Source: Betaproteobacteria bacterium (GTDB lineage Bacteria; Pseudomonadota; Gammaproteobacteria; Burkholderiales; JACQAP01). From it: a DNA stretch of 49,326 nucleotides. The stretch spans positions 1-49,326 of the forward strand of contig JANXVW010000264.1 of NCBI GenBank assembly GCA_025351455.1, read 5' to 3'. The translations under genes and the position numbers were made by a program. Shown here piece by piece: positions 1 to 49,326 of the stretch (positions are counted from its first letter, which is position 1; each line of letters begins with the position of its first letter). The notes under the pieces were generated by a model that saw only the letters and a program-made list of their open reading frames with translations, searched no databases and had not been told where the DNA came from.

Positions 1-2
1 TG

Positions 3-764
3 TCCGTCCGCGGAAGGTTCCGTGCAACACGAATGCGCTACCTGGTCTGGGCCGCGATTGCAATCGGCCTGGGCGGGCTGGCGATGACCATTTCGCGCAG
101 CGCCATTCTGGCTTGCCTTTTCGTATCCGCGATCACCCTGCTGGCGTTCAACAGCTGGAATGCGATCGTCAAACTGGCGATTTTCGGATGCGTGATGGCC
201 ATTGCGACGCCCCTTGCACTCATGCCGGCGGCAACATGGCTGAAAATCCTGCCCGTGACGGTTGCGGATCGTTTCGTGACCTTGCAGGAGGACCTGGAGA
301 TCCGCCACAAAATCTGGTTCGATACCTGGGACATGTTTGCCGATCACCCGCTGACGGGGATCGGCCCCGGCAGCTTCAGGCCTTATCTCATCAAAACGCA
401 GCCGACCGTTGTGGATCATTACGGTTACGGGGCCGAAGCGGGTTTTGGCTACATTCCCGATCAACCGGAAAGCGGCTATCTCAAGGTGCTCTACGAAGGG
501 GGGATTCTCGGCTCGATTGCCGCGCTCCTGGTGGCCGCTGATGCGCTGAGGCGGACCATGGTCCTGGTACTCAGTAAATATTCGAGCCCGGAAGCCCGCA
601 CCGAGGGCATCGCGGCGCTTGCGGGCATCATCACCTTCGGCACAACGTTCGTCACCCTGTATACCCCGAGCGACCCGCGGGTAGCGGCGCTTTTCGCGTT
701 CTTTCTGGCCGTCATCTGGCATCGCTCGCTGCAGCTTGCGCAGACGGCGCAGAACGCAAAGTAG
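3..764 (+). CDS. O-antigen ligase/Wzy-family polymerase, C-terminal part (5'-truncated by window edge)
   Basis: Frame is open to the window start. Multiple TM segments; 'TISRSAIL', 'R..IW..TWDMFADHPLTGIGPGSF' and 'ES.YLKVLYEGGILG' match the Wzy_C/WaaL pattern. Confidence 0.8.
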   Translation, partial: SVRGRFRATRMRYLVWAAIAIGLGGLAMTISRSAILACLFVSAITLLAFNSWNAIVKLAIFGCVMAIATPLALMPAATWLKILPVTVADRFVTLQEDLEIRHKIWFDTWDMFADHPLTGIGPGSFRPYLIKTQPTVVDHYGYGAEAGFGYIPDQPESGYLKVLYEGGILGSIAALLVAADALRRTMVLVLSKYSSPEARTEGIAALAGIITFGTTFVTLYTPSDPRVAALFAFFLAVIWHRSLQLAQTAQNAK

Positions 765-770
765 ATTGCG

Positions 771-2300
771 ATGGAAAACACCTTGGACGAAGCCGGACCA
801 CGCAGGCTCATCGGTCGCGCATCGATCGTCGCCGCAGGAGCCATATACCGGCAGGGCATATCGTTTATTTCAGGGCTGATCGTGGCGCGCGTCATCGGCG
901 CAGCCGACTATGGAATCTTCAACCTGGCGCGCAACCTGGTGGACATGACGGGAATATTTACGCGGCTGGGGCTCGATCTGGGACTGCAAAGGTACTTCGG
1001 CGAGAGCAACACCGCGCAAGACCGCGCCTCGCGTACCGAAATGCTCATGCGTGTGCGCATGCTGACCTGCATGCTCGCACTGCTGCCGGTGATTGCTGTC
1101 GCGCTCGGCCTGGGCCGGTTTCTCGAGGCAAATGTCTATCACTATTCCCGCTTTGCCGAAGTCCTGCTGTGTTTGTCGCTGGCGCTTCCTTTCCTGACCG
1201 ATATTGGCGTACTGGGAGGCGCATACCGCGGCATCCTCAAGCTCACTCCGAGCGTGGTTGCGGAGTGCGTCCTGCTGCCGACCATGCGGCTTGCGGTGAT
1301 CGTCATTCTGTTCATGGCCGGATGGCGTCTGTGGGCCGTCGTCGCGGGAACCACGCTGGGGTCGGTCCTGGCTTCGGCGTTCCTCGCCATGCGTGCACGC
1401 TCCGATTTCGCCGGTGTCGCCCAAGCCCGGCCGCAATCGTGGAGCAGCACGTTCCGGGTCGTGGGTTACTCGAGCGTCCTGGCAGGGTCGATGGTCGTCA
1501 CTTCTCTGACAACGAACATGGACACGCTGATGATCGGTCATTTCAGAACCGCGCAGGAACTGGGACAGTATTCACTGGTGAAAACGCTGCTGATCCTGAC
1601 GGGCGTGTTCGGTGCCGCATGCGGCCAGGGCCTGGAAGCATTGGTCGCCGATCGGTACTTTCGTGGCGACATTCACGGGATGGTGCATGTAATGTCGGTC
1701 ACCGCCAGGCTGATTGCATTGGTGACGGTGCCGTTTTTTTGCGTTTTTCTGTTTTGGGGCGCGCAGATCACCCACCTTTTTGGCCCCTCGTTTGCGACGT
1801 CTCAAACCGTGGTCAGCTGGCTGGCCGCCGGACCGTTTGTCGCCATGATTTTCTGGCCGTCCGCCACTGCGCTGTCGATGACCGGCAAGCACTTCCTCGA
1901 ACTGAGGATTCTTTGCGTTGGCCTGGTCATTGCCACCCTGCTGTGCTGGGTTGCGGTGCCCGCGTACGGCCAGCTCGGAGCCGCCGTTGCGATATTGACC
2001 TCGGTGGTATTTGCAAATCTTGCGCGGGTCGTGGTCGTGCGCCGCTCGCTGGGAGCCTTCCCGTTTCGCGGCGATATCTTCCTCATCACCGCGGTGGGGA
2101 TCGCGCTGGCGTGGGTCAGCGCCCTGGTGGTGGCGCAGTTTGCGCTGCCCTCGGTCTGGAGCGCCGTCTGCGGAATCGGATGCTTCGTTCTGGTATATGG
2201 CGCCGCCGGCTGGATGCACCTGCTGAACGAATCGGAAAGAAGCGGTATCCGTGCCGCGGTCCGAAGTGCGGCCCAAATGCTGTTCAACAAATGGAACTGA
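771..2300 (+). CDS. wzx: Wzx-type polysaccharide flippase
   Basis: 509 aa with ~12-14 hydrophobic segments; 'IVARVIGAADYGIF' N-terminal pattern; 'DTLMIGHF...LGQYS' and 'VPAYGQLGAAVA'; EPS context. Confidence 0.85.
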   Translation: MENTLDEAGPRRLIGRASIVAAGAIYRQGISFISGLIVARVIGAADYGIFNLARNLVDMTGIFTRLGLDLGLQRYFGESNTAQDRASRTEMLMRVRMLTCMLALLPVIAVALGLGRFLEANVYHYSRFAEVLLCLSLALPFLTDIGVLGGAYRGILKLTPSVVAECVLLPTMRLAVIVILFMAGWRLWAVVAGTTLGSVLASAFLAMRARSDFAGVAQARPQSWSSTFRVVGYSSVLAGSMVVTSLTTNMDTLMIGHFRTAQELGQYSLVKTLLILTGVFGAACGQGLEALVADRYFRGDIHGMVHVMSVTARLIALVTVPFFCVFLFWGAQITHLFGPSFATSQTVVSWLAAGPFVAMIFWPSATALSMTGKHFLELRILCVGLVIATLLCWVAVPAYGQLGAAVAILTSVVFANLARVVVVRRSLGAFPFRGDIFLITAVGIALAWVSALVVAQFALPSVWSAVCGIGCFVLVYGAAGWMHLLNESERSGIRAAVRSAAQMLFNKWN

Positions 2301-2420
2301 GAGCCGCAGGCAATCAATGATGAGGATCAACATGTCAACAAGCGCAATGCGCACCCCGCCCCACTCAGTCCGCAGCGAAAGGCCCCCGATGAACCTTCTT
2401 ACTCGCCACAGGAGTGCGGC

Positions 2421-3506
2421 ATGACCCTTCAACTCATGGCTGTCGGCTGCGGGACGGTGTTCGACCAATACTACAAGTGCGCGCTGAAAAAGCTCGAGTC
2501 GCGTGGCATTGTCCGTGTCGTCGCACTCGTCGATCCCAATCCGGGACGCATCGCCGCCATCGCGAAAGACTTTCCGTCGGCCCGCGCTTTTACCACCCCC
2601 GCCGACGCATACGCACTGACGACGCCGGATCTCACGATCATTGCGTCTCCGCCGAACTGGCACGCCGAGCACGCGATCGCCGCCTTCGACGCGGGCAGCC
2701 ACGTGCTTTGCGAAAAGCCGATGGCTGCCAGCATCGATGATGCAGAACGCATGGTCGCGGCCGCGCGGAGCGCACGGCGCGTCCTGGCTGTCGGCATGAC
2801 CCGACGCATGTATCCGTGCCTGGCCGAGGCGCGGGCGCTTCTCGCCTCCGGTGCTCTTGGCGATGACTTGAGCTTCGTCTACCGGGAAGGCGGCGTGTAT
2901 GGCTGGCCGGTGAGTACCGATTTCCCTTTTCGCCGCGCAACCGCCGGCGGCGGCGTGCTCATCGACAAGGGCACGCACGTGCTCGACTTCCTGGCTGCGC
3001 TGCTCGGACGGCCCACCGCAGCGACGTATGCGGATGATGGCTACACCGATGGCGTGGAAACTAACTGTCAAATCGGTGTCGAATTTCCTCGCGCCAGCGG
3101 CACGGTGCAATTGTCCTGGAGCCAACCACTGGTGAACGGTTTCCACATCGCCGGTTCGGCCGGTGAGTTGACATTGCATCCGTGGCGGCTCGACGCCGTG
3201 CGGTTGCGACAAAATGGCGGCGCCTGGGAGACGCGAGTCAGCGCGGCCACCTGGCCCAGCGACCTGCGGATGGGAGGCAAGCGCGGAACGCCCTGGACCT
3301 ACGAGGAGTGCGTGTACTACCAGATCGTGCAATCGCTGCGCGCGGTGGTGCACGGGGAACAGGTGCCCGTCACCGGCGAAGACGGGCTGGCGATCGTGCA
3401 TGCGATCGACGCATGCTATCGGCAGGCGAAGCCACTGCGCCTTGCGTGGCTGTCGGAGGCCGAGCAGGCGCGAGCGGACTCCCATCACTGGAGCCGGCGA
3501 CAATGA
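2421..3506 (+). CDS. Gfo/Idh/MocA family oxidoreductase
   Basis: 'VGCG' Rossmann start; 'HVLCEKPMA'; 'GGGVLIDKGTHVLD'; RBS CAGGAG upstream. Confidence 0.9.
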   Translation: MTLQLMAVGCGTVFDQYYKCALKKLESRGIVRVVALVDPNPGRIAAIAKDFPSARAFTTPADAYALTTPDLTIIASPPNWHAEHAIAAFDAGSHVLCEKPMAASIDDAERMVAAARSARRVLAVGMTRRMYPCLAEARALLASGALGDDLSFVYREGGVYGWPVSTDFPFRRATAGGGVLIDKGTHVLDFLAALLGRPTAATYADDGYTDGVETNCQIGVEFPRASGTVQLSWSQPLVNGFHIAGSAGELTLHPWRLDAVRLRQNGGAWETRVSAATWPSDLRMGGKRGTPWTYEECVYYQIVQSLRAVVHGEQVPVTGEDGLAIVHAIDACYRQAKPLRLAWLSEAEQARADSHHWSRRQ

Positions 3507-4621
3507 GCGGCGCAATAGCGGTCCTGGGGGCCGGCGGGTTCGTCGGCGCCCGTTTGCTCGAGATGTCCGTTCTTGCCGGCCGCACGGACATCGTCCCCAT
3601 AGTGCGCGCCTTTCGCAGCGTCGCCCGGGTTGCGAACCTCGGCATGTCGCACCGACTGGGGGATGCTTCCCAACCCGAGTCGCTCGAGCGGGCACTGGCC
3701 GGGTGCGAGGTCGTGGTGAATCTCACCACAGGCGACCCGGCTGACATCCTGCGCACGACCCAGAACATATACCACGCGGCCGTCGCCAGCGGCGCGCGCC
3801 TGCTGATCCACCTGAGCTCGGCCACCGTCTACGGCCAGGTCGAACAACCCGGCCTCGCCGACGACGCACCGCCCCAGCTCGATCACTGGATGCCCTACGC
3901 GCGCGAGAAGGGCCTCGCGGAGAATTTCCTGCGTGACCGGATGGCCGAAGGGCAGATCACGATCGTGGTATTGCGCCCCGGCTTGATCTGGGGGCCGCGT
4001 TCGCCGTGGGTCATCCGGCCAGCCGTCGAGCTCGTCGGCGGCAGCGCCTATCTGGTCGGCGACGGCGGAGGCATCTGCAACTTGATCTACGTGGACAATC
4101 TGATACGCAGCATCGACGCCGTGGTGGCGCATCCGCAGCCGGTCTCTGGGTTCTACAACGTCGCCGACGACGAGACGACGACGTGGCGTGAGTACTATGC
4201 GGCATTGGCAACCGGTCTCGGCGTGGACGCGGCGACAGTCCACACAGTACCGGCTGACCGCTATCGCACGGGCCTGGGCGGCCTGGCGGAAGAACTCAAG
4301 AAGCTGCCCCCTTACCAGTGGCTCAAATACCGCCTGTCGCCCGAGACGAAAAGCGCCATCAAGCTGCGACTCAGGCTCGCCTTCGGGCGCGACCGGCCGG
4401 CACAGACGGACGGCAACGCGAGCCCGGATGTGACACGGGACATGTGGCACCTGCAGACCACGCGGTGTCCGTTGCCGACTTCCAAGTTCCGGGCGACGTT
4501 CGGCCACCGGAACCCAAGCTCCTTTGCCTCCGGGCTGGCCGCGTCGCTGGCCTGGCTGCGGTTCACCGGGTTTGATCAAAACAACCTGCAGGACAACCAT
4601 GGCCGACGAGGAGCCCCTTGA
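3503..4621 (+). CDS. NAD-dependent epimerase/dehydratase (extended SDR)
   Basis: 'VLGAGGFVG', 'HLSSATVYG', YxxxK ('YAREK'), 'LRPGLIWGP'. Start reassigned to ATG 3503 (ATGA overlap with the upstream stop). Confidence 0.85.
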   Translation: MSGAIAVLGAGGFVGARLLEMSVLAGRTDIVPIVRAFRSVARVANLGMSHRLGDASQPESLERALAGCEVVVNLTTGDPADILRTTQNIYHAAVASGARLLIHLSSATVYGQVEQPGLADDAPPQLDHWMPYAREKGLAENFLRDRMAEGQITIVVLRPGLIWGPRSPWVIRPAVELVGGSAYLVGDGGGICNLIYVDNLIRSIDAVVAHPQPVSGFYNVADDETTTWREYYAALATGLGVDAATVHTVPADRYRTGLGGLAEELKKLPPYQWLKYRLSPETKSAIKLRLRLAFGRDRPAQTDGNASPDVTRDMWHLQTTRCPLPTSKFRATFGHRNPSSFASGLAASLAWLRFTGFDQNNLQDNHGRRGAP

Positions 4622-7389
4622 GAATCGCACTTCTGGCACTGCATTTTGCCGAGTATGCAGCCCGTCTTGCGCTCGCCCTTTCGGCCAAACACGAGGTGCT
4701 GCTCGTGCTGCGTTCGAGCAATGCCAAGAGCGAACTGACGGAGGACCTGCGCGCGCTGCTTCACACAAAGGTGACCGTGCGATCACTCGAACCTGGAAGG
4801 ATGAGAGACCCGCGCACGCTCGGCACCAGTCTCAGAGTAAACAGGATGCTCCGGGATTTCTCCCCCGACGTTTTGCACATACAGGAGGTTCACCCCGTAT
4901 TGGTGGGATGGACGTTGCTCTCGTGTCGCCGCCGCATCCCGGTCGTCCTCACCGTGCACGATCCTGTTCATCATTCCGGCGGGCTTCACAAGCACAGCTG
5001 GCAATGGAGGATCGTTACCTGGTTCCGCCGCAAGGCAAGCCGGGTGATCGTTCACGGACCGGCCATGCACACCGAACTCGAAAACCTGGATGGTCGCATT
5101 GCAGGACGCGTTGACGTCATTCCACATGGCATACTCGGCCGGTCCGAAATCGACGACGATATATCGGGGCACGAGCCTGGCGCCTTTCTGTTCTTCGGCC
5201 GTGTCCTGGCCTACAAGGGTCTGCGCTATCTCCTGGATGCCGGCGATCTTCTACGCAGTCGGGGACAGGCTTTCCGGCTGATCGTGGCCGGAGCGGGCAG
5301 CGACCTGGAGCTTCATCGCTCGCGAATCGCAGCCAGTCCCTGGATCGAATTGATCGACCGCTATATTTCGGCAGCGGAAGTGCCGGGCTTGTTCCGCCGC
5401 GCAATGGCGGTGGTGTTGCCTTATACCGATGCAACCCAGAGTGGCGTAGGTGCAATGGCATTGGGCTGTGCACGGCCGGTCATCGCGACCGACGTAGGCG
5501 ACGTCCCCGACGTCGTGATCGATGGCCGGACTGGATTGATTGTGCCGCCGCGCGATGGGAATGCGCTCGCGGAAGCCATGCAAAAGCTGCTGGCCGATCG
5601 CTCATTGCGCGATTCGCTGGCGGCGGGCGCTGCCGGTTTCGCAACAGAGAAGTTGTGCTGGTCGCGCATCGCTGAACTGACGGTTGGCTCCTATCGTCAC
5701 GCGATCAATCCGCATTTAGCCAGGCAGGCGGAGGGCAACGGTTCGGCGCTGATCGGCATCCAACCCGCGAATCCCATAACGCCGAATCCCATTAGGCTAG
5801 GCGTCCTGCTGGATGGGAAAATTCAGGAAGGCTGGGTGCTCGACGCCGTGCGACAGGCTCTGGCCGTGCCGGGCGCCAGATTGGCGGCTGTCGCACTCGC
5901 CCGCGGAATAGTCCGCAAATCGTTTGCCTCTCGCCTCCACAGTCTTTTGGACGGAATCGACAGGCGCTTGCGATGCCGGGGAGAACGGCTGTTCATTCCC
6001 ACCAACATAGCCGCCGAATTCGACGCACCGCTGCTCAATGTCGAGGGCGCCTGCCACAGTGACGGCTGGTGCCTGGACGAGGCCGGGGCCGCTGCCTTGC
6101 GACAGCGCGAGGTCGATGTATGGTTGTGTTTTGCGGCTAATCCGCCGCGCCGGCCGATGAACCCCGTTTCCCGCCTGGGCGTGTGGGGCATCGAGATCGG
6201 ACAGCACGTATCGGCAACGAGCATCTGGGGAGGGGTGATGGAACTGGCCGCGGAGAGCCCGGTTACCATGGTGAGTGTGATTGATTACGCGGCTCCCCAG
6301 GACAGTCTGCTGTACCGGACCTTCGGCGCGACCATCACGAACTCGGTCCGGCGCAATCGCCTGGGTTCGATGCACAAAGGAATCAGTTTCTTCAAACGGA
6401 TACTGGAACGTCGCGCACGCGATGGGATTGCCTGGCATCGCGCCAAGTCCCTGGCGCCGGTGCCCGCGCGCTATCCGATGCTGCGTGAGCCGACGGTTGG
6501 CGCCACCGTCCGCCTGGCCTGGCGCCTGGCGTCAAATGTGGCCGCCACGCGCTGGCGCTCCCTGAACTGGCGGGATCAGTGGCAGGTGGCCTATTACTTT
6601 GCCGAAGAGGGTGAACTGAACTTCCGGTTTGAACGATTGCGCTACCTCGTGCCTCCCAAGGACCGCTTCTGGGCCGATCCATTCGCAGTCGAACATGAGG
6701 GCCGTTACTTCATTTTCTTCGAGGAATTGGCATTCAGCACGCAGAAGGGCCGCATCATGGCCGTCGAGGTCTTCGAGAACGGCGAATCCGGCGAACCGCA
6801 AGTCGCGCTCGAGTGTCCCTATCACGTCTCGTATCCGTTCGTTTTCACCTGGGAAGGTTCGCTGTACATGCTGCCGGAGACTGCCGCGAACGGCACGGTC
6901 GAGGTTTACCGTTGCGAGGAGTTTCCGCTGAAATGGAAGCTTCACCGCGTTTTCCTTGAAAACATCAGCGCCTACGACGCCACCCTGTGGAAGGACGACG
7001 ATCGCTGGTGGATGTTCGTCAACGTCGCGGAGCCCGGCGCGGACAGCAGCGACGAGCTTCATCTGTATTGGAGCATGACGCCGCTCGGCCCCTGGACGGC
7101 CCATCGCGCCAACCCGGTTGTTTCCGACGTGCGGTGCACGCGACCCGCAGGGCCGCTGTTCTCGCGCGACGGGGTGCTTTATCGACCGAGTCAGGACTGC
7201 TCCCTGGCCTATGGACACTCCGTGTTGATCAATCGGGTGGATGTGCTGCGTGATGACGACTACCGGGAAACGACGGTGCATCGAATCTCACCGGGCTGGC
7301 GCAAGGATATTTTGCACGTTCATACGCTCGGCGGCAGTCACCGGCTGCGGGTTGTCGACTACCTGGTGAGCCGGCAGCAACGATTCTGA
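4618..7389 (+). CDS. Fusion: N-terminal GT4 glycosyltransferase + central domain + C-terminal GH43-like/GINT1-N-like five-bladed beta-propeller
   Basis: GT4 motifs 'FFGRVLAYKG', 'LPYTDATQSGV', 'PVIATDVG'. Propeller motifs 'FWADPF...YFIFFEE', 'YHVSYPFVF...YMLPET', 'RPAG...YRPSQDC...YG'. Confidence 0.8.
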   Translation: MRIALLALHFAEYAARLALALSAKHEVLLVLRSSNAKSELTEDLRALLHTKVTVRSLEPGRMRDPRTLGTSLRVNRMLRDFSPDVLHIQEVHPVLVGWTLLSCRRRIPVVLTVHDPVHHSGGLHKHSWQWRIVTWFRRKASRVIVHGPAMHTELENLDGRIAGRVDVIPHGILGRSEIDDDISGHEPGAFLFFGRVLAYKGLRYLLDAGDLLRSRGQAFRLIVAGAGSDLELHRSRIAASPWIELIDRYISAAEVPGLFRRAMAVVLPYTDATQSGVGAMALGCARPVIATDVGDVPDVVIDGRTGLIVPPRDGNALAEAMQKLLADRSLRDSLAAGAAGFATEKLCWSRIAELTVGSYRHAINPHLARQAEGNGSALIGIQPANPITPNPIRLGVLLDGKIQEGWVLDAVRQALAVPGARLAAVALARGIVRKSFASRLHSLLDGIDRRLRCRGERLFIPTNIAAEFDAPLLNVEGACHSDGWCLDEAGAAALRQREVDVWLCFAANPPRRPMNPVSRLGVWGIEIGQHVSATSIWGGVMELAAESPVTMVSVIDYAAPQDSLLYRTFGATITNSVRRNRLGSMHKGISFFKRILERRARDGIAWHRAKSLAPVPARYPMLREPTVGATVRLAWRLASNVAATRWRSLNWRDQWQVAYYFAEEGELNFRFERLRYLVPPKDRFWADPFAVEHEGRYFIFFEELAFSTQKGRIMAVEVFENGESGEPQVALECPYHVSYPFVFTWEGSLYMLPETAANGTVEVYRCEEFPLKWKLHRVFLENISAYDATLWKDDDRWWMFVNVAEPGADSSDELHLYWSMTPLGPWTAHRANPVVSDVRCTRPAGPLFSRDGVLYRPSQDCSLAYGHSVLINRVDVLRDDDYRETTVHRISPGWRKDILHVHTLGGSHRLRVVDYLVSRQQRF

Positions 7390-7417
7390 GGGAATGCCCG
7401 CGGGGTCGGGCAGCGTG

Positions 7418-8293
7418 CTAGGGTGCCGCCACGTCGTGGCGGACCACGTTGCCGTGGATCACCGAACTCGCTTGCCGGTAAGGTACATGGTAGTTGGCGA
7501 GCTTGAGGTAGCAGCCCTGTCCCGCATACAGCGTCGGTCCTTTGTGGGAGAGTTTCTTCACACCGTTCACCCAGGCGTCGAAGTAGCCGTCGGGACCCGA
7601 CGACCAGCGCACGTGGTAGACAAATTCATACCAGGCATTCTTCACAACCGGACCGATCGGCGCCGCGAATGCACCGTCGCCGGACTTCTCCCCGCCGTAG
7701 CCCCGGAAGCGAAGAATGGGAGGGTCGGGGTTTAACAGCGGATTACCCGGGTCGGGGGAGAGTGTCACGACCTCAGTATGGAAATTCGCTTGCCACGGTC
7801 CGGGGGCACTGTTATGGAAATCGAAGACGATGTTCCAGCTGGATGAATACTTCGCGCTCGCCGACGGGAATACGTAGTCGTCGGGAAACAGGACCGAGTG
7901 TTCCCACCACTGCTCCCGGCCCTCGTAGCAGCCGGTGTCCGCCTGGCTCAGATACATGTCCGTGCGCTCCATGTCACCGCTCGACGCAACGTTGTCATCG
8001 CCCGGTTCGGTACGCAACCGCAGCCCCGCTCTCCCGTCGCGGGCGACCTTCTCGATCGACGCGCGGCTCTGTGATTTCGCCTGCAAGTGCAATCCGCAGT
8101 CGGCGGGCGAACCGGAAAAGGTACATTGGAATTTCACCGTGGTCTTGATCTTCCTTACATCGCGCACGCCACCGCCTGGAGAGGCTTCCGAATATTTCAT
8201 TTCACCCTGGGCATCGCGCCAGACGTACAGGTCCGCGTGCCCGGTGACTGATACAAGAAAGACCGCGACCGCCGGACAAACCATCCTGAACAT
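7418..8293 (-). CDS. Secreted DUF4124 + polysaccharide-lyase-like (beta-jelly-roll) protein
   Basis: Signal peptide ending 'TGHA', then 'DLYVWRDAQGEMKYSE' (DUF4124-like). Lyase-like 'ERTD...WW..SVLFP', 'WYEFVYHVRWS...GYFDAWVNG', 'YLKLANYH'. Start 8293 has RBS AGAGGAG; ATG 8419 (RBS AAGGAGG) is an alternative. Confidence 0.65.
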   Translation of the reverse strand: MFRMVCPAVAVFLVSVTGHADLYVWRDAQGEMKYSEASPGGGVRDVRKIKTTVKFQCTFSGSPADCGLHLQAKSQSRASIEKVARDGRAGLRLRTEPGDDNVASSGDMERTDMYLSQADTGCYEGREQWWEHSVLFPDDYVFPSASAKYSSSWNIVFDFHNSAPGPWQANFHTEVVTLSPDPGNPLLNPDPPILRFRGYGGEKSGDGAFAAPIGPVVKNAWYEFVYHVRWSSGPDGYFDAWVNGVKKLSHKGPTLYAGQGCYLKLANYHVPYRQASSVIHGNVVRHDVAAP

Positions 8294-8406
8294 GACTCCT
8301 CTGCGGCCGCTGCGTGGCCTGCATGATCCCATTCGCGCTACAGGCGCAGGCGTGAACCCGGGTCCGGCACAAACAGCCCTTGCGGCGCCTGTGAGGAAAA
8401 CGCCTT

Positions 8407-9639
8407 TTATCGATTGCATTGTGCATTCCTCCTTGCATCCGCGCCGCGCCCCAGAAGTTTTTTCAGGACCGTTTTTCCCCGATGGATCCCGCGATGAATC
8501 CAGTAATCGCCGGCAGAACGAAAAACAATGATGCGATCGTTGAACCGCGTCCGGTTCGCAAACCGATACTTGAATGGTTCGGATCCGACGGTGAAGTCGA
8601 ACTCCTCCAGCCCTTTTTCGATTGCGTCATCGAGCAGAAATTTGAGCAGCACTTCCCCCGGAGACCGGGCGGCGAACTGCACGTCGAAGGCCGGCTTGTA
8701 CCAGATAAAGCGGCGCTGGTATTCGAATCCGAAATGAAAAGCCAGGGGCGCGTCGTCGAACAGAACCACATCGAAGCGCAGCCAGCCATGGCGCAACGTC
8801 TCCCTGATCAAGTCCCGGTAGAACACCTGCTGGGCCGGATCGTTGAACTGGCTGGGCGAACCCGCGTGCGCCCGCCTCGCTTTGTGCTGTTCGAAAAAAA
8901 CATCCAGGTAACCCAGGATTTCAGGTTCGCTTGTGCATCGGTGAAAGCGAAGGTCCCCCGATTTCTCGAAGAACCGGGTGTGCCTCTTCAGGCTGGATTT
9001 GTTTGCCGCCTTTCGATCGGCGTCGCGGTCGCCGAGGATGCGCACCGGTGCCTCCGCCTGAAACTCCACCGTGATTCTGGCGTCGCGGCGTTCAAAGTAC
9101 TCGAGGAGTCCGGCTTTATGGGGAGAATGGCTGGGGAAGTGGGACAGCTCGATGCGATCGCAGGCCGCGGCGTGCATCTCCTCCAGCAGCGCGGGTAGCG
9201 CCTGCGGCACAGCGGGATCCGTGATGAGGTCGCAGTAGTCGGAGGCGTGGTTGAGGCTGCCGATGAAGCAGACCTGACTGCGCACCCGGCCCAGCGGCCC
9301 CCTCTCCCGCACAATCATCATCGGTGCAATGCCCACCAGCCGGGAGCCCGCATACGCGAGGATCACAAACAGTTCATGGGAATCGCGGAACGCTTTCCAC
9401 CAGCAGGCGTGCCAGGCAAACGTCTGGAACACGCTGTGGTTCCCGGCGCGTTCCAGCAGCGCCGTCCACGCCGCTTCCGTGTCGGGAAGGTCGTCCCAGC
9501 TTCGCAGCCGAACTGTGCGGACGCGGGTCGGGTCACGGACCGGCGCCGTCCCCTGCCTTGCCTGCTTTTGCGCATCGAGGATGCGGTCCGGACGAAATGG
9601 ACCGCAGCGGTCCAACAGGGCCTGCGTCGAGTCCTTCAT
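8407..9639 (-). CDS. GNAT family acetyl/acyltransferase (CelD/BcsL, Acetyltransf_6-like)
   Basis: 'SVFQTFAW...WW', 'LVGIAPM', 'SDYCD', 'SPGEVLL...DFTVGSEPFKYRF'. Confidence 0.85.
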   Translation of the reverse strand: MKDSTQALLDRCGPFRPDRILDAQKQARQGTAPVRDPTRVRTVRLRSWDDLPDTEAAWTALLERAGNHSVFQTFAWHACWWKAFRDSHELFVILAYAGSRLVGIAPMMIVRERGPLGRVRSQVCFIGSLNHASDYCDLITDPAVPQALPALLEEMHAAACDRIELSHFPSHSPHKAGLLEYFERRDARITVEFQAEAPVRILGDRDADRKAANKSSLKRHTRFFEKSGDLRFHRCTSEPEILGYLDVFFEQHKARRAHAGSPSQFNDPAQQVFYRDLIRETLRHGWLRFDVVLFDDAPLAFHFGFEYQRRFIWYKPAFDVQFAARSPGEVLLKFLLDDAIEKGLEEFDFTVGSEPFKYRFANRTRFNDRIIVFRSAGDYWIHRGIHRGKTVLKKLLGRGADARRNAQCNR

Positions 9640-9977
9640 TCTGGGCGGATTTTCCGGGCGTCGGTCTGGCCAAAGCCACGCGGCTTGATCAGTCCGCGGG
9701 ATAAACGTGGTCCACCAAAAGTGGAAGTACCGGCAGCGTATCTGGTCAGGTTTTCGCCGCCGGGTACGGCTTCATGGTCCGAACGGATTATGCGGCCGGC
9801 AGGTTCTGCGGGAGTGAAGTGTAGGTCGTGCCCGGTAGATTGGCGATGCAGCGGGGTTGGGCAACCGTGCCGTCCCGCGACAGCGCAATTTCGAACGCGG
9901 ACTGCGGCATTCCGGCGCCGCAGCGGACCCCAACACATTGCCGGTCGTTTCCGATGGTATGAACCTGACCCGTCCCG

Positions 9978-11747
9978 ATGCCTATCGCCGCCGCCCGATC
10001 ACGACCTGAAGCTCTGCACAATCGGCCACGCGTGACGAGTCCGTTAATGCAGCATGGCGTGATTGCGCAGGCAAACGCGCGTCCGGAAGCCTGGGCGCTG
10101 GCATTCAAAGGCACCCGCATGACCTACGGCGCGCTGGAGGAAACATCCAACCGGCTCGGCCACCTGTTGAAAGACGCAGGCTGCGGCCGCGGAGATCGGG
10201 TCGGCCTGCTGATGCCGAAAATGCCCGCCGCGATCGTCGCCATGCTCGGCGTATTGAAAGCCGATGCGATCTACGTGCCGATGGATCCGGCAAGCCCCGC
10301 GGAGCGGCAGGCGCGGGTGCTTGAAATCAGCGACTGCCGCTGCATTCTCGCCGCCGGCCCCGTTGGTCCGGCCCTGCACGATGCCTTGGCGGCTGCGACG
10401 CTTCGCCAGCAACCCATCATCGGCTGGCTCGACGACAGCCCGCCACCGCAAGCCACTCCCGCACCGGCATTCTGCCTGCGCGATCTCGCCGCCTTTGCGG
10501 CGACCTGCCCGGTATCGGCCAATGGCGGTGACGACGTCGCACACATCCTGTTCACGTCGGGATCCACCGGATTGCCCAAGGGGGTGATGATCAGCCACGG
10601 GGCCGTGGTGAATCTCATCGAATGGGGGCGGGCCTACTTCGGCATCACCCGCACCGACCGGGTCTCCCAGCATCCGCCTTTGCGTTTCGACGTATCCACA
10701 TTCGACATTTTCGGCACGCTGTGCTCCGGCGCGGAACTTCACCTTGTTCCCGCGGAGTTGAATCTCCTGCCGCACAAACTTGCGCAGTTCATTCGCGATG
10801 CGCGGCTTACGCAATGGTTCTCCGTGCCATCGGTCCTCAACCTGATGACCAACTTCGATGTCGTGCGCCAGGACGATTTTCCCGCCTTGCGCGAGGTCCT
10901 GTTTGCCGGAGAAGCGATTCCCACACCCACCGTGATCCATTGGATGCGCCGGCTGCCGCATGTACGTTTTACCAATCTGTACGGTCCCACCGAAACGACC
11001 ATCGTAAGCAGCTACTATTCGCTCCCGCGTTGCCCTTCCGACGAGCGTGAACCGATTCCCATCGGGACTGCCTGCGCCGGCGAGGAACTGCTGGTCCTGG
11101 ACGATCAGTTGCAGCCCGTGGTCGACAACGAAATCGGCGAGCTCTACATTCGCGGTGTGGGCCTGAGCCCGGGTTACTGGCGCGATCCCGAAAAGACGCA
11201 ACGCGCCTTCCTGCCCTGTCCCGGCGCGACTGACCCCGGCGAACGCATGTACAAGACCGGCGACCTGGTGCGCCGGTCTTCGGATGGTCTCTTGCATTTC
11301 GTGGGCCGCGCCGACACGCAGATCAAGAGCCGCGGTTATCGCATAGAGTTGGGCGAGATCGAGGCGGCGCTGCATGCGGTTTCCGACCTGCAGGAAAGTG
11401 CCGTGCTGGCCATCAAGTCTGAAGGCTTCGAAGGCTGGCTGATTTGCTGCGCGTATGTACCGGCCGCGGGCAGGACAATCTCTCTGGTTGAATTGCGCAA
11501 GCGCGTGGCCGCGCTGGTGCCCGGCTACATGATTCCGGCCCGCTGGCTATGCCTGGACGTCCTGCCCAAGAACGAGAACGGCAAGATCGACCGCCCCGTA
11601 TTGAGAAACCATTTTCTCGGCGCCGAAGCCGGTTTGGCAACCTCCCGCACAGAGGAAGCGCCCACAGAGGAAGCGCCCCTGGCCGGGGCGCTGCACGAGA
11701 CGCACAACATGATGAATCCGCATCCAGGGAGAATGGCAAGTGACTGA
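9978..11747 (+). CDS. Stand-alone amino-acid adenylation domain protein (DltA/NRPS-A-like)
   Basis: A3 'ILFTSGSTGLPKG', A4 'FDVS', A5 'NLYGPTE', A7 'YKTGDL', A8 'GRADTQIKSRGYRIELGEIE', A10 'NGKIDR'. True start may be slightly downstream. Confidence 0.92.
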   Translation: MPIAAARSRPEALHNRPRVTSPLMQHGVIAQANARPEAWALAFKGTRMTYGALEETSNRLGHLLKDAGCGRGDRVGLLMPKMPAAIVAMLGVLKADAIYVPMDPASPAERQARVLEISDCRCILAAGPVGPALHDALAAATLRQQPIIGWLDDSPPPQATPAPAFCLRDLAAFAATCPVSANGGDDVAHILFTSGSTGLPKGVMISHGAVVNLIEWGRAYFGITRTDRVSQHPPLRFDVSTFDIFGTLCSGAELHLVPAELNLLPHKLAQFIRDARLTQWFSVPSVLNLMTNFDVVRQDDFPALREVLFAGEAIPTPTVIHWMRRLPHVRFTNLYGPTETTIVSSYYSLPRCPSDEREPIPIGTACAGEELLVLDDQLQPVVDNEIGELYIRGVGLSPGYWRDPEKTQRAFLPCPGATDPGERMYKTGDLVRRSSDGLLHFVGRADTQIKSRGYRIELGEIEAALHAVSDLQESAVLAIKSEGFEGWLICCAYVPAAGRTISLVELRKRVAALVPGYMIPARWLCLDVLPKNENGKIDRPVLRNHFLGAEAGLATSRTEEAPTEEAPLAGALHETHNMMNPHPGRMASD

Positions 11748-12030
11748 CGACCACGCAATCATCGGGCGCCTTGGCACCCTGTTCACCGCATGCTTCCACA
11801 TCGAAGTCCCGTCTCCGGATACCGATCTTCTCGAGTCGGGAATCCTGGATTCGCTCCAGTTCGTGGAGTTGCTCGTGCAGCTCGAGCAGAACTTCAACCT
11901 GCGCATCAAGATCGACGACATCGATCTGGAAGATCTGCGCACGCTTGCGCGCATCGCCCGGTTGGTGGACGCGAACCGCGAGGCCGCGCGTCCTTCGACA
12001 CTGCAGCACCCGTCAAGCGCCGCCGATTGA
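11740..12030 (+). CDS. Acyl/aminoacyl carrier protein (DltC-like)
   Basis: 96 aa; phosphopantetheine site 'DLLESGILDSLQFVEL'; overlaps the A-domain stop. Confidence 0.9.
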   Translation: MTDDHAIIGRLGTLFTACFHIEVPSPDTDLLESGILDSLQFVELLVQLEQNFNLRIKIDDIDLEDLRTLARIARLVDANREAARPSTLQHPSSAAD

Positions 12031-12094
12031 AGCCAAGCGCCGCGACGGATCGCAGGAATGCAACAGCAAGTCGCATGCGCAGGAACGTGACCCG

Positions 12095-13240
12095 ATGCGA
12101 TCCGACCCTCCCGAACAGCTAGCTCGCCGCACCAAGACGGACGCTGCCATCGCGACGATTCGCGTTTTCACCGAGGACGATGTCCCCGCCGCCGCCGCCC
12201 TGTTCGCCCGCGTCTACCCGGAATACCGCTGGCGCTCGCAGGATGCGTGCGAATCTTATTTCCGGGAGATACTGTTCGAGAATCCGTGGCGTGACCCGGA
12301 TATTCCTTCTTGGGTGGCGCAGGAGAATGGCCGGCTATCCGGCTTTTATGCCGTGCTGCCGCGGCGGATGCTGCTGCACGGCCGCCCGATTCGCGTAGCG
12401 GTGGGCTGCCAGTTCATGATGGCGCCCGACAACCGCAACAGCCTGGCGGCGCTGCAGCTGACGAAAGCCTGCATTTCCGGCCCCCAGGATCTCACGCTTG
12501 CCGATGGCGCGAACGCGCAGGCCCGGCGCATGTGGGTCGCAATCGGCGGGGTCGCACCCCTGCTGTATGGCCTGCACTGGACCCGGCTGCTGCGACCCGC
12601 GCGCCACGCGTTTTCCCTGCTGCAGGGACGGGGCGCAATAGCGCCTGCTGTCGCGCTAGCCGCCCGTCCGCTGTGCGCGGCCGCCGACGCGCTGTTCGCC
12701 CGTCTGCCGCCAAACCGTTTTCTGCGCGACCCACGGGATTTCTCCGGGAGCGCGCCGGACCCGGCGGCGATGCTGTCGCATTTTTCCGACTTCACGGGCG
12801 GCAGCGCGCTGCGCCCGGAATACAACGCCGGCGCGCTCGCCTGGTTGCTGGATCAGGCGGCACGCAAGAAGCGCCATGGTGAACTGCGCTCGCGCGCCGC
12901 ACTCGGCAGCAAGCGGCAACTGATCGGCTGGTATCTCTATTACCTGAATGCCGGCGGCGTGAGCGAAGTCGTGCAGATCGCGGCACGCGACGGCTGCTTC
13001 GACCAGGTATTGCAGCAGCTGATGGCCGATGCCTGGAGAAACGGTGCGACGGCGCTGCACGGTCGAGTCGAACCGCGCTTCCTGCAGGAACTCTCCGACC
13101 GCCACTGCTGGTTCCGACGAGAGGGCCCATGGACACTGATCCATTCCCGCCATGCCGAAATCGTGGCCATCATCCAGCAAGGCGACGCATTTCTCAGTCG
13201 CCTGGAAGGCGAATGGTGGCTACGCTTTCAGGGCGGATGA
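12095..13240 (+). CDS. Tandem GNAT-fold acyltransferase (FemAB-like)
   Basis: 'IRVFTEDDVPAAAALFARV', 'LFENPW...SWVAQENGRLSGF', and a second GNAT half 'LIGWYLYY'. Start reassigned to ATG 12095. Confidence 0.7.
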   Translation: MRSDPPEQLARRTKTDAAIATIRVFTEDDVPAAAALFARVYPEYRWRSQDACESYFREILFENPWRDPDIPSWVAQENGRLSGFYAVLPRRMLLHGRPIRVAVGCQFMMAPDNRNSLAALQLTKACISGPQDLTLADGANAQARRMWVAIGGVAPLLYGLHWTRLLRPARHAFSLLQGRGAIAPAVALAARPLCAAADALFARLPPNRFLRDPRDFSGSAPDPAAMLSHFSDFTGGSALRPEYNAGALAWLLDQAARKKRHGELRSRAALGSKRQLIGWYLYYLNAGGVSEVVQIAARDGCFDQVLQQLMADAWRNGATALHGRVEPRFLQELSDRHCWFRREGPWTLIHSRHAEIVAIIQQGDAFLSRLEGEWWLRFQGG

Positions 13241-14430
13241 TCCGGCAAGGCCCGGCACGAGGGTTGTCCGGGTCTGCCCACAAGGTCGTAGTCGTCGAGT
13301 CCGATGAGGGACTTTGCGATCACGTGTCGGCCTGGCAAGACCTTGCCGACCACGCCCTGGAGGCCAACGTGTTTTATGAACCCTGGCTATTGATGCCAGC
13401 ATTAAAAAATCTGCACCCGGGAACGCCGTTGCGTCTGGTCTTCATTTACGAGCCCGCTTCGCCGGGAACGGCCGGCGCATCGAAGTTGTGCGGTTTTTTT
13501 CCCCTGGAACCGGATTCGCGGTTTCGCAATCTGCCGATCCGGGCGTGGCGCCTGTGGAAACACATTCACTGCTTCCTCTGCACACCGCTGATCCGATCCG
13601 ATCGCGCCAGGGAAACGCTTGCGGCCCTGCTGCAATGGGCGGGTGGCGAGGGGCGTGTTCACCTGCTGGATTTTTCCCATGTCCGCGGCGATGGCCCCTT
13701 CCACGACTTGCTGGTCACGCACGTCAAGGAAACCGGAACGAGGCAATATGTCACGAACAGATTTGTGCGGGCCTTGTGGAAAGCCGGCGAGGGGCTCGAT
13801 GATTATCTGCAGAACACTTTGTCCCCTGGCGTACGCAAGGAATATCGCCGGCAACGAAAACGCCTCGCGGAGCTGGGTCGGCTCGAGTTCCGTACATTGC
13901 GCGAAGGCGCGGAGGTGGACGATTGGCTCGAGGAATTTCTGGGCCTCGAAGCCAGTGGGTGGAAAGCGCGCGAAGGACAGGCACTGGGATTGAGTTCCAG
14001 CCAGCGCAGCTTCGTGCTGGCAGCGGCACACCTTGGATTTGCACGCGGTCAGGTGTTTCTGCAGGGGCTATATCTGGATGGGCGGCCCGTGGCCATGTTG
14101 TTGAGTTTTCTGGCAGGCGGTGGAGGCTTTGCATTCAAGATCGCCTACGACGAGACACTGGCCAAATATTCCCCGGGGGTCCAGCTGATGCTCGATATCC
14201 TGGGTTGCCTGCATTCCGACTCGCGCTTTGCCTGGATGGATTCCTGCGCGGAGCCCGATCATCCGATGATCAACCGGTTGTGGAAGGATCAAAAAGTCAT
14301 CGAGTCCGTACTGGTCTCGACCGGGAATCGCCTCGGCGACGTGGCGGTATCGGTTTTCCCGGCGGCCCGGCGTCTGGTCCGGCTGCTTCGCGAACTCAGA
14401 AGTACCACTGCACTCTATGCCTTACGCTGA
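13237..14430 (+). CDS. GNAT family acyltransferase (CelD/BcsL-like)
   Basis: 'ALEANVFYEPW', 'FLGLEASGWK', 'FKIAYDE..AKYSPGVQL', 'DSCA.PDHPM'. ATGA overlap with the upstream gene. Confidence 0.85.
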   Translation: MIRQGPARGLSGSAHKVVVVESDEGLCDHVSAWQDLADHALEANVFYEPWLLMPALKNLHPGTPLRLVFIYEPASPGTAGASKLCGFFPLEPDSRFRNLPIRAWRLWKHIHCFLCTPLIRSDRARETLAALLQWAGGEGRVHLLDFSHVRGDGPFHDLLVTHVKETGTRQYVTNRFVRALWKAGEGLDDYLQNTLSPGVRKEYRRQRKRLAELGRLEFRTLREGAEVDDWLEEFLGLEASGWKAREGQALGLSSSQRSFVLAAAHLGFARGQVFLQGLYLDGRPVAMLLSFLAGGGGFAFKIAYDETLAKYSPGVQLMLDILGCLHSDSRFAWMDSCAEPDHPMINRLWKDQKVIESVLVSTGNRLGDVAVSVFPAARRLVRLLRELRSTTALYALR

Positions 14431-15337
14431 ACTCAAACAGGACGCGACGTCCGTCCGCGCGTCGACCGGAACACCGGCAACCGGGCTCCTCGACATCGAT
14501 CCGGTGACCTTCCGGGGATGTTTTGATCGCAGGCCATTTCTGATCGGCCATGCATTGACGAATCATCCGTTGTTCGAGATTTCTCGTCTGATGCGGCTGT
14601 GCCGGAGCCTTCCCGAATCCAGCGTCGAGTACAACGCGGGAAACATTCCGATCAGCGTGGATCCGAAAAGAACGCCGGGCAACGGGCTCAGCGCCGAGGA
14701 AACAATCCGCCGCATTGCGCAGTGCAGGTCCTGGCTGGTGCTCAAGTACGTCGAGCAGGATCCGGAATATCGGGCGCTGTTGCACGACTGCCTGGCGGAG
14801 GTAGCCTGGCAGTCCGAATCGCTTCGGCCGGGCATGTTCCTCGAGCAGGGCTTCATCTTCCTCAGTTCGCCAGGGTCAGTGACGCCTTATCACATGGACC
14901 CGGAGCATAATTTTCTTTTGCAGATTCGCGGCAGCAAACGCATTCACATGTTCGACGGGCGCGACCGCTCGGTGCTCTCGGAGGAGGAACTCGAGCAGTT
15001 CTACCGTGGCGGCCACCGCAACCTGGCCTATCCGACGAACGGCAACAGACGGGGTTGGACCTTTGACCTGAGCCCGGGCTTCGGCCTGCATTTCCCGGTG
15101 ACCGCCCCCCATTATGTGAGGAACGGCGAGGAGGTCTCCGTTTCCTTCAGCATTACTTTTCGCACGCCGGACCTGAAACGACGCCGGCTCGTACACATCG
15201 GCAATGCCTTTCTGCGACGGCGCGGATTTCGCCCCCGCCCTGCCGGGATGCATCCCCGGTACGATTTTCTGAAATATCTCGCCTTCGGAGCCATCAGCCG
15301 GATTCATCAATTCTTCGGCGGGGGTGGCCCCTCGTGA
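14417..15337 (+). CDS. JmjC/cupin-like Fe(II)/2OG oxygenase-family protein
   Basis: 'FIFLSSPGSVTPYHMDPEHNFLLQIRGSK' (HxD) with a distal His in 'APHYVRN'. Confidence 0.8.
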   Translation: MPYAELKQDATSVRASTGTPATGLLDIDPVTFRGCFDRRPFLIGHALTNHPLFEISRLMRLCRSLPESSVEYNAGNIPISVDPKRTPGNGLSAEETIRRIAQCRSWLVLKYVEQDPEYRALLHDCLAEVAWQSESLRPGMFLEQGFIFLSSPGSVTPYHMDPEHNFLLQIRGSKRIHMFDGRDRSVLSEEELEQFYRGGHRNLAYPTNGNRRGWTFDLSPGFGLHFPVTAPHYVRNGEEVSVSFSITFRTPDLKRRRLVHIGNAFLRRRGFRPRPAGMHPRYDFLKYLAFGAISRIHQFFGGGGPS

Positions 15338-15586
15338 CGCGGCTCGGTGTCCAACAACAATGGTGTGAAGAAGAGCCGGGATGTTTCCGTCGGTAGTGTT
15401 CCCCCGGTGCCTCGGTGTGTTCGCCTGCGTTGCCGGTTTCGCTTTGCCCGTCGCCGCCGCGTCGGACGGACATCTCATTGACAGCGCTGCTCCCGGCAGT
15501 CCGGGGCTCGCCTCGGATCCGGTGTTTACGGCATTGGCCTCGCTGCCAGGACGACGCACACCTTGAAGATCACGGTCACCGTCCAA

Positions 15587-16066
15587 TTATCCGCCGTACT
15601 CCCACGGCGCGTCCGCGACGGTGAGCGGCCTTACGTGGTTACCGCATTCGGCTTCGACCACGCCCAGAATCACCATGGCATGATCGCCGTCGGCGTCCAG
15701 GATCCGCTCCACCCGGCACTCCACATACGCAGGGAGGTTCGCCAGCACGGGGGCGCTGGTCCTGCCTTGCGCAAACGGTTCACCGTTTATCGTCCCGCGC
15801 TCCGCGCGTGTCGGGTAGAAGAACGTCCGCGCGATATCGAGCTGCTCATCCCCGACAATATGCAGGACCGCAGTCCGGCTGACGGCCAGGCATTTGAACA
15901 CGTTGCTCTCTCTGCGCACGGCCGCCATGATCAGCGGCGGCTTGAAGGACACCTGCGAAACCCAGGTCACCGTCGCCGCGCCGTAATGATCGTCGCTGCG
16001 CGAGGTCAGCACATAGACGCCGTTGGACAGCATCCGTAGCGTCTTCTGCCTGACTTTCTTGTCCAA
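15587..16066 (-). CDS. Flavin reductase family protein
   Basis: 'LSNGVYVLTS', 'TVTWVSQVSFKPPLI', 'YVECRV...GDH'. Confidence 0.9.
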   Translation of the reverse strand: MDKKVRQKTLRMLSNGVYVLTSRSDDHYGAATVTWVSQVSFKPPLIMAAVRRESNVFKCLAVSRTAVLHIVGDEQLDIARTFFYPTRAERGTINGEPFAQGRTSAPVLANLPAYVECRVERILDADGDHAMVILGVVEAECGNHVRPLTVADAPWEYGG

Positions 16067-16071
16067 GCCCG

Positions 16072-16737
16072 TTACCCCTGCCGAGCGTCTCGTTGCGCTC
16101 CGGCTTCGGCGGTTGCCGGACCCCCGCGCGAGTCTGACCCGATGTGCGGTTCGCCGGCCACGCGAAGTTCTTCATGTTTTCCCCGGACGGCCTGCCGGGG
16201 CGCACGCTGACCGCCCGGCCGTCGATCGCCTTCGCTACTTTCGTGCTCACTGGCCAGGAGATCGAACAGCAGCCGATCGTAAGCCTGGCCATCGATGAAG
16301 TGGCATTGACGCTGCCGGCCAATCGGGCGGAAGTTCAGGCGCTGGATGAGGCGAAGCGACGGATTGCCATCCACGACCCAGGTATTGATGGTCTCGAGAC
16401 CGAGATCGCGGAATCCCAGGGTCAGGACTTTCGATGCAGCCAACGTTCCAAGGCCGCGGTTGCGGAAGACTTTATCGCCCTGCGCTCCCCACAGCGTCGC
16501 GCTTTTGAAGTTCAGGTCCACGCTGTTCAGACCGCAGATACCGATCGGCGTCTCGTCCCGGTCGGACGTATACGCCCGCATGAAATGCGTAGGCCGCTGG
16601 GCCATGATTTTGAGCAGCGTGGGCGTGACGACCTGCCGGCCGTTGCCGAAGTCGAGCCACTGATGGTTTTCTTTCTGGGCCAGCCAGCCCGCCACCAGTT
16701 CGAGGATTTCCGGATTGTCCAGAGGTAGTAGTTTCAT
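16072..16737 (-). CDS. RimJ/RimL-type GNAT acetyltransferase
   Basis: 'PIGICGL', 'FRNRGLGT', 'GFRDLGL', 'N.S.RL..RLNFR.IGR.R'. Start ATG 16737 overlaps the upstream GT stop (ATGA). Confidence 0.8.
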   Translation of the reverse strand: MKLLPLDNPEILELVAGWLAQKENHQWLDFGNGRQVVTPTLLKIMAQRPTHFMRAYTSDRDETPIGICGLNSVDLNFKSATLWGAQGDKVFRNRGLGTLAASKVLTLGFRDLGLETINTWVVDGNPSLRLIQRLNFRPIGRQRQCHFIDGQAYDRLLFDLLASEHESSEGDRRPGGQRAPRQAVRGKHEELRVAGEPHIGSDSRGGPATAEAGAQRDARQG

Positions 16738-18056
16738 ATCGTCGTGTCTCCACTGGTGGCCTCGAGTCCCGTCGCGGCGAGGTTGCGCGGTCCTGTCGCG
16801 GCCGGATGCGCGTTGCCGGAAACCGCCTCGTCGCCGCCAAGCGGCCGCGCCGGCGAGGATTCGGCGGCGGATCGCGACAGCGCGGCGTACGCAGCGAGAA
16901 GTTTGGGCACTTCGTAACTCCACTCCAACTCATCGGTCACCCGTCTGCGTCCGAACTTTCCCATCTGCGCGCGGCGCGCCGGGTCGTCGAGCAATTCGAC
17001 AATCTTGTCGGCAAAATCCATCGCGTCATTCTTTTTTGCGTAAAGCGACGCCTGTTGCGCGGATACGCGTCCCTCGGCCAGGTCGAACTGCACGATGGGT
17101 TTTCCCAGCGCCATGTACTCCATGATCTTGTTCATGGTGGACTTGTCGTTCATGTCATTGGCAATGTCCGGATTGACGCAGACGTCGGCGGTATTGAGCA
17201 TCGCCAGCATCTCGCGGTCCGGCAGCCTTCCGGTGAAAGTCACAAAGTCGGCAATCCCCAGTTCAACGGCGCGGGTCTTCATTTGTTCGAGCGACGTGCC
17301 GCCCCCGACCAGTCCGAACTGGATATCGCTGCGCCCGAGTTCGTGCACGATATGGGAGACCGCGCGCAGCAGGTAATCGATCCCCTCCTGCTTGCCCATC
17401 ACCCCGACGTAGCCCACCAGGTAGCGGCGCCCGCGCTTCAACCGCTCATCGGCTGGAACGATCTGCAGGCGATCGAGGCACGGCCCGCTGCGCACCACGA
17501 AAACCCGGTCGGAAGCCATGCCGCCGCGGTCGATCGCGATACGCCGGTAGGATTCGTTGGTGGCGATCGACACGTCAGCCGTCCGGAATGTCCAGTACTC
17601 GAGTGCCAGCATCAGGCGATAGAAGAAATCGCGCCGGCCGAACTTCGCCTCATAAAGTTCCGGATTGAGATCGTGATGATCGAACACGAACTTCTTACCC
17701 AACAGCTTGAAGAAGCCGCCGATCAGGAAAAACAGGTCAGGCGGATTGCATGCATGGATGACGTCGAATCCACGGGTGAGGAACACCCGCCAGGAGAGCA
17801 GGAAGGTCGAGACGAGCGCAATCGTGTACTCCAATGCATACCCGGCTGCGCCTGAAGCTTCGATCGGCAGGTTGTAGCGGTAGATGTGGATGCCGTCGAT
17901 CGCCTCAAACTTGCGCTCGTAACCGCGTCCCGTCGGGCAGATGATCGAAACGACATAACCCGCGTCGCGCAGCGCGCAAGCCTCCTGCCAGACACGGCGA
18001 TCGAACGGGCTGGGCAGGTTCTCTACCAGGATCAGTACGCGTTTCAAGGGCAGCAT
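16734..18056 (-). CDS. GT4 glycosyltransferase (WbuB-like)
   Basis: 'ENLPSPFDRRVWQE', 'HACNPPD', 'GYVGVMGKQEG', 'NKIMEYMALGKPIVQFD'. Confidence 0.9.
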   Translation of the reverse strand: MLPLKRVLILVENLPSPFDRRVWQEACALRDAGYVVSIICPTGRGYERKFEAIDGIHIYRYNLPIEASGAAGYALEYTIALVSTFLLSWRVFLTRGFDVIHACNPPDLFFLIGGFFKLLGKKFVFDHHDLNPELYEAKFGRRDFFYRLMLALEYWTFRTADVSIATNESYRRIAIDRGGMASDRVFVVRSGPCLDRLQIVPADERLKRGRRYLVGYVGVMGKQEGIDYLLRAVSHIVHELGRSDIQFGLVGGGTSLEQMKTRAVELGIADFVTFTGRLPDREMLAMLNTADVCVNPDIANDMNDKSTMNKIMEYMALGKPIVQFDLAEGRVSAQQASLYAKKNDAMDFADKIVELLDDPARRAQMGKFGRRRVTDELEWSYEVPKLLAAYAALSRSAAESSPARPLGGDEAVSGNAHPAATGPRNLAATGLEATSGDTTI

Positions 18057-18080
18057 GGAATACGCCTGATTTGTCGTTGG

Positions 18081-19001
18081 TCAGCCATCCCGGGGCCTCA
18101 TCGCCGCAACGCGCAGGCCGAGCAGCGCCCGCATCGGGCCGGTTTGCGCAATGGTTTTGCCGTACCCCTGCGGAAATGCTCCGAGGATTTCCTCGAAGAA
18201 TGCAATCAGCCAGAAGGGAATGCGCAGGAAAATCCCGCGCGCGCCGGCATAGAATCGGATTCCTGAAAAGCCCGCACTGGCGAACAGCCGCCGAATGTCC
18301 CGAGCGTTGTATTCGATCAGGTGAAAGCCGGTCGCGACCTGGTCGAAATACTTTGAAACGTCATGCGGCCCGTACACGCGGTTGGGCGTAATGCACACGT
18401 AGACGCCACCGGGGGCAAGACTGCGGTAGATATTGTGCAGTTGTTCCCGCACGTCATCCGGGTGCAGATGCTCCATGAGCTGATTGCTGACGGCGACATC
18501 GACGCTGCCCTCCGGCACCGGGATGCTGCATCCGTCCGACAGCACCAGGCTCAGGTTGGCGGGGCAGGAAACGCCCCGGGTAATCTGTTCGGACACATCA
18601 ATGGCGTACACCCGCTTCACGAACGCCGCGGCACAGATTGCCAGCGCGCAATCCCCCGCGCCGACCTCCATCAGCACGGTCGAGCGGGTCAGGAAACCAC
18701 GTATGAGCGCGAGCAGCCCATCGACCTCGCGTTGTCGGGGCGCGCCATTCGCGGCATGGAGTTGCGGATGGTGTCCCACACGGCGGAACAATTCATCGTA
18801 TACCTCGCAATAGAGGCCGGGCCGCTGCGAGCGCGGGGCGAGCCGCAGCCGGTCGGCAAGCTCGCGCTCGATCAGATAGTGCTCCTGAAGCTGCTCCGGG
18901 GTGCGCAGGTCGCCAAAGCGCTGCGCGCTGCGTTCCAAGCGAGCGGTTTGCGATTCGGTTCCTTTGCCGCCAGAGATCGGCCAGTGCCATTTGGAACTCA
19001 C
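18081..19001 (-). CDS. Class I SAM-dependent methyltransferase
   Basis: 'MEVGAGD', 'AIDVS', 'SNQLMEHLHPDD', 'LAPGG...TPNR'. GTG start with GAGGAG RBS. Confidence 0.85.
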   Translation of the reverse strand: MSSKWHWPISGGKGTESQTARLERSAQRFGDLRTPEQLQEHYLIERELADRLRLAPRSQRPGLYCEVYDELFRRVGHHPQLHAANGAPRQREVDGLLALIRGFLTRSTVLMEVGAGDCALAICAAAFVKRVYAIDVSEQITRGVSCPANLSLVLSDGCSIPVPEGSVDVAVSNQLMEHLHPDDVREQLHNIYRSLAPGGVYVCITPNRVYGPHDVSKYFDQVATGFHLIEYNARDIRRLFASAGFSGIRFYAGARGIFLRIPFWLIAFFEEILGAFPQGYGKTIAQTGPMRALLGLRVAAMRPRDG

Positions 19002-19019
19002 GAATGCTCCTCGCCTCGG

Positions 19020-20333
19020 TTACCAGCAGATGCCTTCATAGACGCCATTGACGCTGCGCGAATCGGTAACGCGCACCAGGTCGATGATGGATTGTCCGTC
19101 GCCGAGGCGCCTGGGCACATCGCGGAACTCCGCCGCCGAGTTGCCGATGACGATGGTGCGGGCGTGGTCGAGAACCTCGTCGATGCTGGAGACCATCAGC
19201 CGCGAGATATGCGGGATGTGGTTGAGAATGTAGTCGCGATTGGCGCCGTGGATACGCGCGAGGTTGACATTCCTGTCGTATATCCGCAGGTCGTATCCCT
19301 TGCCGATCAGGCGCTCGGTCAGATCCACCACCGGGCTCTCGCGCAGATCGTCGGTGCCCGCCTTGAAACTGAAGCCGAGTATGCCGACCTTTTTGCTGCC
19401 CATCTCAATCACGGCCCGCACGCCGCGCTCGAGCTGCTGCTCGTTGCTGGGCAGGATAGCGGAAAGGATGGGAACGGCAACGTCGAGCGTTTTCGCCTTG
19501 TACAGCAGGGCGCGCAGATCCTTCGGCAGGCACGAGCCGCCGAAAGCATAACCGGGTTTCAGGTAGTACGGCGAGAGATTGAGCTTCGTGTCCTGGCAGA
19601 AAATATCCATCACGCGATGGCTGTCCACCTCGACGCCCTTGCAGAGGTTGCCGATTTCGTTGGCGAAACCGACCTTGAGGGCATGCCAGGCATTGTCCGC
19701 GTACTTGACCATCTCGGCGGTTTCGACGTCGGTACGAATGAGGGGCGCGGTAATGCGCGCGTACAAGGTGGCCAGCAGATCCCCGCTGGCGCGGTTGAGT
19801 TCGCCGATGACGGTTTTGGGCGGATTGTAGTAATCGTGTACTGCGGACCCTTCGCGCAGGAATTCGGGGTTGATGCAAACGCCAAATTCCACGCCGGCGC
19901 GCCGTCCGGACGATGCTTCAAGTGCCGGAATCACCACGTTACGCATGGTCCCGGGCAACATCGTGCTGCGAAACACTACCGCCGGCGCACCTTGATGGTG
20001 GCGCAGCGCCGCGCCGATCTGCTCGCAGACGCGCCGCACGAATTTGAGCTCGATATCGCCGTTCGCGCGGCTTGGCGTTCCCACACACACGATGGAAAGA
20101 TCGGCCTGCCCGACCGCGGCGGCCACGTCCGTGGTCGCGGCCAGGCGGCCGGCCGCCACCTGCTTCTCGATGATCGACCCGACGTCCTTTTCGATGATGG
20201 GCGATTTGCCGGCGTTGATCAGGTCGACTTTGGCAGGCTCCGGATCGACGCCGATGACTTCATGGCCTTCCTGGGAGAGACAGGCTGCCGATACCGCCCC
20301 GACGTATCCGAGGCCCAGGACGCAAATTCTCAT
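19020..20333 (-). CDS. algD: GDP-mannose 6-dehydrogenase-like (UDP-glucose/GDP-mannose dehydrogenase family)
   Basis: 'GLGYVG', 'CVGTPS', 'NPEFLRE', catalytic 'FGGSCLPKD', 'SFKAGTDDLRESP', and C-terminal 'EGICW' as in AlgD. Start ATG 20333. Confidence 0.85.
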   Translation of the reverse strand: MRICVLGLGYVGAVSAACLSQEGHEVIGVDPEPAKVDLINAGKSPIIEKDVGSIIEKQVAAGRLAATTDVAAAVGQADLSIVCVGTPSRANGDIELKFVRRVCEQIGAALRHHQGAPAVVFRSTMLPGTMRNVVIPALEASSGRRAGVEFGVCINPEFLREGSAVHDYYNPPKTVIGELNRASGDLLATLYARITAPLIRTDVETAEMVKYADNAWHALKVGFANEIGNLCKGVEVDSHRVMDIFCQDTKLNLSPYYLKPGYAFGGSCLPKDLRALLYKAKTLDVAVPILSAILPSNEQQLERGVRAVIEMGSKKVGILGFSFKAGTDDLRESPVVDLTERLIGKGYDLRIYDRNVNLARIHGANRDYILNHIPHISRLMVSSIDEVLDHARTIVIGNSAAEFRDVPRRLGDGQSIIDLVRVTDSRSVNGVYEGICW

Positions 20334-20544
20334 TTTTCCTCCCTTGATTGCGACGCGGTAAGCCGCACCGTGTTCCGATGCAAGCCACGAATGGGCAAAA
20401 ACCACCGCGTAACGCGAAAGGCATGCAGCCGGTCGAGAGTGCGGCGCGCGCCTTTTCGGCGTACGTTCAGGCCCCGGATACAGCATAGGAAAGGGATGGT
20501 GACGCGCGTTCCGCGGGCACCCGCGGCGCGGTAGTCCGAATGGC

Positions 20545-22599
20545 TCAGCAAGTGATCTCCGTGCGCAGAACTGCGTCACGCATGAACCGGGCGTGCCATA
20601 CGATTGCCGGGGCCGGGCGTTTCTGGTCGAAGCGCCGCGACACCCAGCCCTGAACTGGCGCCGTGCTGCCGTGATACACCTGCACCGACGCACCCGCGGC
20701 CCGAGGCAGCTTCAGCGAAATGGACCTGCCGCCGTGATGCAAGGTGAAGCCGTCCGCCGCGGCCTCGGGCTGGCAGCGCTCGCTGCAATGGAAAAACAGA
20801 TCGATGTCGTGTTCGCCCGCCATCTGCAGGCTGTCTTCGATGACCACACGCCGTGAAACCTTGTCGAGCGCAATGCGCCGCCGGTGCATCACGGGATCCG
20901 GCAGCCGCATGAATCCGTCGTGCCAGCCCTCGAACAAATCCTCTTCCGCCGCCGACGTCCACAGGTTGCAGCCTGCGCGCGCCTTGTGCAGCCACATGAA
21001 GTTTCCCCCAGGCTGCGATTGATCCTGCCCGTCGATGCAAACGGTGTTGTGAGCCGCGGTTCCGCGAAAATAGCGGCGCCATGGCGCTTCGGTGTGATAG
21101 GCAAACGTTCCCGGATCGATCAGGAATTCCAGGCCGCCGACCGACATGGTAAAAGCGAGCGCATCGGCATGTCCGTGCGCGGCGATCGTCTGATAGCCCA
21201 GCGGTCCGGCGTCGGCGATCAGGCGGATTTCGTCCTTGCCCTCGAAATCGCAACCGAGTATGTAGTAACCGCCCTCGGAAAATGCCTGCCGCACCGGCAG
21301 CCGCGCTTCCTTCGTGGACAAGCCGTCGAACAATGCATCCGCCTCTTCCCCCATGAGCCAGCGGGTCTTGTCGTCGAGCGCACCTGCTTTCAACTTGAAG
21401 TCGCCGCGGCCAAACAGCACTGCGCCGGTCGCAAGCAGGGACTGGCAGGCCGAGATGGCGCCGCCTTCGGAGAGCCTGACGACCAGCCCGTCATCGGCAT
21501 CGCCGAGCATCGGGACATTGCCCCCCGCGTCCATGATCGAAGCGAGAAACTCGAGCATCGCCTCGATGCGCGCTTCGTAGGCGACCGAGAACCACTGTCC
21601 ATTGGCCTTGCCGGCAAACAACGTGAACAGCATCAGGTCGAGGACGAACTGCTGATACGACGCGGACTGTTCCCGGCTCACGCCGTCGGGCGCGATCTGC
21701 AGCGAAGCTTCCCTTTCCAGGATCGTCTTCGCCTCGCGCACCCATTCGTCCGCACACGCCCAATGGGGCCAGGTCAGGGCGGCGATGAACAGGCCTGACG
21801 CCTCACCGATCAAATGATTGTTGGCGGAGGAATGCAGCGAGAGATGACCACGCACGAACTGCGCATGCTGGTGGATCGATTCGAGCCAGCGTTGCCGCAG
21901 GCGCTCGCCCTGGACGCCGTGGAACAGCGGGGAACGTGTTCCGCCGAGGAGTTGCCACGCAACCGACCAGTTGATCAACCTGATCGCCACCTCGAGCGCG
22001 CTCGCCCAGTTGGGGCCCATGCGATAGGGACAAACGGCGAACCAGCTTTCCAGGTGCTGCCGCAGGACATGGAAATGCTTCGTATCGCGGCTCAGCGTAT
22101 AGGCCTGCGCCAGCGTCACGAGATGCAGATGCCGATTGGGCTCCCAGAGATACTTGATGTCTCCCACCAGCCGCGGATTGCGGTAGTCGAGCAGCTTGCC
22201 GAAACTGAGCGGCGCTTCCACGCCCGTCTTGGGATCGCGGTTCCAGCGCGGCGGCGAGCCCAGATCCGCGTCGCGCAGGGCGAACACATCCAGCCTGCCG
22301 GCTGCAATACGGTCGGCCGCGTCAAGATAGGGCGTGGCATCGACTCTTGCCCGGGCATGGATCCAGTGGTTTGGCATCGGTGCGAGGTCCGGAGAAGGCA
22401 CACGCGGCGAGCCAAGCAGGCCGATCCGCTCCAGATGCATTGCCAGCGAGCGCAGGATGCGATGTGCAATCTCCGGCACCGTCATGCAGCGCAGCCGGTT
22501 GAGCCGCCACTTCAAGCGCTCCTTTATTTGCTCGACCCTGGCAGCGAGCGCGTGCCTGCTGTGACTGTCCTTGCCGAAGCCCAGAACACCCGGATTCAT
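20545..22599 (-). CDS. Heparinase II/III-like (alginate lyase-like) protein
   Basis: 'GDIKYLWEPNRH', 'ANNHLIGE', 'HGHADAL', 'DPGT..Y', 'FRGTAAHNTV'. Confidence 0.85.
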   Translation of the reverse strand: MNPGVLGFGKDSHSRHALAARVEQIKERLKWRLNRLRCMTVPEIAHRILRSLAMHLERIGLLGSPRVPSPDLAPMPNHWIHARARVDATPYLDAADRIAAGRLDVFALRDADLGSPPRWNRDPKTGVEAPLSFGKLLDYRNPRLVGDIKYLWEPNRHLHLVTLAQAYTLSRDTKHFHVLRQHLESWFAVCPYRMGPNWASALEVAIRLINWSVAWQLLGGTRSPLFHGVQGERLRQRWLESIHQHAQFVRGHLSLHSSANNHLIGEASGLFIAALTWPHWACADEWVREAKTILEREASLQIAPDGVSREQSASYQQFVLDLMLFTLFAGKANGQWFSVAYEARIEAMLEFLASIMDAGGNVPMLGDADDGLVVRLSEGGAISACQSLLATGAVLFGRGDFKLKAGALDDKTRWLMGEEADALFDGLSTKEARLPVRQAFSEGGYYILGCDFEGKDEIRLIADAGPLGYQTIAAHGHADALAFTMSVGGLEFLIDPGTFAYHTEAPWRRYFRGTAAHNTVCIDGQDQSQPGGNFMWLHKARAGCNLWTSAAEEDLFEGWHDGFMRLPDPVMHRRRIALDKVSRRVVIEDSLQMAGEHDIDLFFHCSERCQPEAAADGFTLHHGGRSISLKLPRAAGASVQVYHGSTAPVQGWVSRRFDQKRPAPAIVWHARFMRDAVLRTEITC

Positions 22600-22839
22600 G
22601 CCTCTGCCTCTTGATCGCTACGATTCGGCCGGTCGAACCGGCGGGGCGACGAATGCCGCGCCCCATGAGCATGCGCTCGGGCAACTATCGCGAGCGCCAT
22701 CGCAGCATAGGCGGGCATTGATGAAGCCCGTCGTGCACAAGACGGGGGCGACAGTAGTCTGATCGGAACTGCGAACCGGCATTGGGCCGGCGGCGGACAT
22801 GCGTGCATCCTGAACTTGACCATGGATGGATGGCGCGCG

Positions 22840-23973
22840 TCAGGCGAGGCAGCCCGCGTACAATTTTCGAAAATCGTCCGCGAGCCGGCCCACGGTGTAA
22901 TGTTCCAGCGCCCGTTGCCGGGCTGCACCGGACATGCGAAACAGGCCTGTCCGGTCGTCATCGAGGGCGGCCACGGCCATTGCGAGCGCTGACGCATCGT
23001 TCGCCGGCACGAACAGTCCGTGTTCCCCGTCCCGCATCACATCCGGGATCGCAGCCACGGATGTAGTGACTGGTACGCAGCCCGCGGCCATCGCCTCCAG
23101 CAAAGAATACGGAAGCCCTTCCCTGTGGTAGGTCGGAAAAACAAACACATCTGAATCCAGCCAGAGACGCCATTTTTCCGCGCCGAACACGCTGCCGAGA
23201 AACCGGATGCGATCTCCCAGGCCGGCTTGCAGCGAAGCGGCCATTAACGCGGCCTGATCTTCACCCTCGCCGGCGATGCAAAGCTCGATCTCGCGTCCGG
23301 CGCGTTTGAGTTCCGTCATGGCCGCGATAACCTCGAACAGTCCCTTGGTGCGCACCAGCCGGCCAACATAGACAAGTTTCAGCGGCCTGTGCGCATTGCA
23401 CGAGCGAGTCCAGCCGGCGAGGCCCGCCGGATCAATGGCATTGGGGACCAGATGAACCCGGATTCGTGGATCAAATTTCCGGTAGGCCGCCAGTTCCGCG
23501 CTGGACAGCACCGATACCGCGTCGCTCGACACGAGAAAGCGTCGCAGTACCCAGGTCAGGAACCGATTGCCCCGAAAAAAATCAGCGGGCATTGCCCCGC
23601 CGTGGATCTGGTTCACCACACGCCGCCCGAGCAATCGGGCAACGGTCAGGTAGACGAGGTCCCGCCAATAGGCCTTCGGCTCGAGCGATGTGTTCAGATG
23701 AATGACCTGCGCTCCGGTGCGCAGCAGGAGCAGAGCCAGGTGCAGTGGGCTCAGAGCAAATCGGGTGAACTTCTGCAGCGCCGTCTCCCGGCGCCCCTCG
23801 CTGCCAACCTGAAAATGCAGCAGCTCATACTCGCGCGCGAGCGCGGATGCAAAAAGTATCCGCACGTGAGTCGACACGCCGCTGACGGCTTCGAGGGACG
23901 GGCTCAACAGCACGATCTTGCGCTTGTCGGCCGCAACCGCACGTCGATGGGCCGTGAGGTGGTCCGGGCTCAT
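22840..23973 (-). CDS. GT4 glycosyltransferase
   Basis: 'YVGRLVRTKG', 'EGLPYSLLEAMAAG'. Start uncertain (23973 or 24084). Confidence 0.88.
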   Translation of the reverse strand: MSPDHLTAHRRAVAADKRKIVLLSPSLEAVSGVSTHVRILFASALAREYELLHFQVGSEGRRETALQKFTRFALSPLHLALLLLRTGAQVIHLNTSLEPKAYWRDLVYLTVARLLGRRVVNQIHGGAMPADFFRGNRFLTWVLRRFLVSSDAVSVLSSAELAAYRKFDPRIRVHLVPNAIDPAGLAGWTRSCNAHRPLKLVYVGRLVRTKGLFEVIAAMTELKRAGREIELCIAGEGEDQAALMAASLQAGLGDRIRFLGSVFGAEKWRLWLDSDVFVFPTYHREGLPYSLLEAMAAGCVPVTTSVAAIPDVMRDGEHGLFVPANDASALAMAVAALDDDRTGLFRMSGAARQRALEHYTVGRLADDFRKLYAGCLA

Positions 23974-24070
23974 GCCGCTACCGGCCGCTCGCGCAAAGGA
24001 CGGGCGCGGTCCGGCTTCGCCTTGGCGATGGGACCACCGCGCCGGGATCGGGCGGTCGGCGCGGCGATTT

Positions 24071-25939
24071 TCATGCCCCGGCATATTGTCGGTGCCAGAT
24101 CTCGAGGTTCAGAAGCGCCCACAGCACCTTCTCGTGGTTCTGCCTGCCCTCGACGTGCTCGGCAAGAACATTGTCGAGGGCCTTCGCATCGAAATAAGTC
24201 CTGGTCATCGACGCTGCGGACTGCAGGTGATCCATCAGGTATTCGCGCATTTCCGCGCGGAACCAGCGGTTCACGGGCACGCGGAAACCTGCTTTGGGAC
24301 GCGTCAGGATGCGCTCCGGCAGCAGCCGTTTGCCCGCTTCGCGCAATATCCATTTGGAGCACTTTCCCCGCACCCGGTAATGGTCCGGCAGCGAAGAAGC
24401 AAATTCAGCGAGTTTGTGATCGAGGAAGGGAACGCGCGATTCGATCGAGGCCGCCATGCTCATGCGGTCGCCCCGCTCGAGCAGATTGTCCGGCAGCCAG
24501 CTGGTCTGGTCGAAGTAGAGGATGCGCCTCAGCGCGCTGCTTCGCGGGTCGGCGTCGAACGGCGGCGCATCGCCAACCGGCGATCCGTTCAGGCGCAGAA
24601 CCGAGAGGTGGTCGCGCTCGCTGCGGTTCAGCGCACCGAACCAGCGTATGTAGCGCTCGCGCCAGTCCTCGATGTTCAGGTTCGTGACGGCCGTTTTCAG
24701 GCGGCGAAATTCATAGGGCAGCGCGTGGGCGAGCGGCGCGATGAGGCGATGGCGCACGCAACCCGGCAGCACCTGATAGCTCTGCGCAAAGCGTTCGAAA
24801 ATATGCTTCGGGTAGCCGCCGAGTACTTCGTCGCTGCCCTCGCCGGTGAGCACCATCTTGACGCTGCGCGCGGCTTCGCACGCGAGCATGTATATGGGAA
24901 TGTCGGACGGTTCAGCCACGGGCGCATCGCGGAACGCGACCAGCCGGGGAAGCTTGTCCATGATGTCGCGATCGGTGACGATCAGTTCATGGTGATCGGT
25001 GCCGAAATGCCGGGCGACCTCGGCCGCGTAGCCCAGTTCGCTGTATCCGTCCTCGGCGAAGCCCACCGAGAATGTCTTTACCGACGTATTGTGCCGGCTC
25101 ATCAGCGCCACGATCGTCGAGGAATCGAGCCCACCGGACAGGAACGCGCCGAACGGCACATCGCTCACCATCTGCATTTTGACGGCGCCGTCGAGGCGGG
25201 ACAGGAAGTTTTCGACGGCATCGGGTCGCGGTTGCGTGACGGCACGCAGAGTGCGATCGGGCGCCGACCAGTAGCGCTCTTCCCTGAGTTTGCCGTGTTC
25301 CCAAACAGCGAATGTTCCTGGCATCAACTTGCGGATGCCGCTGAACAGGGTCTTGGGGCCCGGCACGTAGCGATAAGCCAGGTAGTCCCAGACGGACTGC
25401 AGGTCCACTGCGGGCGTGATGCCGGGAATGCGCAGCAGCGCCTTGATCTCCGACGCAAAGTACAGCCCGCTGCCGTCTTCGTACAGGTACAGCGGCTTTT
25501 CGCCGAACCGGTCGCGGGCCAAGAAGAGGCGCTGGTTGCGCGCATCCCAGATCGCAAACGCAAACATGCCGCGCAAGTGGCGCACGACGTCGTTTCCCCA
25601 GTGCTGGTACGCACGCAGGAGCACTTCGGTGTCGGAGTCGCGCCTGAAAATATAACCGAGCGAACCGAGCTCCTTGCGCAGCTCGCGGAAATTGTAGATC
25701 TCGCCATTGAAGGTCAGCGCGAGGCCGGCGTCGCACATCGGCTGGTGCGCGCCTTCCGGGTCGATGATCGCCAGGCGCCGGTGTCCGAGGAAGACCTGGT
25801 GTCCGGTGGTGGCACAGACCAAGGCGCAAGTGCCCTGGCCATCCGGGCCGCGATGGGCAATCGCCTGCAGCATCGACTCGAGCGTTTGTACCGAAAGCAT
25901 GCGCTCCGGCTTCGTGATCCAACCTGCAATTCCGCACAT
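24071..25939 (-). CDS. asnB: Asparagine synthase (glutamine-hydrolysing)-like amidotransferase
   Basis: N-terminal 'MCGIAG', 'HRGPD', 'GHRRLAIID', 'FNGEIYNF', 'LSGGLDSS'. Confidence 0.93.
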   Translation of the reverse strand: MCGIAGWITKPERMLSVQTLESMLQAIAHRGPDGQGTCALVCATTGHQVFLGHRRLAIIDPEGAHQPMCDAGLALTFNGEIYNFRELRKELGSLGYIFRRDSDTEVLLRAYQHWGNDVVRHLRGMFAFAIWDARNQRLFLARDRFGEKPLYLYEDGSGLYFASEIKALLRIPGITPAVDLQSVWDYLAYRYVPGPKTLFSGIRKLMPGTFAVWEHGKLREERYWSAPDRTLRAVTQPRPDAVENFLSRLDGAVKMQMVSDVPFGAFLSGGLDSSTIVALMSRHNTSVKTFSVGFAEDGYSELGYAAEVARHFGTDHHELIVTDRDIMDKLPRLVAFRDAPVAEPSDIPIYMLACEAARSVKMVLTGEGSDEVLGGYPKHIFERFAQSYQVLPGCVRHRLIAPLAHALPYEFRRLKTAVTNLNIEDWRERYIRWFGALNRSERDHLSVLRLNGSPVGDAPPFDADPRSSALRRILYFDQTSWLPDNLLERGDRMSMAASIESRVPFLDHKLAEFASSLPDHYRVRGKCSKWILREAGKRLLPERILTRPKAGFRVPVNRWFRAEMREYLMDHLQSAASMTRTYFDAKALDNVLAEHVEGRQNHEKVLWALLNLEIWHRQYAGA

Positions 25940-26051
25940 TTTTATTCTCGATTGGCGGGCGCGGCCGGTTTTGCGTCCGCGCCTTCAGGATGCGGGATCG
26001 GGAAAGGCAGCGCGGCAGGCACAGGCAATTCAACGCAACGGGCGGCCTGCA

Positions 26052-27743
26052 TCATGGACGCACATCGAAGGCATCGATTACGGTATAGGACCCCGCGCTG
26101 GTCACCACGATCTTCAGCTTGTGCGTGCCGGCGGGCAGCCCGTCGGTTCTGAAGATGGTGGTCTGGTAGGCCTCGGTTCCCACGGCCAGCGTTCCCGGGG
26201 GCGCCGGCGCCAGATACGTATCGACGTGTTTCACCAGGACGTCATCCAGGAATATGTCCGCGGACCCGGTGCTGAGCTTGCGGCAACCGATCCAGCTCAC
26301 CGACGTTCCGCTGAACGTGAAGGTGACGTTCGCGCCCGCTTTGGCGGATTCGGCTACGGCTCCTTCGCTCCAGGCTCGGTTGATGTTCGGCCAGATCCAG
26401 TCACCGGGACTGTAGACGACCGCGGGATCTTTTTCCTGATAGCGTCTTCCCGGCGTCGTCACGTCGAACGCGTCCACCACGACCTGGGCACTCGTCGACA
26501 GCGGATTTTTAAGGCCCGTTGCCTCGACCGTCAGCGTATGGATCGCATCCGTCAGTCCGGTTGCCGTGAACACGACGTCCTGGATTTTGTTCGTGGGGAA
26601 ATACGTGTCGACTAAAGTGGCTGCGCCGCCGTCCACCGTTACGCTGGCGATGCCGCCGCTGGGGCCGCGATAGCCGCTCCAGCTGATCGCCGTGCCCCTG
26701 AATGTCAACACGGCTTTTGCGCCTGGCGTCGCGGACGTGCGCGCGCCGCCGACCGGCGGATCGGGAACAGTGGCAGCTCCGCCGCCACTCCAGGCGATGC
26801 TGGAATCTGCCTGGGCCCAAACGCCGGTGAAGGCTACGTCCGGATCCGTTTCCTGCAAATGCGACACCACGGGTGCCGGCACGTCAAAGGCATCCACCAC
26901 GACGGCGTTTCCAAGCGACTCCGCGTTTCTGTGGTCGGCGACCTCGATCGTCAGTACATGGCGGCCCGCGCTCAGGCCGTTCACCGTGAAGGCGGGCGTG
27001 TGAATTTCTTCCGTCCGCGCGAACAGATCCACCTCGGATACCAATACACCGTCCACTTTGACGATGCCGATGCCGCTGCTGCCGTTGCGATTGCCGATCC
27101 ACGTGACGGAAGTTCCGGTAAAGGTGAACGAGGCAATCGCCCCCGGCACTGTGGATTGCACAGCCGTTCCGCCGCTCCACGCAAAATAGTACGGGCTGAG
27201 CTGCGTCCATGCGCCGCTGAAACTCACCGCGGGATCTGTTTCCTCGACGCGCCCCGCGACCGGGGGTTGCGTCGTATTTTCCACGATGACGGAGACCAGC
27301 ACGGAGGTCACCACCGTGCCAGCGATGTCGCGCGCGCTGGCCGTGAGCGTATGCGGGCCGTCGCTCGCGGTGGTCGTATCCCATGCCGCCGAGTACGGCG
27401 CGTCCGTATCTTCTGTGCCGAAGTTCGCGCCATCCACCTGGAACTGGACACCGGCCGCTGCGACGCCGCCCGTTACCGCAGCCGTCACATCGACGCTGCC
27501 CGAAACAATCGCCCCGGCTGCGGGCGAAGTGATGCTGACCGCCAGCGGCGCGGGGTTACCGCCGCCGGTCGGGGGAGCGGGCTCGTCACCGCCTTTGCCC
27601 CCGCCGCAGGAAACCAGCGTGCCCGCAATCAGCAAAGCTGCGAGGCCCGGCAGCCTCTGCGCGAGGGCCGGGTGCCGGCTCCTGCCCTGGTTGGGAGGGC
27701 ACCGGCCGATGGCAGTACAGACTGCCTGCAGGAATTTCCACAT
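26052..27743 (-). CDS. Lipoprotein with an Ig-like domain and three tandem beta-sandwich (CBM-like) repeats
   Basis: Lipobox 'LVSC-GGG'; Ig-like 'VQFQVDG...APYSAAWDTT...DGPHTLTASARD'; three repeats of 'E(T/K)DP...AWS.G...TF.GT...W.G.R...DAFDV'. Confidence 0.75.
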   Translation of the reverse strand: MWKFLQAVCTAIGRCPPNQGRSRHPALAQRLPGLAALLIAGTLVSCGGGKGGDEPAPPTGGGNPAPLAVSITSPAAGAIVSGSVDVTAAVTGGVAAAGVQFQVDGANFGTEDTDAPYSAAWDTTTASDGPHTLTASARDIAGTVVTSVLVSVIVENTTQPPVAGRVEETDPAVSFSGAWTQLSPYYFAWSGGTAVQSTVPGAIASFTFTGTSVTWIGNRNGSSGIGIVKVDGVLVSEVDLFARTEEIHTPAFTVNGLSAGRHVLTIEVADHRNAESLGNAVVVDAFDVPAPVVSHLQETDPDVAFTGVWAQADSSIAWSGGGAATVPDPPVGGARTSATPGAKAVLTFRGTAISWSGYRGPSGGIASVTVDGGAATLVDTYFPTNKIQDVVFTATGLTDAIHTLTVEATGLKNPLSTSAQVVVDAFDVTTPGRRYQEKDPAVVYSPGDWIWPNINRAWSEGAVAESAKAGANVTFTFSGTSVSWIGCRKLSTGSADIFLDDVLVKHVDTYLAPAPPGTLAVGTEAYQTTIFRTDGLPAGTHKLKIVVTSAGSYTVIDAFDVRP

Positions 27744-27789
27744 GGTTTACCCCTTTTGTGGGAGCGGCACGCGTTCCGGAACGGCTCAG

Positions 27790-28875
27790 CTAACGGCCGC
27801 CCGAGGCAACTTCGGCCGGCGGCATTTCGTTTTGCGCCGGCGCCCCCGCCGCAAGCTTCGCGACATACCAGTCGAGCGCGCGCACCAGCCCCTCGTTCAG
27901 CGTCCGGACGGGCCGATAACCGAGAAGTCGACGTGCCTTGCCGATATCGGCCCGCGACAGGCGCACGTCGCCGGCACGGAACTCGCGGTACACGGGACGC
28001 AGATCGCGCAGATGGGGAAAACGCGGCTCGAGCAGCGAGCGGAGCGTTTCGAACAACTCGTTGAGCGTGCTGCCTTCGCCGACTGCGACGTTGTACACCT
28101 GGTCGACCGCATCGGGGTCGCCGGCTGTGGCGGCCAGCAAGTTGGCCTGGACCACGTTGTCGACGTAGCAGAAATCACGCACGGTTTCCCCATCGCCGTT
28201 GATGAAAAGCGGATCGTTGCGGATCATCGCGGCGATCCACACCGGGATGACCGCCGCGTAGGCGCCGCCAGGATCCTGGCGCGGCCCAAAGACGTTGAAG
28301 TAGCGCAGGCCGATGGTTTCGAGCCCATAGCAGCGTGCGAAGACCCCGGCATACAACTCGTTCACGTATTTGGTCAATCCGTATGGCGACAGCGGCTTGC
28401 CGATTTCGGACTCCTTTTTCGCATGCGCGGGATCGTCGCCGTAGGTGGCGCTCGATCCTGCGTAAACGAAGCGCAATACACCCGCCCCGTGCGCGGCGGT
28501 CAGCATGTTGAGGAAGCCCGCAATGTTGGTATCGTTGGCGTCGATCGGATTGGCGATCGACTGCGGCACGCTGCTCAGTGCGGCCTGGTGCAACACCAGT
28601 TCCACGGATCGGCATGCCAGGCGACAGGTCGCCAGCGAGCGGATGTCTCCCTCGATGAATTGAAAGTTTCTCCACTGTCTTTCACCGACGGCGTCCCTCA
28701 CCTGGGCGAGGTTATCGCCGCTTCCCGAGGAGAAATTATCCAGCCCGACCACACGCTGGCCCAGGACGAGCAGGCGTTCGAGTAAATGGGAGCCGATAAA
28801 TCCCGCCACACCAGTAACCAGCCAGGTTTGTGGACGACTCCGCAGGTGATCCTGGGTTTCTTCGTACATATCCAT
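27790..28875 (-). CDS. UDP-GlcNAc(A) 4-epimerase (WbpP/TviC-like SDR)
   Basis: '[12 protein letters not shown]', 'HQAALSSVP', '[14 protein letters not shown]', '[20 protein letters not shown]'. Confidence 0.88.
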
Positions 28876-28977
28876 GTCCGCCCCTATTCCTTTTCCAAGC
28901 GCAAGGCACCAGTCTCGGCTGCCAGCATGTCGTGCCTCTACCCGCCCCCATGGTCCGGATGGATGTCTGCGGCGCCG

Positions 28978-30129
28978 TCATCGAAACACTGCGGCTGCGG
29001 CAGGGGCGCGATTTGCGCAAAGGTTCGCAAGCAGTTGTTCATAGCGATCCACCATCGCTTTTTCCGAGAACATCGCTTCGACCCGCGCGCGCGCCAGGTT
29101 GCCCATGCGTTTGCGCTGCGCGGGATCGGTCAGTCGCGCCAGACGATCGACGAGCGCGCCGGTATCGCCGACCGGGAACAGATAGCCGTCTTCACCCGGC
29201 CGGATCATTTCCGCGGCACCGCCGACATCGGAATGCACAAACGGCTTGCCCATGGCCATCGCCTCGATCGCCGCCAGGGAAAAAGCTTCCGTCAGGCTGC
29301 ACAACACCATGGCGTCGCACATCGCAACATAGGGTCGGACGTCGCGCTGGAATCCCGTGATCACGATGTCGTCCGCGACCTTGCGCTCACGCGCGCGGGC
29401 CTCGATGGCTTCGCGCTGGCCTCCATCGCCTATCATCAGAACGCGGGCCCGGATGCCCATGCCGCGCAAAAGCGCAAGCGCGTCGACCAGTTGCACATGG
29501 TTCTTTTCCGGGGAGAGTCGCGCCGATATGCCGATTACGAAATCCGCTTCGGAAAACCCGAGCGCGTTGCGCAACCGCGCGCGGTCCGCCGGGCCCGACC
29601 GGTCGCGGAACGCCTCGGTGTCGACGCCGTTGTAGATCATCTCGTTGCGACGCGAGAACACACCCCGCAGAAGCCAGCGCCGCCTTTGCTTTTCACAGAC
29701 GAAGACCGAGCACTCCGCAGTCCAGAAGAACAGGCGGTAGAGCACCATCTGGAGCTGCTCTTTTGCTCCGATCAGGGTCGAGTGATACGTGACAACCAGC
29801 GGCACGCGCCGGCCCGAAAGTCGCAGCGCGAGCCAGGAATACATCAGCGCATAGGGATTGGCGGCCACGATCACGGATGGCCCGATGCGGGCGATGTGCG
29901 CCCTGAGACGCGCCAGCGCGCGCAAGTCCAGATACCGGGTGGCGCCGAGGCAATGCACCGTTTCCGCTTCGCCCGACCGGATGCTGTCGATCAGGCTGGG
30001 CTGTGCGTCCTTGACAGGGACCATGTGGCACTCATGGCCGCGCGCGACCAGGCCATTCAAGACGGTTACCGCGTGGCGCTCGGCCCCGCCAGGAGTGAGC
30101 GACCCCGTGACAAAAATCGCGCGCAGCAT
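28978..30129 (-). CDS. GT4 glycosyltransferase
   Basis: 'GGAERH', 'IYNGVD', 'ARLSPEKNH', 'EAFSLAAIEAMAMGKP'. Start reassigned to ATG 30129. Confidence 0.88.
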   Translation of the reverse strand: MLRAIFVTGSLTPGGAERHAVTVLNGLVARGHECHMVPVKDAQPSLIDSIRSGEAETVHCLGATRYLDLRALARLRAHIARIGPSVIVAANPYALMYSWLALRLSGRRVPLVVTYHSTLIGAKEQLQMVLYRLFFWTAECSVFVCEKQRRRWLLRGVFSRRNEMIYNGVDTEAFRDRSGPADRARLRNALGFSEADFVIGISARLSPEKNHVQLVDALALLRGMGIRARVLMIGDGGQREAIEARARERKVADDIVITGFQRDVRPYVAMCDAMVLCSLTEAFSLAAIEAMAMGKPFVHSDVGGAAEMIRPGEDGYLFPVGDTGALVDRLARLTDPAQRKRMGNLARARVEAMFSEKAMVDRYEQLLANLCANRAPAAAAVFR

Positions 30130-30232
30130 GGCGTCGCTCAAATTCTCAGTCCGGTGGACATCCCGGTTGCCGCGCATCGAATGCGTCGGACGAACGAAAT
30201 GGCGCCGCCGGCAGGCCGGCGATCGGCCGGGT

Positions 30233-31123
30233 TCAAAACGAGTTGAAAACGGTCCCGACGATATGAGCGCCCATGTCGCCCAATTCGCGGATGACGGTCT
30301 TGGTATCGGCAAGGCGGGTGGTGTCCTTGCGTGCCACCACCAAGGCGTTGCCGGCCCGGAAAGCCACTGCCTGCGCATCCGCGTAAGCCCGCGCCGGCGC
30401 GGTATCGATGAGAATGACATCGAACTCGGTGCGCAATTCGTGCAGCAGAACGCCCAACCCCAGGCCCGCCAGCAATTCCTGCGGGTTCGGGGGTCGCGCG
30501 CCGGCGGGCAACAGCGAAAGCGCGCCGAACTCCGGAACCGAAGCAATCGCACTACGGCCCGCGCGTCCGGAGAGCACCGCGGACAAGCCGACGCGATCGG
30601 AAATATTGAAAATCTGATGCTGGCGCGGATTGCGCAGGTCAGCGTCGATCAGAAGCGTGCGTTCGCCAAGCTGCGAGAAAGCGACGGCCAGGTTGGCGGC
30701 GACATAGCTGCGCCCTTCGCCGGCGCCCGGACTGACGATCGCAAGAACCCGGTGCTTGACCCCGGCCCTGGACCAGCGGATCAGTAACTGGGTCCGCAGT
30801 CCGCGCAATTCTTCGGCGCGCGGGTTGAACGGATCCTGCGCGATGACGAGTTCGTCACTGAAGCTGTCCTTGCCGGGAAGCAGATGCGGAAGGTTGTATT
30901 GCTTCGCGATGGCGCCATGCAGGTCATCGATATTGATCAGGCCCAGGCGAAGCGCGGCGTCGCCGAATCTCAAGCCCTCCATGTGCTGCAGTTGCATCAC
31001 CCGCTGGATGTCTGCAGCGTCGAGCCGGCCTTCCTCCGCGAGGATGCTTCCGATCCGGCGGTCGCCTCGCACGAGGGAGACGCTGGATCCTTCGATAGGC
31101 AGAACATTTTCCTGGGGAGTCAT
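30233..31123 (-). CDS. epsG: Chain length determinant tyrosine-kinase EpsG
   Basis: 'IGSILAEEGRL', 'EELRGLRTQL', Walker A-like 'GEGRS', 'LIDADLR', 'ILIDT'; directly follows epsF. Confidence 0.88.
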   Translation of the reverse strand: MTPQENVLPIEGSSVSLVRGDRRIGSILAEEGRLDAADIQRVMQLQHMEGLRFGDAALRLGLINIDDLHGAIAKQYNLPHLLPGKDSFSDELVIAQDPFNPRAEELRGLRTQLLIRWSRAGVKHRVLAIVSPGAGEGRSYVAANLAVAFSQLGERTLLIDADLRNPRQHQIFNISDRVGLSAVLSGRAGRSAIASVPEFGALSLLPAGARPPNPQELLAGLGLGVLLHELRTEFDVILIDTAPARAYADAQAVAFRAGNALVVARKDTTRLADTKTVIRELGDMGAHIVGTVFNSF

Positions 31124-31132
31124 GGATTTTCC

Positions 31133-32560
31133 TCAGCCCGGATTGGGCAATCGGGGACGGTTGCTGCCGGACCAGCCAAGCAGGCGTTGCGCAGCGGGCG
31201 CGCGCTCGTTGAGCACGGCAAGCAGCGGCACTTCCAGTTCGAGATCGTTGCGTGAGCGCACCCTGCGGTCGAGCAGTTCCAGCAGCATGACCATTGCGAT
31301 GCCGAGGATCGTTCCGACGACCACCGACAGCGCGATGTTCAGGAAAATCTTGGGGCGCGAATGTTTGCGTGGCACGGCCGCCGGATTCAGCACCAGGACA
31401 CTGGTCTGGTTGACGCGGCTGTCGACCTGGCTGCTGACGGAGCGCTGCATGGCCGTGTCGTAGGCCCGTTCGGCAGACTCCACGTTGCGCCTGAGCACCG
31501 TCAGCTCGTTGCGACCTTCCTTGAGCGCGAGGACGCGCGCACGCTGTGCGTCCATGGCTTTGCGGGTTTGCGCTTCGCGCTGGCGGCTCTGCTGCGCGGA
31601 GCCCGCGATACCGGCCACGATTTTTTTCATTTCCGCGTCGAGTTTGTCGCGCAGGCTCCGGTTTTCGGCCACCTGACGCTGGTATTGCGGATAGTTGACG
31701 CCGTAGTTGGCGCTCAGATCCTGCAGTCTCGCTTCACCGTGCAGCAAATCCTCCTTCAGGCGCTGGATGAACGGATTGCCGAGAATTTCCGGTATTTTGT
31801 CCGGGGACTCGCCCCGGTTCGCAAAGGTATGCGCCTGCTCCTCCCGGGATTTCCATTCGAACGTCTGTTCCTGCGCCCTGCCCACCTGCTCCGAAAGCAC
31901 CGCCAGTCGCGTGCTCTCGATGTCGCCGCGTTCATCGGGCGAGACGATTCCCTGGCGCTGGTGATAGTCGGTGAGCTTGGCCTGGGCCTCTTCGAGATGG
32001 GATCGCAGGGTTTTGAGCTGTTCGTCGAACCACGCGGCCGCCTTCTGGGTCGGCTCCACGCGCAACTCTAGCGTCGTATCGATATAGGCCTTGGCGAAGC
32101 CGTTGGCGATATCCGCCGACAAGCGCGGTTCGCGAGATGAATAGCTGACCCGGATTACGCTGCTTTGGGAGGTATCGACCTTGACGTTATCCAGCAGCCC
32201 TTCGATCAGCTTGTCTTCGATCGACCCGCCATTTTTGCCCGCTTCCTCGACCGCTTTCTGCGCCATCGGCCGTTGCGCAAGTTGCAAATCCCGCACCACC
32301 TTGCGCGCCACTTTCTCGCTGGTGATGATATCCAGTTGTGTCTGCAGGTAACTCGCCCTCTCCTGCGGCAAAACGAGCGGACGCAATACACTGTTGAGCG
32401 ACTGCTCCTCCTTCGCGTCGACCAGTAACGAGACCGTCGCCGTGTAGGATTTTGGAAGGAGGAAACTGACTGCCGCCGCGACAATGACGGTGACTGACAG
32501 GAGCAGCACAAACGCGCCCGCACGCGCGCGCAACGCCGAGAGGAACTGGTAGAGGTTCAT
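31133..32560 (-). CDS. epsF: Chain length determinant EpsF (Wzz/Wzc N-terminal-like)
   Basis: Two terminal TM segments, 'TQLDIITSEKVA', 'LELRVEP', coiled coil, 'LELLDRRVRS'. Confidence 0.88.
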   Translation of the reverse strand: MNLYQFLSALRARAGAFVLLLSVTVIVAAAVSFLLPKSYTATVSLLVDAKEEQSLNSVLRPLVLPQERASYLQTQLDIITSEKVARKVVRDLQLAQRPMAQKAVEEAGKNGGSIEDKLIEGLLDNVKVDTSQSSVIRVSYSSREPRLSADIANGFAKAYIDTTLELRVEPTQKAAAWFDEQLKTLRSHLEEAQAKLTDYHQRQGIVSPDERGDIESTRLAVLSEQVGRAQEQTFEWKSREEQAHTFANRGESPDKIPEILGNPFIQRLKEDLLHGEARLQDLSANYGVNYPQYQRQVAENRSLRDKLDAEMKKIVAGIAGSAQQSRQREAQTRKAMDAQRARVLALKEGRNELTVLRRNVESAERAYDTAMQRSVSSQVDSRVNQTSVLVLNPAAVPRKHSRPKIFLNIALSVVVGTILGIAMVMLLELLDRRVRSRNDLELEVPLLAVLNERAPAAQRLLGWSGSNRPRLPNPG

Positions 32561-32597
32561 ATGGTTACCGGATGTGCTTTGCTGTCGGTTGGACTGG

Positions 32598-33464
32598 CTA
32601 GAACAGGCTTTCCTTCACATAGATCACATCGCCGGGCCGCACGGGCTCGAAGAGCTTCGCTTCGATCTTGCGCACGCCCCCGCCGGTCTGGCGGCGGTGA
32701 ATCGTGAGGCCGCGATCGCTGCCGCGCGGCGTGAGCCCGCCTCCCAGCGTCAGCGCGTGCATGACAATCATATCGGGCTCCAGCCGGTAGACTCCCGCGC
32801 GCTGGACTTCTCCGTAGATGTAAAAAACGGGTGCATGCTGGACAAAAATCATGTCGCCGTTCTGGATCTCGATATTGGTGGACATGTCGCCCTTGGCGAT
32901 CATCTCCGCGATGTTGATCTCCCGCTTGTTCTCCAATCCTTTGCGGTTGCTCACCACGGTGACCGTGTCGGCCCCATCGGGACTGATGCCCCCGGCGAGC
33001 GCCACGATGTCAGTGATCGTCAGGCTGGCATCATCCAGCGCATAGCGCCCGGGGCGTGCAACGTTGCCAAGAACCGATACCTGCCGGCTGCGTACCTGGA
33101 TTACCGCGACGTTTACCTGAGGATTGTTCATGAAGTGCCCCTGCTTGAGTTGCGCCGCGATACGGCTTCCCGCATCCGCCGGGGTCTGCCCGGCAAGCGC
33201 AATCTCTCCGAGCAGCGGAAATACGATCGTCCCGCGCTCCGAGATTCGCACCTCGGTATTGAGATCCGGATTCTGGAATACGGTCACGCGTATGGTGTCG
33301 CCGACGCCGAGCGTCTCGCGCGAAGCAGCATCCGCCCCGATTGCGAACGCAAACAAGACAGCAGCGGCCAGCGCGGCGATCCATCGCGATGCTGGCCGGG
33401 CCGCGTTTGTGGCAAATAAACATCGGGGTCCTGTATGCCGTGCCAACTGGCTCTCGATTGTCAT
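32598..33464 (-). CDS. epsE: Polysaccharide export protein EpsE (Wza/SLBB)
   Basis: 'LGVGDTIRVTVFQNPDL', SLBB repeats, C-terminal 'DVIYVKESLF'. Start 33464 or 33479. Confidence 0.9.
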   Translation of the reverse strand: MTIESQLARHTGPRCLFATNAARPASRWIAALAAAVLFAFAIGADAASRETLGVGDTIRVTVFQNPDLNTEVRISERGTIVFPLLGEIALAGQTPADAGSRIAAQLKQGHFMNNPQVNVAVIQVRSRQVSVLGNVARPGRYALDDASLTITDIVALAGGISPDGADTVTVVSNRKGLENKREINIAEMIAKGDMSTNIEIQNGDMIFVQHAPVFYIYGEVQRAGVYRLEPDMIVMHALTLGGGLTPRGSDRGLTIHRRQTGGGVRKIEAKLFEPVRPGDVIYVKESLF

Positions 33465-33492
33465 GTCCTGTCCTTCCATTTGGGAGAAGTGC

Positions 33493-34443
33493 CTACCTCA
33501 ATCTGGTGAGATCGCTTGTGTCGCGCGCCACGCCCGGGTCCGCGGTACGAAGGGGCGTCCGCGCGGCGACTTGCGTCACCGTTGCCGGGCGGACAGTCTC
33601 GGTGCCGTCGTGGCCGGCCTTCGCCTTTTCGCGCAACTTTTCGACTGCCGCCTGGACCAATTCGAGGCGCCTGTGGTTGAGAAGATATTTGGCGATCGCG
33701 GGTCCGGCCTGCTTCTCGCTGAGCGGAGCCTCGGTAACCTGCTCGAGGCGCAACACCGAAGCGCCGAGCGCATTGGGAAACATGGCGATCTGGCCATCGT
33801 GCATCACGAAGAGCCGCTGCAGGATATTCATCGGGATCTGTTCCGCGGTCCTGCTGGACACGGCCGCTTCGAAGGAAAGCTTCCGGGAATCGAGCCATCG
33901 CACGACCTCGGCGAGGTCTTTCGCCCCTGCCACCACATCCTGCAACGCGCCGAGTTGGGCCGGCGCGACGACAACCACCAGCTCAAGCACGCGATAGAGC
34001 CGGCGTTGCCCGAATAGCGCCGGATTCTCTGCGTAGAATTTGCCGATTTCCCGCGGACTCGCCTGCGGCGCGGAAGGAACGGTCCGCTCAACATAGGCCT
34101 GCGCGAGGATCTGCCGCCTTGCGCCTTCGATCGCCTGCGCGACTTGAGCGTCGCGATCCAGCCTGCTTTGCACCGCCTCCTGCGCCAGCAACTCCTGGTC
34201 GGCCGCCCGCACCGGGGCAGGCACGGCAGGCCGCGCAGACGGCGTGCGCATTACGCTTTCGTCTTGTGCCTGGTCGCCTCTCAATCGCGCCGCCGAAACT
34301 GTCTCGCTGCCGGACTGCGCGCCGATCCGGCTGAAGGGTTTACCGATGTCGGGCTTGCCACACGAACACAGGGCCAATGCGACGGCCGTCCACAGGGTAA
34401 GGACGCGAAGTTTTTTGACCATGGCTGGGTTTGCGCGATGCAT
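33493..34443 (-). CDS. epsD: EpsD family peptidyl-prolyl isomerase-like lipoprotein
   Basis: Lipobox 'LCSC'; 'DQELLAQEA...LDRD..V.QAIE.ARRQILAQAY'; 'YAENPALF..RRLY'. Start 34443 or 34422. Confidence 0.8.
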   Translation of the reverse strand: MHRANPAMVKKLRVLTLWTAVALALCSCGKPDIGKPFSRIGAQSGSETVSAARLRGDQAQDESVMRTPSARPAVPAPVRAADQELLAQEAVQSRLDRDAQVAQAIEGARRQILAQAYVERTVPSAPQASPREIGKFYAENPALFGQRRLYRVLELVVVVAPAQLGALQDVVAGAKDLAEVVRWLDSRKLSFEAAVSSRTAEQIPMNILQRLFVMHDGQIAMFPNALGASVLRLEQVTEAPLSEKQAGPAIAKYLLNHRRLELVQAAVEKLREKAKAGHDGTETVRPATVTQVAARTPLRTADPGVARDTSDLTRLR

Positions 34444-34622
34444 ATCGTCGTGCGATTTTGGCAGTGGTTGAAACCGTTCGATCGGATGGAGCCGTGCCGT
34501 ACAAATGCGATCCAATACTAAAGGTGCGATGTTTATCGGTGACCTTCTGACATGGTCCGAACGGACCATCCGTCTCCTGTTTGACTGTTTTCGACCGCCT
34601 GTCCCGGCGCGGCTGCGGCCCC

Positions 34623-35162
34623 TCAGTCCGCGAACGAACCGCGCTTGCGCCTGGCCATGAACGCCACGACGACCACGCCGCAAAGCAGCGTCATCCAGTC
34701 GGTGGGTTCAGGCATGTTGGCGGACGCAAACAGGAATCGCGCATCGGCAGGCGAACGCGATGCGCCGGACCGGGATGCAAAAAGTTCGTCGGCAACAGCA
34801 AGCGCGGACAAATCGCCGAAGGCGCCATTCATCGCGGATAACTCTCCCAGCAACGATGGGGTGGCATTCACCCCGGCGAGCCGCTTCGGCATCGTTTCGG
34901 CGACATTGGAAAGTTCGGAAAAGGTACCGGCACGCACGCGGCCGGTCGCATCGCCCGCCGGCCGCAAGGTCTGCCCTGCGTCCGACAGGTTGACGATTTC
35001 CGCAAATGAATACGAAGCCGAAATACCGGATGTGAAGCGGGGACTGGGGTTCGCTGGCTCGGCAACTGCGGCATCGGTGATCTCGCCGGCCGCTTCGGCG
35101 CGGGCCAATCCCAGCGCGCCCATCACTGCGGCAACCATCAACAGTTTTTTCAGGGTGTTCAT
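34623..35162 (-). CDS. PEP-CTERM-like sorted surface protein
   Basis: Signal peptide 'MNTLKKLL...ARA'; C-terminal 'MPEPTDWMTLLCGVVVVAFMARRKR' (PEP + TM + basic cluster); RBS GGAGGA. Confidence 0.75.
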   Translation of the reverse strand: MNTLKKLLMVAAVMGALGLARAEAAGEITDAAVAEPANPSPRFTSGISASYSFAEIVNLSDAGQTLRPAGDATGRVRAGTFSELSNVAETMPKRLAGVNATPSLLGELSAMNGAFGDLSALAVADELFASRSGASRSPADARFLFASANMPEPTDWMTLLCGVVVVAFMARRKRGSFAD

Positions 35163-35456
35163 GCTTCCTCCAGCAACTGCGTTTCCTTTCGGAGCCGCCG
35201 TTCGTGCAAGGCGCTCCTTCCTCCGCGTTTTGGGATGCGCCGAGATGCATCGGATTGTTCACCTGCGCGGTGTGGCCGAACGCCGGGCCGAACACGGGAC
35301 CAAACGTCAGACCACCCGCAAGACCATGCTATGCGTGACCGATTACACAGGTATATCGCCCGGCGACGTCAACAACGCGCCGAACGGACCACGTCGGATG
35401 CACGCAAAGGCGACAAGCGTTCAACGGACACCGGCTCCGCGCCGCGGGCGCGGATT

Positions 35457-36401
35457 TCACAGACTCAGAATGCGCAATTCCAGCGCCTTGCCGACCGCCT
35501 GCGCGCGATTGACCACGTTGAGTTTGCGTAATATTTTCTGCACATGATTCTTGACTGTCAGAGGACTGATGTTGAGGATGGCGCCGATCTCGAAATTGCT
35601 TTTCCCCAGATAGATCCATCTCAGGATTTCCCGCTCCCTGGGCGTGATGGTGCTCGTGCGCGCCGGTTTGGGAACATCATTGCCTCTGGCGCGCCCGTTC
35701 ATGCGGCTGCGTATCCAGGCCGCATGCAGAAACGGCACCACCAGTTGCACGAAATAGGCCTGCCGGTGCGTGTCCGCTCCCGGTGCGCAGGCAAATATGA
35801 AGAAACTCGCCGCCGCGCCTTCGGCGTCATGGGTCCCGTGGGCGACGACGTGCGTTGCCCCTGCCCGCTCCAGTTCCCTTGCGAATGTGCCCCCGGCCAA
35901 CGCGCTCAGGTCTGCCAACGCGCAAACCACGGGACGAAAGCGGCGCTCTTCCCATGCCTTGATGAAGCCAGGGGCAGCCGGTGCATCGCGCAGGAAAGCT
36001 TCGCTGAAGATTGCAGGGTCCGCCGCGTTCATGGCAAAGCTGTCAACGGAAAGCGCGATCCCTTCACCGCCGCGCAGTGCGCAGACCAGCACTTCATGCC
36101 TGATCAGGCTTTGCAGCAGGCCCTGGGTCCAGCTGAAGAAGTGCGGTCGCGAATGCACCCTGACGGAGTTCTCCATGTTTAGTATCAGGCACTCCTGCTC
36201 GACGGCGTACAGCGACTGCCCGGAGTCCGCCGTGACGTCTTTTTCCGCGGCCGGATCGGCGGCAAGTGCGGCCTCGGGTACATAGTGCTGCGTCATTTTG
36301 GGTGTGATCAGTTGCATCGCGCCTTTACCGTCGGAAGCCAGAAGGGGGTGGGGAAATGGTTCGCCTGCGGTTTGCATGAAAAGGGAATGGCTATCCGTCA
36401 T
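35457..36401 (-). CDS. epsA: LuxR-family regulator EpsA (PEP-CTERM/EPS associated)
   Basis: 'HFFSWTQGLLQSLIRHEVLVC'; HTH 'TPREREILRW...GKSNFEIGAILNISPLTVKNHVQKILRKLNVVNRAQAV'. Start uncertain. Confidence 0.85.
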   Translation of the reverse strand: MTDSHSLFMQTAGEPFPHPLLASDGKGAMQLITPKMTQHYVPEAALAADPAAEKDVTADSGQSLYAVEQECLILNMENSVRVHSRPHFFSWTQGLLQSLIRHEVLVCALRGGEGIALSVDSFAMNAADPAIFSEAFLRDAPAAPGFIKAWEERRFRPVVCALADLSALAGGTFARELERAGATHVVAHGTHDAEGAAASFFIFACAPGADTHRQAYFVQLVVPFLHAAWIRSRMNGRARGNDVPKPARTSTITPREREILRWIYLGKSNFEIGAILNISPLTVKNHVQKILRKLNVVNRAQAVGKALELRILSL

Positions 36402-36583
36402 GTGCGACGCGGCGCGCGCGCAGTCACGTTCACGATTCGGGAAGACATTCCGCTGCGTAGTCCAATGGGGCTATCGCACAAGCTTTCGCGCTGCATCAAG
36501 GGGCACCTCGTCTGTTCTAAGCTGTCTGCACATCGGGATCCTGACGAAATCATTTATCTACTCTCACTCTTCTCACTCTCACT

Positions 36584-37999
36584 GTGCCGACCATTCCACC
36601 CTTGCCTGCCTTCCACGATGCCCAGCCCCGTCTGTCGCTCAGCAAGCTCGGCCTTGTCGCCCTGCTGCGTAGCGCGATCGATCCGGCGGTAGCGATCGGC
36701 ATCCTCGTCATCTCGGCGCTCTGGTTCGAAGGCCGGTTCGATGGTCCCTACCTGATTCTGGCGCTGCTCGTGTTCCCGATGACGTATCCGAACAGCCTGC
36801 CGCGCGGCGCTTCCGACTCCGGCGCCCTGGTGCGCAACGTCGTAACGGGGTGGCTCTCCATGATTGCGTTGTTGATGCTGATCGGATGGGTTTCGGGAAC
36901 GCTGAATGCATTCGACCAGCGTGCGATCCTTGCATGGCTTGTCGTCACCCCGCCGGCACTGTTCGCGGCCCACCGCCTGATCGGAGCGGTCATGCCACGA
37001 ATGCTTGCTGCCGAAGGCCTGCAACGCACCGCCGTCATTGCGGGAGCGAATGAGACAGGATGCAGACTCGCGGAGCGCATAGCGGCCAATCCGTTCCTCG
37101 GAACCCGGGTATCCGGTTACTTTGACGACCGAGGAACGCAACGGATGGATCATTTGCGCCGTGGCCCCAGTCTTGGCTCACTGAGCCAGCTCGCCGAGTA
37201 CGTGAAAGCCCATCACGTCGACCTCATCTATATCGCGCTGCCGATGGCTTCGCAGCCCCGCATCCTGAGGTTGCTGGAGGAACTCCACGATACGACCGCT
37301 TCGATCTATTTCGCTCCGGATGTTCACTTGTTCGACCTGGTGCAGGCGCGGGTCGACACCATCGGAGGCTTGCCCATCGTTGCCGTGCGCGAATCGCCTT
37401 TCTACGGCGCCGATGGCCTGATCAAGCGCGCGAGCGACATCGTCCTTGCGTCCGCCATCCTGCTGGCCATCTCGCCGCTGATGATCGCCATCGCGATCGG
37501 CATAAAACTGAGTTCGCCGGGTCCCGTCCTGTTCAAACAGCGCCGTTACGGACTCGATGGCCGGGAAATCGTGGTCTACAAATTCCGCTCCATGAACGTG
37601 CTCGAGGATGGAGACGTAATCCGGCAGGCAACGCGCGGCGATCAGCGCGTGACGCGTTTCGGGGCATTTCTGCGTGCCTCGTCTCTCGACGAGTTGCCGC
37701 AGTTCATCAACGTGCTGCAGGGGCGCATGAGCGTCGTCGGCCCCCGTCCCCACGCCGTAGCCCACAACGAGATGTACCGCAAACTCATTCGCGGCTACAT
37801 GATCCGCCACAAGGTCAGGCCCGGCATTACCGGCCTGGCCCAGGTAAACGGGATGCGCGGCGAAACCAGTTCGATCGACAAAATGCAGATGCGCGTCGCA
37901 TACGACCTCGCCTACCTGCGGAGCTGGTCGTTGTCGCTCGACCTGCAGATCGTACTGAAGACGATCGTCGTGGTGCTGAGGGCGCGGAATGCTCATTGA
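36584..37999 (+). CDS. epsB: Undecaprenyl-phosphate glucose phosphotransferase (EpsB/WcaJ)
   Basis: 'KRASDI', 'FKQRRYGLDG', 'KFRSM', 'SLDELPQFINVLQGRMSVVGPRP', 'KVRPGITGLAQVNG'. Confidence 0.93.
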   Translation: MPTIPPLPAFHDAQPRLSLSKLGLVALLRSAIDPAVAIGILVISALWFEGRFDGPYLILALLVFPMTYPNSLPRGASDSGALVRNVVTGWLSMIALLMLIGWVSGTLNAFDQRAILAWLVVTPPALFAAHRLIGAVMPRMLAAEGLQRTAVIAGANETGCRLAERIAANPFLGTRVSGYFDDRGTQRMDHLRRGPSLGSLSQLAEYVKAHHVDLIYIALPMASQPRILRLLEELHDTTASIYFAPDVHLFDLVQARVDTIGGLPIVAVRESPFYGADGLIKRASDIVLASAILLAISPLMIAIAIGIKLSSPGPVLFKQRRYGLDGREIVVYKFRSMNVLEDGDVIRQATRGDQRVTRFGAFLRASSLDELPQFINVLQGRMSVVGPRPHAVAHNEMYRKLIRGYMIRHKVRPGITGLAQVNGMRGETSSIDKMQMRVAYDLAYLRSWSLSLDLQIVLKTIVVVLRARNAH

Positions 38000-38006
38000 G
38001 ACCATT

Positions 38007-38699
38007 TCAGGCCGCATCCGTCCGATAGCGATAGCCGAGTCCGCGCACCGTCTCGATCGCCTTGTCGTGTCCGGTGGGAGCCAGGCCCTGGCGCAGCCTG
38101 CGGATGTGGACGTCCACGGTGCGCTCTTCGACAAACGCATCATGGCCCCATATCTCATCGAGGAGCTTGGCCCGGCTGAAGATGCGGCCGACGTGGGTCA
38201 TGAAGAAATGAAGCAAACGAAACTCCGTGGTCCACAATTCGATTTCGCAGTCACCAGCCGTAATGCGGCGCGACGCCGGGTCAAGCTGGAGTCCCGCGAT
38301 CTCGATCACGTCGTCCGCCAGTTGCGGCGCGCGCCGGCGCATGACCGCCTTGATGCGTGCAAGCAACTCGCGACCGGAATACGGTTTTGTTACATAGTCG
38401 TCCGCTCCACCCTCCAGCGCCGCCACCTTGTCCTGCTCATCTGCGCGCTCGCTGATCAGGACGATCGAAATGTCGCGGGTACGCTGGTCGCTGCGAAGCC
38501 GGCGCGTGAAGGGCAGGCCGGGAATCCCGGGCAGCACCCAATCGAGCAGCACCAGATCGGGACGCCCCTCGCGCATGAGGACCTCGGCCTGGGCGACGTC
38601 GCCAGCGCAACGTACCTTGTATCCGGAACTCTGAAGATTGGCGGCCAGCAACTGCCGGGCCGGCGCTTCGTCTTCAACTACGAGAATCGAGCCGTACAT
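38007..38699 (-). CDS. PhoB-like OmpR-family response regulator (orphan paralogue)
   Basis: 'LLDWVLPG', 'GADDYVTKP', 'EFRLLHFFMTH', 'ERTVDVHIRRLR'. RBS AAGGAG before ATG 38699. Confidence 0.85.
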   Translation of the reverse strand: MYGSILVVEDEAPARQLLAANLQSSGYKVRCAGDVAQAEVLMREGRPDLVLLDWVLPGIPGLPFTRRLRSDQRTRDISIVLISERADEQDKVAALEGGADDYVTKPYSGRELLARIKAVMRRRAPQLADDVIEIAGLQLDPASRRITAGDCEIELWTTEFRLLHFFMTHVGRIFSRAKLLDEIWGHDAFVEERTVDVHIRRLRQGLAPTGHDKAIETVRGLGYRYRTDAA

Positions 38700-38815
38700 G
38701 GTGGACTTCTCCTTGATCATGGAATTCCCGAAGGCATCCCTGTGCGCCCCGCTCATTTTTGATTGCGGCCGTGGATCCCTGCGTACGACTACGGGAATTT
38801 GACCCGACCATCGTA
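38700..38815 (-). other. Conserved structured 5' leader, copy A
   Basis: Homologous to 41060-41166 and 42736-42836; ends in a cUUCGg hairpin followed by CCAUGAUCAAGGAG. Confidence 0.6.
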
Positions 38816-38821
38816 GAGGTG

Positions 38822-38864
38822 ACTATCCGCCCGCGTCGCCGGACGGTCCGTGCGCTTGCGCACA
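38822..38864 (-). promoter_or_regulatory. Putative class II CRP/FNR-type promoter, copy A
   Basis: Palindrome CGTGCG-CTTG-CGCACA (38849-38864), centre 29.5 bp from the first base of a minus-strand GATAGT (38827-38822). Confidence 0.65.
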
Positions 38865-39181
38865 TAACCGGGAAAAGAAAAAAAGCGTCTGCTGGGATTC
38901 GCGGCATCGTCGCGACCTGCTTGCCCGCCTCCCCATTCAATCCTGCATCGCTGCCCGTGCAGCCGTGCCGAGGGTAAGGCGTTATCCCCCGAACGCAGCG
39001 CAACTGCATGGCACTATTTGACGCGGCGTGCCACCTCGTGCGGCCATACGCTGCACGTCCATGGAAAACACGGGACAGGATTTTGGCCGGCCGAACGGCC
39101 GGCGGCGATCATGCGGCACATTGCCGCGTCATGATCTTGCTGCTGACCAAGCCGGCTGCTAGGCGCTTCTCCGGGGGATTT

Positions 39182-40297
39182 TCATGGCTGTCCCGGCGGG
39201 AGCATCGGGATCGAGACGGATACCGTCGTACCGCGGCCGGGCACACCGTGGATGCTTACCTCGCCGTCAAAAAGCTGCGCGCGTTCCTGCATGCCCAGCA
39301 GGCCCAGCGATTCGCGGCCGAGAATCTGACTATCCGTTATTCCGATGCCGTCGTCGACCACCGCGAGCTTGAGAACATCCGCGGCAATGCTCAGGTTCAC
39401 CTCGACGCTGTTCGCCTTTGCATGGCGCGCGATGTTCGTCAGGATTTCCTGGAATATCCGGAATACGGCCGTCGATAATTCCCTGTCCAGCTCCACCTGT
39501 TCCTGCGGAAGCTTGAGCCGGCAACGCATTCCCATGCGCTTCTGGAATTCATTCGCCTGCCAGCGGAAGGCCGCCACCAGGCCCATGTCGTCGAGAATTT
39601 CCGGCCTCAGGCCGGTCGAAATCCTGCGGATGAGGTGCATCGTCGAGTTGATGAGCTGGCTCATGGCTTCGGCCTTCTCCACGAGCTGCTCCTCGGTTCC
39701 GGCGAGGCGTTTAGCCAGCCAAGTCACGTCCATCTTGAGACCCGTCAGCACCTGGCCCAATTCGTCGTGGATTTCGCGCGCAATCCGGGCGCGCTCTTCT
39801 TCGCGGATTGAAATCAGGCGCGCGGCCAGCGCCCGCAACTGCACTTCCGACTCCCGCAATTGCTCTTCCGCGACTGTCCTTTCCTTGATTTCGTTGGTCA
39901 GCGCGGCGTTCTTCTTGTGCAAATCGACGAATACGGACACTTTCGATCGCAATACCTCCGGCACGAACGGCTTGGTCAGGTAATCCACCGCCCCGACTTC
40001 GTAGCCGCGAAATGCGGATTCCATTTCCATCGATACGCCGGTCAGGAAGATGATTGGCGTGTAGCGGGAGCGCTCGCGCGAGCGGATCAGCCTGGCGGTT
40101 TCGAAGCCGTCGATTCCCGGCATCCGAACGTCGAGGAGAATCACTGCAAGGTCGTGCTCGAGCACCATGCGCAGTGCCTCTTCGCCGGACTGCGCGCGCA
40201 GCAGGTTCTGTCCGAGTGGCTGCAGCAATGCCTCGAGCGCCAGCAGATTCCTGGGTTCGTCGTCGACCATGAGAATGTCGGCTTTCCAGTTCTCCAT
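39182..40297 (-). CDS. Hybrid receiver domain + HisKA_3 histidine kinase (no sensor domain)
   Basis: 'ILMVDD...ILLDVRMPG...YLTKP'; 'EERARIAREIHDELGQ'; 'FRIFQEILTNIARHA'; 'DDGIG'; 'LGLLGMQER'. Confidence 0.88.
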   Translation of the reverse strand: MENWKADILMVDDEPRNLLALEALLQPLGQNLLRAQSGEEALRMVLEHDLAVILLDVRMPGIDGFETARLIRSRERSRYTPIIFLTGVSMEMESAFRGYEVGAVDYLTKPFVPEVLRSKVSVFVDLHKKNAALTNEIKERTVAEEQLRESEVQLRALAARLISIREEERARIAREIHDELGQVLTGLKMDVTWLAKRLAGTEEQLVEKAEAMSQLINSTMHLIRRISTGLRPEILDDMGLVAAFRWQANEFQKRMGMRCRLKLPQEQVELDRELSTAVFRIFQEILTNIARHAKANSVEVNLSIAADVLKLAVVDDGIGITDSQILGRESLGLLGMQERAQLFDGEVSIHGVPGRGTTVSVSIPMLPPGQP

Positions 40298-40410
40298 GCG
40301 CGTCCCGCGTTGTGGTTGGTCGATTCGTCCGCACCCTCGCCCGACTGCCGGACTTCCGGACTTCCGCGAAAGATACCCTGTCTGCGCAGTCTGTGCGCCT
40401 GGAACAAACA

Positions 40411-40440
40411 AAAAAAAGGACCCACGCTCGGGTCCTTTTT
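40411..40440. terminator. Intrinsic (bidirectional) terminator
   Basis: AAAAAAAGGACCC-ACGCTC-GGGTCCTTTTT downstream of the 40514-41059 gene. Confidence 0.8.
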
Positions 40441-40513
40441 AATTTCGTTGGAAGGATGGTCAGTGCATCGCTATGCGGCGTGATCTGCTTTCACCTTCCC
40501 GAGTACCGCATGG

Positions 40514-41059
40514 TTACGAAGGGGATTGCGCACCCGTGCATCCGCTCGCAGTATTGCGCGTCCCCGTGAACTGGGTGGTACCCGTGCAAGTGAACGTGGA
40601 AGGGGCATCCCCAACGTAACTCCAGTTCGAGGTGCCCGAAAAACCGTTGCAATCCGACGCGACGGTGGAAGTGAGCGAATTGATTGTCGTGATTCCGCCC
40701 CGCTCCGGGAAACTGCCCGACCAGCTGGCCGCGTCTCCCTTGATCGTCCCTTGAAAGGTCGTCGGCGTGGCAGTGTTGGTCCGCTCCCCTGATACAGTGA
40801 GGGCATTGCCGGTCTGCGTGATCGTCACCGGATAGGTCGCCAGCGCATTGCCGGGCGGCATACATTCCGGAGCGGGCGACGTTATTCCTGTTTCGGTAAT
40901 CGTCCACACACCGGCAATGTTGCCAATCGGCGCCGGCGTTGCTGCGGGCGCTGCCGGTGCCGCATCACCTCCGCCTCCACCGCATCCAGCCACAACAGCA
41001 GCCAGCGATACTGCAATCAACCAACTCAGAGGCCTGAAAACATTTCCGAAGCTATTCAT
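40514..41059 (-). CDS. Hypothetical Thr-rich lipoprotein
   Basis: Lipobox 'VAGC-GGGGG', Ala/Pro linker, beta-rich Cys-containing domain. RBS AGGAG before ATG 41059. Confidence 0.7.
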   Translation of the reverse strand: MNSFGNVFRPLSWLIAVSLAAVVAGCGGGGGDAAPAAPAATPAPIGNIAGVWTITETGITSPAPECMPPGNALATYPVTITQTGNALTVSGERTNTATPTTFQGTIKGDAASWSGSFPERGGITTINSLTSTVASDCNGFSGTSNWSYVGDAPSTFTCTGTTQFTGTRNTASGCTGAQSPS

Positions 41060-41166
41060 AAAATTTCTCCTGGTCATGGGATGCCGAAAGACATCGTTAT
41101 GCGGCTGATTCGTTACTGCCGCCAGAGTCTGCGCACGGCACCGAGGTTTTGGCCCCGAGCGTCGTA
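41060..41166 (-). other. Conserved structured 5' leader, copy B
   Basis: Hairpins GCGGC...GCCGC and GAUGUC-UUUC-GGCAUC, then CCAUGACCAGGAG; homologous to copies A and C. Confidence 0.55.
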
Positions 41167-41172
41167 ACGATG

Positions 41173-41215
41173 ACTATCCGGATCTGTCGCGCACCTTTCT
41201 GTGCGGTCGCGCACA
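41173..41215 (-). promoter_or_regulatory. Putative class II CRP/FNR-type promoter, copy B
   Basis: Perfect palindrome TGTGCG-GTCG-CGCACA (41200-41215), 29.5 bp from a minus-strand GATAGT (41178-41173). Confidence 0.7.
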
Positions 41216-41270
41216 TAATGTGAAAAGAAAAGTTCGATAGCGTACTTAGCCGTTCATCATCGACGCGTTA

Positions 41271-41286
41271 TGTTCGCTGTCGCACA
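41271..41286. promoter_or_regulatory. Additional upstream palindromic site
   Basis: TGTTCG-CTGT-CGCACA followed by TAAC as in copy A; centre is 71 bp from the copy B site. Confidence 0.5.
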
Positions 41287-41421
41287 TAACCCGGATGCTC
41301 GGTCTCTTTGTTACGCAGAGATGACTGAACATCTTGCTCACCTATCCCGACGTTTCGTATGACAGACGCAGCATTGGGCGAGCGTGCAGAGAGCACGCGG
41401 CCGGGAGGACGCAGTCCCGTC

Positions 41422-41457
41422 TCTCTATATATCTTTGGCTGTCTCTATATATCTTTG
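41422..41457. repeat. Direct repeat, 16 bp unit, 20 bp period
   Basis: TCTCTATATATCTTTG at 41422-41437 and 41442-41457. Confidence 0.85.
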
Positions 41458-41800
41458 ATTGGGGCACACATCGGTCAAAGCATGCGGCAAAAAATGATGC
41501 TCGAGCTGAAGCCCGATCCCCAAAAGTTGTACCGACATCTCAAGCGCATATTCGGTCACCGAGGCGCGATGCCTTCGTGCACTGGCGCACAGACGCGGAA
41601 AGAATTCGGTGGCGTTTTGGGTACAAAGACAAGTGGACCCGAACGTGACGCGACGATTTGAGTGGCAGGGCTTCCCGAATGAATAACGCGGGAATACGGG
41701 TAGCGATCTAGCTGGTGTCGCCTTCTCCAACCGCCAACGCAGGTTGGGAAGACGCGAATAAGCAATACGACACCGTAGATTCAGCAGAAAAGCAGGCTCT

Positions 41801-41840
41801 AAAATAAAAAAAGGACCCGGTCCGGGTCCTTTTTATTTTT
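41801..41840. terminator. Intrinsic (bidirectional) terminator
   Basis: AAAATAAAAAAAGGACCCGG-T-CCGGGTCCTTTTTATTTTT downstream of the ice-binding gene. Confidence 0.85.
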
Positions 41841-41892
41841 GCGAGTTCAGGTTTTCCGGATCGGCGTTCAGCCTGTCCGGTTACCCTTGCTG

Positions 41893-42735
41893 TTACGGTC
41901 CGACGGCGTTTTGGTCAAGACTGACCGCTGTGCCTGCGAACAGTCTGCCGTTTATGGTTGCGCCAGTTTGCATCCCGATCGATGTTTGAGACAGGATGGT
42001 CCCCTTGAATTTCGAGGTCGTGTTGAGGCTCGCGGCAGCGAAGGTCGCCCAGTAAATGTTCTGCGGCAAGGCGCCGCCGGCGAGGATGATCTGCACGCCG
42101 GGACTAACCGTGAGGCCTTGCGCGATCTGAAAGATCCAGACATCGTTGGGGCCGCCTGTAAGCGTGAGATTCGACGCGATGAGAACGCCGGAGCTCCATT
42201 TGTAAGTAGCAGGGGCGAGATTGAGGCCGCTGATATTGCCGGCTCCAAGTTCCGTGTAGTCGGGTGCCCGACTGTTGGCATCGGTGTACGCGGTTCCGGC
42301 GTCGTTTACCGCGGTGGTCAACGCCGAAGAATCAATAAACGAACATGCCGCAATATTAGCGCCGCCAGCTGTTGCTACGTGTATCGGCGTCGCCGATGAT
42401 CCCGTCACTTCCGGACAAGTCAAGCCAGTGACAAAAGTACCCGCTGCTGGGGACAAACCTACTTCACCGGTAATAGCTGAAGTCGGAACATCTGAAACTG
42501 CCGATTGCGCCAAAATTCTGAAATTGGCGGCCGACCCCATGATAACGGGTGCGGGACCCCGGCCCGCGCCGCCTACGCCTGTACCTTGACCAGGAGCATT
42601 CCCCGCTCTTGAGGAGGGAAACCCATTCCCGCCCCCACTCCCACTACCACTACTACCACACCCAGCTACGGCAACGGACAATAGCAATGCGGGAATCAAC
42701 GGCATTAGCTTCGATAAGCTTCCGAATCTATTCAT
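41893..42735 (-). CDS. Ice-binding family (DUF3494) lipoprotein
   Basis: Lipobox 'VAGC' + Gly/Ser linker; 'FRILAQSAV...ITGEVGLSP', 'LGAGNISGLNLAPATYKW', 'VWIFQI', 'NIYW', 'GRLFAGTAVSLD'. Confidence 0.9.
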   Translation of the reverse strand: MNRFGSLSKLMPLIPALLLSVAVAGCGSSGSGSGGGNGFPSSRAGNAPGQGTGVGGAGRGPAPVIMGSAANFRILAQSAVSDVPTSAITGEVGLSPAAGTFVTGLTCPEVTGSSATPIHVATAGGANIAACSFIDSSALTTAVNDAGTAYTDANSRAPDYTELGAGNISGLNLAPATYKWSSGVLIASNLTLTGGPNDVWIFQIAQGLTVSPGVQIILAGGALPQNIYWATFAAASLNTTSKFKGTILSQTSIGMQTGATINGRLFAGTAVSLDQNAVGP

Positions 42736-42836
42736 AGGTCACTCCTGATCATGGAATCCCGAAGGTCTCGGTGTGCGCCCAGGAAATTCCGGCCGCGGAT
42801 CCCTACGTGCGGTGCCAGGGCGGCACCGTGCATATG
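42736..42836 (-). other. Conserved structured 5' leader, copy C
   Basis: CGGUGCC/GGCACCG hairpin, a middle hairpin, a cUUCGg hairpin, then CCAUGAUCAGGAG. Confidence 0.6.
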
Positions 42837-42842
42837 CTGGAG

Positions 42843-42885
42843 ACTATCACACTTCAGGGGGAGCCAGTCGGTACGCTAGCGCAAA
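42843..42885 (-). promoter_or_regulatory. Putative class II CRP/FNR-type promoter, copy C
   Basis: GGTACG-CTAG-CGCAAA (42870-42885), 29.5 bp from a minus-strand GATAGT (42848-42843). Confidence 0.6.
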
Positions 42886-43118
42886 TCAGACTGAGACAAA
42901 CGCTGGAATACCCGCCAGGTCCGCCCAGTCGCACGGTGATTATCTGGATTAAATGCGATCAGCATGTTATTCATTTATCCCGTAATTTCAAAAAATACGA
43001 TTCGCAATTTGATCCAAAAGGAGGCGTCCTACAAATCGATTTTCGACTTGTTGACTTCTTGCATCGCACAAGCCATAAACGTGAAACGAATCAGCTTCCA
43101 GGCCCCTCCAAAAAAAAC

Positions 43119-44936
43119 ATGAACGAATCGCGAATCCTCTATTCCATCGTCCCGACCAACCCCGAAGCCCACTTGTTCGAAGTCCGCTGCACCGTCGACA
43201 ATCCGGATCCACGGGGCCAAACGTTCTCCTTGCCGACGTGGATTCCGGGCAGCTACCTGATCCGTGAATTCGCCAAGCACGTCGTGCGCATCCGCGCGCA
43301 CAGCGGCCGCAAGCTGCTGAGGCTGGTGAAACCGGACAAAAACACCTGGCAGGTCGAGCCGTTCGAAGGGCCTGTGACTCTGACGATGGAGGTCTACGCC
43401 TGGGATCTGTCAGTGCGTGGCGCGCATCTCGATACGACACACGCCTTCTTCAACGGTCCCGCCGTCTTTCTGCAAGTCGAAGGACGCGTGGACGAGCCGG
43501 TCGAAGTCGAGATCCTGCCGCCCAAAGGCGCGAAATACCGGAACTGGGGCGTGGCCACGGCGATGCGGCGCAAAGGCGCCAGGCCCTATCTGTTCGGCAC
43601 CTATGAAGCGGCGGACTACGACGAACTGATCGACCATCCGGTCGAGATGGGCACGTTCGAGCTGGCGACGTTCAGGGCCGGCGGCGTGCAGCACGACATC
43701 GCGATCACCGGCCGGCATCGCGCCGACATGCGGCGGCTCACGAAAGACCTGAAGACGCTATGCGAAACCCAGATCGCATTCTTCGGCACTCCCGCGCCGA
43801 TGGATCGTTACGTATTCCTGGTGACCGCGGTCGGTGACGGCTACGGCGGCCTGGAGCATCGCGCTTCGACGGCGCTGATCTGCGCGCGCAATGATTTGCC
43901 GCATGAAGGCATGGACAAGCCGAGCGGCGGCTATCGCACGTTTCTCGGCCTGGCCAGCCACGAGTATTTCCACACCTGGAACGTCAAGCGCATCAAGCCC
44001 GCCGCTTTTACCCCTTACGACCTCGATCGCGAGAATTACACGACGCTGTTGTGGGCCTTCGAGGGCTTCACCTCTTATTACGATGATCTGCTGCTCGTGC
44101 GTTCCGGGCTCATGCCGCGCGGCACTTACCTCGAAACCCTGGGCCGCAATATCACCACGCTTCTGCGCACCAGCGGCCGCAAGAAGCAGACGGTCGCGGA
44201 GTCGAGCTTCGATGCGTGGATCAAGTACTACCGCTCGGATGAAAACATGCCGAATGCCGGCGTCAGCTATTACGGCAAAGGCAGCCTGATCGGGTTGAGC
44301 CTCGACCTGATGATCCGCAACCAGACCGGCGGACGAAAATCGCTGGACGACGTGATGCGCGCATTGTGGAAACGCTACGGCATGACAGGAATCGGCGTCC
44401 CGGAAGATGGCATCGAAAAGATCGCCGAACAGGTGACCGGCGTGAAGCTCAAGCGCTTCTTCGACCAGGCGGTGCGCTCTACCGCAGACCTGCCGCTGCA
44501 GAAATTGCTGGATACGGTCGGCGTCGATATGGTGCTGAGGCCGGCGCGCTCAGGCGTGGATCGCCGTGAACGCAAGCCGACCCGCGCGGAACTCGCGGCC
44601 GATCGCGGTGTGGCGCTCGGCATTCGCACCGGCAGCGAAGGCGGGAACGTGCGCATCACGCACGTACTCGATGGCGGAACCGCCCAGCAGGCCGGGCTGT
44701 CTTCCGGCGACGTCGTCATTGCCATGGATGGACTGCGCGTCACGCTGGACAACTTCGAAACCCAGTTGTCGCGTTACAAGGCCGGCCAGATCATTACGCT
44801 GCACACGTTCCGTCGCGATGAACTCCATGTCGTGAACGTGACGTTGGCCGCCGCCAGGCCGGATGCCTGGTCGCTAACTGTCAACGACGATCCCGCCGGG
44901 GCCCGCAATCGCAAGCGCTGGCTTCATACGGATTAG
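43119..44936 (+). CDS. M61 glycyl aminopeptidase with C-terminal PDZ domain
   Basis: 'LPTWIPGSYLIREFA', 'GGLEHRAST', 'HEYFHTWNVKRIKP', 'EGFTSYY'; PDZ 'AQQAGLSSGD'. Start reassigned to ATG 43119. Confidence 0.93.
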   Translation: MNESRILYSIVPTNPEAHLFEVRCTVDNPDPRGQTFSLPTWIPGSYLIREFAKHVVRIRAHSGRKLLRLVKPDKNTWQVEPFEGPVTLTMEVYAWDLSVRGAHLDTTHAFFNGPAVFLQVEGRVDEPVEVEILPPKGAKYRNWGVATAMRRKGARPYLFGTYEAADYDELIDHPVEMGTFELATFRAGGVQHDIAITGRHRADMRRLTKDLKTLCETQIAFFGTPAPMDRYVFLVTAVGDGYGGLEHRASTALICARNDLPHEGMDKPSGGYRTFLGLASHEYFHTWNVKRIKPAAFTPYDLDRENYTTLLWAFEGFTSYYDDLLLVRSGLMPRGTYLETLGRNITTLLRTSGRKKQTVAESSFDAWIKYYRSDENMPNAGVSYYGKGSLIGLSLDLMIRNQTGGRKSLDDVMRALWKRYGMTGIGVPEDGIEKIAEQVTGVKLKRFFDQAVRSTADLPLQKLLDTVGVDMVLRPARSGVDRRERKPTRAELAADRGVALGIRTGSEGGNVRITHVLDGGTAQQAGLSSGDVVIAMDGLRVTLDNFETQLSRYKAGQIITLHTFRRDELHVVNVTLAAARPDAWSLTVNDDPAGARNRKRWLHTD

Positions 44937-44991
44937 GGCTTTCCACCCAATACAGATACCCTACGCGCGAAGCAAGTCGGAGTACCCTTTT

Positions 44992-45216
44992 AGGCACAGA
45001 GGGCACGGAGGACACGGAGAAGGGCAATGAAAGTGACGAACGGTATCAGTGGAAGGAAATATTGTGGCTGTAGCTATACTCACAATTGAAGCTAACCGTT
45101 GAGTCAGACATTTTCCAATTGTCCGTTAATATTCCACGGCTGCCTCAACCTCCGCCTATCGATCGTCCAGCATCTTTCCTTTGTTTTTCTCCGTATCCTC
45201 CGTGTCCTCTGTGCCT
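44992..45216. repeat. 30-bp inverted repeat with 9-nt internal periodicity, flanking a 165-bp AT-richer spacer
   Basis: AGGCACAGAGGGCACGGAGGACACGGAGAA (44992-45021) vs TTCTCCGTATCCTCCGTGTCCTCTGTGCCT (45187-45216); 28/30 complementary. Confidence 0.85.
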
Positions 45217-45234
45217 CCGTGTCGGGTGGAGGTA

Positions 45235-45957
45235 TTAAAGGACTATTTCGGAGCGAAGGCGCGCGATGGTGGGCAGGAGGTTGAGGCCGGTGCGGGACTT
45301 GAGTTTTTGGGCGGCGGAGCGCAGGTCGTCAAGCGCGCGGCGAATCGGTGCGCCAATCTTTGCAATCACGACGGTATTGGCGTCGCACGGCGGCAATGCC
45401 ACTACGCGATCGTCGAAGGCTTTGCGGATGGGATCGGCATTCGGTTTGTTCCGCGCACGGCTGAGCATGTTGGTCACCATCATGCCGCCGCCGGCAAGCC
45501 GCGCCCGGCACATGCGGTAAAACGGTGAAGTGTGCAGCCTGCCCGCGCTGCCATGGGCATCGAAGCCATCGACCAGGATGAGATCGAACCGGCGGCGCGT
45601 CGTTGCCATGTACTTGTACCCGTCCCCGATTTCGATATGCAGGCGCGCCGATTCTTCCGGTAATTCAAAAAACTGCCATGCGTTCAGGACCACCTCCGGA
45701 TCGATCTCCACCACGTCGAGTTTTGCTTTCGGGAAGTAGCGATGCAGAAAGCGTGTGATCGACGCCGCGCCGAGCCCGACCTGCAGCACGCTGCGCGGCC
45801 ATTCCTGACTCCGCGGCAAGAGCAACGGCACCATCATTTCGCGGGTGTAGTCGAGTTCGAGCGCCCAGGTGCGCGAGAGCCGCATCGCGCCCTGGATCCA
45901 ATGCGGATCGAACTGCAAATAACGCACACCGCGTTCTTCGTTGATACGGATGGGCAT
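45235..45957 (-). CDS. Spermidine-synthase-like SAM-dependent methyltransferase
   Basis: 'WIQGAMRL...LELDYTREMM', 'LQVGLGAAS', 'VVEIDPEV', 'DLILVDGFD'. Confidence 0.85.
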   Translation of the reverse strand: MPIRINEERGVRYLQFDPHWIQGAMRLSRTWALELDYTREMMVPLLLPRSQEWPRSVLQVGLGAASITRFLHRYFPKAKLDVVEIDPEVVLNAWQFFELPEESARLHIEIGDGYKYMATTRRRFDLILVDGFDAHGSAGRLHTSPFYRMCRARLAGGGMMVTNMLSRARNKPNADPIRKAFDDRVVALPPCDANTVVIAKIGAPIRRALDDLRSAAQKLKSRTGLNLLPTIARLRSEIVL

Positions 45958-46163
45958 GTGGGTGGCGGAATTAGAAAGGGCGGAATACTACCTAATACTT
46001 GCAACCATTACACCCGCACGGTTGGGTGTAGACAGGTATTTGATGAGGCTGCTGGCAGATGCCGATGCAGGCCCGGTAGCGAAGGCGGCGAAAAGGATAT
46101 AAATTGAACGCAGTACAGCCCTGTCATCGCCCAAGGTCGCCTCACAAAAAAAGGAAGCGCGTC

Positions 46164-47063
46164 ATGGACACTTTCACCCCGCTGAGCGAACCGCTGCTGC
46201 AACTCGAATTCGATACCTGGCGGCCCGCCCTCCAGCCGGATTTGAGCGCGCGATTCGCGCTCGCGCTGGAAAAGGGAAAAGTCCTGTGCCTCACGCAACT
46301 GCCCTTCCTGCTTGCCCCAAAGGAGCAGGAATTCCTTTCGCCCGAATGGCTCAGCGGCAAGCGCAAGAACATCAGTCTCGAAGGCAAAGGCGTGCGCGGT
46401 TTCAGCGGACCCCCCGACGCGGTGCTCCGCATGCACGCCATGATCAAGCGTTACTCGGAACAGGCCGTCGGTTTGGTGACGCGTCTGTTTCCCGGCTACA
46501 CGGATCACATGAGGGTGGCGCGGGCGAGTTTCCGGCCCGGCGTTGTGGGGGAGTCGAAGACTTCCTGGAGAAAAGACGATTCGAGGCTGCACGTCGATGC
46601 GTTTCCGTCGCGACCGAATCGGGGCGAGCGCATTCTTCGCGTCTTCACCAACGTCAACCACCAGGGCATTCCCCGCGTCTGGCGCGTGGGCCAACCGTTC
46701 GAAAGCGCGGCCGGTCACTTTCTGCCCGACATTGCGCGGCCGTTGCCGGGCTCTGCGAAGCTGCTGCATGCATTGAAAATCACCAAGAGCGAGCGTAGCG
46801 AATACGACCACATCATGCTGCATCTGCATGACCGCATGAAGGCCGACGCGGATTACCAGAAGAACGCGCCCCAGCAGGAAATCCGCATCCAGCCCGGCAC
46901 GACCTGGATCTGTTTTTCAGACCAGGTCCTGCATGCAGCGATGTCCGGCCAGTACATGTTCGAACAGACCCTTCACCTGCCGGTCGCCGCGCAATATCAC
47001 CCGGAGTGGTCGCCCCTGCGGGTGCTCGAAAAGCTGCGCGCCACTCGTCTCACGGCCGGCTAG
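46164..47063 (+). CDS. kdoO: Kdo hydroxylase family protein
   Basis: 'SWRKDDSRLHVDAFPSRPNRGERILRVFTNVN', 'RSEYDHIMLHLHDRMK', 'CFSDQVLHAAMSGQYMFEQT'. Confidence 0.85.
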   Translation: MDTFTPLSEPLLQLEFDTWRPALQPDLSARFALALEKGKVLCLTQLPFLLAPKEQEFLSPEWLSGKRKNISLEGKGVRGFSGPPDAVLRMHAMIKRYSEQAVGLVTRLFPGYTDHMRVARASFRPGVVGESKTSWRKDDSRLHVDAFPSRPNRGERILRVFTNVNHQGIPRVWRVGQPFESAAGHFLPDIARPLPGSAKLLHALKITKSERSEYDHIMLHLHDRMKADADYQKNAPQQEIRIQPGTTWICFSDQVLHAAMSGQYMFEQTLHLPVAAQYHPEWSPLRVLEKLRATRLTAG

Positions 47064-47089
47064 TCTGCGTCGATCTCCAATCAACGCCT

Positions 47090-48664
47090 TCAGGAACTTT
47101 TTTTGCCGTCGATCATGAGCCAGGCACCCAGCGCGCTTAGTAATGCCAGTGCGGCGCTCAGCAGCATGATCCAGCGGAAACCGGCCACGTAGGCTTCGCC
47201 GATCGCGCGCCTTACCATTGCTGCGCTCGCGCCATCGAGGTTGGCGGGAAGCGCGGCGCCGGCGAGCTTGTCGCGCTGACCCTCGAGGAACGCCGCAACC
47301 TCGCGCGAAACATCCATCGCCAGGAGCTTCGTCGTCAGGCTGGAATCGAATACCCAGGCCATGACCATGCCGAAGACGGCAATGGCCAGCAGGGCGGCGG
47401 TCCTGGACACGGCGTTGTTCACCCCGGACGCAATGCCCGCCAGGTCCTGACCTATCGAATTCATCACCGTCGTCGTCAGGGGTGCGACGGTAACCGCCAT
47501 CCCGAAGCCGAGCACGACGACCGCCGGAAAAAATGTCAGCCAATAGCTGCCACCGATGCCGGGCCAGGCGAACAACGCGAAGCCGCAGGCGGCTATGGCC
47601 GGACCCGCCACGAGCGGCAGTTTCGCGCCCACCTGATCGACCAGTTTTCCAGACCAGCGCGACAGGAAGAACAGGATCAAGATGAACGGCAAAAGCGCCG
47701 CCCCGGCGGCGGTCGCGGAATATTCCTGGACCTGGATCAGGTTCAGCGGAAAAAAGAACAGGCCGCCGCCGAGCGCCGCATACAGCCAGAGGGTCAGCAA
47801 ATTGGCGCCCGCGAAATTGCGGTTCCTGAACAACGACAATGGCACCATGGGCGCGCGTGCGCGTTGCTCCGCCACTGCGAACAACGCCATCGCCGCAATG
47901 CCGGTCAGCAGTGCCGCGAGAACCGCGGCGGAATTCCAGTGCCGGGCCGGCGCTTCAATGAATGCGTACACGATGCCGCCGAGTCCGACCGTCGCGAGCA
48001 GCGATCCCCAGCCGTCGAGAGTCCGGGTCGCGGCGCTGCGGGTCTCGGGAACATGACGCCATCCGATCGCCAGCACGACTGCGGCCAGCGGCACGTTGAT
48101 GAGAAACGCCCACTTCCAGGAATAATGGTCCACCAGGAATCCTCCGATGACGGGACCGCCCGCCGCCGCGATGCCGCTGAAGCCGGACCAGGTACCGATG
48201 GCGCGGCCGCGTTCGTTTTCCGGAAAAGAGGCGCTGATGAGCGCCAGGCTGCCCGGTACCAGCAGCGCGCCGCCGATGCCCTGTAGCGCCCGCGCGAATA
48301 TCAGCATGTGCACGTCGCGGGACAGCGCACAGCCGGTGGACGCCGCGGCGAACAAGGCAATGCCGATCAGGAAAACATTGCGCCGCCCGAAGTGATCGCC
48401 GAGCGCGCCGCCCACCAGCAACAGCGAGGCGAGGAACAAGGCGTAGGACTCGACCACCCATTGCATTTCGGCTGCCGTCGCCTGCAAATCGCGCTGGATG
48501 GCGGGCAGCGCGACATTCACGACCGTACCGTCGATGAATGCCATGCCCGAGCCGATGATTGTCGCGACCAGCACCCAGCGCTTCACCGATGGCGCATGTG
48601 ACACCGCCGTATCCCCGTGCCGGATTGCGGCGTCGTCGCAAGGCGATTTGCCGATCTGGGTCAT
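47090..48664 (-). CDS. MFS transporter (DHA2/EmrB-QacA-like)
   Basis: 'DGTVVNVALP', 'GGALGDHFGRR', 'ARALQGIGGAL', 'WAFLINVP'; ~14 TM segments. Confidence 0.92.
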   Translation of the reverse strand: MTQIGKSPCDDAAIRHGDTAVSHAPSVKRWVLVATIIGSGMAFIDGTVVNVALPAIQRDLQATAAEMQWVVESYALFLASLLLVGGALGDHFGRRNVFLIGIALFAAASTGCALSRDVHMLIFARALQGIGGALLVPGSLALISASFPENERGRAIGTWSGFSGIAAAGGPVIGGFLVDHYSWKWAFLINVPLAAVVLAIGWRHVPETRSAATRTLDGWGSLLATVGLGGIVYAFIEAPARHWNSAAVLAALLTGIAAMALFAVAEQRARAPMVPLSLFRNRNFAGANLLTLWLYAALGGGLFFFPLNLIQVQEYSATAAGAALLPFILILFFLSRWSGKLVDQVGAKLPLVAGPAIAACGFALFAWPGIGGSYWLTFFPAVVVLGFGMAVTVAPLTTTVMNSIGQDLAGIASGVNNAVSRTAALLAIAVFGMVMAWVFDSSLTTKLLAMDVSREVAAFLEGQRDKLAGAALPANLDGASAAMVRRAIGEAYVAGFRWIMLLSAALALLSALGAWLMIDGKKSS

Positions 48665-48895
48665 TTCGTTTTAGTTCCGTTTGCGCCCGTTTCGTTCAGG
48701 ATGCCCGACCATGCGGAATCCTGTCACGGACGGTCCGTCAGTTTTGGCACCGCTGACGGGCACCTCCTGCGATAGCCGGATTCTCGTCAGGTTACCGTGC
48801 GCTTGATTGTATTTGACCTACTCGTCTGCGAGGCGATAGATTCATGGCTGAACAATCGTGAGGTAGTCCCTTCCCGGCAAAAACAGGAGGCATCG

Positions 48896-49285
48896 ATGCG
48901 TACGCTGACCAAGGCAGTAGTGACCACCATCCTTCCCGTCAAGGACATGGACCGGGCTCGTGATTTTTACGAGAAGAAGCTCGGGCTCGAACCTCGGGGA
49001 TTCGCGGCTGACGGGAATTATGTATTTGCCTGCGGGGGCGAAGCCCAGATCGCACTCATCACCAAGCCCGAAGGCACCAAGGCCGAGCACACGGCACTGA
49101 GCTTCGAAGTCCAGGGCATCGAGCGTGTCATCTCGGACCTGAAGGCCGAGGGCATCGTGTTTGAAGACTACGATTTCCCCAACCTCAGGACCGTCGACCA
49201 TGTGTGCGTCCTCGGCTCGGAGAAGGCAGCCTGGTTCAAGGACAGCGAAGGCAATTACCTGTGCGTACACGAGGGCCCGCACTGA
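48896..49285 (+). CDS. VOC/glyoxalase family protein
   Basis: 'LPVKDMDRARDFYEKKLGL', 'AWFKDSEGN'. RBS AGGAGG before ATG 48896. Confidence 0.88.
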   Translation: MRTLTKAVVTTILPVKDMDRARDFYEKKLGLEPRGFAADGNYVFACGGEAQIALITKPEGTKAEHTALSFEVQGIERVISDLKAEGIVFEDYDFPNLRTVDHVCVLGSEKAAWFKDSEGNYLCVHEGPH

Positions 49286-49326
49286 TCCATGTCGAACAGG
49301 AAACTCGAACGAGCCGTGCAATTTTC

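Follow-up and report, generated by a model that had tools for sequence, protein, structure and literature searches.

The conserved core of the cassette reported here consists of a stand-alone adenylation enzyme (A), a small carrier protein (CP) and a tandem GNAT (GNAT1), and most likely the gene set loads a small amino acid onto CP and passes it, via this double-GNAT enzyme, to a sugar polymer. The cassette occupies positions 8407-16737 of the window (the whole stretch of DNA analysed, 49,326 nucleotides) and lies within a cluster of slime (exopolysaccharide) genes, the host being an uncultured bacterium from sediment. No published description of an A-CP-GNAT1 cassette was found in the literature. 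The explanation that we prefer, tentatively and at somewhat less than an even chance, is that of a CP-dependent tailoring module of this locus that acts in the cytoplasm. The analysis establishes the identities of the domains, the conserved linkage of the genes and the modelled folds; we infer which amino acid is used, what GNAT1 takes as donor, what the acceptor is and how the steps follow one another. A would activate an alpha-amino acid that is small and neutral (Gly/Ala/Ser/Pro-like) and bind it as a thioester to the phosphopantetheine arm of CP at Ser38; GNAT1 would accept the aminoacyl group from CP and pass it to a nucleotide-sugar or an undecaprenyl-linked repeat unit, at an amine or a hydroxyl; and GNAT2 with its obligate JmjC partner, probably together with GNAT3, would extend or hydroxylate the substituent.

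Gene content and setting of the locus

Besides the NRPS-type A and the DltC-like CP, the cassette encodes a JmjC oxygenase, a flavin reductase and four GNATs, which fall into three kinds. All of these parts had been proposed in an earlier sequence-only reading and were recovered by a profile search of the window ORFs, each above its Pfam gathering cut-off and at the coordinates given below. The proposed position between Wzx/Wzy and GT/eps genes was likewise borne out, with Wzy and Wzx at 3-2300 and, downstream, genes for GT4, UDP-sugar dehydrogenase, an AsnB-like protein and EpsA/D/E/F/G. The surrounding locus is of the Methylobacillus-type EpsA-G Wzx/Wzy kind, six models scoring above their cut-offs: EpsA (TIGR03020, 176.6 vs 170), EpsD (TIGR02925, 139 vs 109), EpsE (TIGR03028, 322 vs 263), EpsF (TIGR03017, 447 vs 423), EpsG (TIGR03029, 325 vs 314) and the WcaJ type (TIGR03023, 503 vs 411). 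The EpsA regulator model carries the name XrtB/PEP-CTERM-associated.

Condensation, thioesterase, DltB (MBOAT) and DltD genes had been described as absent from the window, and none was found among the ORFs scanned. For condensation (PF00668), MBOAT (PF03062) and DltD (PF04914) the absence extends to the entire genome (98.8% completeness in 353 contigs), with zero matches, and thioesterase PF00975 gave only two weak genome-wide matches, both on other contigs. On these grounds the cassette was rejected as an NRPS assembly line. It was also rejected as a Dlt system, DltB and DltD being unmatched genome-wide and the equivalog cut-offs being missed both for DltA by A (TIGR01734, 270 vs 559.85; NF003417, 282 vs 476) and for DltC by CP (NF003464, 43.2 vs 68; TIGR01688, 34.2 vs 52.35). 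The search for PPTases returned one, a single ACPS-domain protein, and no aminotransferase or de-N-acetylase able to free a sugar amine was seen in the window.

Adenylation enzyme, carrier and monooxygenase

As had been claimed, A (start at 9978 or 10047, end at 11747, + strand; AMP-binding, 283 bits) is of the amino-acid adenylation type: it is the sole protein of the genome above the TIGR01733 cut-off (405 bits vs 317.4), and it contains both the A4 Asp and the A10 Lys of NRPS-type adenylation domains (motifs FDVS and NGKIDR). An identity as XrtA/exosortase-A accessory ligase was ruled out (TIGR03098, 265.6 vs 592.35). Among PDB entries, LgrA (second A domain) matches the whole enzyme best, and the pocket segment is nearest to PltF (Pro) and 4oxi (second-best match, E 7e-18), both stand-alone loaders; 4oxi, titled enterobactin synthetase component F-related protein, is presumably AlmE, with Gly as substrate. 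The pocket code DVFSLALIVK is identical to that of PltF at 6/10 positions, which were anchored on motifs rather than computed, and it is also related to the codes of 4oxi and of LgrA in its second A domain. Besides the Asp and Lys binding the amino and carboxyl groups, no charged residue was found in the pocket. Since the pocket is closest to PltF and 4oxi, this comparison of sequences suggests a small neutral amino acid as the substrate of A.

CP (11740-12030, + strand; 96 aa; PP-binding, 41.5 bits against a cut-off of 20.8) carries the motif GILDSL with Ser38. Its GTG start overlaps the stop of A by 8 bp, and D37 and S38 of the Asp-Ser site are invariant across 24 orthologues. The claimed overlap of A with a DltC-like carrier stands.

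In most relatives a SsuD-like luciferase-type monooxygenase (about 122 bits against the SsuD model, below the cut-off) is encoded just before A; it directly precedes A in 33/112 loci searched, one of them from a same-genus relative. It is missing from the window and from L012, L039, L041-43 and L081, and a whole-genome search found no homologue in the window genome. This distribution, and a second pocket class among the A orthologues, DLFS(L/M)CLIAK, which we take to resemble cysteine codes, would fit a CP-bound acyl group that is not a plain alpha-amino acid but a sulfur-containing or oxidised acid made via the monooxygenase, the window version installing another group or decaying. However, the pocket Asp for the alpha-amino group is kept in 57/57 A orthologues with readable codes, and the cassette genes of the window all have uninterrupted reading frames and have kept their catalytic motifs, which makes such a donor very doubtful. 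Luciferase-type monooxygenases usually work together with a flavin reductase; in butirosin biosynthesis, BtrO is a luciferase-like monooxygenase and BtrV its flavin reductase. As the genome has no SsuD-like enzyme, the flavin reductase of the window (15587-16066, - strand; Flavin_Reduct, 98.9 bits; weakly similar to the FerA, HpaC and StyB reductases) is therefore without a visible partner. It ends the convergent GT4-GNAT4 operon and pairs with GNAT4 in relatives, travelling with GNAT4 and not with the A operon.

The GNATs and the JmjC oxygenase

GNAT1 (12095-13240, + strand; 381 aa) matches Acetyltransf_9 with 26.2 bits against a cut-off of 25. Its AF2 model (pLDDT 92.7) has a tandem GNAT fold of the Eis type (Z 18.5-19.9), the best matches being 3n7z (Z 19.9, rmsd 3.5 over 288), NMT (19.4-19.7), Eis (18.5-18.9) and MshD (14.2), with 9-14% identity to the matches of Eis/NMT/MshD type; a glucosamine N-acetyltransferase is also among the nearest folds. 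The beta4-alpha3 loop, read from the sequence, is RNSLAA and not a glycine-rich motif, and against solved chains nothing was detectable beyond generic GNAT matches. Its family has no name and is large: 2004 representatives (50% clustering) match at E up to 0.001.

GNAT2 (13237-14430, + strand; 397 aa; PF13480, 78.6 bits) belongs to Acetyltransf_6, not FemAB; it scores 145.6 bits against the BspF model, below the cut-off of 775, and its sequence matched no solved chain. Its AF2 model (pLDDT 72) has a two-lobed fold closest to FemX (Z 17.1, rmsd 5.1 over 304), FemA (16.3), Sbb17 (15.1) and MprF/L-PGS (about 13). The description of the GNATs as FemAB-like thus appears to apply to GNAT2, which models as a FemX-like aminoacyl-transferase fold, and not to GNAT1, which is predicted to be Eis/NMT/MshD-like, i.e., to resemble acyl-CoA users. 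Nor can the four GNATs be treated as one equivalent set, since they differ in kind and the constant partner of the carrier is GNAT1.

Downstream of GNAT2, the JmjC/cupin_8 gene (14417-15337, + strand) encodes a Fe(II)/2-oxoglutarate-type oxygenase (Cupin_8, 30.7 vs a cut-off of 27.4; JmjC_2, 21.5) that matches JMJD5 (E 1.4e-5); H159/D161/H232 are kept in 26/26 orthologues, and the gene follows GNAT2 in 18/18 loci. The linkage of the GNAT and JmjC genes by overlapping stop and start codons held for GNAT1/GNAT2 (ATGA, provided that GNAT2 starts at 13237) and GNAT2/JmjC (14 bp), but CP and GNAT1 are parted by a 64-bp spacer.

The divergent GNAT and the convergent GNAT with flavin reductase were confirmed as well, all on the - strand. 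GNAT3 (8407-9639, - strand; 410 aa; PF13480, 106 bits), divergent from the A operon, may be placed with GNAT2 by their common Pfam family, Acetyltransf_6 (FemX/CelD/BspF-type superfamily). It had no NCBIfam match and no PDB sequence match, and its orthologues (61-77% identity) adjoin GNAT1 or the A operon in many loci. GNAT4 (16072-16737, - strand, start at 16737) is a single-domain GNAT of 221 aa (Acetyltransf_3, 27.5 vs 25.4; PseH model, 22.8 bits, below the cut-off), and it begins with an ATG that overlaps the stop codon of GT4, the gene upstream.

Recurrence of the cassette and relation to known systems

A survey of gene neighbourhoods, proposed as a check in the sequence-only reading, showed that the cassette recurs and that its close relatives are all among polysaccharide genes; these are all of one locus type and are non-independent observations, and all hosts are uncultured. 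In 58/68 metagenome loci with enough flank (30/39 clusters at 90% identity, 10/15 at 80%), CP shares the strand of GNAT1 and is no more than 400 bp upstream of it; in 10/68 it does not adjoin GNAT1. A is upstream in 29/37 loci with enough flank. Among genome loci, by our own reading of the neighbourhoods, CP is adjacent in 14/18 testable cases, and two of the four exceptions, which were inspected (G431 and G432), have a monooxygenase-A-CP unit beside Wzy-Wzx, i.e., the same locus type. CP and GNAT1 are fused in frame in one locus (L049/P0040), and in L018 and L020 a stop is followed directly by a start at the junction. The putative dependence of GNAT1 on the carrier is thus seen as gene linkage, from adjacency and one fusion. 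The trio persists at 45% GNAT1 identity (L036, next to PIG-L deacetylase, GT4 and WecB/WecG genes), and the operon of a distant GNAT1-like gene also encodes an AMP-binding enzyme, an AsnB-like protein and a CP-like ORF (hhalign 91.6%).

With the same aminoacyl-CP donor, GNAT1 could instead be an acetyl-CoA N-acetyltransferase capping the alpha-amino group, on the carrier or after transfer, with GNAT2 or GNAT3 making the transfer to the sugar. Carrier adjacency and the fusion would suit this equally. In its favour are the predicted folds of GNAT1 (Eis/NMT/MshD-like) and of GNAT2, which resembles FemX, FemA, Sbb17 and MprF, all of them aminoacyl transferases. N-acetyl-aminoacyl groups are present on bacterial polysaccharides, MshD acetylates Cys-GlcN-Ins, and the trio of L036 with its PIG-L deacetylase and GT4 recalls MshA/B/D logic. 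However, many A-CP-GNAT1 loci (e.g., L061, L148) have no FemX-like (Acetyltransf_6) gene in the flanks seen, the downstream neighbour being AsnB-like in 18/55 loci; GNAT1 is the sole transferase-like partner there, and on the capping view an unloading enzyme would be lacking. FemX-like enzymes characterised so far, moreover, use aminoacyl-tRNA and not carriers. Capping by GNAT1 is regarded as unlikely, although to be taken seriously.

Of eight distant GNAT1-family loci, five (L150, L151, L152, L154 and L155) have no nearby adenylating enzyme or carrier, and L153 has upstream a 79-aa ORF of no assigned family and nothing else. Distant members outside polysaccharide loci (L148-L151, L153, L154), the one GNAT1-AsnB-CP-AMP-binding-NAD synthase-like module, found in an aromatic-catabolism neighbourhood, and the name of the EpsA model would be in line with a cassette serving not a polysaccharide but some other product co-regulated with the locus, for instance an acyl-amide as small metabolite, the head group of a lipid or a protein sorted by PEP-CTERM/exosortase. 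This seems improbable, as every examined locus with GNAT1 of at least 45% identity and readable flanks is among GT4, Wzx/Wzy, UDP-sugar dehydrogenase/epimerase or AsnB-like genes, and the A operon of the window is wedged between glycosyltransferase genes.

Aminoacyl transfer from CP by GNAT1 is preferred because A is the only enzyme passing TIGR01733, with a pocket free of extra charge, and the CP site is invariant; because of the CP-GNAT1 adjacency, the fusion, the trio at 45% identity, the distant operon and the loci with GNAT1 as sole transferase-like partner; and because carrier-dependent GNATs are documented and the genome gave no C domain, MBOAT or DltD match. Counted against it were the nearest folds of GNAT1, all acyl-CoA users, with no carrier-dependent GNAT among the best 50 fold matches listed; the distant loci without A/CP and the loci with a non-adjacent carrier; and the lack of a sugar-amine-making gene in the window, the single ACPS-domain PPTase and the non-independence of the relatives.

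By analogy, we class the cassette as a putative variation on Dlt/AlmEFG/butirosin-like logic. In Dlt (teichoic acid D-alanylation), too, an A enzyme and a DltC-like carrier supply an aminoacyl ester to a cell-surface polymer, and both A and CP score against the Dlt models, below the equivalog cut-offs; the window genome differs in having no DltB or DltD match, and transfer would be cytoplasmic. AlmE/AlmF/AlmG of Vibrio cholerae reportedly put glycine on lipid A (PMC4278540). The likeness lies in a stand-alone A with a small DltC-like carrier acting in the cytoplasm for a Gram-negative surface glycolipid without MBOAT. The transferase AlmG, however, is a lysophospholipid-acyltransferase-type membrane protein, and no such (LPLAT) protein was found in those window ORFs that were run against Pfam; in the window the partner gene encodes a soluble tandem GNAT, and an exopolysaccharide unit is the presumed target. 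Among the FemX/FemA/MurM and MprF aminoacyl transferases, the modelled fold of GNAT2 resembles FemX, FemA and MprF/L-PGS domains, and GNAT2 differs from this group in Pfam family and in having no solved-chain sequence match. GNAT1 shares its modelled tandem fold with Eis, MshD and N-myristoyltransferase, which use acyl-CoA and have no carrier link, whereas GNAT1 is carrier-linked and once fused.

For altemicidin, SbzL/SbzG/SbzI are described as an adenylating enzyme that loads a carrier and a GNAT that moves the acyl group to an amine, and SbzI, FeeM and GdvG as GNATs using carrier-bound donors (PMC11685415). Carrier loading followed by GNAT transfer would be alike in our cassette, but SbzI is a single-domain secondary-metabolite enzyme moving a sulfonamide acid and GNAT1 is a tandem GNAT. 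Butirosin assembly is similar in that an amino acid is tailored on a carrier before its N-acyl transfer to an amino sugar, but with ATP-grasp loading, transfer by the non-GNAT BtrH and an antibiotic, not a polymer, as product. The genes of this AHBA side-chain module are given as BtrI, J, K, O, V, H and G (PMC13707489). GNAT1 might even represent a new class of tandem-GNAT aminoacyl-transferase with a carrier donor and a glycan target, adding to an exopolysaccharide, with the FemX-like GNAT2/GNAT3 and JmjC, a short aminoacyl or peptide branch that is hydroxylated, in a carrier-plus-tRNA hybrid without C domain or MBOAT, which we think unlikely.

Amino-acid substituents alter the charge and antigenicity of bacterial surface polymers and their susceptibility to phages and enzymes, and to our knowledge the installing enzymes have been identified for only a minority of aminoacylated polysaccharides. 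A, carrier and tandem GNAT together form a compact, soluble candidate route. Because the GNAT1 family is so large, its function, if established, would annotate thousands of soil and sediment genes. If the proposal is true, GNAT1 would add a second structural type to the carrier-dependent GNATs, and it might find use in glyco-engineering.

Gene content of the cassette and its genome

The window is a complete 49-kb contig of an assembly of 3.94 Mb in 353 contigs (98.8% complete), and the records closest to it are uncultured Burkholderiales or betaproteobacterial MAGs. Genes were called by Pfam and NCBIfam scans of the window ORFs together with inspection of start sites. A Methylobacillus-type locus was recovered, in which EpsA, EpsD, EpsE, EpsF, EpsG and the priming transferase, of the WcaJ type, each exceeded the NCBIfam cut-off; further genes encode Wzy/Wzx, GT4 proteins, a UDP-sugar 6-dehydrogenase and a TviC-like epimerase, together with an AsnB-like amidotransferase and a heparinase II/III-like protein. 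A 923-aa GT4 glycosyltransferase at 4618-7389 (+) is fused to a GINT1_N-like domain (154 bits), and just beyond the polysaccharide locus, at 41893-42735 (-), lies an ice-binding-like protein (PF11999, 193.7 bits; 211 bits against the IBP_CFB model, under its cut-off of 400).

The stand-alone adenylation enzyme A (9978/10047-11747, +; TIGR01733, 405 bits against a cut-off of 317) is followed by a 96-aa carrier protein (CP) with the motif GILDSL (11740-12030, +; PP-binding, 41.5 bits), whose GTG start overlaps the stop of A by 8 bp. After a 64-bp spacer comes the tandem GNAT1 (12095-13240, +; Acetyltransf_9, 26.2 against 25), joined by an ATGA overlap to GNAT2 (13237-14430, +; Acetyltransf_6, 78.6), which a JmjC/cupin_8 gene (14417-15337, +) overlaps by 14 bp. 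GNAT3 (8407-9639, -; Acetyltransf_6, 106 bits) lies on the opposite strand, and the single-domain GNAT4 (16072-16737, -) and a flavin reductase (15587-16066, -) form the tail of a GT4 operon convergent with the A operon. None of the cassette proteins matched a membrane protein family in family-model scoring, and a promoter/terminator scan of 9400-16200 yielded nothing usable between the genes.

The sequence-only reading had described an adenylation enzyme, a carrier and four GNATs with neither MBOAT nor condensation domain. This observation is confirmed, because the parts were found by Pfam and NCBIfam, the MBOAT, DltD and Condensation families had no match anywhere in the 98.8%-complete genome, and A was the sole one of its 20 AMP-binding-type matches to exceed the amino-acid adenylation cut-off. 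Two weak Thioesterase matches were found, both on other contigs, and the genome has one PPTase, of the ACPS type.

Conservation of the A-CP-GNAT1 core and its variable neighbours

The conserved core of the cassette is A-CP-GNAT1. Among 80 metagenome loci with GNAT1 at least 62% identical, a carrier gene was located upstream of GNAT1 in 58/68 testable loci (same strand, ≤400 bp, ≥450 bp of flank) and an A gene in 29/37 (≥2300 bp of flank). Carrier adjacency was found in 41/51, 30/39 and 10/15 clusters when near-identical copies were collapsed at 95%, 90% and 80% identity, respectively. By reading of neighbourhoods, 14 of the 18 testable genome loci had an adjacent carrier, the exceptions being L017, L021, L022 and L025; in the genomes of L017 and L025, monooxygenase-A-CP adjoins Wzy-Wzx on a different contig, in the same locus type. 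The GNAT1 start directly follows the carrier stop in L018 and L020, and in L049 (protein P0040) the two are fused in frame. The trio was still together at 45% GNAT1 identity (L036), flanked by a luciferase-like monooxygenase, a WbqC-like protein, a methyltransferase, a PIG-L de-N-acetylase, GT4 and a WecB-WecG fusion.

Several further arrangements were observed among relatives. A monooxygenase-A-carrier unit lies upstream of Wzy-Wzx in several relatives (L096, 1-877; L132, 6285-9270; L133, 1273-4291), and the same-genus L013 has a carrier there (426-683) besides the one adjoining GNAT1. A second A of this type was not found in the genome search; the window starts within Wzy, so the region upstream lies outside it. 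In L061, the cassette adjoins genes for a PPTase of the Sfp type and for a second A-PCP didomain protein (1839-4641, -). Many relatives of the cassette share two conserved ORFs that matched neither Pfam nor NCBIfam, one of 347 aa (L064, 12841-13884, +) and one of 278 aa antisense directly past GNAT1 (L061, 9153-9989, -); neither occurs in the window or in its genome. GINT1_N-domain genes repeatedly adjoin GNAT1-family genes, even in distant loci (L061, 13323-15020; L152, 15536-17023). At L148 (2870-8755, -), one operon encodes GNAT1-like and AsnB-like proteins, a 103-aa carrier-like ORF (hhalign 91.6%), an AMP-binding enzyme and an NAD-synthase-like protein; it adjoins aromatic-catabolism genes, outside any polysaccharide locus.

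The distribution of GNAT1 is patchy: it was present in 6/36 same-genus genomes, in 0/24 single genomes from other families of the order and, with its own genome counted, in 6/401 genomes sampled across the order and 10/401 across the phylum. A word-indexed search gave 733 matches, the best 120 of which were all at least 63% identical. Of the representatives in a 50%-identity library, 2004 matched at E ≤0.001 and 884 at 1e-30 or better. The family is large and unnamed, its members being annotated as hypothetical or GNAT at source and falling only into unnamed Acetyltransf_9 clusters in the Protein Atlas. One member, P0130 (801 aa), has a C-terminal ATP-grasp domain (ATPgrasp_Ter, 35 bits), a fusion reminiscent of GNAT plus ATP-grasp dipeptide synthetases.

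The neighbours of the core vary. Downstream of GNAT1, the 55 loci with enough flank had GNAT2 (20), an AsnB-like amidotransferase (18), a GT4-GINT1_N gene (4), none of the window's genes (7) or others (6). The JmjC gene followed GNAT2 in 18/18 loci, and its triad H159/D161/H232 was present in 26/26 orthologues. Of 112 loci searched, 33 gave matches to a luciferase-type monooxygenase resembling SsuD (about 122 bits against the SsuD model, under its cut-off); wherever the coordinates of A are visible, this enzyme's gene ends a few bases ahead of A, same-genus L013 included. It is missing from the window, L012, L039, L041-43 and L081; the whole genome has no luciferase-like monooxygenase homologue, and no remnant was detected in the window or its 338-bp spacer (tblastn at E ≤10; blastn of 9300-10400 against relatives). 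The window's cassette is a derived form without the monooxygenase. The flavin reductase accompanies GNAT4 and the GT4 gene in relatives' loci with and without the monooxygenase (in relatives the pair, at 15587-16737, -, in the window, is always together behind a GT4 gene), and is retained in genomes with no monooxygenase homologue, including this one. Here it is accordingly without a visible oxygenase partner, which weakens the proposed tie of the reductase to the A operon.

Adenylation pocket and GNAT folds

The best full-length PDB match of A was the second A domain of LgrA. With the pocket segment alone, the L-proline-carrier ligase PltF ranked first (E 8e-20), followed by 4oxi (E 7e-18), which we take to be AlmE with glycyl-AMP, and then FscH and LgrA. 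At the ten columns placed by motif anchoring, presumably the ten A-domain specificity positions, the window A reads DVFSLALIVK and a second class of orthologues DLFS(L/M)CLIAK; the same columns are DLLSLALVC in PltF, DLHTFCLIA in 4oxi and DIASLCIIY in the second A domain of LgrA. Since the amino-binding Asp is kept in all orthologues with a readable code (57/57) and no residue of the pocket is charged apart from the Asp and Lys of the code, the substrate is probably, at low resolution, a small neutral alpha-amino acid. In the carrier, D37 and S38 were invariant among 24 sequences.

The AlphaFold model of GNAT1 (pLDDT 92.7) is a tandem GNAT closest to 3n7z (Z 19.9; rmsd 3.5 over 288) and N-myristoyltransferases (19.4-19.7), followed by Eis proteins (18.5-18.9), a glucosamine N-acetyltransferase (15.7) and MshD (14.2), with neither a carrier-dependent GNAT nor FemX among the best 50 fold matches listed. 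Profile searches against PDB sequences gave only weak generic GNAT/NMT matches for GNAT1 and no match for GNAT2 or GNAT3. The GNAT2 model, of moderate confidence (pLDDT 72), matched FemX (Z 17.1), FemA (16.3), the tRNA-dependent peptide synthase Sbb17 (15.1) and MprF/L-PGS domains (about 13). The label "FemAB-like", earlier given to the GNATs, thus suits the Acetyltransf_6 proteins, judging by the GNAT2 model, but not GNAT1, whose model is Eis/NMT-like. A predicted complex of GNAT1 with the carrier scored 0.23, the mark being 0.32, a value that argues neither for nor against their pairing.

Relation to known systems and a possible route

Like Dlt and AlmEFG, the cassette pairs an adenylation enzyme with a DltC-like carrier, here presumably as supply for a surface polymer. 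Membership in Dlt was rejected (DltA/DltC scores sub-threshold; MBOAT and DltD absent), as was membership in AlmEFG (no AlmG-type enzyme among the window ORFs scanned), an XrtA/exosortase-A accessory ligase (TIGR03098, 265.6 against 592) and an NRPS line (no Condensation match; thioesterase weak and elsewhere in the genome). SbzL/G/I share the adenylase-carrier-GNAT logic, and the butirosin side-chain module likewise tailors a carrier-bound amino acid and then places it on an amino sugar; however, the cassette has no specific sequence relation to either. The literature search found no paper on this cassette.

The cassette is real and conserved. Translational coupling joins an amino-acid-type A to a carrier whose phosphopantetheine site is conserved, and this carrier keeps its linkage to a tandem GNAT, to which it is fused in one case; the whole arrangement is situated within polysaccharide loci. 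GNAT1 is tentatively preferred as the unloading enzyme, because it is the sole transferase-like protein that accompanies both the adenylating enzyme and the carrier through the variants of the cassette, AsnB-type loci and the distant L148 operon included, and because GNATs using carrier-bound donors have precedent in SbzI, FeeM and GdvG (PMC11685415). In the main alternative, which appears rather unlikely, GNAT1 would be an MshD-type capping enzyme that uses acetyl-CoA, and a FemX-like protein would perform the transfer. Both readings have to contend with the eight distant GNAT1-family loci examined, five of which have no adenylating enzyme or carrier nearby and a sixth only a small ORF upstream, several lying outside polysaccharide loci. 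Neither is helped by the window having no obvious enzyme for making a free sugar amine, and for this reason the linkage is equally likely to be an ester, the type seen in Dlt and AlmEFG, or an amide. With GNAT1 as the preferred unloading enzyme, A would load a small amino acid onto the carrier, GNAT1 would transfer it to a sugar intermediate in the cytoplasm, and GNAT2-JmjC and GNAT3 may then elaborate the substituent.

Follow-up and report, generated by a model that had tools for sequence, protein, structure and literature searches.

Three unrelated genes in the window, by which we mean the whole 49,326-nt stretch of DNA analysed here, are preceded by similar leaders, and the question is whether these leaders form a new regulatory RNA, as the initial annotation had proposed, or belong to a larger unit. 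The host is an uncultured soil betaproteobacterium (genome 3.94 Mb, 98.8% complete), from a lineage that we take to be Burkholderiales known only via soil metagenomes. All three copies, which lie on the minus strand, were confirmed where they had been placed (Table 1). On balance it seems probable that they are instances of a lineage-specific, portable promoter-leader cassette and not a stand-alone RNA device.

Table 1. Positions of the cassette elements and neighbouring genes in the window
Feature	Position	Strand	Remark
Copy A palindromic box TGTGCGCAAGCGCACG	38849..38864	.	1 mismatch to TGTGCG-N4-CGCACA
Copy A -10-like GATAGT	38822..38827	-	within conserved GGATAGTC
Copy A 5'UTR	38700..38815	-	predicted start to base preceding ATG
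Copy A predicted hairpins	38815-38784, 38769-38746, 38740-38721		thermodynamic prediction alone
Copy A SD AAGGAG	38714-38709
Gene A	38007..38699	-	PhoB/OmpR-type response regulator, 230 aa (Response_reg + Trans_reg_C)
Copy B palindromic box TGTGCGCGACCGCACA	41200..41215	.	perfect
Second box near copy B	41271..41286	.	1 mismatch; 71 bp upstream of first box
Copy B GATAGT	41173..41178	-
Copy B 5'UTR	41060..41166	-	start predicted
Copy B predicted hairpins	41165-41132, 41122-41101, 41095-41080
Copy B SD GGAG	41070-41067
Gene B	40514..41059	-	lipoprotein, 181 aa; signal peptide MNSFGN...AGC
Intrinsic terminator 3' of gene B	40413..40440	-
Copy C box TTTGCGCTAGCGTACC	42870..42885	.	degenerate (13/16); 21 nt from GATAGT
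Copy C GATAGT	42843..42848	-
Copy C 5'UTR	42736..42836	-	start predicted
Copy C predicted hairpins	42828-42810, 42796-42775, 42771-42759
Copy C SD AGGAG	42746-42742
Gene C	41893..42735	-	ice-binding-like (PF11999 / DUF3494) lipoprotein, 280 aa; signal peptide MNRFGS...AGC
Intrinsic terminator 3' of gene C	41808..41834	-
REC-HisKA_3-HATPase hybrid kinase	39182..40297	-	between copies A and B, without own cassette

The leader family and the genes behind it

Alignment of the 211-nt upstream regions with MAFFT gave 72% mean column identity, in agreement with the homology claimed for the three leaders. The block reported as common to A and C (CGTACGCAGGGATCCACGGCCG vs CGCACGTAGGGATCCGCGGCCG) differs in 3 of 22 columns, and the block of the same pair next to the Shine-Dalgarno (SD) site matches in pairwise alignment as described. 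Globally, the leaders share 70 of 101 aligned columns (A-C), 73 of 106 (A-B) and 61 of 101 (B-C). With E-values scaled to the 3.94-Mb genome, pairwise BLAST gave E = 1e-4 for both A-C (79 nt, 73%) and A-B (176 nt, 67%) and nothing at E <= 10 for B-C. Any single pair is only modestly above chance, and homology is settled because a family of copies was found beyond the three.

A whole-genome search with a profile of the three copies found no fourth full copy in the host. The sequence-only covariance model, however, yielded 41 matches in 16 of the 37 genomes of the genus and, over genomes and metagenome loci, 67 matches (65 distinct). These 65 copies come from 18 related genomes and soil metagenomes and span two genera assigned to separate families within the order; as a sequence family, the leader is real. 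It is also none of the known ones, as had been suspected: cmscan of positions 36000-46000 against Rfam 15 with permissive filters gave no match on the three leaders, and the two matches elsewhere, with scores far below gathering, are at chance level (E 4.5 and 6.9). The homology extends further than the initial annotation had seen, upstream through the -10 element and a palindromic operator and, for B and C, downstream into the signal peptides of the lipoproteins.

Of the 42 copies found in genomes, 29 stand before lipoprotein genes, 8 before regulator genes and 5 in other contexts; in some genomes, copies are in tandem. In the window, the regulator behind copy A narrowly passes the NCBIfam PhoB cut-off, and the lipoprotein behind copy B matches no family in Pfam or NCBIfam. 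The cold-responsive role once thought conceivable derives only from the Pfam name given to one of the genes downstream.

The promoter and its candidate activator

Each window copy carries a 16-bp palindrome, TGTGCG-N4-CGCACA, that ends exactly 21 nt upstream of GATAGT in all three, a spacing that puts the centre of the palindrome near -41.5 from the predicted start. The block around GATAGT is 99% conserved among the 65 copies, no canonical -35/-10 pair is present at the three sites, and the promoter is followed by a 5'UTR of 100-116 nt and then the SD site. The starts proposed near 38815, 41166 and 42836 agree with the conserved GATAGT element; the start sites and the long UTR itself are predicted from the -10 consensus only.

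In class II CRP/FNR promoters the activator dimer is centred at -41.5, and the CRP site of E. coli is TGTGA-N6-TCACA. The cassette is similar in having a palindrome with TGTG-N8-CACA spacing whose centre precedes the predicted start by about 41.5 bp, where it takes the place of the -35 and leaves only a -10, and in that Crp/Fnr-family genes adjoin and co-occur with the boxes. It differs in the half-site, TGTGCG vs TGTGA or TTGAT, and in the putative regulator family, which is expanded, with as many as 10 paralogues in one genome, and matches cNMP-binding only weakly.

Two observations link the palindrome to this family. In the host genome, Crp-like genes (HTH_Crp_2 with a weak cNMP_binding match) adjoin boxes on two other contigs, and one such gene has a box 76 bp upstream of its start. 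Among the 37 genomes of the genus, the 23 with the family all have at least two boxes and 19 of them at least four, whereas 12 of the 14 without it have at most two; a reversed control pattern occurs at most twice per genome. The family is present in 15 of the 16 leader-bearing genomes, and two box-rich genomes (G046 and G004) contain no member at E <= 1e-40. As the palindrome tracks the expanded Crp/Fnr-like family, the promoter reads as class II activator-dependent, and we infer from co-occurrence and neighbourhood that the candidate activator is Crp/Fnr-like.

A metagenome scan for the promoter alone found 122 loci (117 distinct) preceding many unrelated genes and leaders. The same promoter thus drives many genes with other leaders, and the regulon around it is rich in GGDEF/EAL signalling genes.

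Could the transcribed region, too, act as DNA, with operators for a second factor (the PhoB-like regulator or a Crp/Fnr paralogue) downstream of the start? The region contains short perfect palindromes (CGTACG, GGATCC, GCGGCCGC and TGATCA) and the half-site-like words GTACGC and CGCACA, Crp-like paralogues are numerous, and orthologues of the PhoB-like regulator gene occur in 10 of the 16 leader-bearing genomes vs 3 of the 21 others. However, the remaining 6 leader-bearing genomes have no such orthologue, the apparent excess of palindromes is small, and the leader has neither a full second box nor a direct repeat at 10-11-bp spacing. We regard such operators as improbable.

Structure, accessibility and constraint of the leader

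The hairpins described in the initial annotation can be drawn in the three window copies and are folded by most family copies, the first one beginning 1-5 nt past the predicted start in most of them. Folding z-scores of the window copies are -1.64, -0.91 and -1.62; over 42 copies, measured against mononucleotide shuffles, whole leaders average -1.0 and the individual hairpins -1.3 to -1.6. The further statement that pairing persists despite sequence change did not hold: in the 65 copies, the named structures are paired at 80.8 and 81.0%, and column shuffles reach 80.0 and 80.6%, respectively. Plain RNAalifold predicted zero pairs for 42 copies. Significant covariation did not appear in an R-scape-like tree-aware G-test of 7021 pairs, whose power is limited by 707 substitutions over 122 columns; the best E was 4.4, and none of the proposed hairpin pairs fell below E = 150.

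These results speak against the structured sensor that had been suggested, which would be a new riboswitch, with a GGGAU:AUCCC three-way-junction aptamer beside the SD, or an RNA thermometer with a temperature-labile fold. A three-way junction closed by GGGAU:AUCCC was obtained with RIBOSUM-alifold and, scored on the very alignment from which it was derived, lay above 500/500 shuffles in paired cells (84.2 vs 82.7%), cells in which both sides had changed (24 vs 13.5) and covariation score, but not significantly so in the robust count measures (136/500 and 79/500). In the hairpin next to the SD, 42 of 56 cells at the central pair are unpaired. In silico, over 29 leaders, warming from 4 to 37 °C takes the mean probability of an unpaired SD core from 0.33 to 0.37, and no SD masking that opens with temperature was found. 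The SD is also no more sequestered than with the upstream part shuffled (unpaired 0.34 vs 0.28; lower in 17 of 29 leaders), and its pairing partner varies among copies; in these models the ribosome-binding site is not sequestered. Natural variants drop hairpins singly or together, and the downstream genes have no common metabolic theme. As Rfam holds no match, a riboswitch, if real, would be new, and the GGDEF/EAL-rich regulon makes a second-messenger ligand conceivable; still, we consider a riboswitch or thermometer a little less probable than the operators above.

Among the variants, lipoprotein genes of the same family may have the full leader or a long different one. Four lipoprotein copies (L158, L159, L164 and L165) have short leaders without any hairpin, and L151 has the first hairpin alone. 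Three regulator-type copies (L038, L086 and L226) are without the first hairpin, and L045, L057 and L225 have lost the loop of the middle one.

Conservation is uniform over stems, loops and linkers, reaching 0.78-0.90 in loops and linkers. Over 63 gene pairs, mean leader identity is 0.68 vs 0.60 at four-fold sites, which are themselves constrained by codon bias, and promoter identity is 0.66. Between orthologues of the regulator gene, the leader is at 0.67-0.82 and four-fold sites at 0.49-0.66. The leader is under modest sequence constraint, with parts that are dispensable one by one. According to the initial annotation, a leader lacking covariation would be merely a duplicated promoter region; this largely applies, qualified by conservation above that of four-fold sites. 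Uniform conservation could equally reflect a dense protein- or RNA-binding platform, or little elapsed time.

Little elapsed time is what a functionless spacer would imply, passively carried by a promoter and signal-peptide cassette of recent spread and too young to have diverged. Uniform conservation without covariation, frequent indels and whole-part deletions, and a small identity difference from four-fold sites with the promoter alike would all fit. Against this stand the regulator orthologues and the retention of the family across two genera from different families of the order, and we find the spacer reading less credible still than a riboswitch.

A binding platform would be a docking site for a trans-acting RNA-binding protein or small RNA, which would co-regulate the lipoproteins and the PhoB-like regulator post-transcriptionally by reading GGGAUCC, AAUGAAUCA and CCAUGAUCAGGAG. 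Loops and linkers conserved like stems fit sequence-specific recognition better than pure structure, and the leader is also more conserved than four-fold sites. In addition, GGNATCC (GGNAUCC in the RNA) is present twice, and the G/C choice at the variable base of one site is correlated with that at the other (C at both in 8 of 9 rows vs 14 of 48). However, CsrA can hardly be the partner, since PF02599 had no match in the 98.8%-complete genome while control genomes were positive. Nor did the conserved stretches have a standout complementary partner elsewhere in the genome, and related genes manage without the leader or its parts. A docking platform is rather unlikely, though it deserves more weight than the other alternatives.

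Finally, an 18-codon upstream ORF would start in the loop of the middle hairpin and end in a TGA overlapping the main ATG, an arrangement that would couple the gene's translation to that of the ORF. ATG is found at this position in 26 of 36 alignable rows (ATG, GTG or TTG in 29), and the frame is retained in 28. Yet the conservation digits, judged by eye, have no three-base periodicity or third-position relaxation, the two most variable columns (88 and 97) are first codon positions, and no SD precedes the ATG at the usual distance. In the window, copy B has ACG, the codon is missing from copy C, and the in-frame ATG of copy A is a different one; copies with the loop deleted exist as well. Such an ORF is very improbable.

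The cassette, related systems and implications

The reading that we favour builds on what was observed: how the cassette is arranged, how widely its family occurs, that the palindrome is tied to the regulator family, and that one promoter is reused before many genes with unrelated leaders. In this reading, the cassette would run from a palindromic activator site at about -41.5 through GATAGT without a -35 and a 5'UTR of about 100-116 nt to AGGAG and ATG, with a shared signal peptide after the cassette ATG in lipoprotein genes. Duplication and recombination would have put it onto surface lipoprotein genes and the PhoB-like regulator gene, and a Crp/Fnr-like dimer would activate transcription in class II fashion. 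The leader would act in cis and sense nothing; with one stem-loop located at the 5' end or close to it and two more local hairpins, it would shield the mRNA and leave the ribosome-binding site accessible. In this way it probably sets mRNA stability and translation. We note that loops and linkers conserved at 80-90% are not needed by a purely mRNA-stabilising leader, and that the correlated G/C choice in the GGNATCC motifs is left unexplained.

Several known systems resemble parts of the cassette. Leaders of the ompA type are long 5'UTRs of envelope-protein mRNAs in which a 5'-terminal stem-loop slows decay by RNase E. The cassette likewise has a long leader before exported envelope proteins, an SD that is predicted to be unsequestered and a predicted stem-loop that would begin only a few nucleotides from the predicted 5' end, but its sequence is unrelated, it also precedes a cytoplasmic regulator gene, and some copies miss the first hairpin. 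Rfam 15 includes riboswitches and thermometers such as c-di-GMP-I/II, ROSE and fourU, and the cassette leader shares with them its place in the 5'UTR beside the SD and its several hairpins; in contrast, it matches no family even at E <= 10, has no covariation and has an SD that is unmasked, with no melting behaviour in silico. Upstream homology boxes are known for paralogous lipoprotein gene families, e.g. Borrelia erp/mlp. As there, a promoter-leader-signal-peptide block is common to lipoproteins with unrelated mature parts and tandem copies occur, whereas the phylum and sequence are different and here a regulator gene, too, carries the block, though not its signal peptide.

If the cassette reading is true, it would describe the regulon anatomy of a lineage known only from soil metagenomes. 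Its parts would be an operator of the Crp/Fnr-like type whose half-site is new, a regulator family that has expanded, and a portable cassette of promoter, leader and signal peptide, through which surface lipoproteins with no relation to each other and a PhoB-like regulator came under one control. It would aid annotation and predict co-regulated genes, and it would open no new chapter. The finding would be of greater import if the leader binds a ligand or protein, a possibility for which evenly conserved loops and linkers and the correlation between the GGNATCC motifs leave a little room. A new riboregulator, in which the GGGAU:AUCCC three-way junction or the repeated GGNAUCC binds a second messenger or a lineage-specific protein, is unlikely in our view; it would give the Crp/Fnr-like regulon, with its surface lipoproteins and PhoB-like regulator, a further input at the post-transcriptional level.

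Homology of the upstream regions and the genes behind them

The upstream regions of the three genes align with a mean column identity of 72%, which bears out the proposal of the initial annotation that the leaders of copies A, B and C (100-116 nt from the predicted start to the ATG) are homologous, and the alignment also recovered both conserved blocks cited for them. Pairwise BLAST support scaled to genome size is modest, with E = 1e-4 for A-C and for A-B each and none for B-C. The homology is wider than first noted, as on the upstream side it also takes in GGATAGTC and the palindrome TGTGCG-N4-CGCACA (the box), and downstream of the leader copies B and C have lipoprotein signal peptides in common. 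The PhoB/OmpR-type response regulator behind copy A passes the NCBIfam PhoB cut-off narrowly (302.6 vs 296.2 bits). Since genes B and C are each closed by an intrinsic terminator, the three genes are likely to be separate transcription units. The copies are surrounded by an exopolysaccharide locus encoding a priming sugar transferase, Wzz/GNVR, Poly_export/SLBB, a GT4 transferase, an epimerase and a PPIase-like protein.

Features of the window around copies A, B and C
Feature	Position	Strand	Remarks
Exopolysaccharide locus	26000-38000		
LuxR/GerE regulator	35457-36401	-	exopolysaccharide locus
Bac_transf + CoA_binding_3 gene	36584-37996	+	exopolysaccharide locus
Response regulator, 230 aa	38007-38699	-	downstream of copy A; Response_reg + Trans_reg_C
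REC-HisKA_3-HATPase kinase	39182-40297		between copies A and B; no sensor domain
Lipoprotein without family, 181 aa	40514-41059	-	downstream of copy B
Second box	41271-41286		one mismatch
Word of about 19 nt (TCTCTATATATCTTTG...)	41421-41460		two tandem copies
Ice-binding-like DUF3494 lipoprotein, 280 aa	41893-42735	-	downstream of copy C

HisKA_3 kinases usually partner NarL-type regulators, not those of the OmpR/PhoB type, and the neighbour of the kinase in the table is an OmpR/PhoB-type regulator. The tandem word lies inside the 700-nt gap from the gene C terminator to copy B.

Spread and constraint of the leader family

The leader belongs to a real sequence family that is absent from Rfam, in line with the first reading, which recognised no known riboswitch in it: Rfam gave no match to the leaders. 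In the part of the full-text literature seen in a search, nothing relevant to the leader or the operator was found. Full copies in the source genome are these three only, and the next matches contain the promoter part alone. A covariance model using sequence only (R1) gave 41 matches in 16 of the 37 genomes of the genus, at most six per genome (every tally over the 37 counts the unpublished genome G049 as a negative). Across the order 2 of 151 sampled genomes were positive, namely the source genome and G027, and in the family of G027 the positives were 2 of 29 genomes, both of one genus. The organisms that carry the leader are uncultured Burkholderiales or Betaproteobacteria known as metagenome-assembled genomes, for the most part from soil. 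Among 42 aligned genome copies the downstream gene is a lipoprotein in 29, the regulator in eight and another context in five, and the lipoproteins are either DUF3494-type (260-386 aa) or small (169-187 aa). At one locus, L049 (G022:C35, ~84.9-85.7 kb), the ORF of the regulator gene is 75 aa long, and further on the protein match is picked up again from residue 56; the gene may be frameshifted or broken, or the assembly may be wrong here.

The leader is modestly constrained. Mean identity over 63 related gene pairs was 0.68 for the leader, 0.66 for the promoter and 0.60 for four-fold sites, and in regulator orthologues the leader reached 0.67-0.82 compared to 0.49-0.66 at four-fold sites. Judging from the variants that occur, parts of the leader are apparently dispensable: the first hairpin is missing from three regulator-type copies and the loop of the second is deleted in three copies. 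Among the matches listed for metagenome loci, lipoprotein genes of the same family also have leaders of about 30 nt without any hairpin, leaders with the first hairpin only, or a long, different leader in which the common part is SD-proximal only, that is, next to the Shine-Dalgarno site (SD).

Folding of the leader and control of translation

Three hairpins can be drawn in the leader, and most copies fold them. Their predicted stability is unremarkable: the folding z scores of window copies A, B and C are -1.64, -0.91 and -1.62, and averaged over 42 copies z is -1.0 for the leader as a whole and between -1.3 and -1.6 for the single hairpins. On these 42 copies the RNAalifold consensus had zero pairs, the named structure gave 78.2% paired cells versus 76.7% in shuffles, and the top pairs in mutual information with APC were the Watson-Crick partners of no helix. 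With a larger set of 65 distinct copies in a structure-free alignment, two registers of the structure gave 80.8 vs 80.0% (33/500 shuffles) and 81.0 vs 80.6% (86/500) paired cells, and in 42 of 56 cells the SD-proximal hairpin lacked its central pair. A three-way junction closed by GGGAU:AUCCC, which RIBOSUM-alifold predicted, beat 500 of 500 shuffles on three measures, having been derived from the same alignment on which it was scored, and on two robust count measures it was not significant (136/500 and 79/500). An R-scape-like covariation test (FastTree tree, Fitch events, 60 null alignments, 50 rows, 122 columns, 707 substitutions) gave a lowest E of 4.4 over all pairs, and all proposed pairs had E >= 150. 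Conservation is flat, 0.78-0.90, across stems, loops and linkers alike. The structure is thus unsupported yet not disproved, because high conservation limits the power of covariation. It is improbable that the leader is a true riboregulator, and a small chance is kept for it since covariation was hard to detect at this level of conservation.

Between 4 and 37 C the predicted unpaired probability of the SD core rose from 0.33 to 0.37. For the cold-responsive role thought conceivable in the initial annotation, the sole support is the Pfam name of one gene. With the native upstream leader the SD core was unpaired with a probability of 0.34 compared to 0.28 with a shuffled one (native lower in 17 of 29), and its predicted pairing partner varies between copies. 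Control through an upstream ORF is very improbable: such an ORF is found in most lipoprotein-type copies, but a coding signature was not seen in it, and window copies B and C lack the ORF. CsrA-type control was set aside as no CsrA gene was found in the source genome, which is 98.8% complete, and a genome-wide search for an antisense or sRNA partner with conserved leader words gave scattered matches only, with 1-3 mismatches.

An internal tandem duplication (unit 37-84 vs 83-121) was likewise discarded, its score being reached by 247 of 2000 shuffles, with p <= 0.05 in 4 of 57 rows. The variable base is correlated in a pair of GGNATCC motifs, both being C in 8 of 9 rows vs 14 of 48 (Fisher 0.0013, uncorrected for kinship). 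The bases involved are consensus positions 53, 88 and 97 of A4, an alignment of leader copies, where position 88, in the hairpin arm opposite GGNATCC, tends to be identical and not complementary to 97 (G/G in 17 triples, C/C in 10). This correlation is unexplained by the readings considered.

The promoter and its candidate regulators

The end of the palindrome lies exactly 21 nt from GATAGT, a -10-like element, in all three copies, and no canonical -35 element was found at copies A, B and C. Taking GATAGT as the -10 hexamer would centre the palindrome near -41.5. Its TGTG-N8-CACA spacing is also that of CRP-type sites. The second box stands 71 bp upstream of the copy B box, and two or three boxes in series occur in several regulator-type copies elsewhere (loci L077, L082 and L124).

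Boxes recur in the source genome on two other contigs, adjoining Crp-like genes (HTH_Crp_2, weak cNMP_binding), and the start of one of these genes is preceded by a box at a distance of 76 bp. Box islands on contigs C10 and C277 (L271, L270) contain 4-5 boxes each, together with three Crp/Fnr-like genes, a KaiC-like ATPase, a CheB-CheR-PAS fusion, several REC/PAS GGDEF and EAL proteins, hybrid kinases and PAS kinases. Genomes of the genus encode up to 10 members of the Crp-like family, and the number of boxes tracks this family: at least two boxes were found in 23 of 23 genomes with the family and at least four in 19 of these, compared to at most two in 12 of 14 genomes that lack it and at most two per genome for a control pattern. 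As these are kin genomes, the co-occurrence is support rather than a test. The response regulator itself could be proposed as the binder of the palindrome, and all 13 genomes with its orthologue (>=80% identity) are box-rich; this is less likely, as the orthologue was not seen in 8 of 21 box-rich genomes. Sister-clade orthologues of the regulator (L098-L129; 75-82% identity) have no leader, and the palindromes upstream of them are different ones: TGTCG-N8-CGACA, accompanied by a conserved ATGAC-ACGACTGTTAAATAAGGG block, or words resembling TGTGCGCAAACAGACA.

When metagenomes were scanned with the promoter alone, at least 122 loci matched, 117 of them distinct among the matches listed. Many downstream genes among the matches listed have leaders unrelated to that of the cassette (box, GATAGT and leader), including BON-type lipoproteins, a universal stress protein and small membrane proteins, as read by eye from N-termini. 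Because the promoter precedes many genes with unrelated leaders, it seems to be the older and wider element, to which the leader was added in one branch of the regulon. The response regulator more probably belongs to this regulon than governs it. The data agree better with a promoter-leader cassette of a Crp/Fnr-like regulon, spread by duplication and recombination, than with the new riboswitch or thermosensor first suggested.

Follow-up and report, generated by a model that had tools for sequence, protein, structure and literature searches.

Three minus-strand genes in a 49,326-nucleotide contig of a Betaproteobacteria bacterium (the whole stretch is called the window here) are each preceded by a palindrome and the hexamer GATAGT, raising the question of whether one regulator reads all three sites, which one it might be and to what effect. 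In the initial annotation each palindrome centre lay 29.5 bp away from the first nucleotide of a minus-strand GATAGT, and this geometry proved exact: the centres lie at 38856.5, 41207.5 and 42877.5, and the gap between palindrome and hexamer is 21 nt at all three. The features concerned are listed below, with scores from a genome scan with a position weight matrix (PWM).

38007..38699, minus strand: OmpR/PhoB-type response regulator, 230 aa (Pfam Response_reg and Trans_reg_C)
38700..38821, minus strand: 5' leader, copy 1 (cassette alignment)
38822..38827, minus strand: putative -10-like hexamer GATAGT (ACTATC forward), 21 nt downstream of box 1
38849..38864, no strand: box 1 (CGTGCGCTTGCGCACA), CGTGCG-CTTG-CGCACA, PWM 27.1, promoter of the PhoB-paralogue response regulator
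40514..41059, minus strand: lipoprotein of unknown family, 181 aa, lipobox VAGC, monocistronic (translation)
41060..41172, minus strand: 5' leader, copy 2 (cassette alignment, nhmmer)
41173..41178, minus strand: putative -10-like hexamer GATAGT (ACTATC forward), 21 nt downstream of box 2
41200..41215, no strand: box 2, proximal (TGTGCGGTCGCGCACA), TGTGCG-GTCG-CGCACA, PWM 27.7, promoter of the unknown lipoprotein
41231..41246, no strand: marginal middle box (AGTTCGATAGCGTACT), PWM 13.9, centre 31 bp upstream of that of box 2
41271..41286, no strand: strong distal box (TGTTCGCTGTCGCACA, flanks TTA/TAA), PWM 29.9, centre 71 bp upstream of that of box 2
41893..42735, minus strand: ice-binding-like (DUF3494) lipoprotein, 280 aa, lipobox VAGC, monocistronic (Pfam Ice_binding, E = 3.9e-57)
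42736..42842, minus strand: 5' leader, copy 3 (cassette alignment, nhmmer)
42843..42848, minus strand: putative -10-like hexamer GATAGT (ACTATC forward), 21 nt downstream of box 3
42870..42885, no strand: box 3, degenerate (GGTACGCTAGCGCAAA), GGTACG-CTAG-CGCAAA, PWM only 14.0

The first gene encodes a PhoB paralogue, as originally proposed: it scores 302.6 bits against TIGR02154, whereas a better PhoB, C157:440-1117, reaches 368 bits, and no kinase gene adjoins it on its own strand. Pfam and NCBIfam searches with the 181-aa lipoprotein gave no match. Terminator-like hairpins are present at 40413-40440 for this gene and at 41808-41834 for the ice-binding-like gene. Polysaccharide export genes adjoin the window.

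GATAGT or ACTATC occurs 823 times in the 3.94-Mb genome. The three window regions, comprising promoter and 5' leader, align over ~200 nt with a mean column identity of 74%; nhmmer recovered just the three window copies of the leader when the whole genome was searched, and an Rfam search with leader copy 1 gave no match. Judged by this alignment, the three promoters are paralogous promoter-plus-leader cassettes and not independent, and the identity of hexamer and spacing among them is thus partly due to common descent from one duplicated cassette. The likeness could even reflect cassette triplication alone, with at least site 3 being a decaying, nonregulatory relic. This would agree with the extent of the alignment and the confinement of the leader to the window, and with the low score of site 3, which falls in the range that the genome PWM scan shares with chance matches in coding DNA. 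Site 3 also lacks the near-invariant G at position 2 in one half-site, and a sigma-70-like promoter (TTGAAA-16-TAACAT, 42991-42964) is located further upstream of it. However, in genomes of the same genus and order, the orthologues of the three genes have retained upstream both the box and, 21 nt from it, a -10 hexamer, while the spacers diverged. Box 1 is retained with a diverged spacer in G017, G018, G001, G010, G014, G015 and G007, the relatives carrying GATAGT, TACAGT or CAAGCT at the box 1 spacing; box 2 is conserved in G017 and G018, again with GATAGT at 21 nt; and the site 3 orthologues in G010, G014, G001 and G021 are strong boxes (21.8-27.2). With sites 1 and 2 maintained in this way and strong boxes retained by the orthologues of gene 3, the relic explanation is hardly credible.

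The box, TGTGCG-N4-CGCACA (consensus tTaTGTGCGcTaGCGCACAgA), is a promoter motif of the entire genome. With at most one mismatch, 21 of its 30 genome matches are intergenic, compared with just 1-3 of the 13-17 matches to control patterns (N3, N5, N6 and everted), "intergenic" being defined by a crude gene caller, which overlooked or cut short two of the three genes in the window. With a PWM trained on intergenic matches of the same genome that was scored, all 29 sites scoring at least 18 were intergenic. Such a scan had been suggested in the initial annotation, together with a mini-regulon of three genes; it points to a regulon of ~30 promoters, for which a mini-regulon of three genes is too small. 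The three look-alike window promoters are real local members of this genome-wide set of ~30. The matrix favours C at position 5 (+1.49 bits; A, -4.65), followed by G at position 6; conservation extends to the central tetranucleotide (cTaG), and some half-sites in the genome read TGTACG. Two boxes upstream of site 2, at 41271-41286 and 41231-41246, had been absent from the initial annotation. The distal one has the second-best PWM score genome-wide (its G017 counterpart scores 25.8), and the middle one is marginal taken alone, the same arrangement in G017 scoring 14.8. Tandem boxes ~41 bp apart are also found at C277:20410/20451.

In the class II CRP architecture, for example at E. coli galP1, a 16-bp TGTGA-N6-TCACA site is centred at -41.5. 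The window sites had been likened to this arrangement, and their geometry indeed fits it: among 24 site sides in the genome, oriented solely by a GA flank, 21 have an nAnnnT hexamer, which begins 21 nt past the box in 15 cases and 22 nt past it in 6, so that 29.5 or 30.5 bp separate the box centre from the hexamer's first base. Other offsets average 0.77 nAnnnT, and the opposite side of the box is without a peak. By our own count, a co-directional ORF start lies within 26-200 nt on 21 of the 24 oriented sides. The bases following the box read GA-n-C, so that of TTGACA only GA is retained. These bases and a sigma-70 consensus promoter scan, which called none at the three window sites, as expected for activator-dependent promoters, indicate that the -35 is poor or absent at the three window promoters.

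If GATAGT is taken as the -10, the box covers -49 to -34. Each site would then end 21-22 bp before a weak -10, which places its centre near -41.5, and its promoter-proximal end would overlap a vestigial -35 of which GA at -33/-32 is retained. Since the site would occupy this position over a vestigial -35, its regulator is most likely an activator, and it would most likely act by touching RNA polymerase directly, like CRP, FNR and NtcA at class II promoters. A site over the -35 could serve repression just as well, the same regulator and box then forming an operator complex that blocks RNA polymerase until a signal arrives. Coverage of -49 to -34 would suit an operator, and self-regulated Crp-family proteins can act as repressors. 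Repression would not call for constant spacing from the -10, whereas the gap is 21-22 nt in 21 of the 24 oriented sites, and the promoters have no usable -35. Moreover, the tandem boxes (~31 bp upstream in the lipoprotein promoter and ~41 bp at C277:20410/20451) resemble class I/III activator positions, as familiar from E. coli CRP. We thus consider repression unlikely, and activation remains the preferred reading.

As the initial annotation had noted, the gene for the regulator is not in the window; candidates are found on contigs C10, C277 and C148. Two HTH_Crp_2 genes, C10:3406-4140 (3406-4167 in the Pfam search) and C277:17119-17841, adjoin boxes and are 43% identical, matching PF13545 (HTH_Crp_2) with 57.2 and 61.9 bits, respectively (cut-off, 27). 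For PF00027 (cNMP_binding) the former reaches 23.4 bits against a cut-off of 27.5 and the latter has no match; PF00027 is listed in precomputed Pfam data for many regulator orthologues. The subfamily has the N-terminus NxLLAALP and the recognition helix GVRREGVTE, while the helix of a second group of paralogues, RRVGVTR/K, resembles that of NtcA (TRVTVTR). An AF2 model (pLDDT 86, pTM 0.84) has the Crp-family architecture of beta-roll sensor, long dimerisation helix and DNA-binding domain, and in Foldseek it matched MtbCRP, GlxR, FNR and NtcA with TM scores of 0.72-0.78 over 200-228 columns. The recognition helix retains the Arg-Glu pair of GlxR (RREGVTE versus SRETVNK), and Glu replaces the GlxR Lys; going by these sequences, the change would fit a conserved TGTG with an altered fifth base. 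We found no published description of this regulator and box.

Elsewhere, too, the box and the regulator gene are linked. Across 79 loci of other genomes, totalling 481 kb around regulator orthologues and spanning many genera, 114 boxes scored at least 18, compared with 0.15 per shuffled set; these loci were scored with the G000-trained PWM, and the orthologues are 68-81% identical. A box of at least 18 is present within ~3 kb of the orthologue in 61 of the 79 loci, and boxes are most frequent 100-300 bp before the regulator gene begins (34 of 79 loci) and directly behind its stop. Orthologues of the ice-binding-like gene adjoin regulator paralogues in G010, G014, G007 and G021. At the whole-genome level the link is noisy: relative to a reversed-pattern control, the 18 genomes that have the regulator show a mean box excess of 8.9 and the 13 that lack it one of 2.4, but the excess reaches 11, 9 and 7 in G004, G013 and G016, where a search at E <= 1e-30 found no regulator. 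The subfamily itself is widespread in beta- and gammaproteobacteria.

Possible box binders encoded by the genome are five paralogues of the subfamily and, in addition, two classical Crp-type proteins with an RE..R helix (C251:23430-24188 and C210:4917-5567, recognition helix SRExxSR). That a classical protein rather than the RREGVT subfamily binds the box might be argued from TGTGC being one base off TGTGA, from the R-E...R triad in both proteins and from the 12-13 class III cyclase domains of the genome, one of them on C210. However, the boxes cluster by RREGVT-subfamily genes, here and in 61 of 79 loci elsewhere, and C251 and C210 are without any box of at least 14 in the genome PWM list, so that we regard a classical binder as quite improbable. 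Even more doubtful is a box belonging to an unrelated family, such as the PadR type (binder motif ATGT-N10-ACAT), with Crp adjacency arising from common membership of mobile islands. Many boxes do lie in islands (C10, C277 and G021:C11), and the conserved central cTaG is unusual for CRP sites; still, throughout the 79 loci and many genera it is the regulator gene that consistently accompanies the box, and a 16/22-bp TGTG-N8-CACA geometry at -41.5 is typical of Crp-family sites. The Crp/Fnr-type factor with the variant half-site TGTGC instead of TGTGA, as initially proposed, is thus the best candidate, given the Crp-family genes that adjoin the boxes.

Overall, we think it likely that the palindromes are DNA sites of a dimeric Crp/Fnr regulator of an uncharacterised subfamily, encoded on C10, C277 and C148, which would bind them as a class II-type activator of ~30 promoters. 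All three window genes would belong to this regulon as monocistronic units. The regulator probably turns on genes for signalling, the envelope and stress. Outside the window, the predicted regulon is rich in c-di-GMP enzymes (targets include GGDEF/EAL proteins), in hybrid kinases, KaiC, and BON and other lipoproteins, as well as in genes of the regulator itself. A bolder extension, which we hold to be rather doubtful, would make the subfamily a master switch, widespread among beta- and gammaproteobacteria, that governs a programme of dormancy, biofilm and envelope stress and operates without cyclic-nucleotide sensing. Invariant Cys142, His145/146, Cys153 and Cys219/Cys221 are located at the hinge from the dimerisation helix to the DNA-binding domain and would form a metal or redox sensing centre. 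Tandem paralogues with RREGVTE and RRVGVTR/K may heterodimerise and read hybrid boxes such as TGTGCG-N4-CGTACA, and in this lineage the switch would have captured the PhoB paralogue and the two lipoproteins through triplication of the promoter-leader cassette.

Among known systems, E. coli CRP resembles the present one in its 16-bp core within a 22-bp palindrome (TGTG-N8-CACA), a centre 29.5-30.5 bp from the -10 and a weak -35, and the candidate regulator shares the Crp fold, HTH_Crp_2 and the Arg-Glu pair of the recognition helix, at 13-20% identity to solved Crp-family structures. In contrast to CRP sites, box bases 5-6 are CG (A and any base for CRP) and the central cTaG is conserved, while the third specificity position of the regulator is Glu, not basic, and it has invariant Cys and His residues that CRP is not known to have. 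The half-site argues against cAMP-CRP proper, as PWM position 5 is C where TGTGA has A; exact TGTGA-N6-TCACA occurs once in the genome, inside coding DNA.

NtcA of cyanobacteria binds GTA-N8-TAC at -41.5 in promoters with no -35. One uncharacterised deposit aside, NtcA (2xgx) is the best PDB profile match of the regulator (E = 6.2e-09), and class II-type promoters without a -35 and TGTACG half-sites are found here as well. However, TGTGCG dominates among the half-sites here, the organisms are proteobacteria, nothing links the targets to nitrogen, and the TIGR03697 score of 21.8 bits, far below the cut-off of 244.95, excludes NtcA proper. FNR proper does not fit either: by our reading of its sequence there is no Cys in the first 141 residues, so the candidate lacks the FNR-type N-terminal cluster, and the box is not TTGAT-N4-ATCAA. 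Sites of that form are present in the genome, and a separate FNR-type protein (helix ETVSR) is encoded on C88.

BerA (Bcam1349) of Burkholderia cenocepacia and Clp of Xanthomonas are c-di-GMP-responsive Crp-family regulators of exopolysaccharide/biofilm genes. The likeness lies in a Crp-family regulator of a beta- or gammaproteobacterium, in the GGDEF/EAL proteins among the predicted targets and in the polysaccharide export genes next to the window, and Clp is a structural match of the regulator model (3iwz, TMq 0.60/TMt 0.69). In the passages covered of two BerA papers, no BerA box is defined (PMC5552954, PMC3584217). The low-oxygen lxa regulon of B. cenocepacia has an Anr/Fnr-like motif, TGA-N6-TCA, unlike TGTGCG-N4-CGCACA here, but is similar in that Crp-family regulators occur together with two-component systems and an FtsH-like protease in an island of stress genes that have a promoter palindrome in common (PMC3721108).

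Three minus-strand genes of the window are each preceded by a palindrome of the type TGTGCG-N4-CGCACA (here called the box). When checked directly on the sequence, the coordinates and geometry that the initial annotation had assigned to these palindromes proved exact: in all three cases the palindrome centre lies 29.5 bp from the first base of a GATAGT hexamer, with a gap of 21 nt between the two elements.

Boxes, hexamers, leaders and genes in the window. PWM scores give the match to a box matrix trained on this genome; the -10-like hexamers (ACTATC on the plus strand) are read from the sequence.
38007-38699, minus strand: unit 1, OmpR/PhoB-type response regulator, 230 aa (Response_reg + Trans_reg_C)
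38700-38821, minus strand: copy of the common 5' leader
38822-38827, minus strand: -10-like hexamer of box 1, GATAGT
38849-38864: box 1, CGTGCG-CTTG-CGCACA, PWM score 27.1
40514-41059, minus strand: unit 2, lipoprotein, 181 aa, no family
41060-41172, minus strand: copy of the common 5' leader
41173-41178, minus strand: -10-like hexamer of box 2, GATAGT
41200-41215: box 2, TGTGCG-GTCG-CGCACA, PWM score 27.7
41271-41286: fourth box, PWM score 29.9
41893-42735, minus strand: unit 3, ice-binding-like (DUF3494) lipoprotein, 280 aa
42736-42842, minus strand: copy of the common 5' leader
42843-42848, minus strand: -10-like hexamer of box 3, GATAGT
42870-42885: box 3, GGTACG-CTAG-CGCAAA, PWM score only 14.0

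The response regulator passes the PhoB equivalog model (302.6 bits), and since a better PhoB is encoded elsewhere in the genome (C157:440-1117, 368 bits), unit 1 is a PhoB paralogue. Strong terminator-like hairpins close unit 2 (40413-40440) and unit 3 (41808-41834), and the surroundings carry genes for polysaccharide export and synthesis (Wzz, Poly_export, Bac_transf). Between units 1 and 2, a receiver-HisKA_3-HATPase hybrid kinase is encoded on the minus strand (39182-40297) with no box ahead of it; seven genomes of the same genus show it in synteny with the response regulator, and it is a possible partner of that PhoB paralogue. At the lipoprotein promoter there are three boxes, two of them centred 31 and 71 bp upstream of box 2, a layout also found in the related genome G017. 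A stretch of about 600 bp without a convincing gene (41290-41890) holds two copies of the AT-rich direct repeat TCTCTATATATCTTTG (41422-41437 and 41442-41457, period 20 nt), and a weak box-like palindrome (PWM score 12.6) was seen at 41576-41591.

The box was not confined to these promoters. The genome (3.94 Mb, 353 contigs of which the window is C197, 60.8% G+C) contains 30 matches to TGTGCG-N4-CGCACA with at most one mismatch, 21 of them intergenic in a genome called 87% coding, these calls coming from a crude dicodon gene caller that overlooked gene 2 and cut gene 3 short. Control patterns with N3, N5 or N6 spacers or everted arms gave one to three intergenic sites among 11 to 17 matches each. 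A symmetrised 24-bp matrix trained on the intergenic matches (consensus tTaTGTGCGcTaGCGCACAgA) found 29 sites with a score of at least 18, all 29 intergenic; because of this training, the non-circular evidence consists of the mismatch-count comparison with the controls and of the cross-genome tests. The three-promoter mini-regulon of a CRP/FNR-type activator that had been proposed for the window was thus drawn too narrowly; its Crp/Fnr reading finds support in genomic linkage, in conservation and in the promoter geometry.

Most sites have asymmetric flanks, TA at one end and GA at the opposite one, and 24 site sides were oriented by the GA flank only. In 15 of these 24 sides, a hexamer of the form nAnnnT begins 21 nt past the box, and in 6 it begins 22 nt past it, 21 of 24 in all. 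The count at other offsets averages 0.77, and there is no peak on the opposite side. Among the hexamers are GATAGT, CATAGT, CACACT, GATGAT and GACAAT, and by manual count a co-directional open reading frame starts 26 to 200 nt further on in 21 of 24 sides. If the hexamer is the -10 element, the box would be centred at -41.5 or -42.5 and end at -34, and the conserved GA at -33/-32 would be the GA of TTGACA. Crp/Fnr regulators working from -41.5 are textbook knowledge. At none of the three window sites did a consensus scan call a sigma-70 promoter. Sigma-54 and ECF promoter readings were dropped after inspection by eye, which found no TGGCAC-N5-TTGC and a palindromic symmetry pointing to a dimeric factor.

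The three window promoter regions, taken from some 50 nt ahead of the palindrome as far as the start codon, align over about 200 nt with 74% mean column identity, an alignment that takes in the 5' leader of about 110 nt and CCATGAYCAGGAG ahead of the start codon. A leader profile search found three locations in the genome, all in the window and ahead of functionally unrelated genes, and orthologous copies in relatives. Judged by this alignment, the three window promoters are paralogous cassettes, so that the identical GATAGT and its spacing are partly inherited rather than the product of three independent events. A leader hairpin with a UUCG-like loop is visible by eye ahead of the ribosome-binding site, followed by CCATGAYCAGGAG. 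The shared leader was rejected as a structured RNA, RNAalifold giving a weak consensus for nine homologues (only -1.39 kcal/mol, 5 pairs); around the UUCG-like hairpin the homologues are not aligned in register, and there are few true compensatory changes. An Rfam scan (E ≤ 1) found no match in 36000-46000.

Two genes with an HTH_Crp_2 domain adjoin boxes elsewhere in the genome: C10:3406-4140 is divergent from the box at C10:4243, and C277:17119-17841, whose product is 43% identical to that of the former, lies 118 nt downstream of the box at C277:16985. The genome has nine HTH_Crp_2 matches above the family cut-off, eight of which were inspected. Two are classical Crp-type proteins with SRExxSR (on C251 and C210), one is FNR-type (on C88), and those starting at C10:3406, C10:2639, C277:17119, C277:26456 and C148:2677 form a subfamily with the N-terminal motif NxLLAALP and the helix GVRR(E/V)GVT. 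Within this subfamily, recognition helices are of two types, RREGVT(E/A) and the NtcA-like RRVGVT(R/K), often encoded by tandem genes; C10:2639-3481 and C277:17119-17841 form one group, and C10:3406-4140, C277:26456-27502 and C148:2677-3477 the other. The box varies most at the fourth base of its half-site (G, T or A), and hybrids such as TGTGCG-N4-CGTACA are common in other genomes. Considered as a possible sign of heterodimers, hybrid half-sites numbered 30 for G/A (24.7 expected) and 34 for G/T (25.3 expected), but A/A and T/T sites are already depleted by the score threshold used for these counts. In profile alignments, the helix RREGVTE of the regulator aligns with SRETVNK of GlxR and TRVTVTR of NtcA, which preserves the Arg-Glu pair and puts Glu at the third position. 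In CRP-DNA structures, the Arg-Glu pair contacts both G:C pairs of TGTG; the helix of the regulator therefore fits a conserved TGTG with a changed fifth base.

The link between box and regulator was also found in other genomes. Many records from beta- and gammaproteobacteria contain orthologues with 68 to 81% identity, among them those of Cupriavidus necator, Variovorax paradoxus, Collimonas, Propionivibrio, Dyella, Halomonas, Methylomonas and Thiocystis. With the matrix trained on the genome under study, 79 orthologue loci (481 kb) contained 114 sites scoring at least 18, distributed over 61 of the 79 loci; 20 second-order Markov shuffles of the set gave a mean of 0.15 sites and a maximum of 1. 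Sites peak 100 to 300 bp upstream of the regulator start (a site lies within 300 bp in 34 of the 79 loci), with a second peak just past the stop, and two or three regulator-like genes are present in 35 of 79 loci. Among 31 related genomes, the excess of boxes (at most one mismatch) over a reversed-pattern control averaged 8.9 where the regulator was found (18 genomes, E ≤ 1e-30) and 2.4 where it was not (13 genomes); as the genomes are kin, this comparison does not amount to a statistical test. The exceptions are G004, G013 and G016, with excesses of 11, 9 and 7, where the regulator was not found at E ≤ 1e-30.

The window promoters are conserved as well. Upstream of the response-regulator orthologues in G017, G018, G001, G010, G014, G015 and G007, a box scoring 12.5 to 26.9 is followed after 21 nt by GATAGT, TACAGT, CAAGCT or CAAAGT, with differing spacers, and the lipoprotein promoter is kept in like manner in G017 and G018. 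Box 3 scores in the range in which coding matches also turn up in the genome scan. Orthologues of the ice-binding-like gene carry boxes scoring 27.2 and 21.9 (G010), 21.8 (G014), 25.9 and 25.0 (G001) and 26.9 (G021), and in four relatives the gene directly adjoins a regulator paralogue (G010:C48:14773-17361, G014:C203:4624-6300, G007:C104:43794-45421 and G021:C11:71648-73683). Because of these strong boxes and this adjacency, gene 3 is best assigned to the conserved regulon, even though its box has decayed in the genome under study. A sigma-70-like match, TTGAAA-16-TAACAT (42964-42991, minus strand), lies about 230 nt upstream of the gene and could drive it independently of the degenerate box 3.

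Genome-wide, the predicted regulon includes c-di-GMP enzymes (an RR-PAS-GGDEF-EAL and an RR-GGDEF protein), other signalling proteins (two PAS hybrid or sensor kinases, a HAMP protein and KaiC), envelope proteins (a BON lipoprotein, another lipoprotein, DUF4331 and DUF3943 proteins and several small family-less secreted proteins), enzymes (a type III polyketide synthase, a fatty-acid desaturase and a lactonase-like propeller) and the regulator genes themselves. An FtsH-like protease, whose start lies at least 385 nt from the box, is a less certain member. By its gene content, the regulon looks like a programme of signalling, envelope and stress functions. Four boxes scoring at least 18 lie on contig C10 (19.7 kb) and seven on C277 (27.7 kb), each of which also encodes two regulator paralogues. 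Both contigs are regulon islands, with GGDEF/EAL, hybrid kinase, DUF4331 and type III polyketide synthase genes, and similar clusters are seen in G021:C11 and G027:C1/C4.

We infer both activation by the regulator and its signal. The cNMP_binding match of the regulator (23.4 bits) falls below the threshold of 27.5; a cyclic nucleotide is still a possible signal because the genome encodes 12 to 13 class III nucleotidyl cyclase domains, one of them on C210, the contig of a classical Crp-type gene. Cys142, His145, His146, Cys153, Cys219 and Cys221 are 97 to 100% conserved among 80 orthologues (L001 and L018-L096); in an alignment of 31 sequences, two of which represent the second paralogue group, Cys142 and His146 show no variation and the remaining four residues almost none. 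The AlphaFold2 (AF2) model places these residues where the long helix ends, where the following helix begins and ahead of the final helix; residues 1 to 141 contain no Cys. Hypothetically, the six conserved residues might form a metal or redox site in the hinge region of the DNA-binding domain.

The subfamily comprises at least 8000 proteins (E ≤ 1e-10); the best 120 of these homologues bear only generic names ('CRP-like cAMP-binding protein', 'Crp/Fnr family transcriptional regulator'), and no more specific subfamily name was found among them. Literature searches by string and keyword, including TGTGCGCTAGCGCACA and TGTGC-N6-GCACA, found no published description of the box; the single match to the box string appears to concern an unrelated 3-hydroxypropionate-inducible expression system. 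The lxa motif of B. cenocepacia differs, being TGA-N6-TCA in the accessible text of PMC3721108, and term searches found no definition of the BerA box in the accessible parts of PMC5552954 and PMC3584217. For this large subfamily, the searches thus found no specific name, close structure or published box. The defined box, the predicted regulon and cultured hosts (Cupriavidus necator, Variovorax paradoxus, Halomonas) make it directly testable. In the genome under study, one predicted circuit would join c-di-GMP enzymes to the orphan PhoB paralogue and the ice-binding-like lipoprotein, beside a polysaccharide export cluster.

The AF2 model of the regulator has a Crp fold (pLDDT 86, pTM 0.84), and a structure search with it found no solved structure above 20% identity. 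MtbCRP, GlxR, FNR and NtcA match the model with TM scores of 0.72 to 0.78 at 13 to 20% identity. Overall, we conclude that this is an uncharacterised member of a well-known kind of system.
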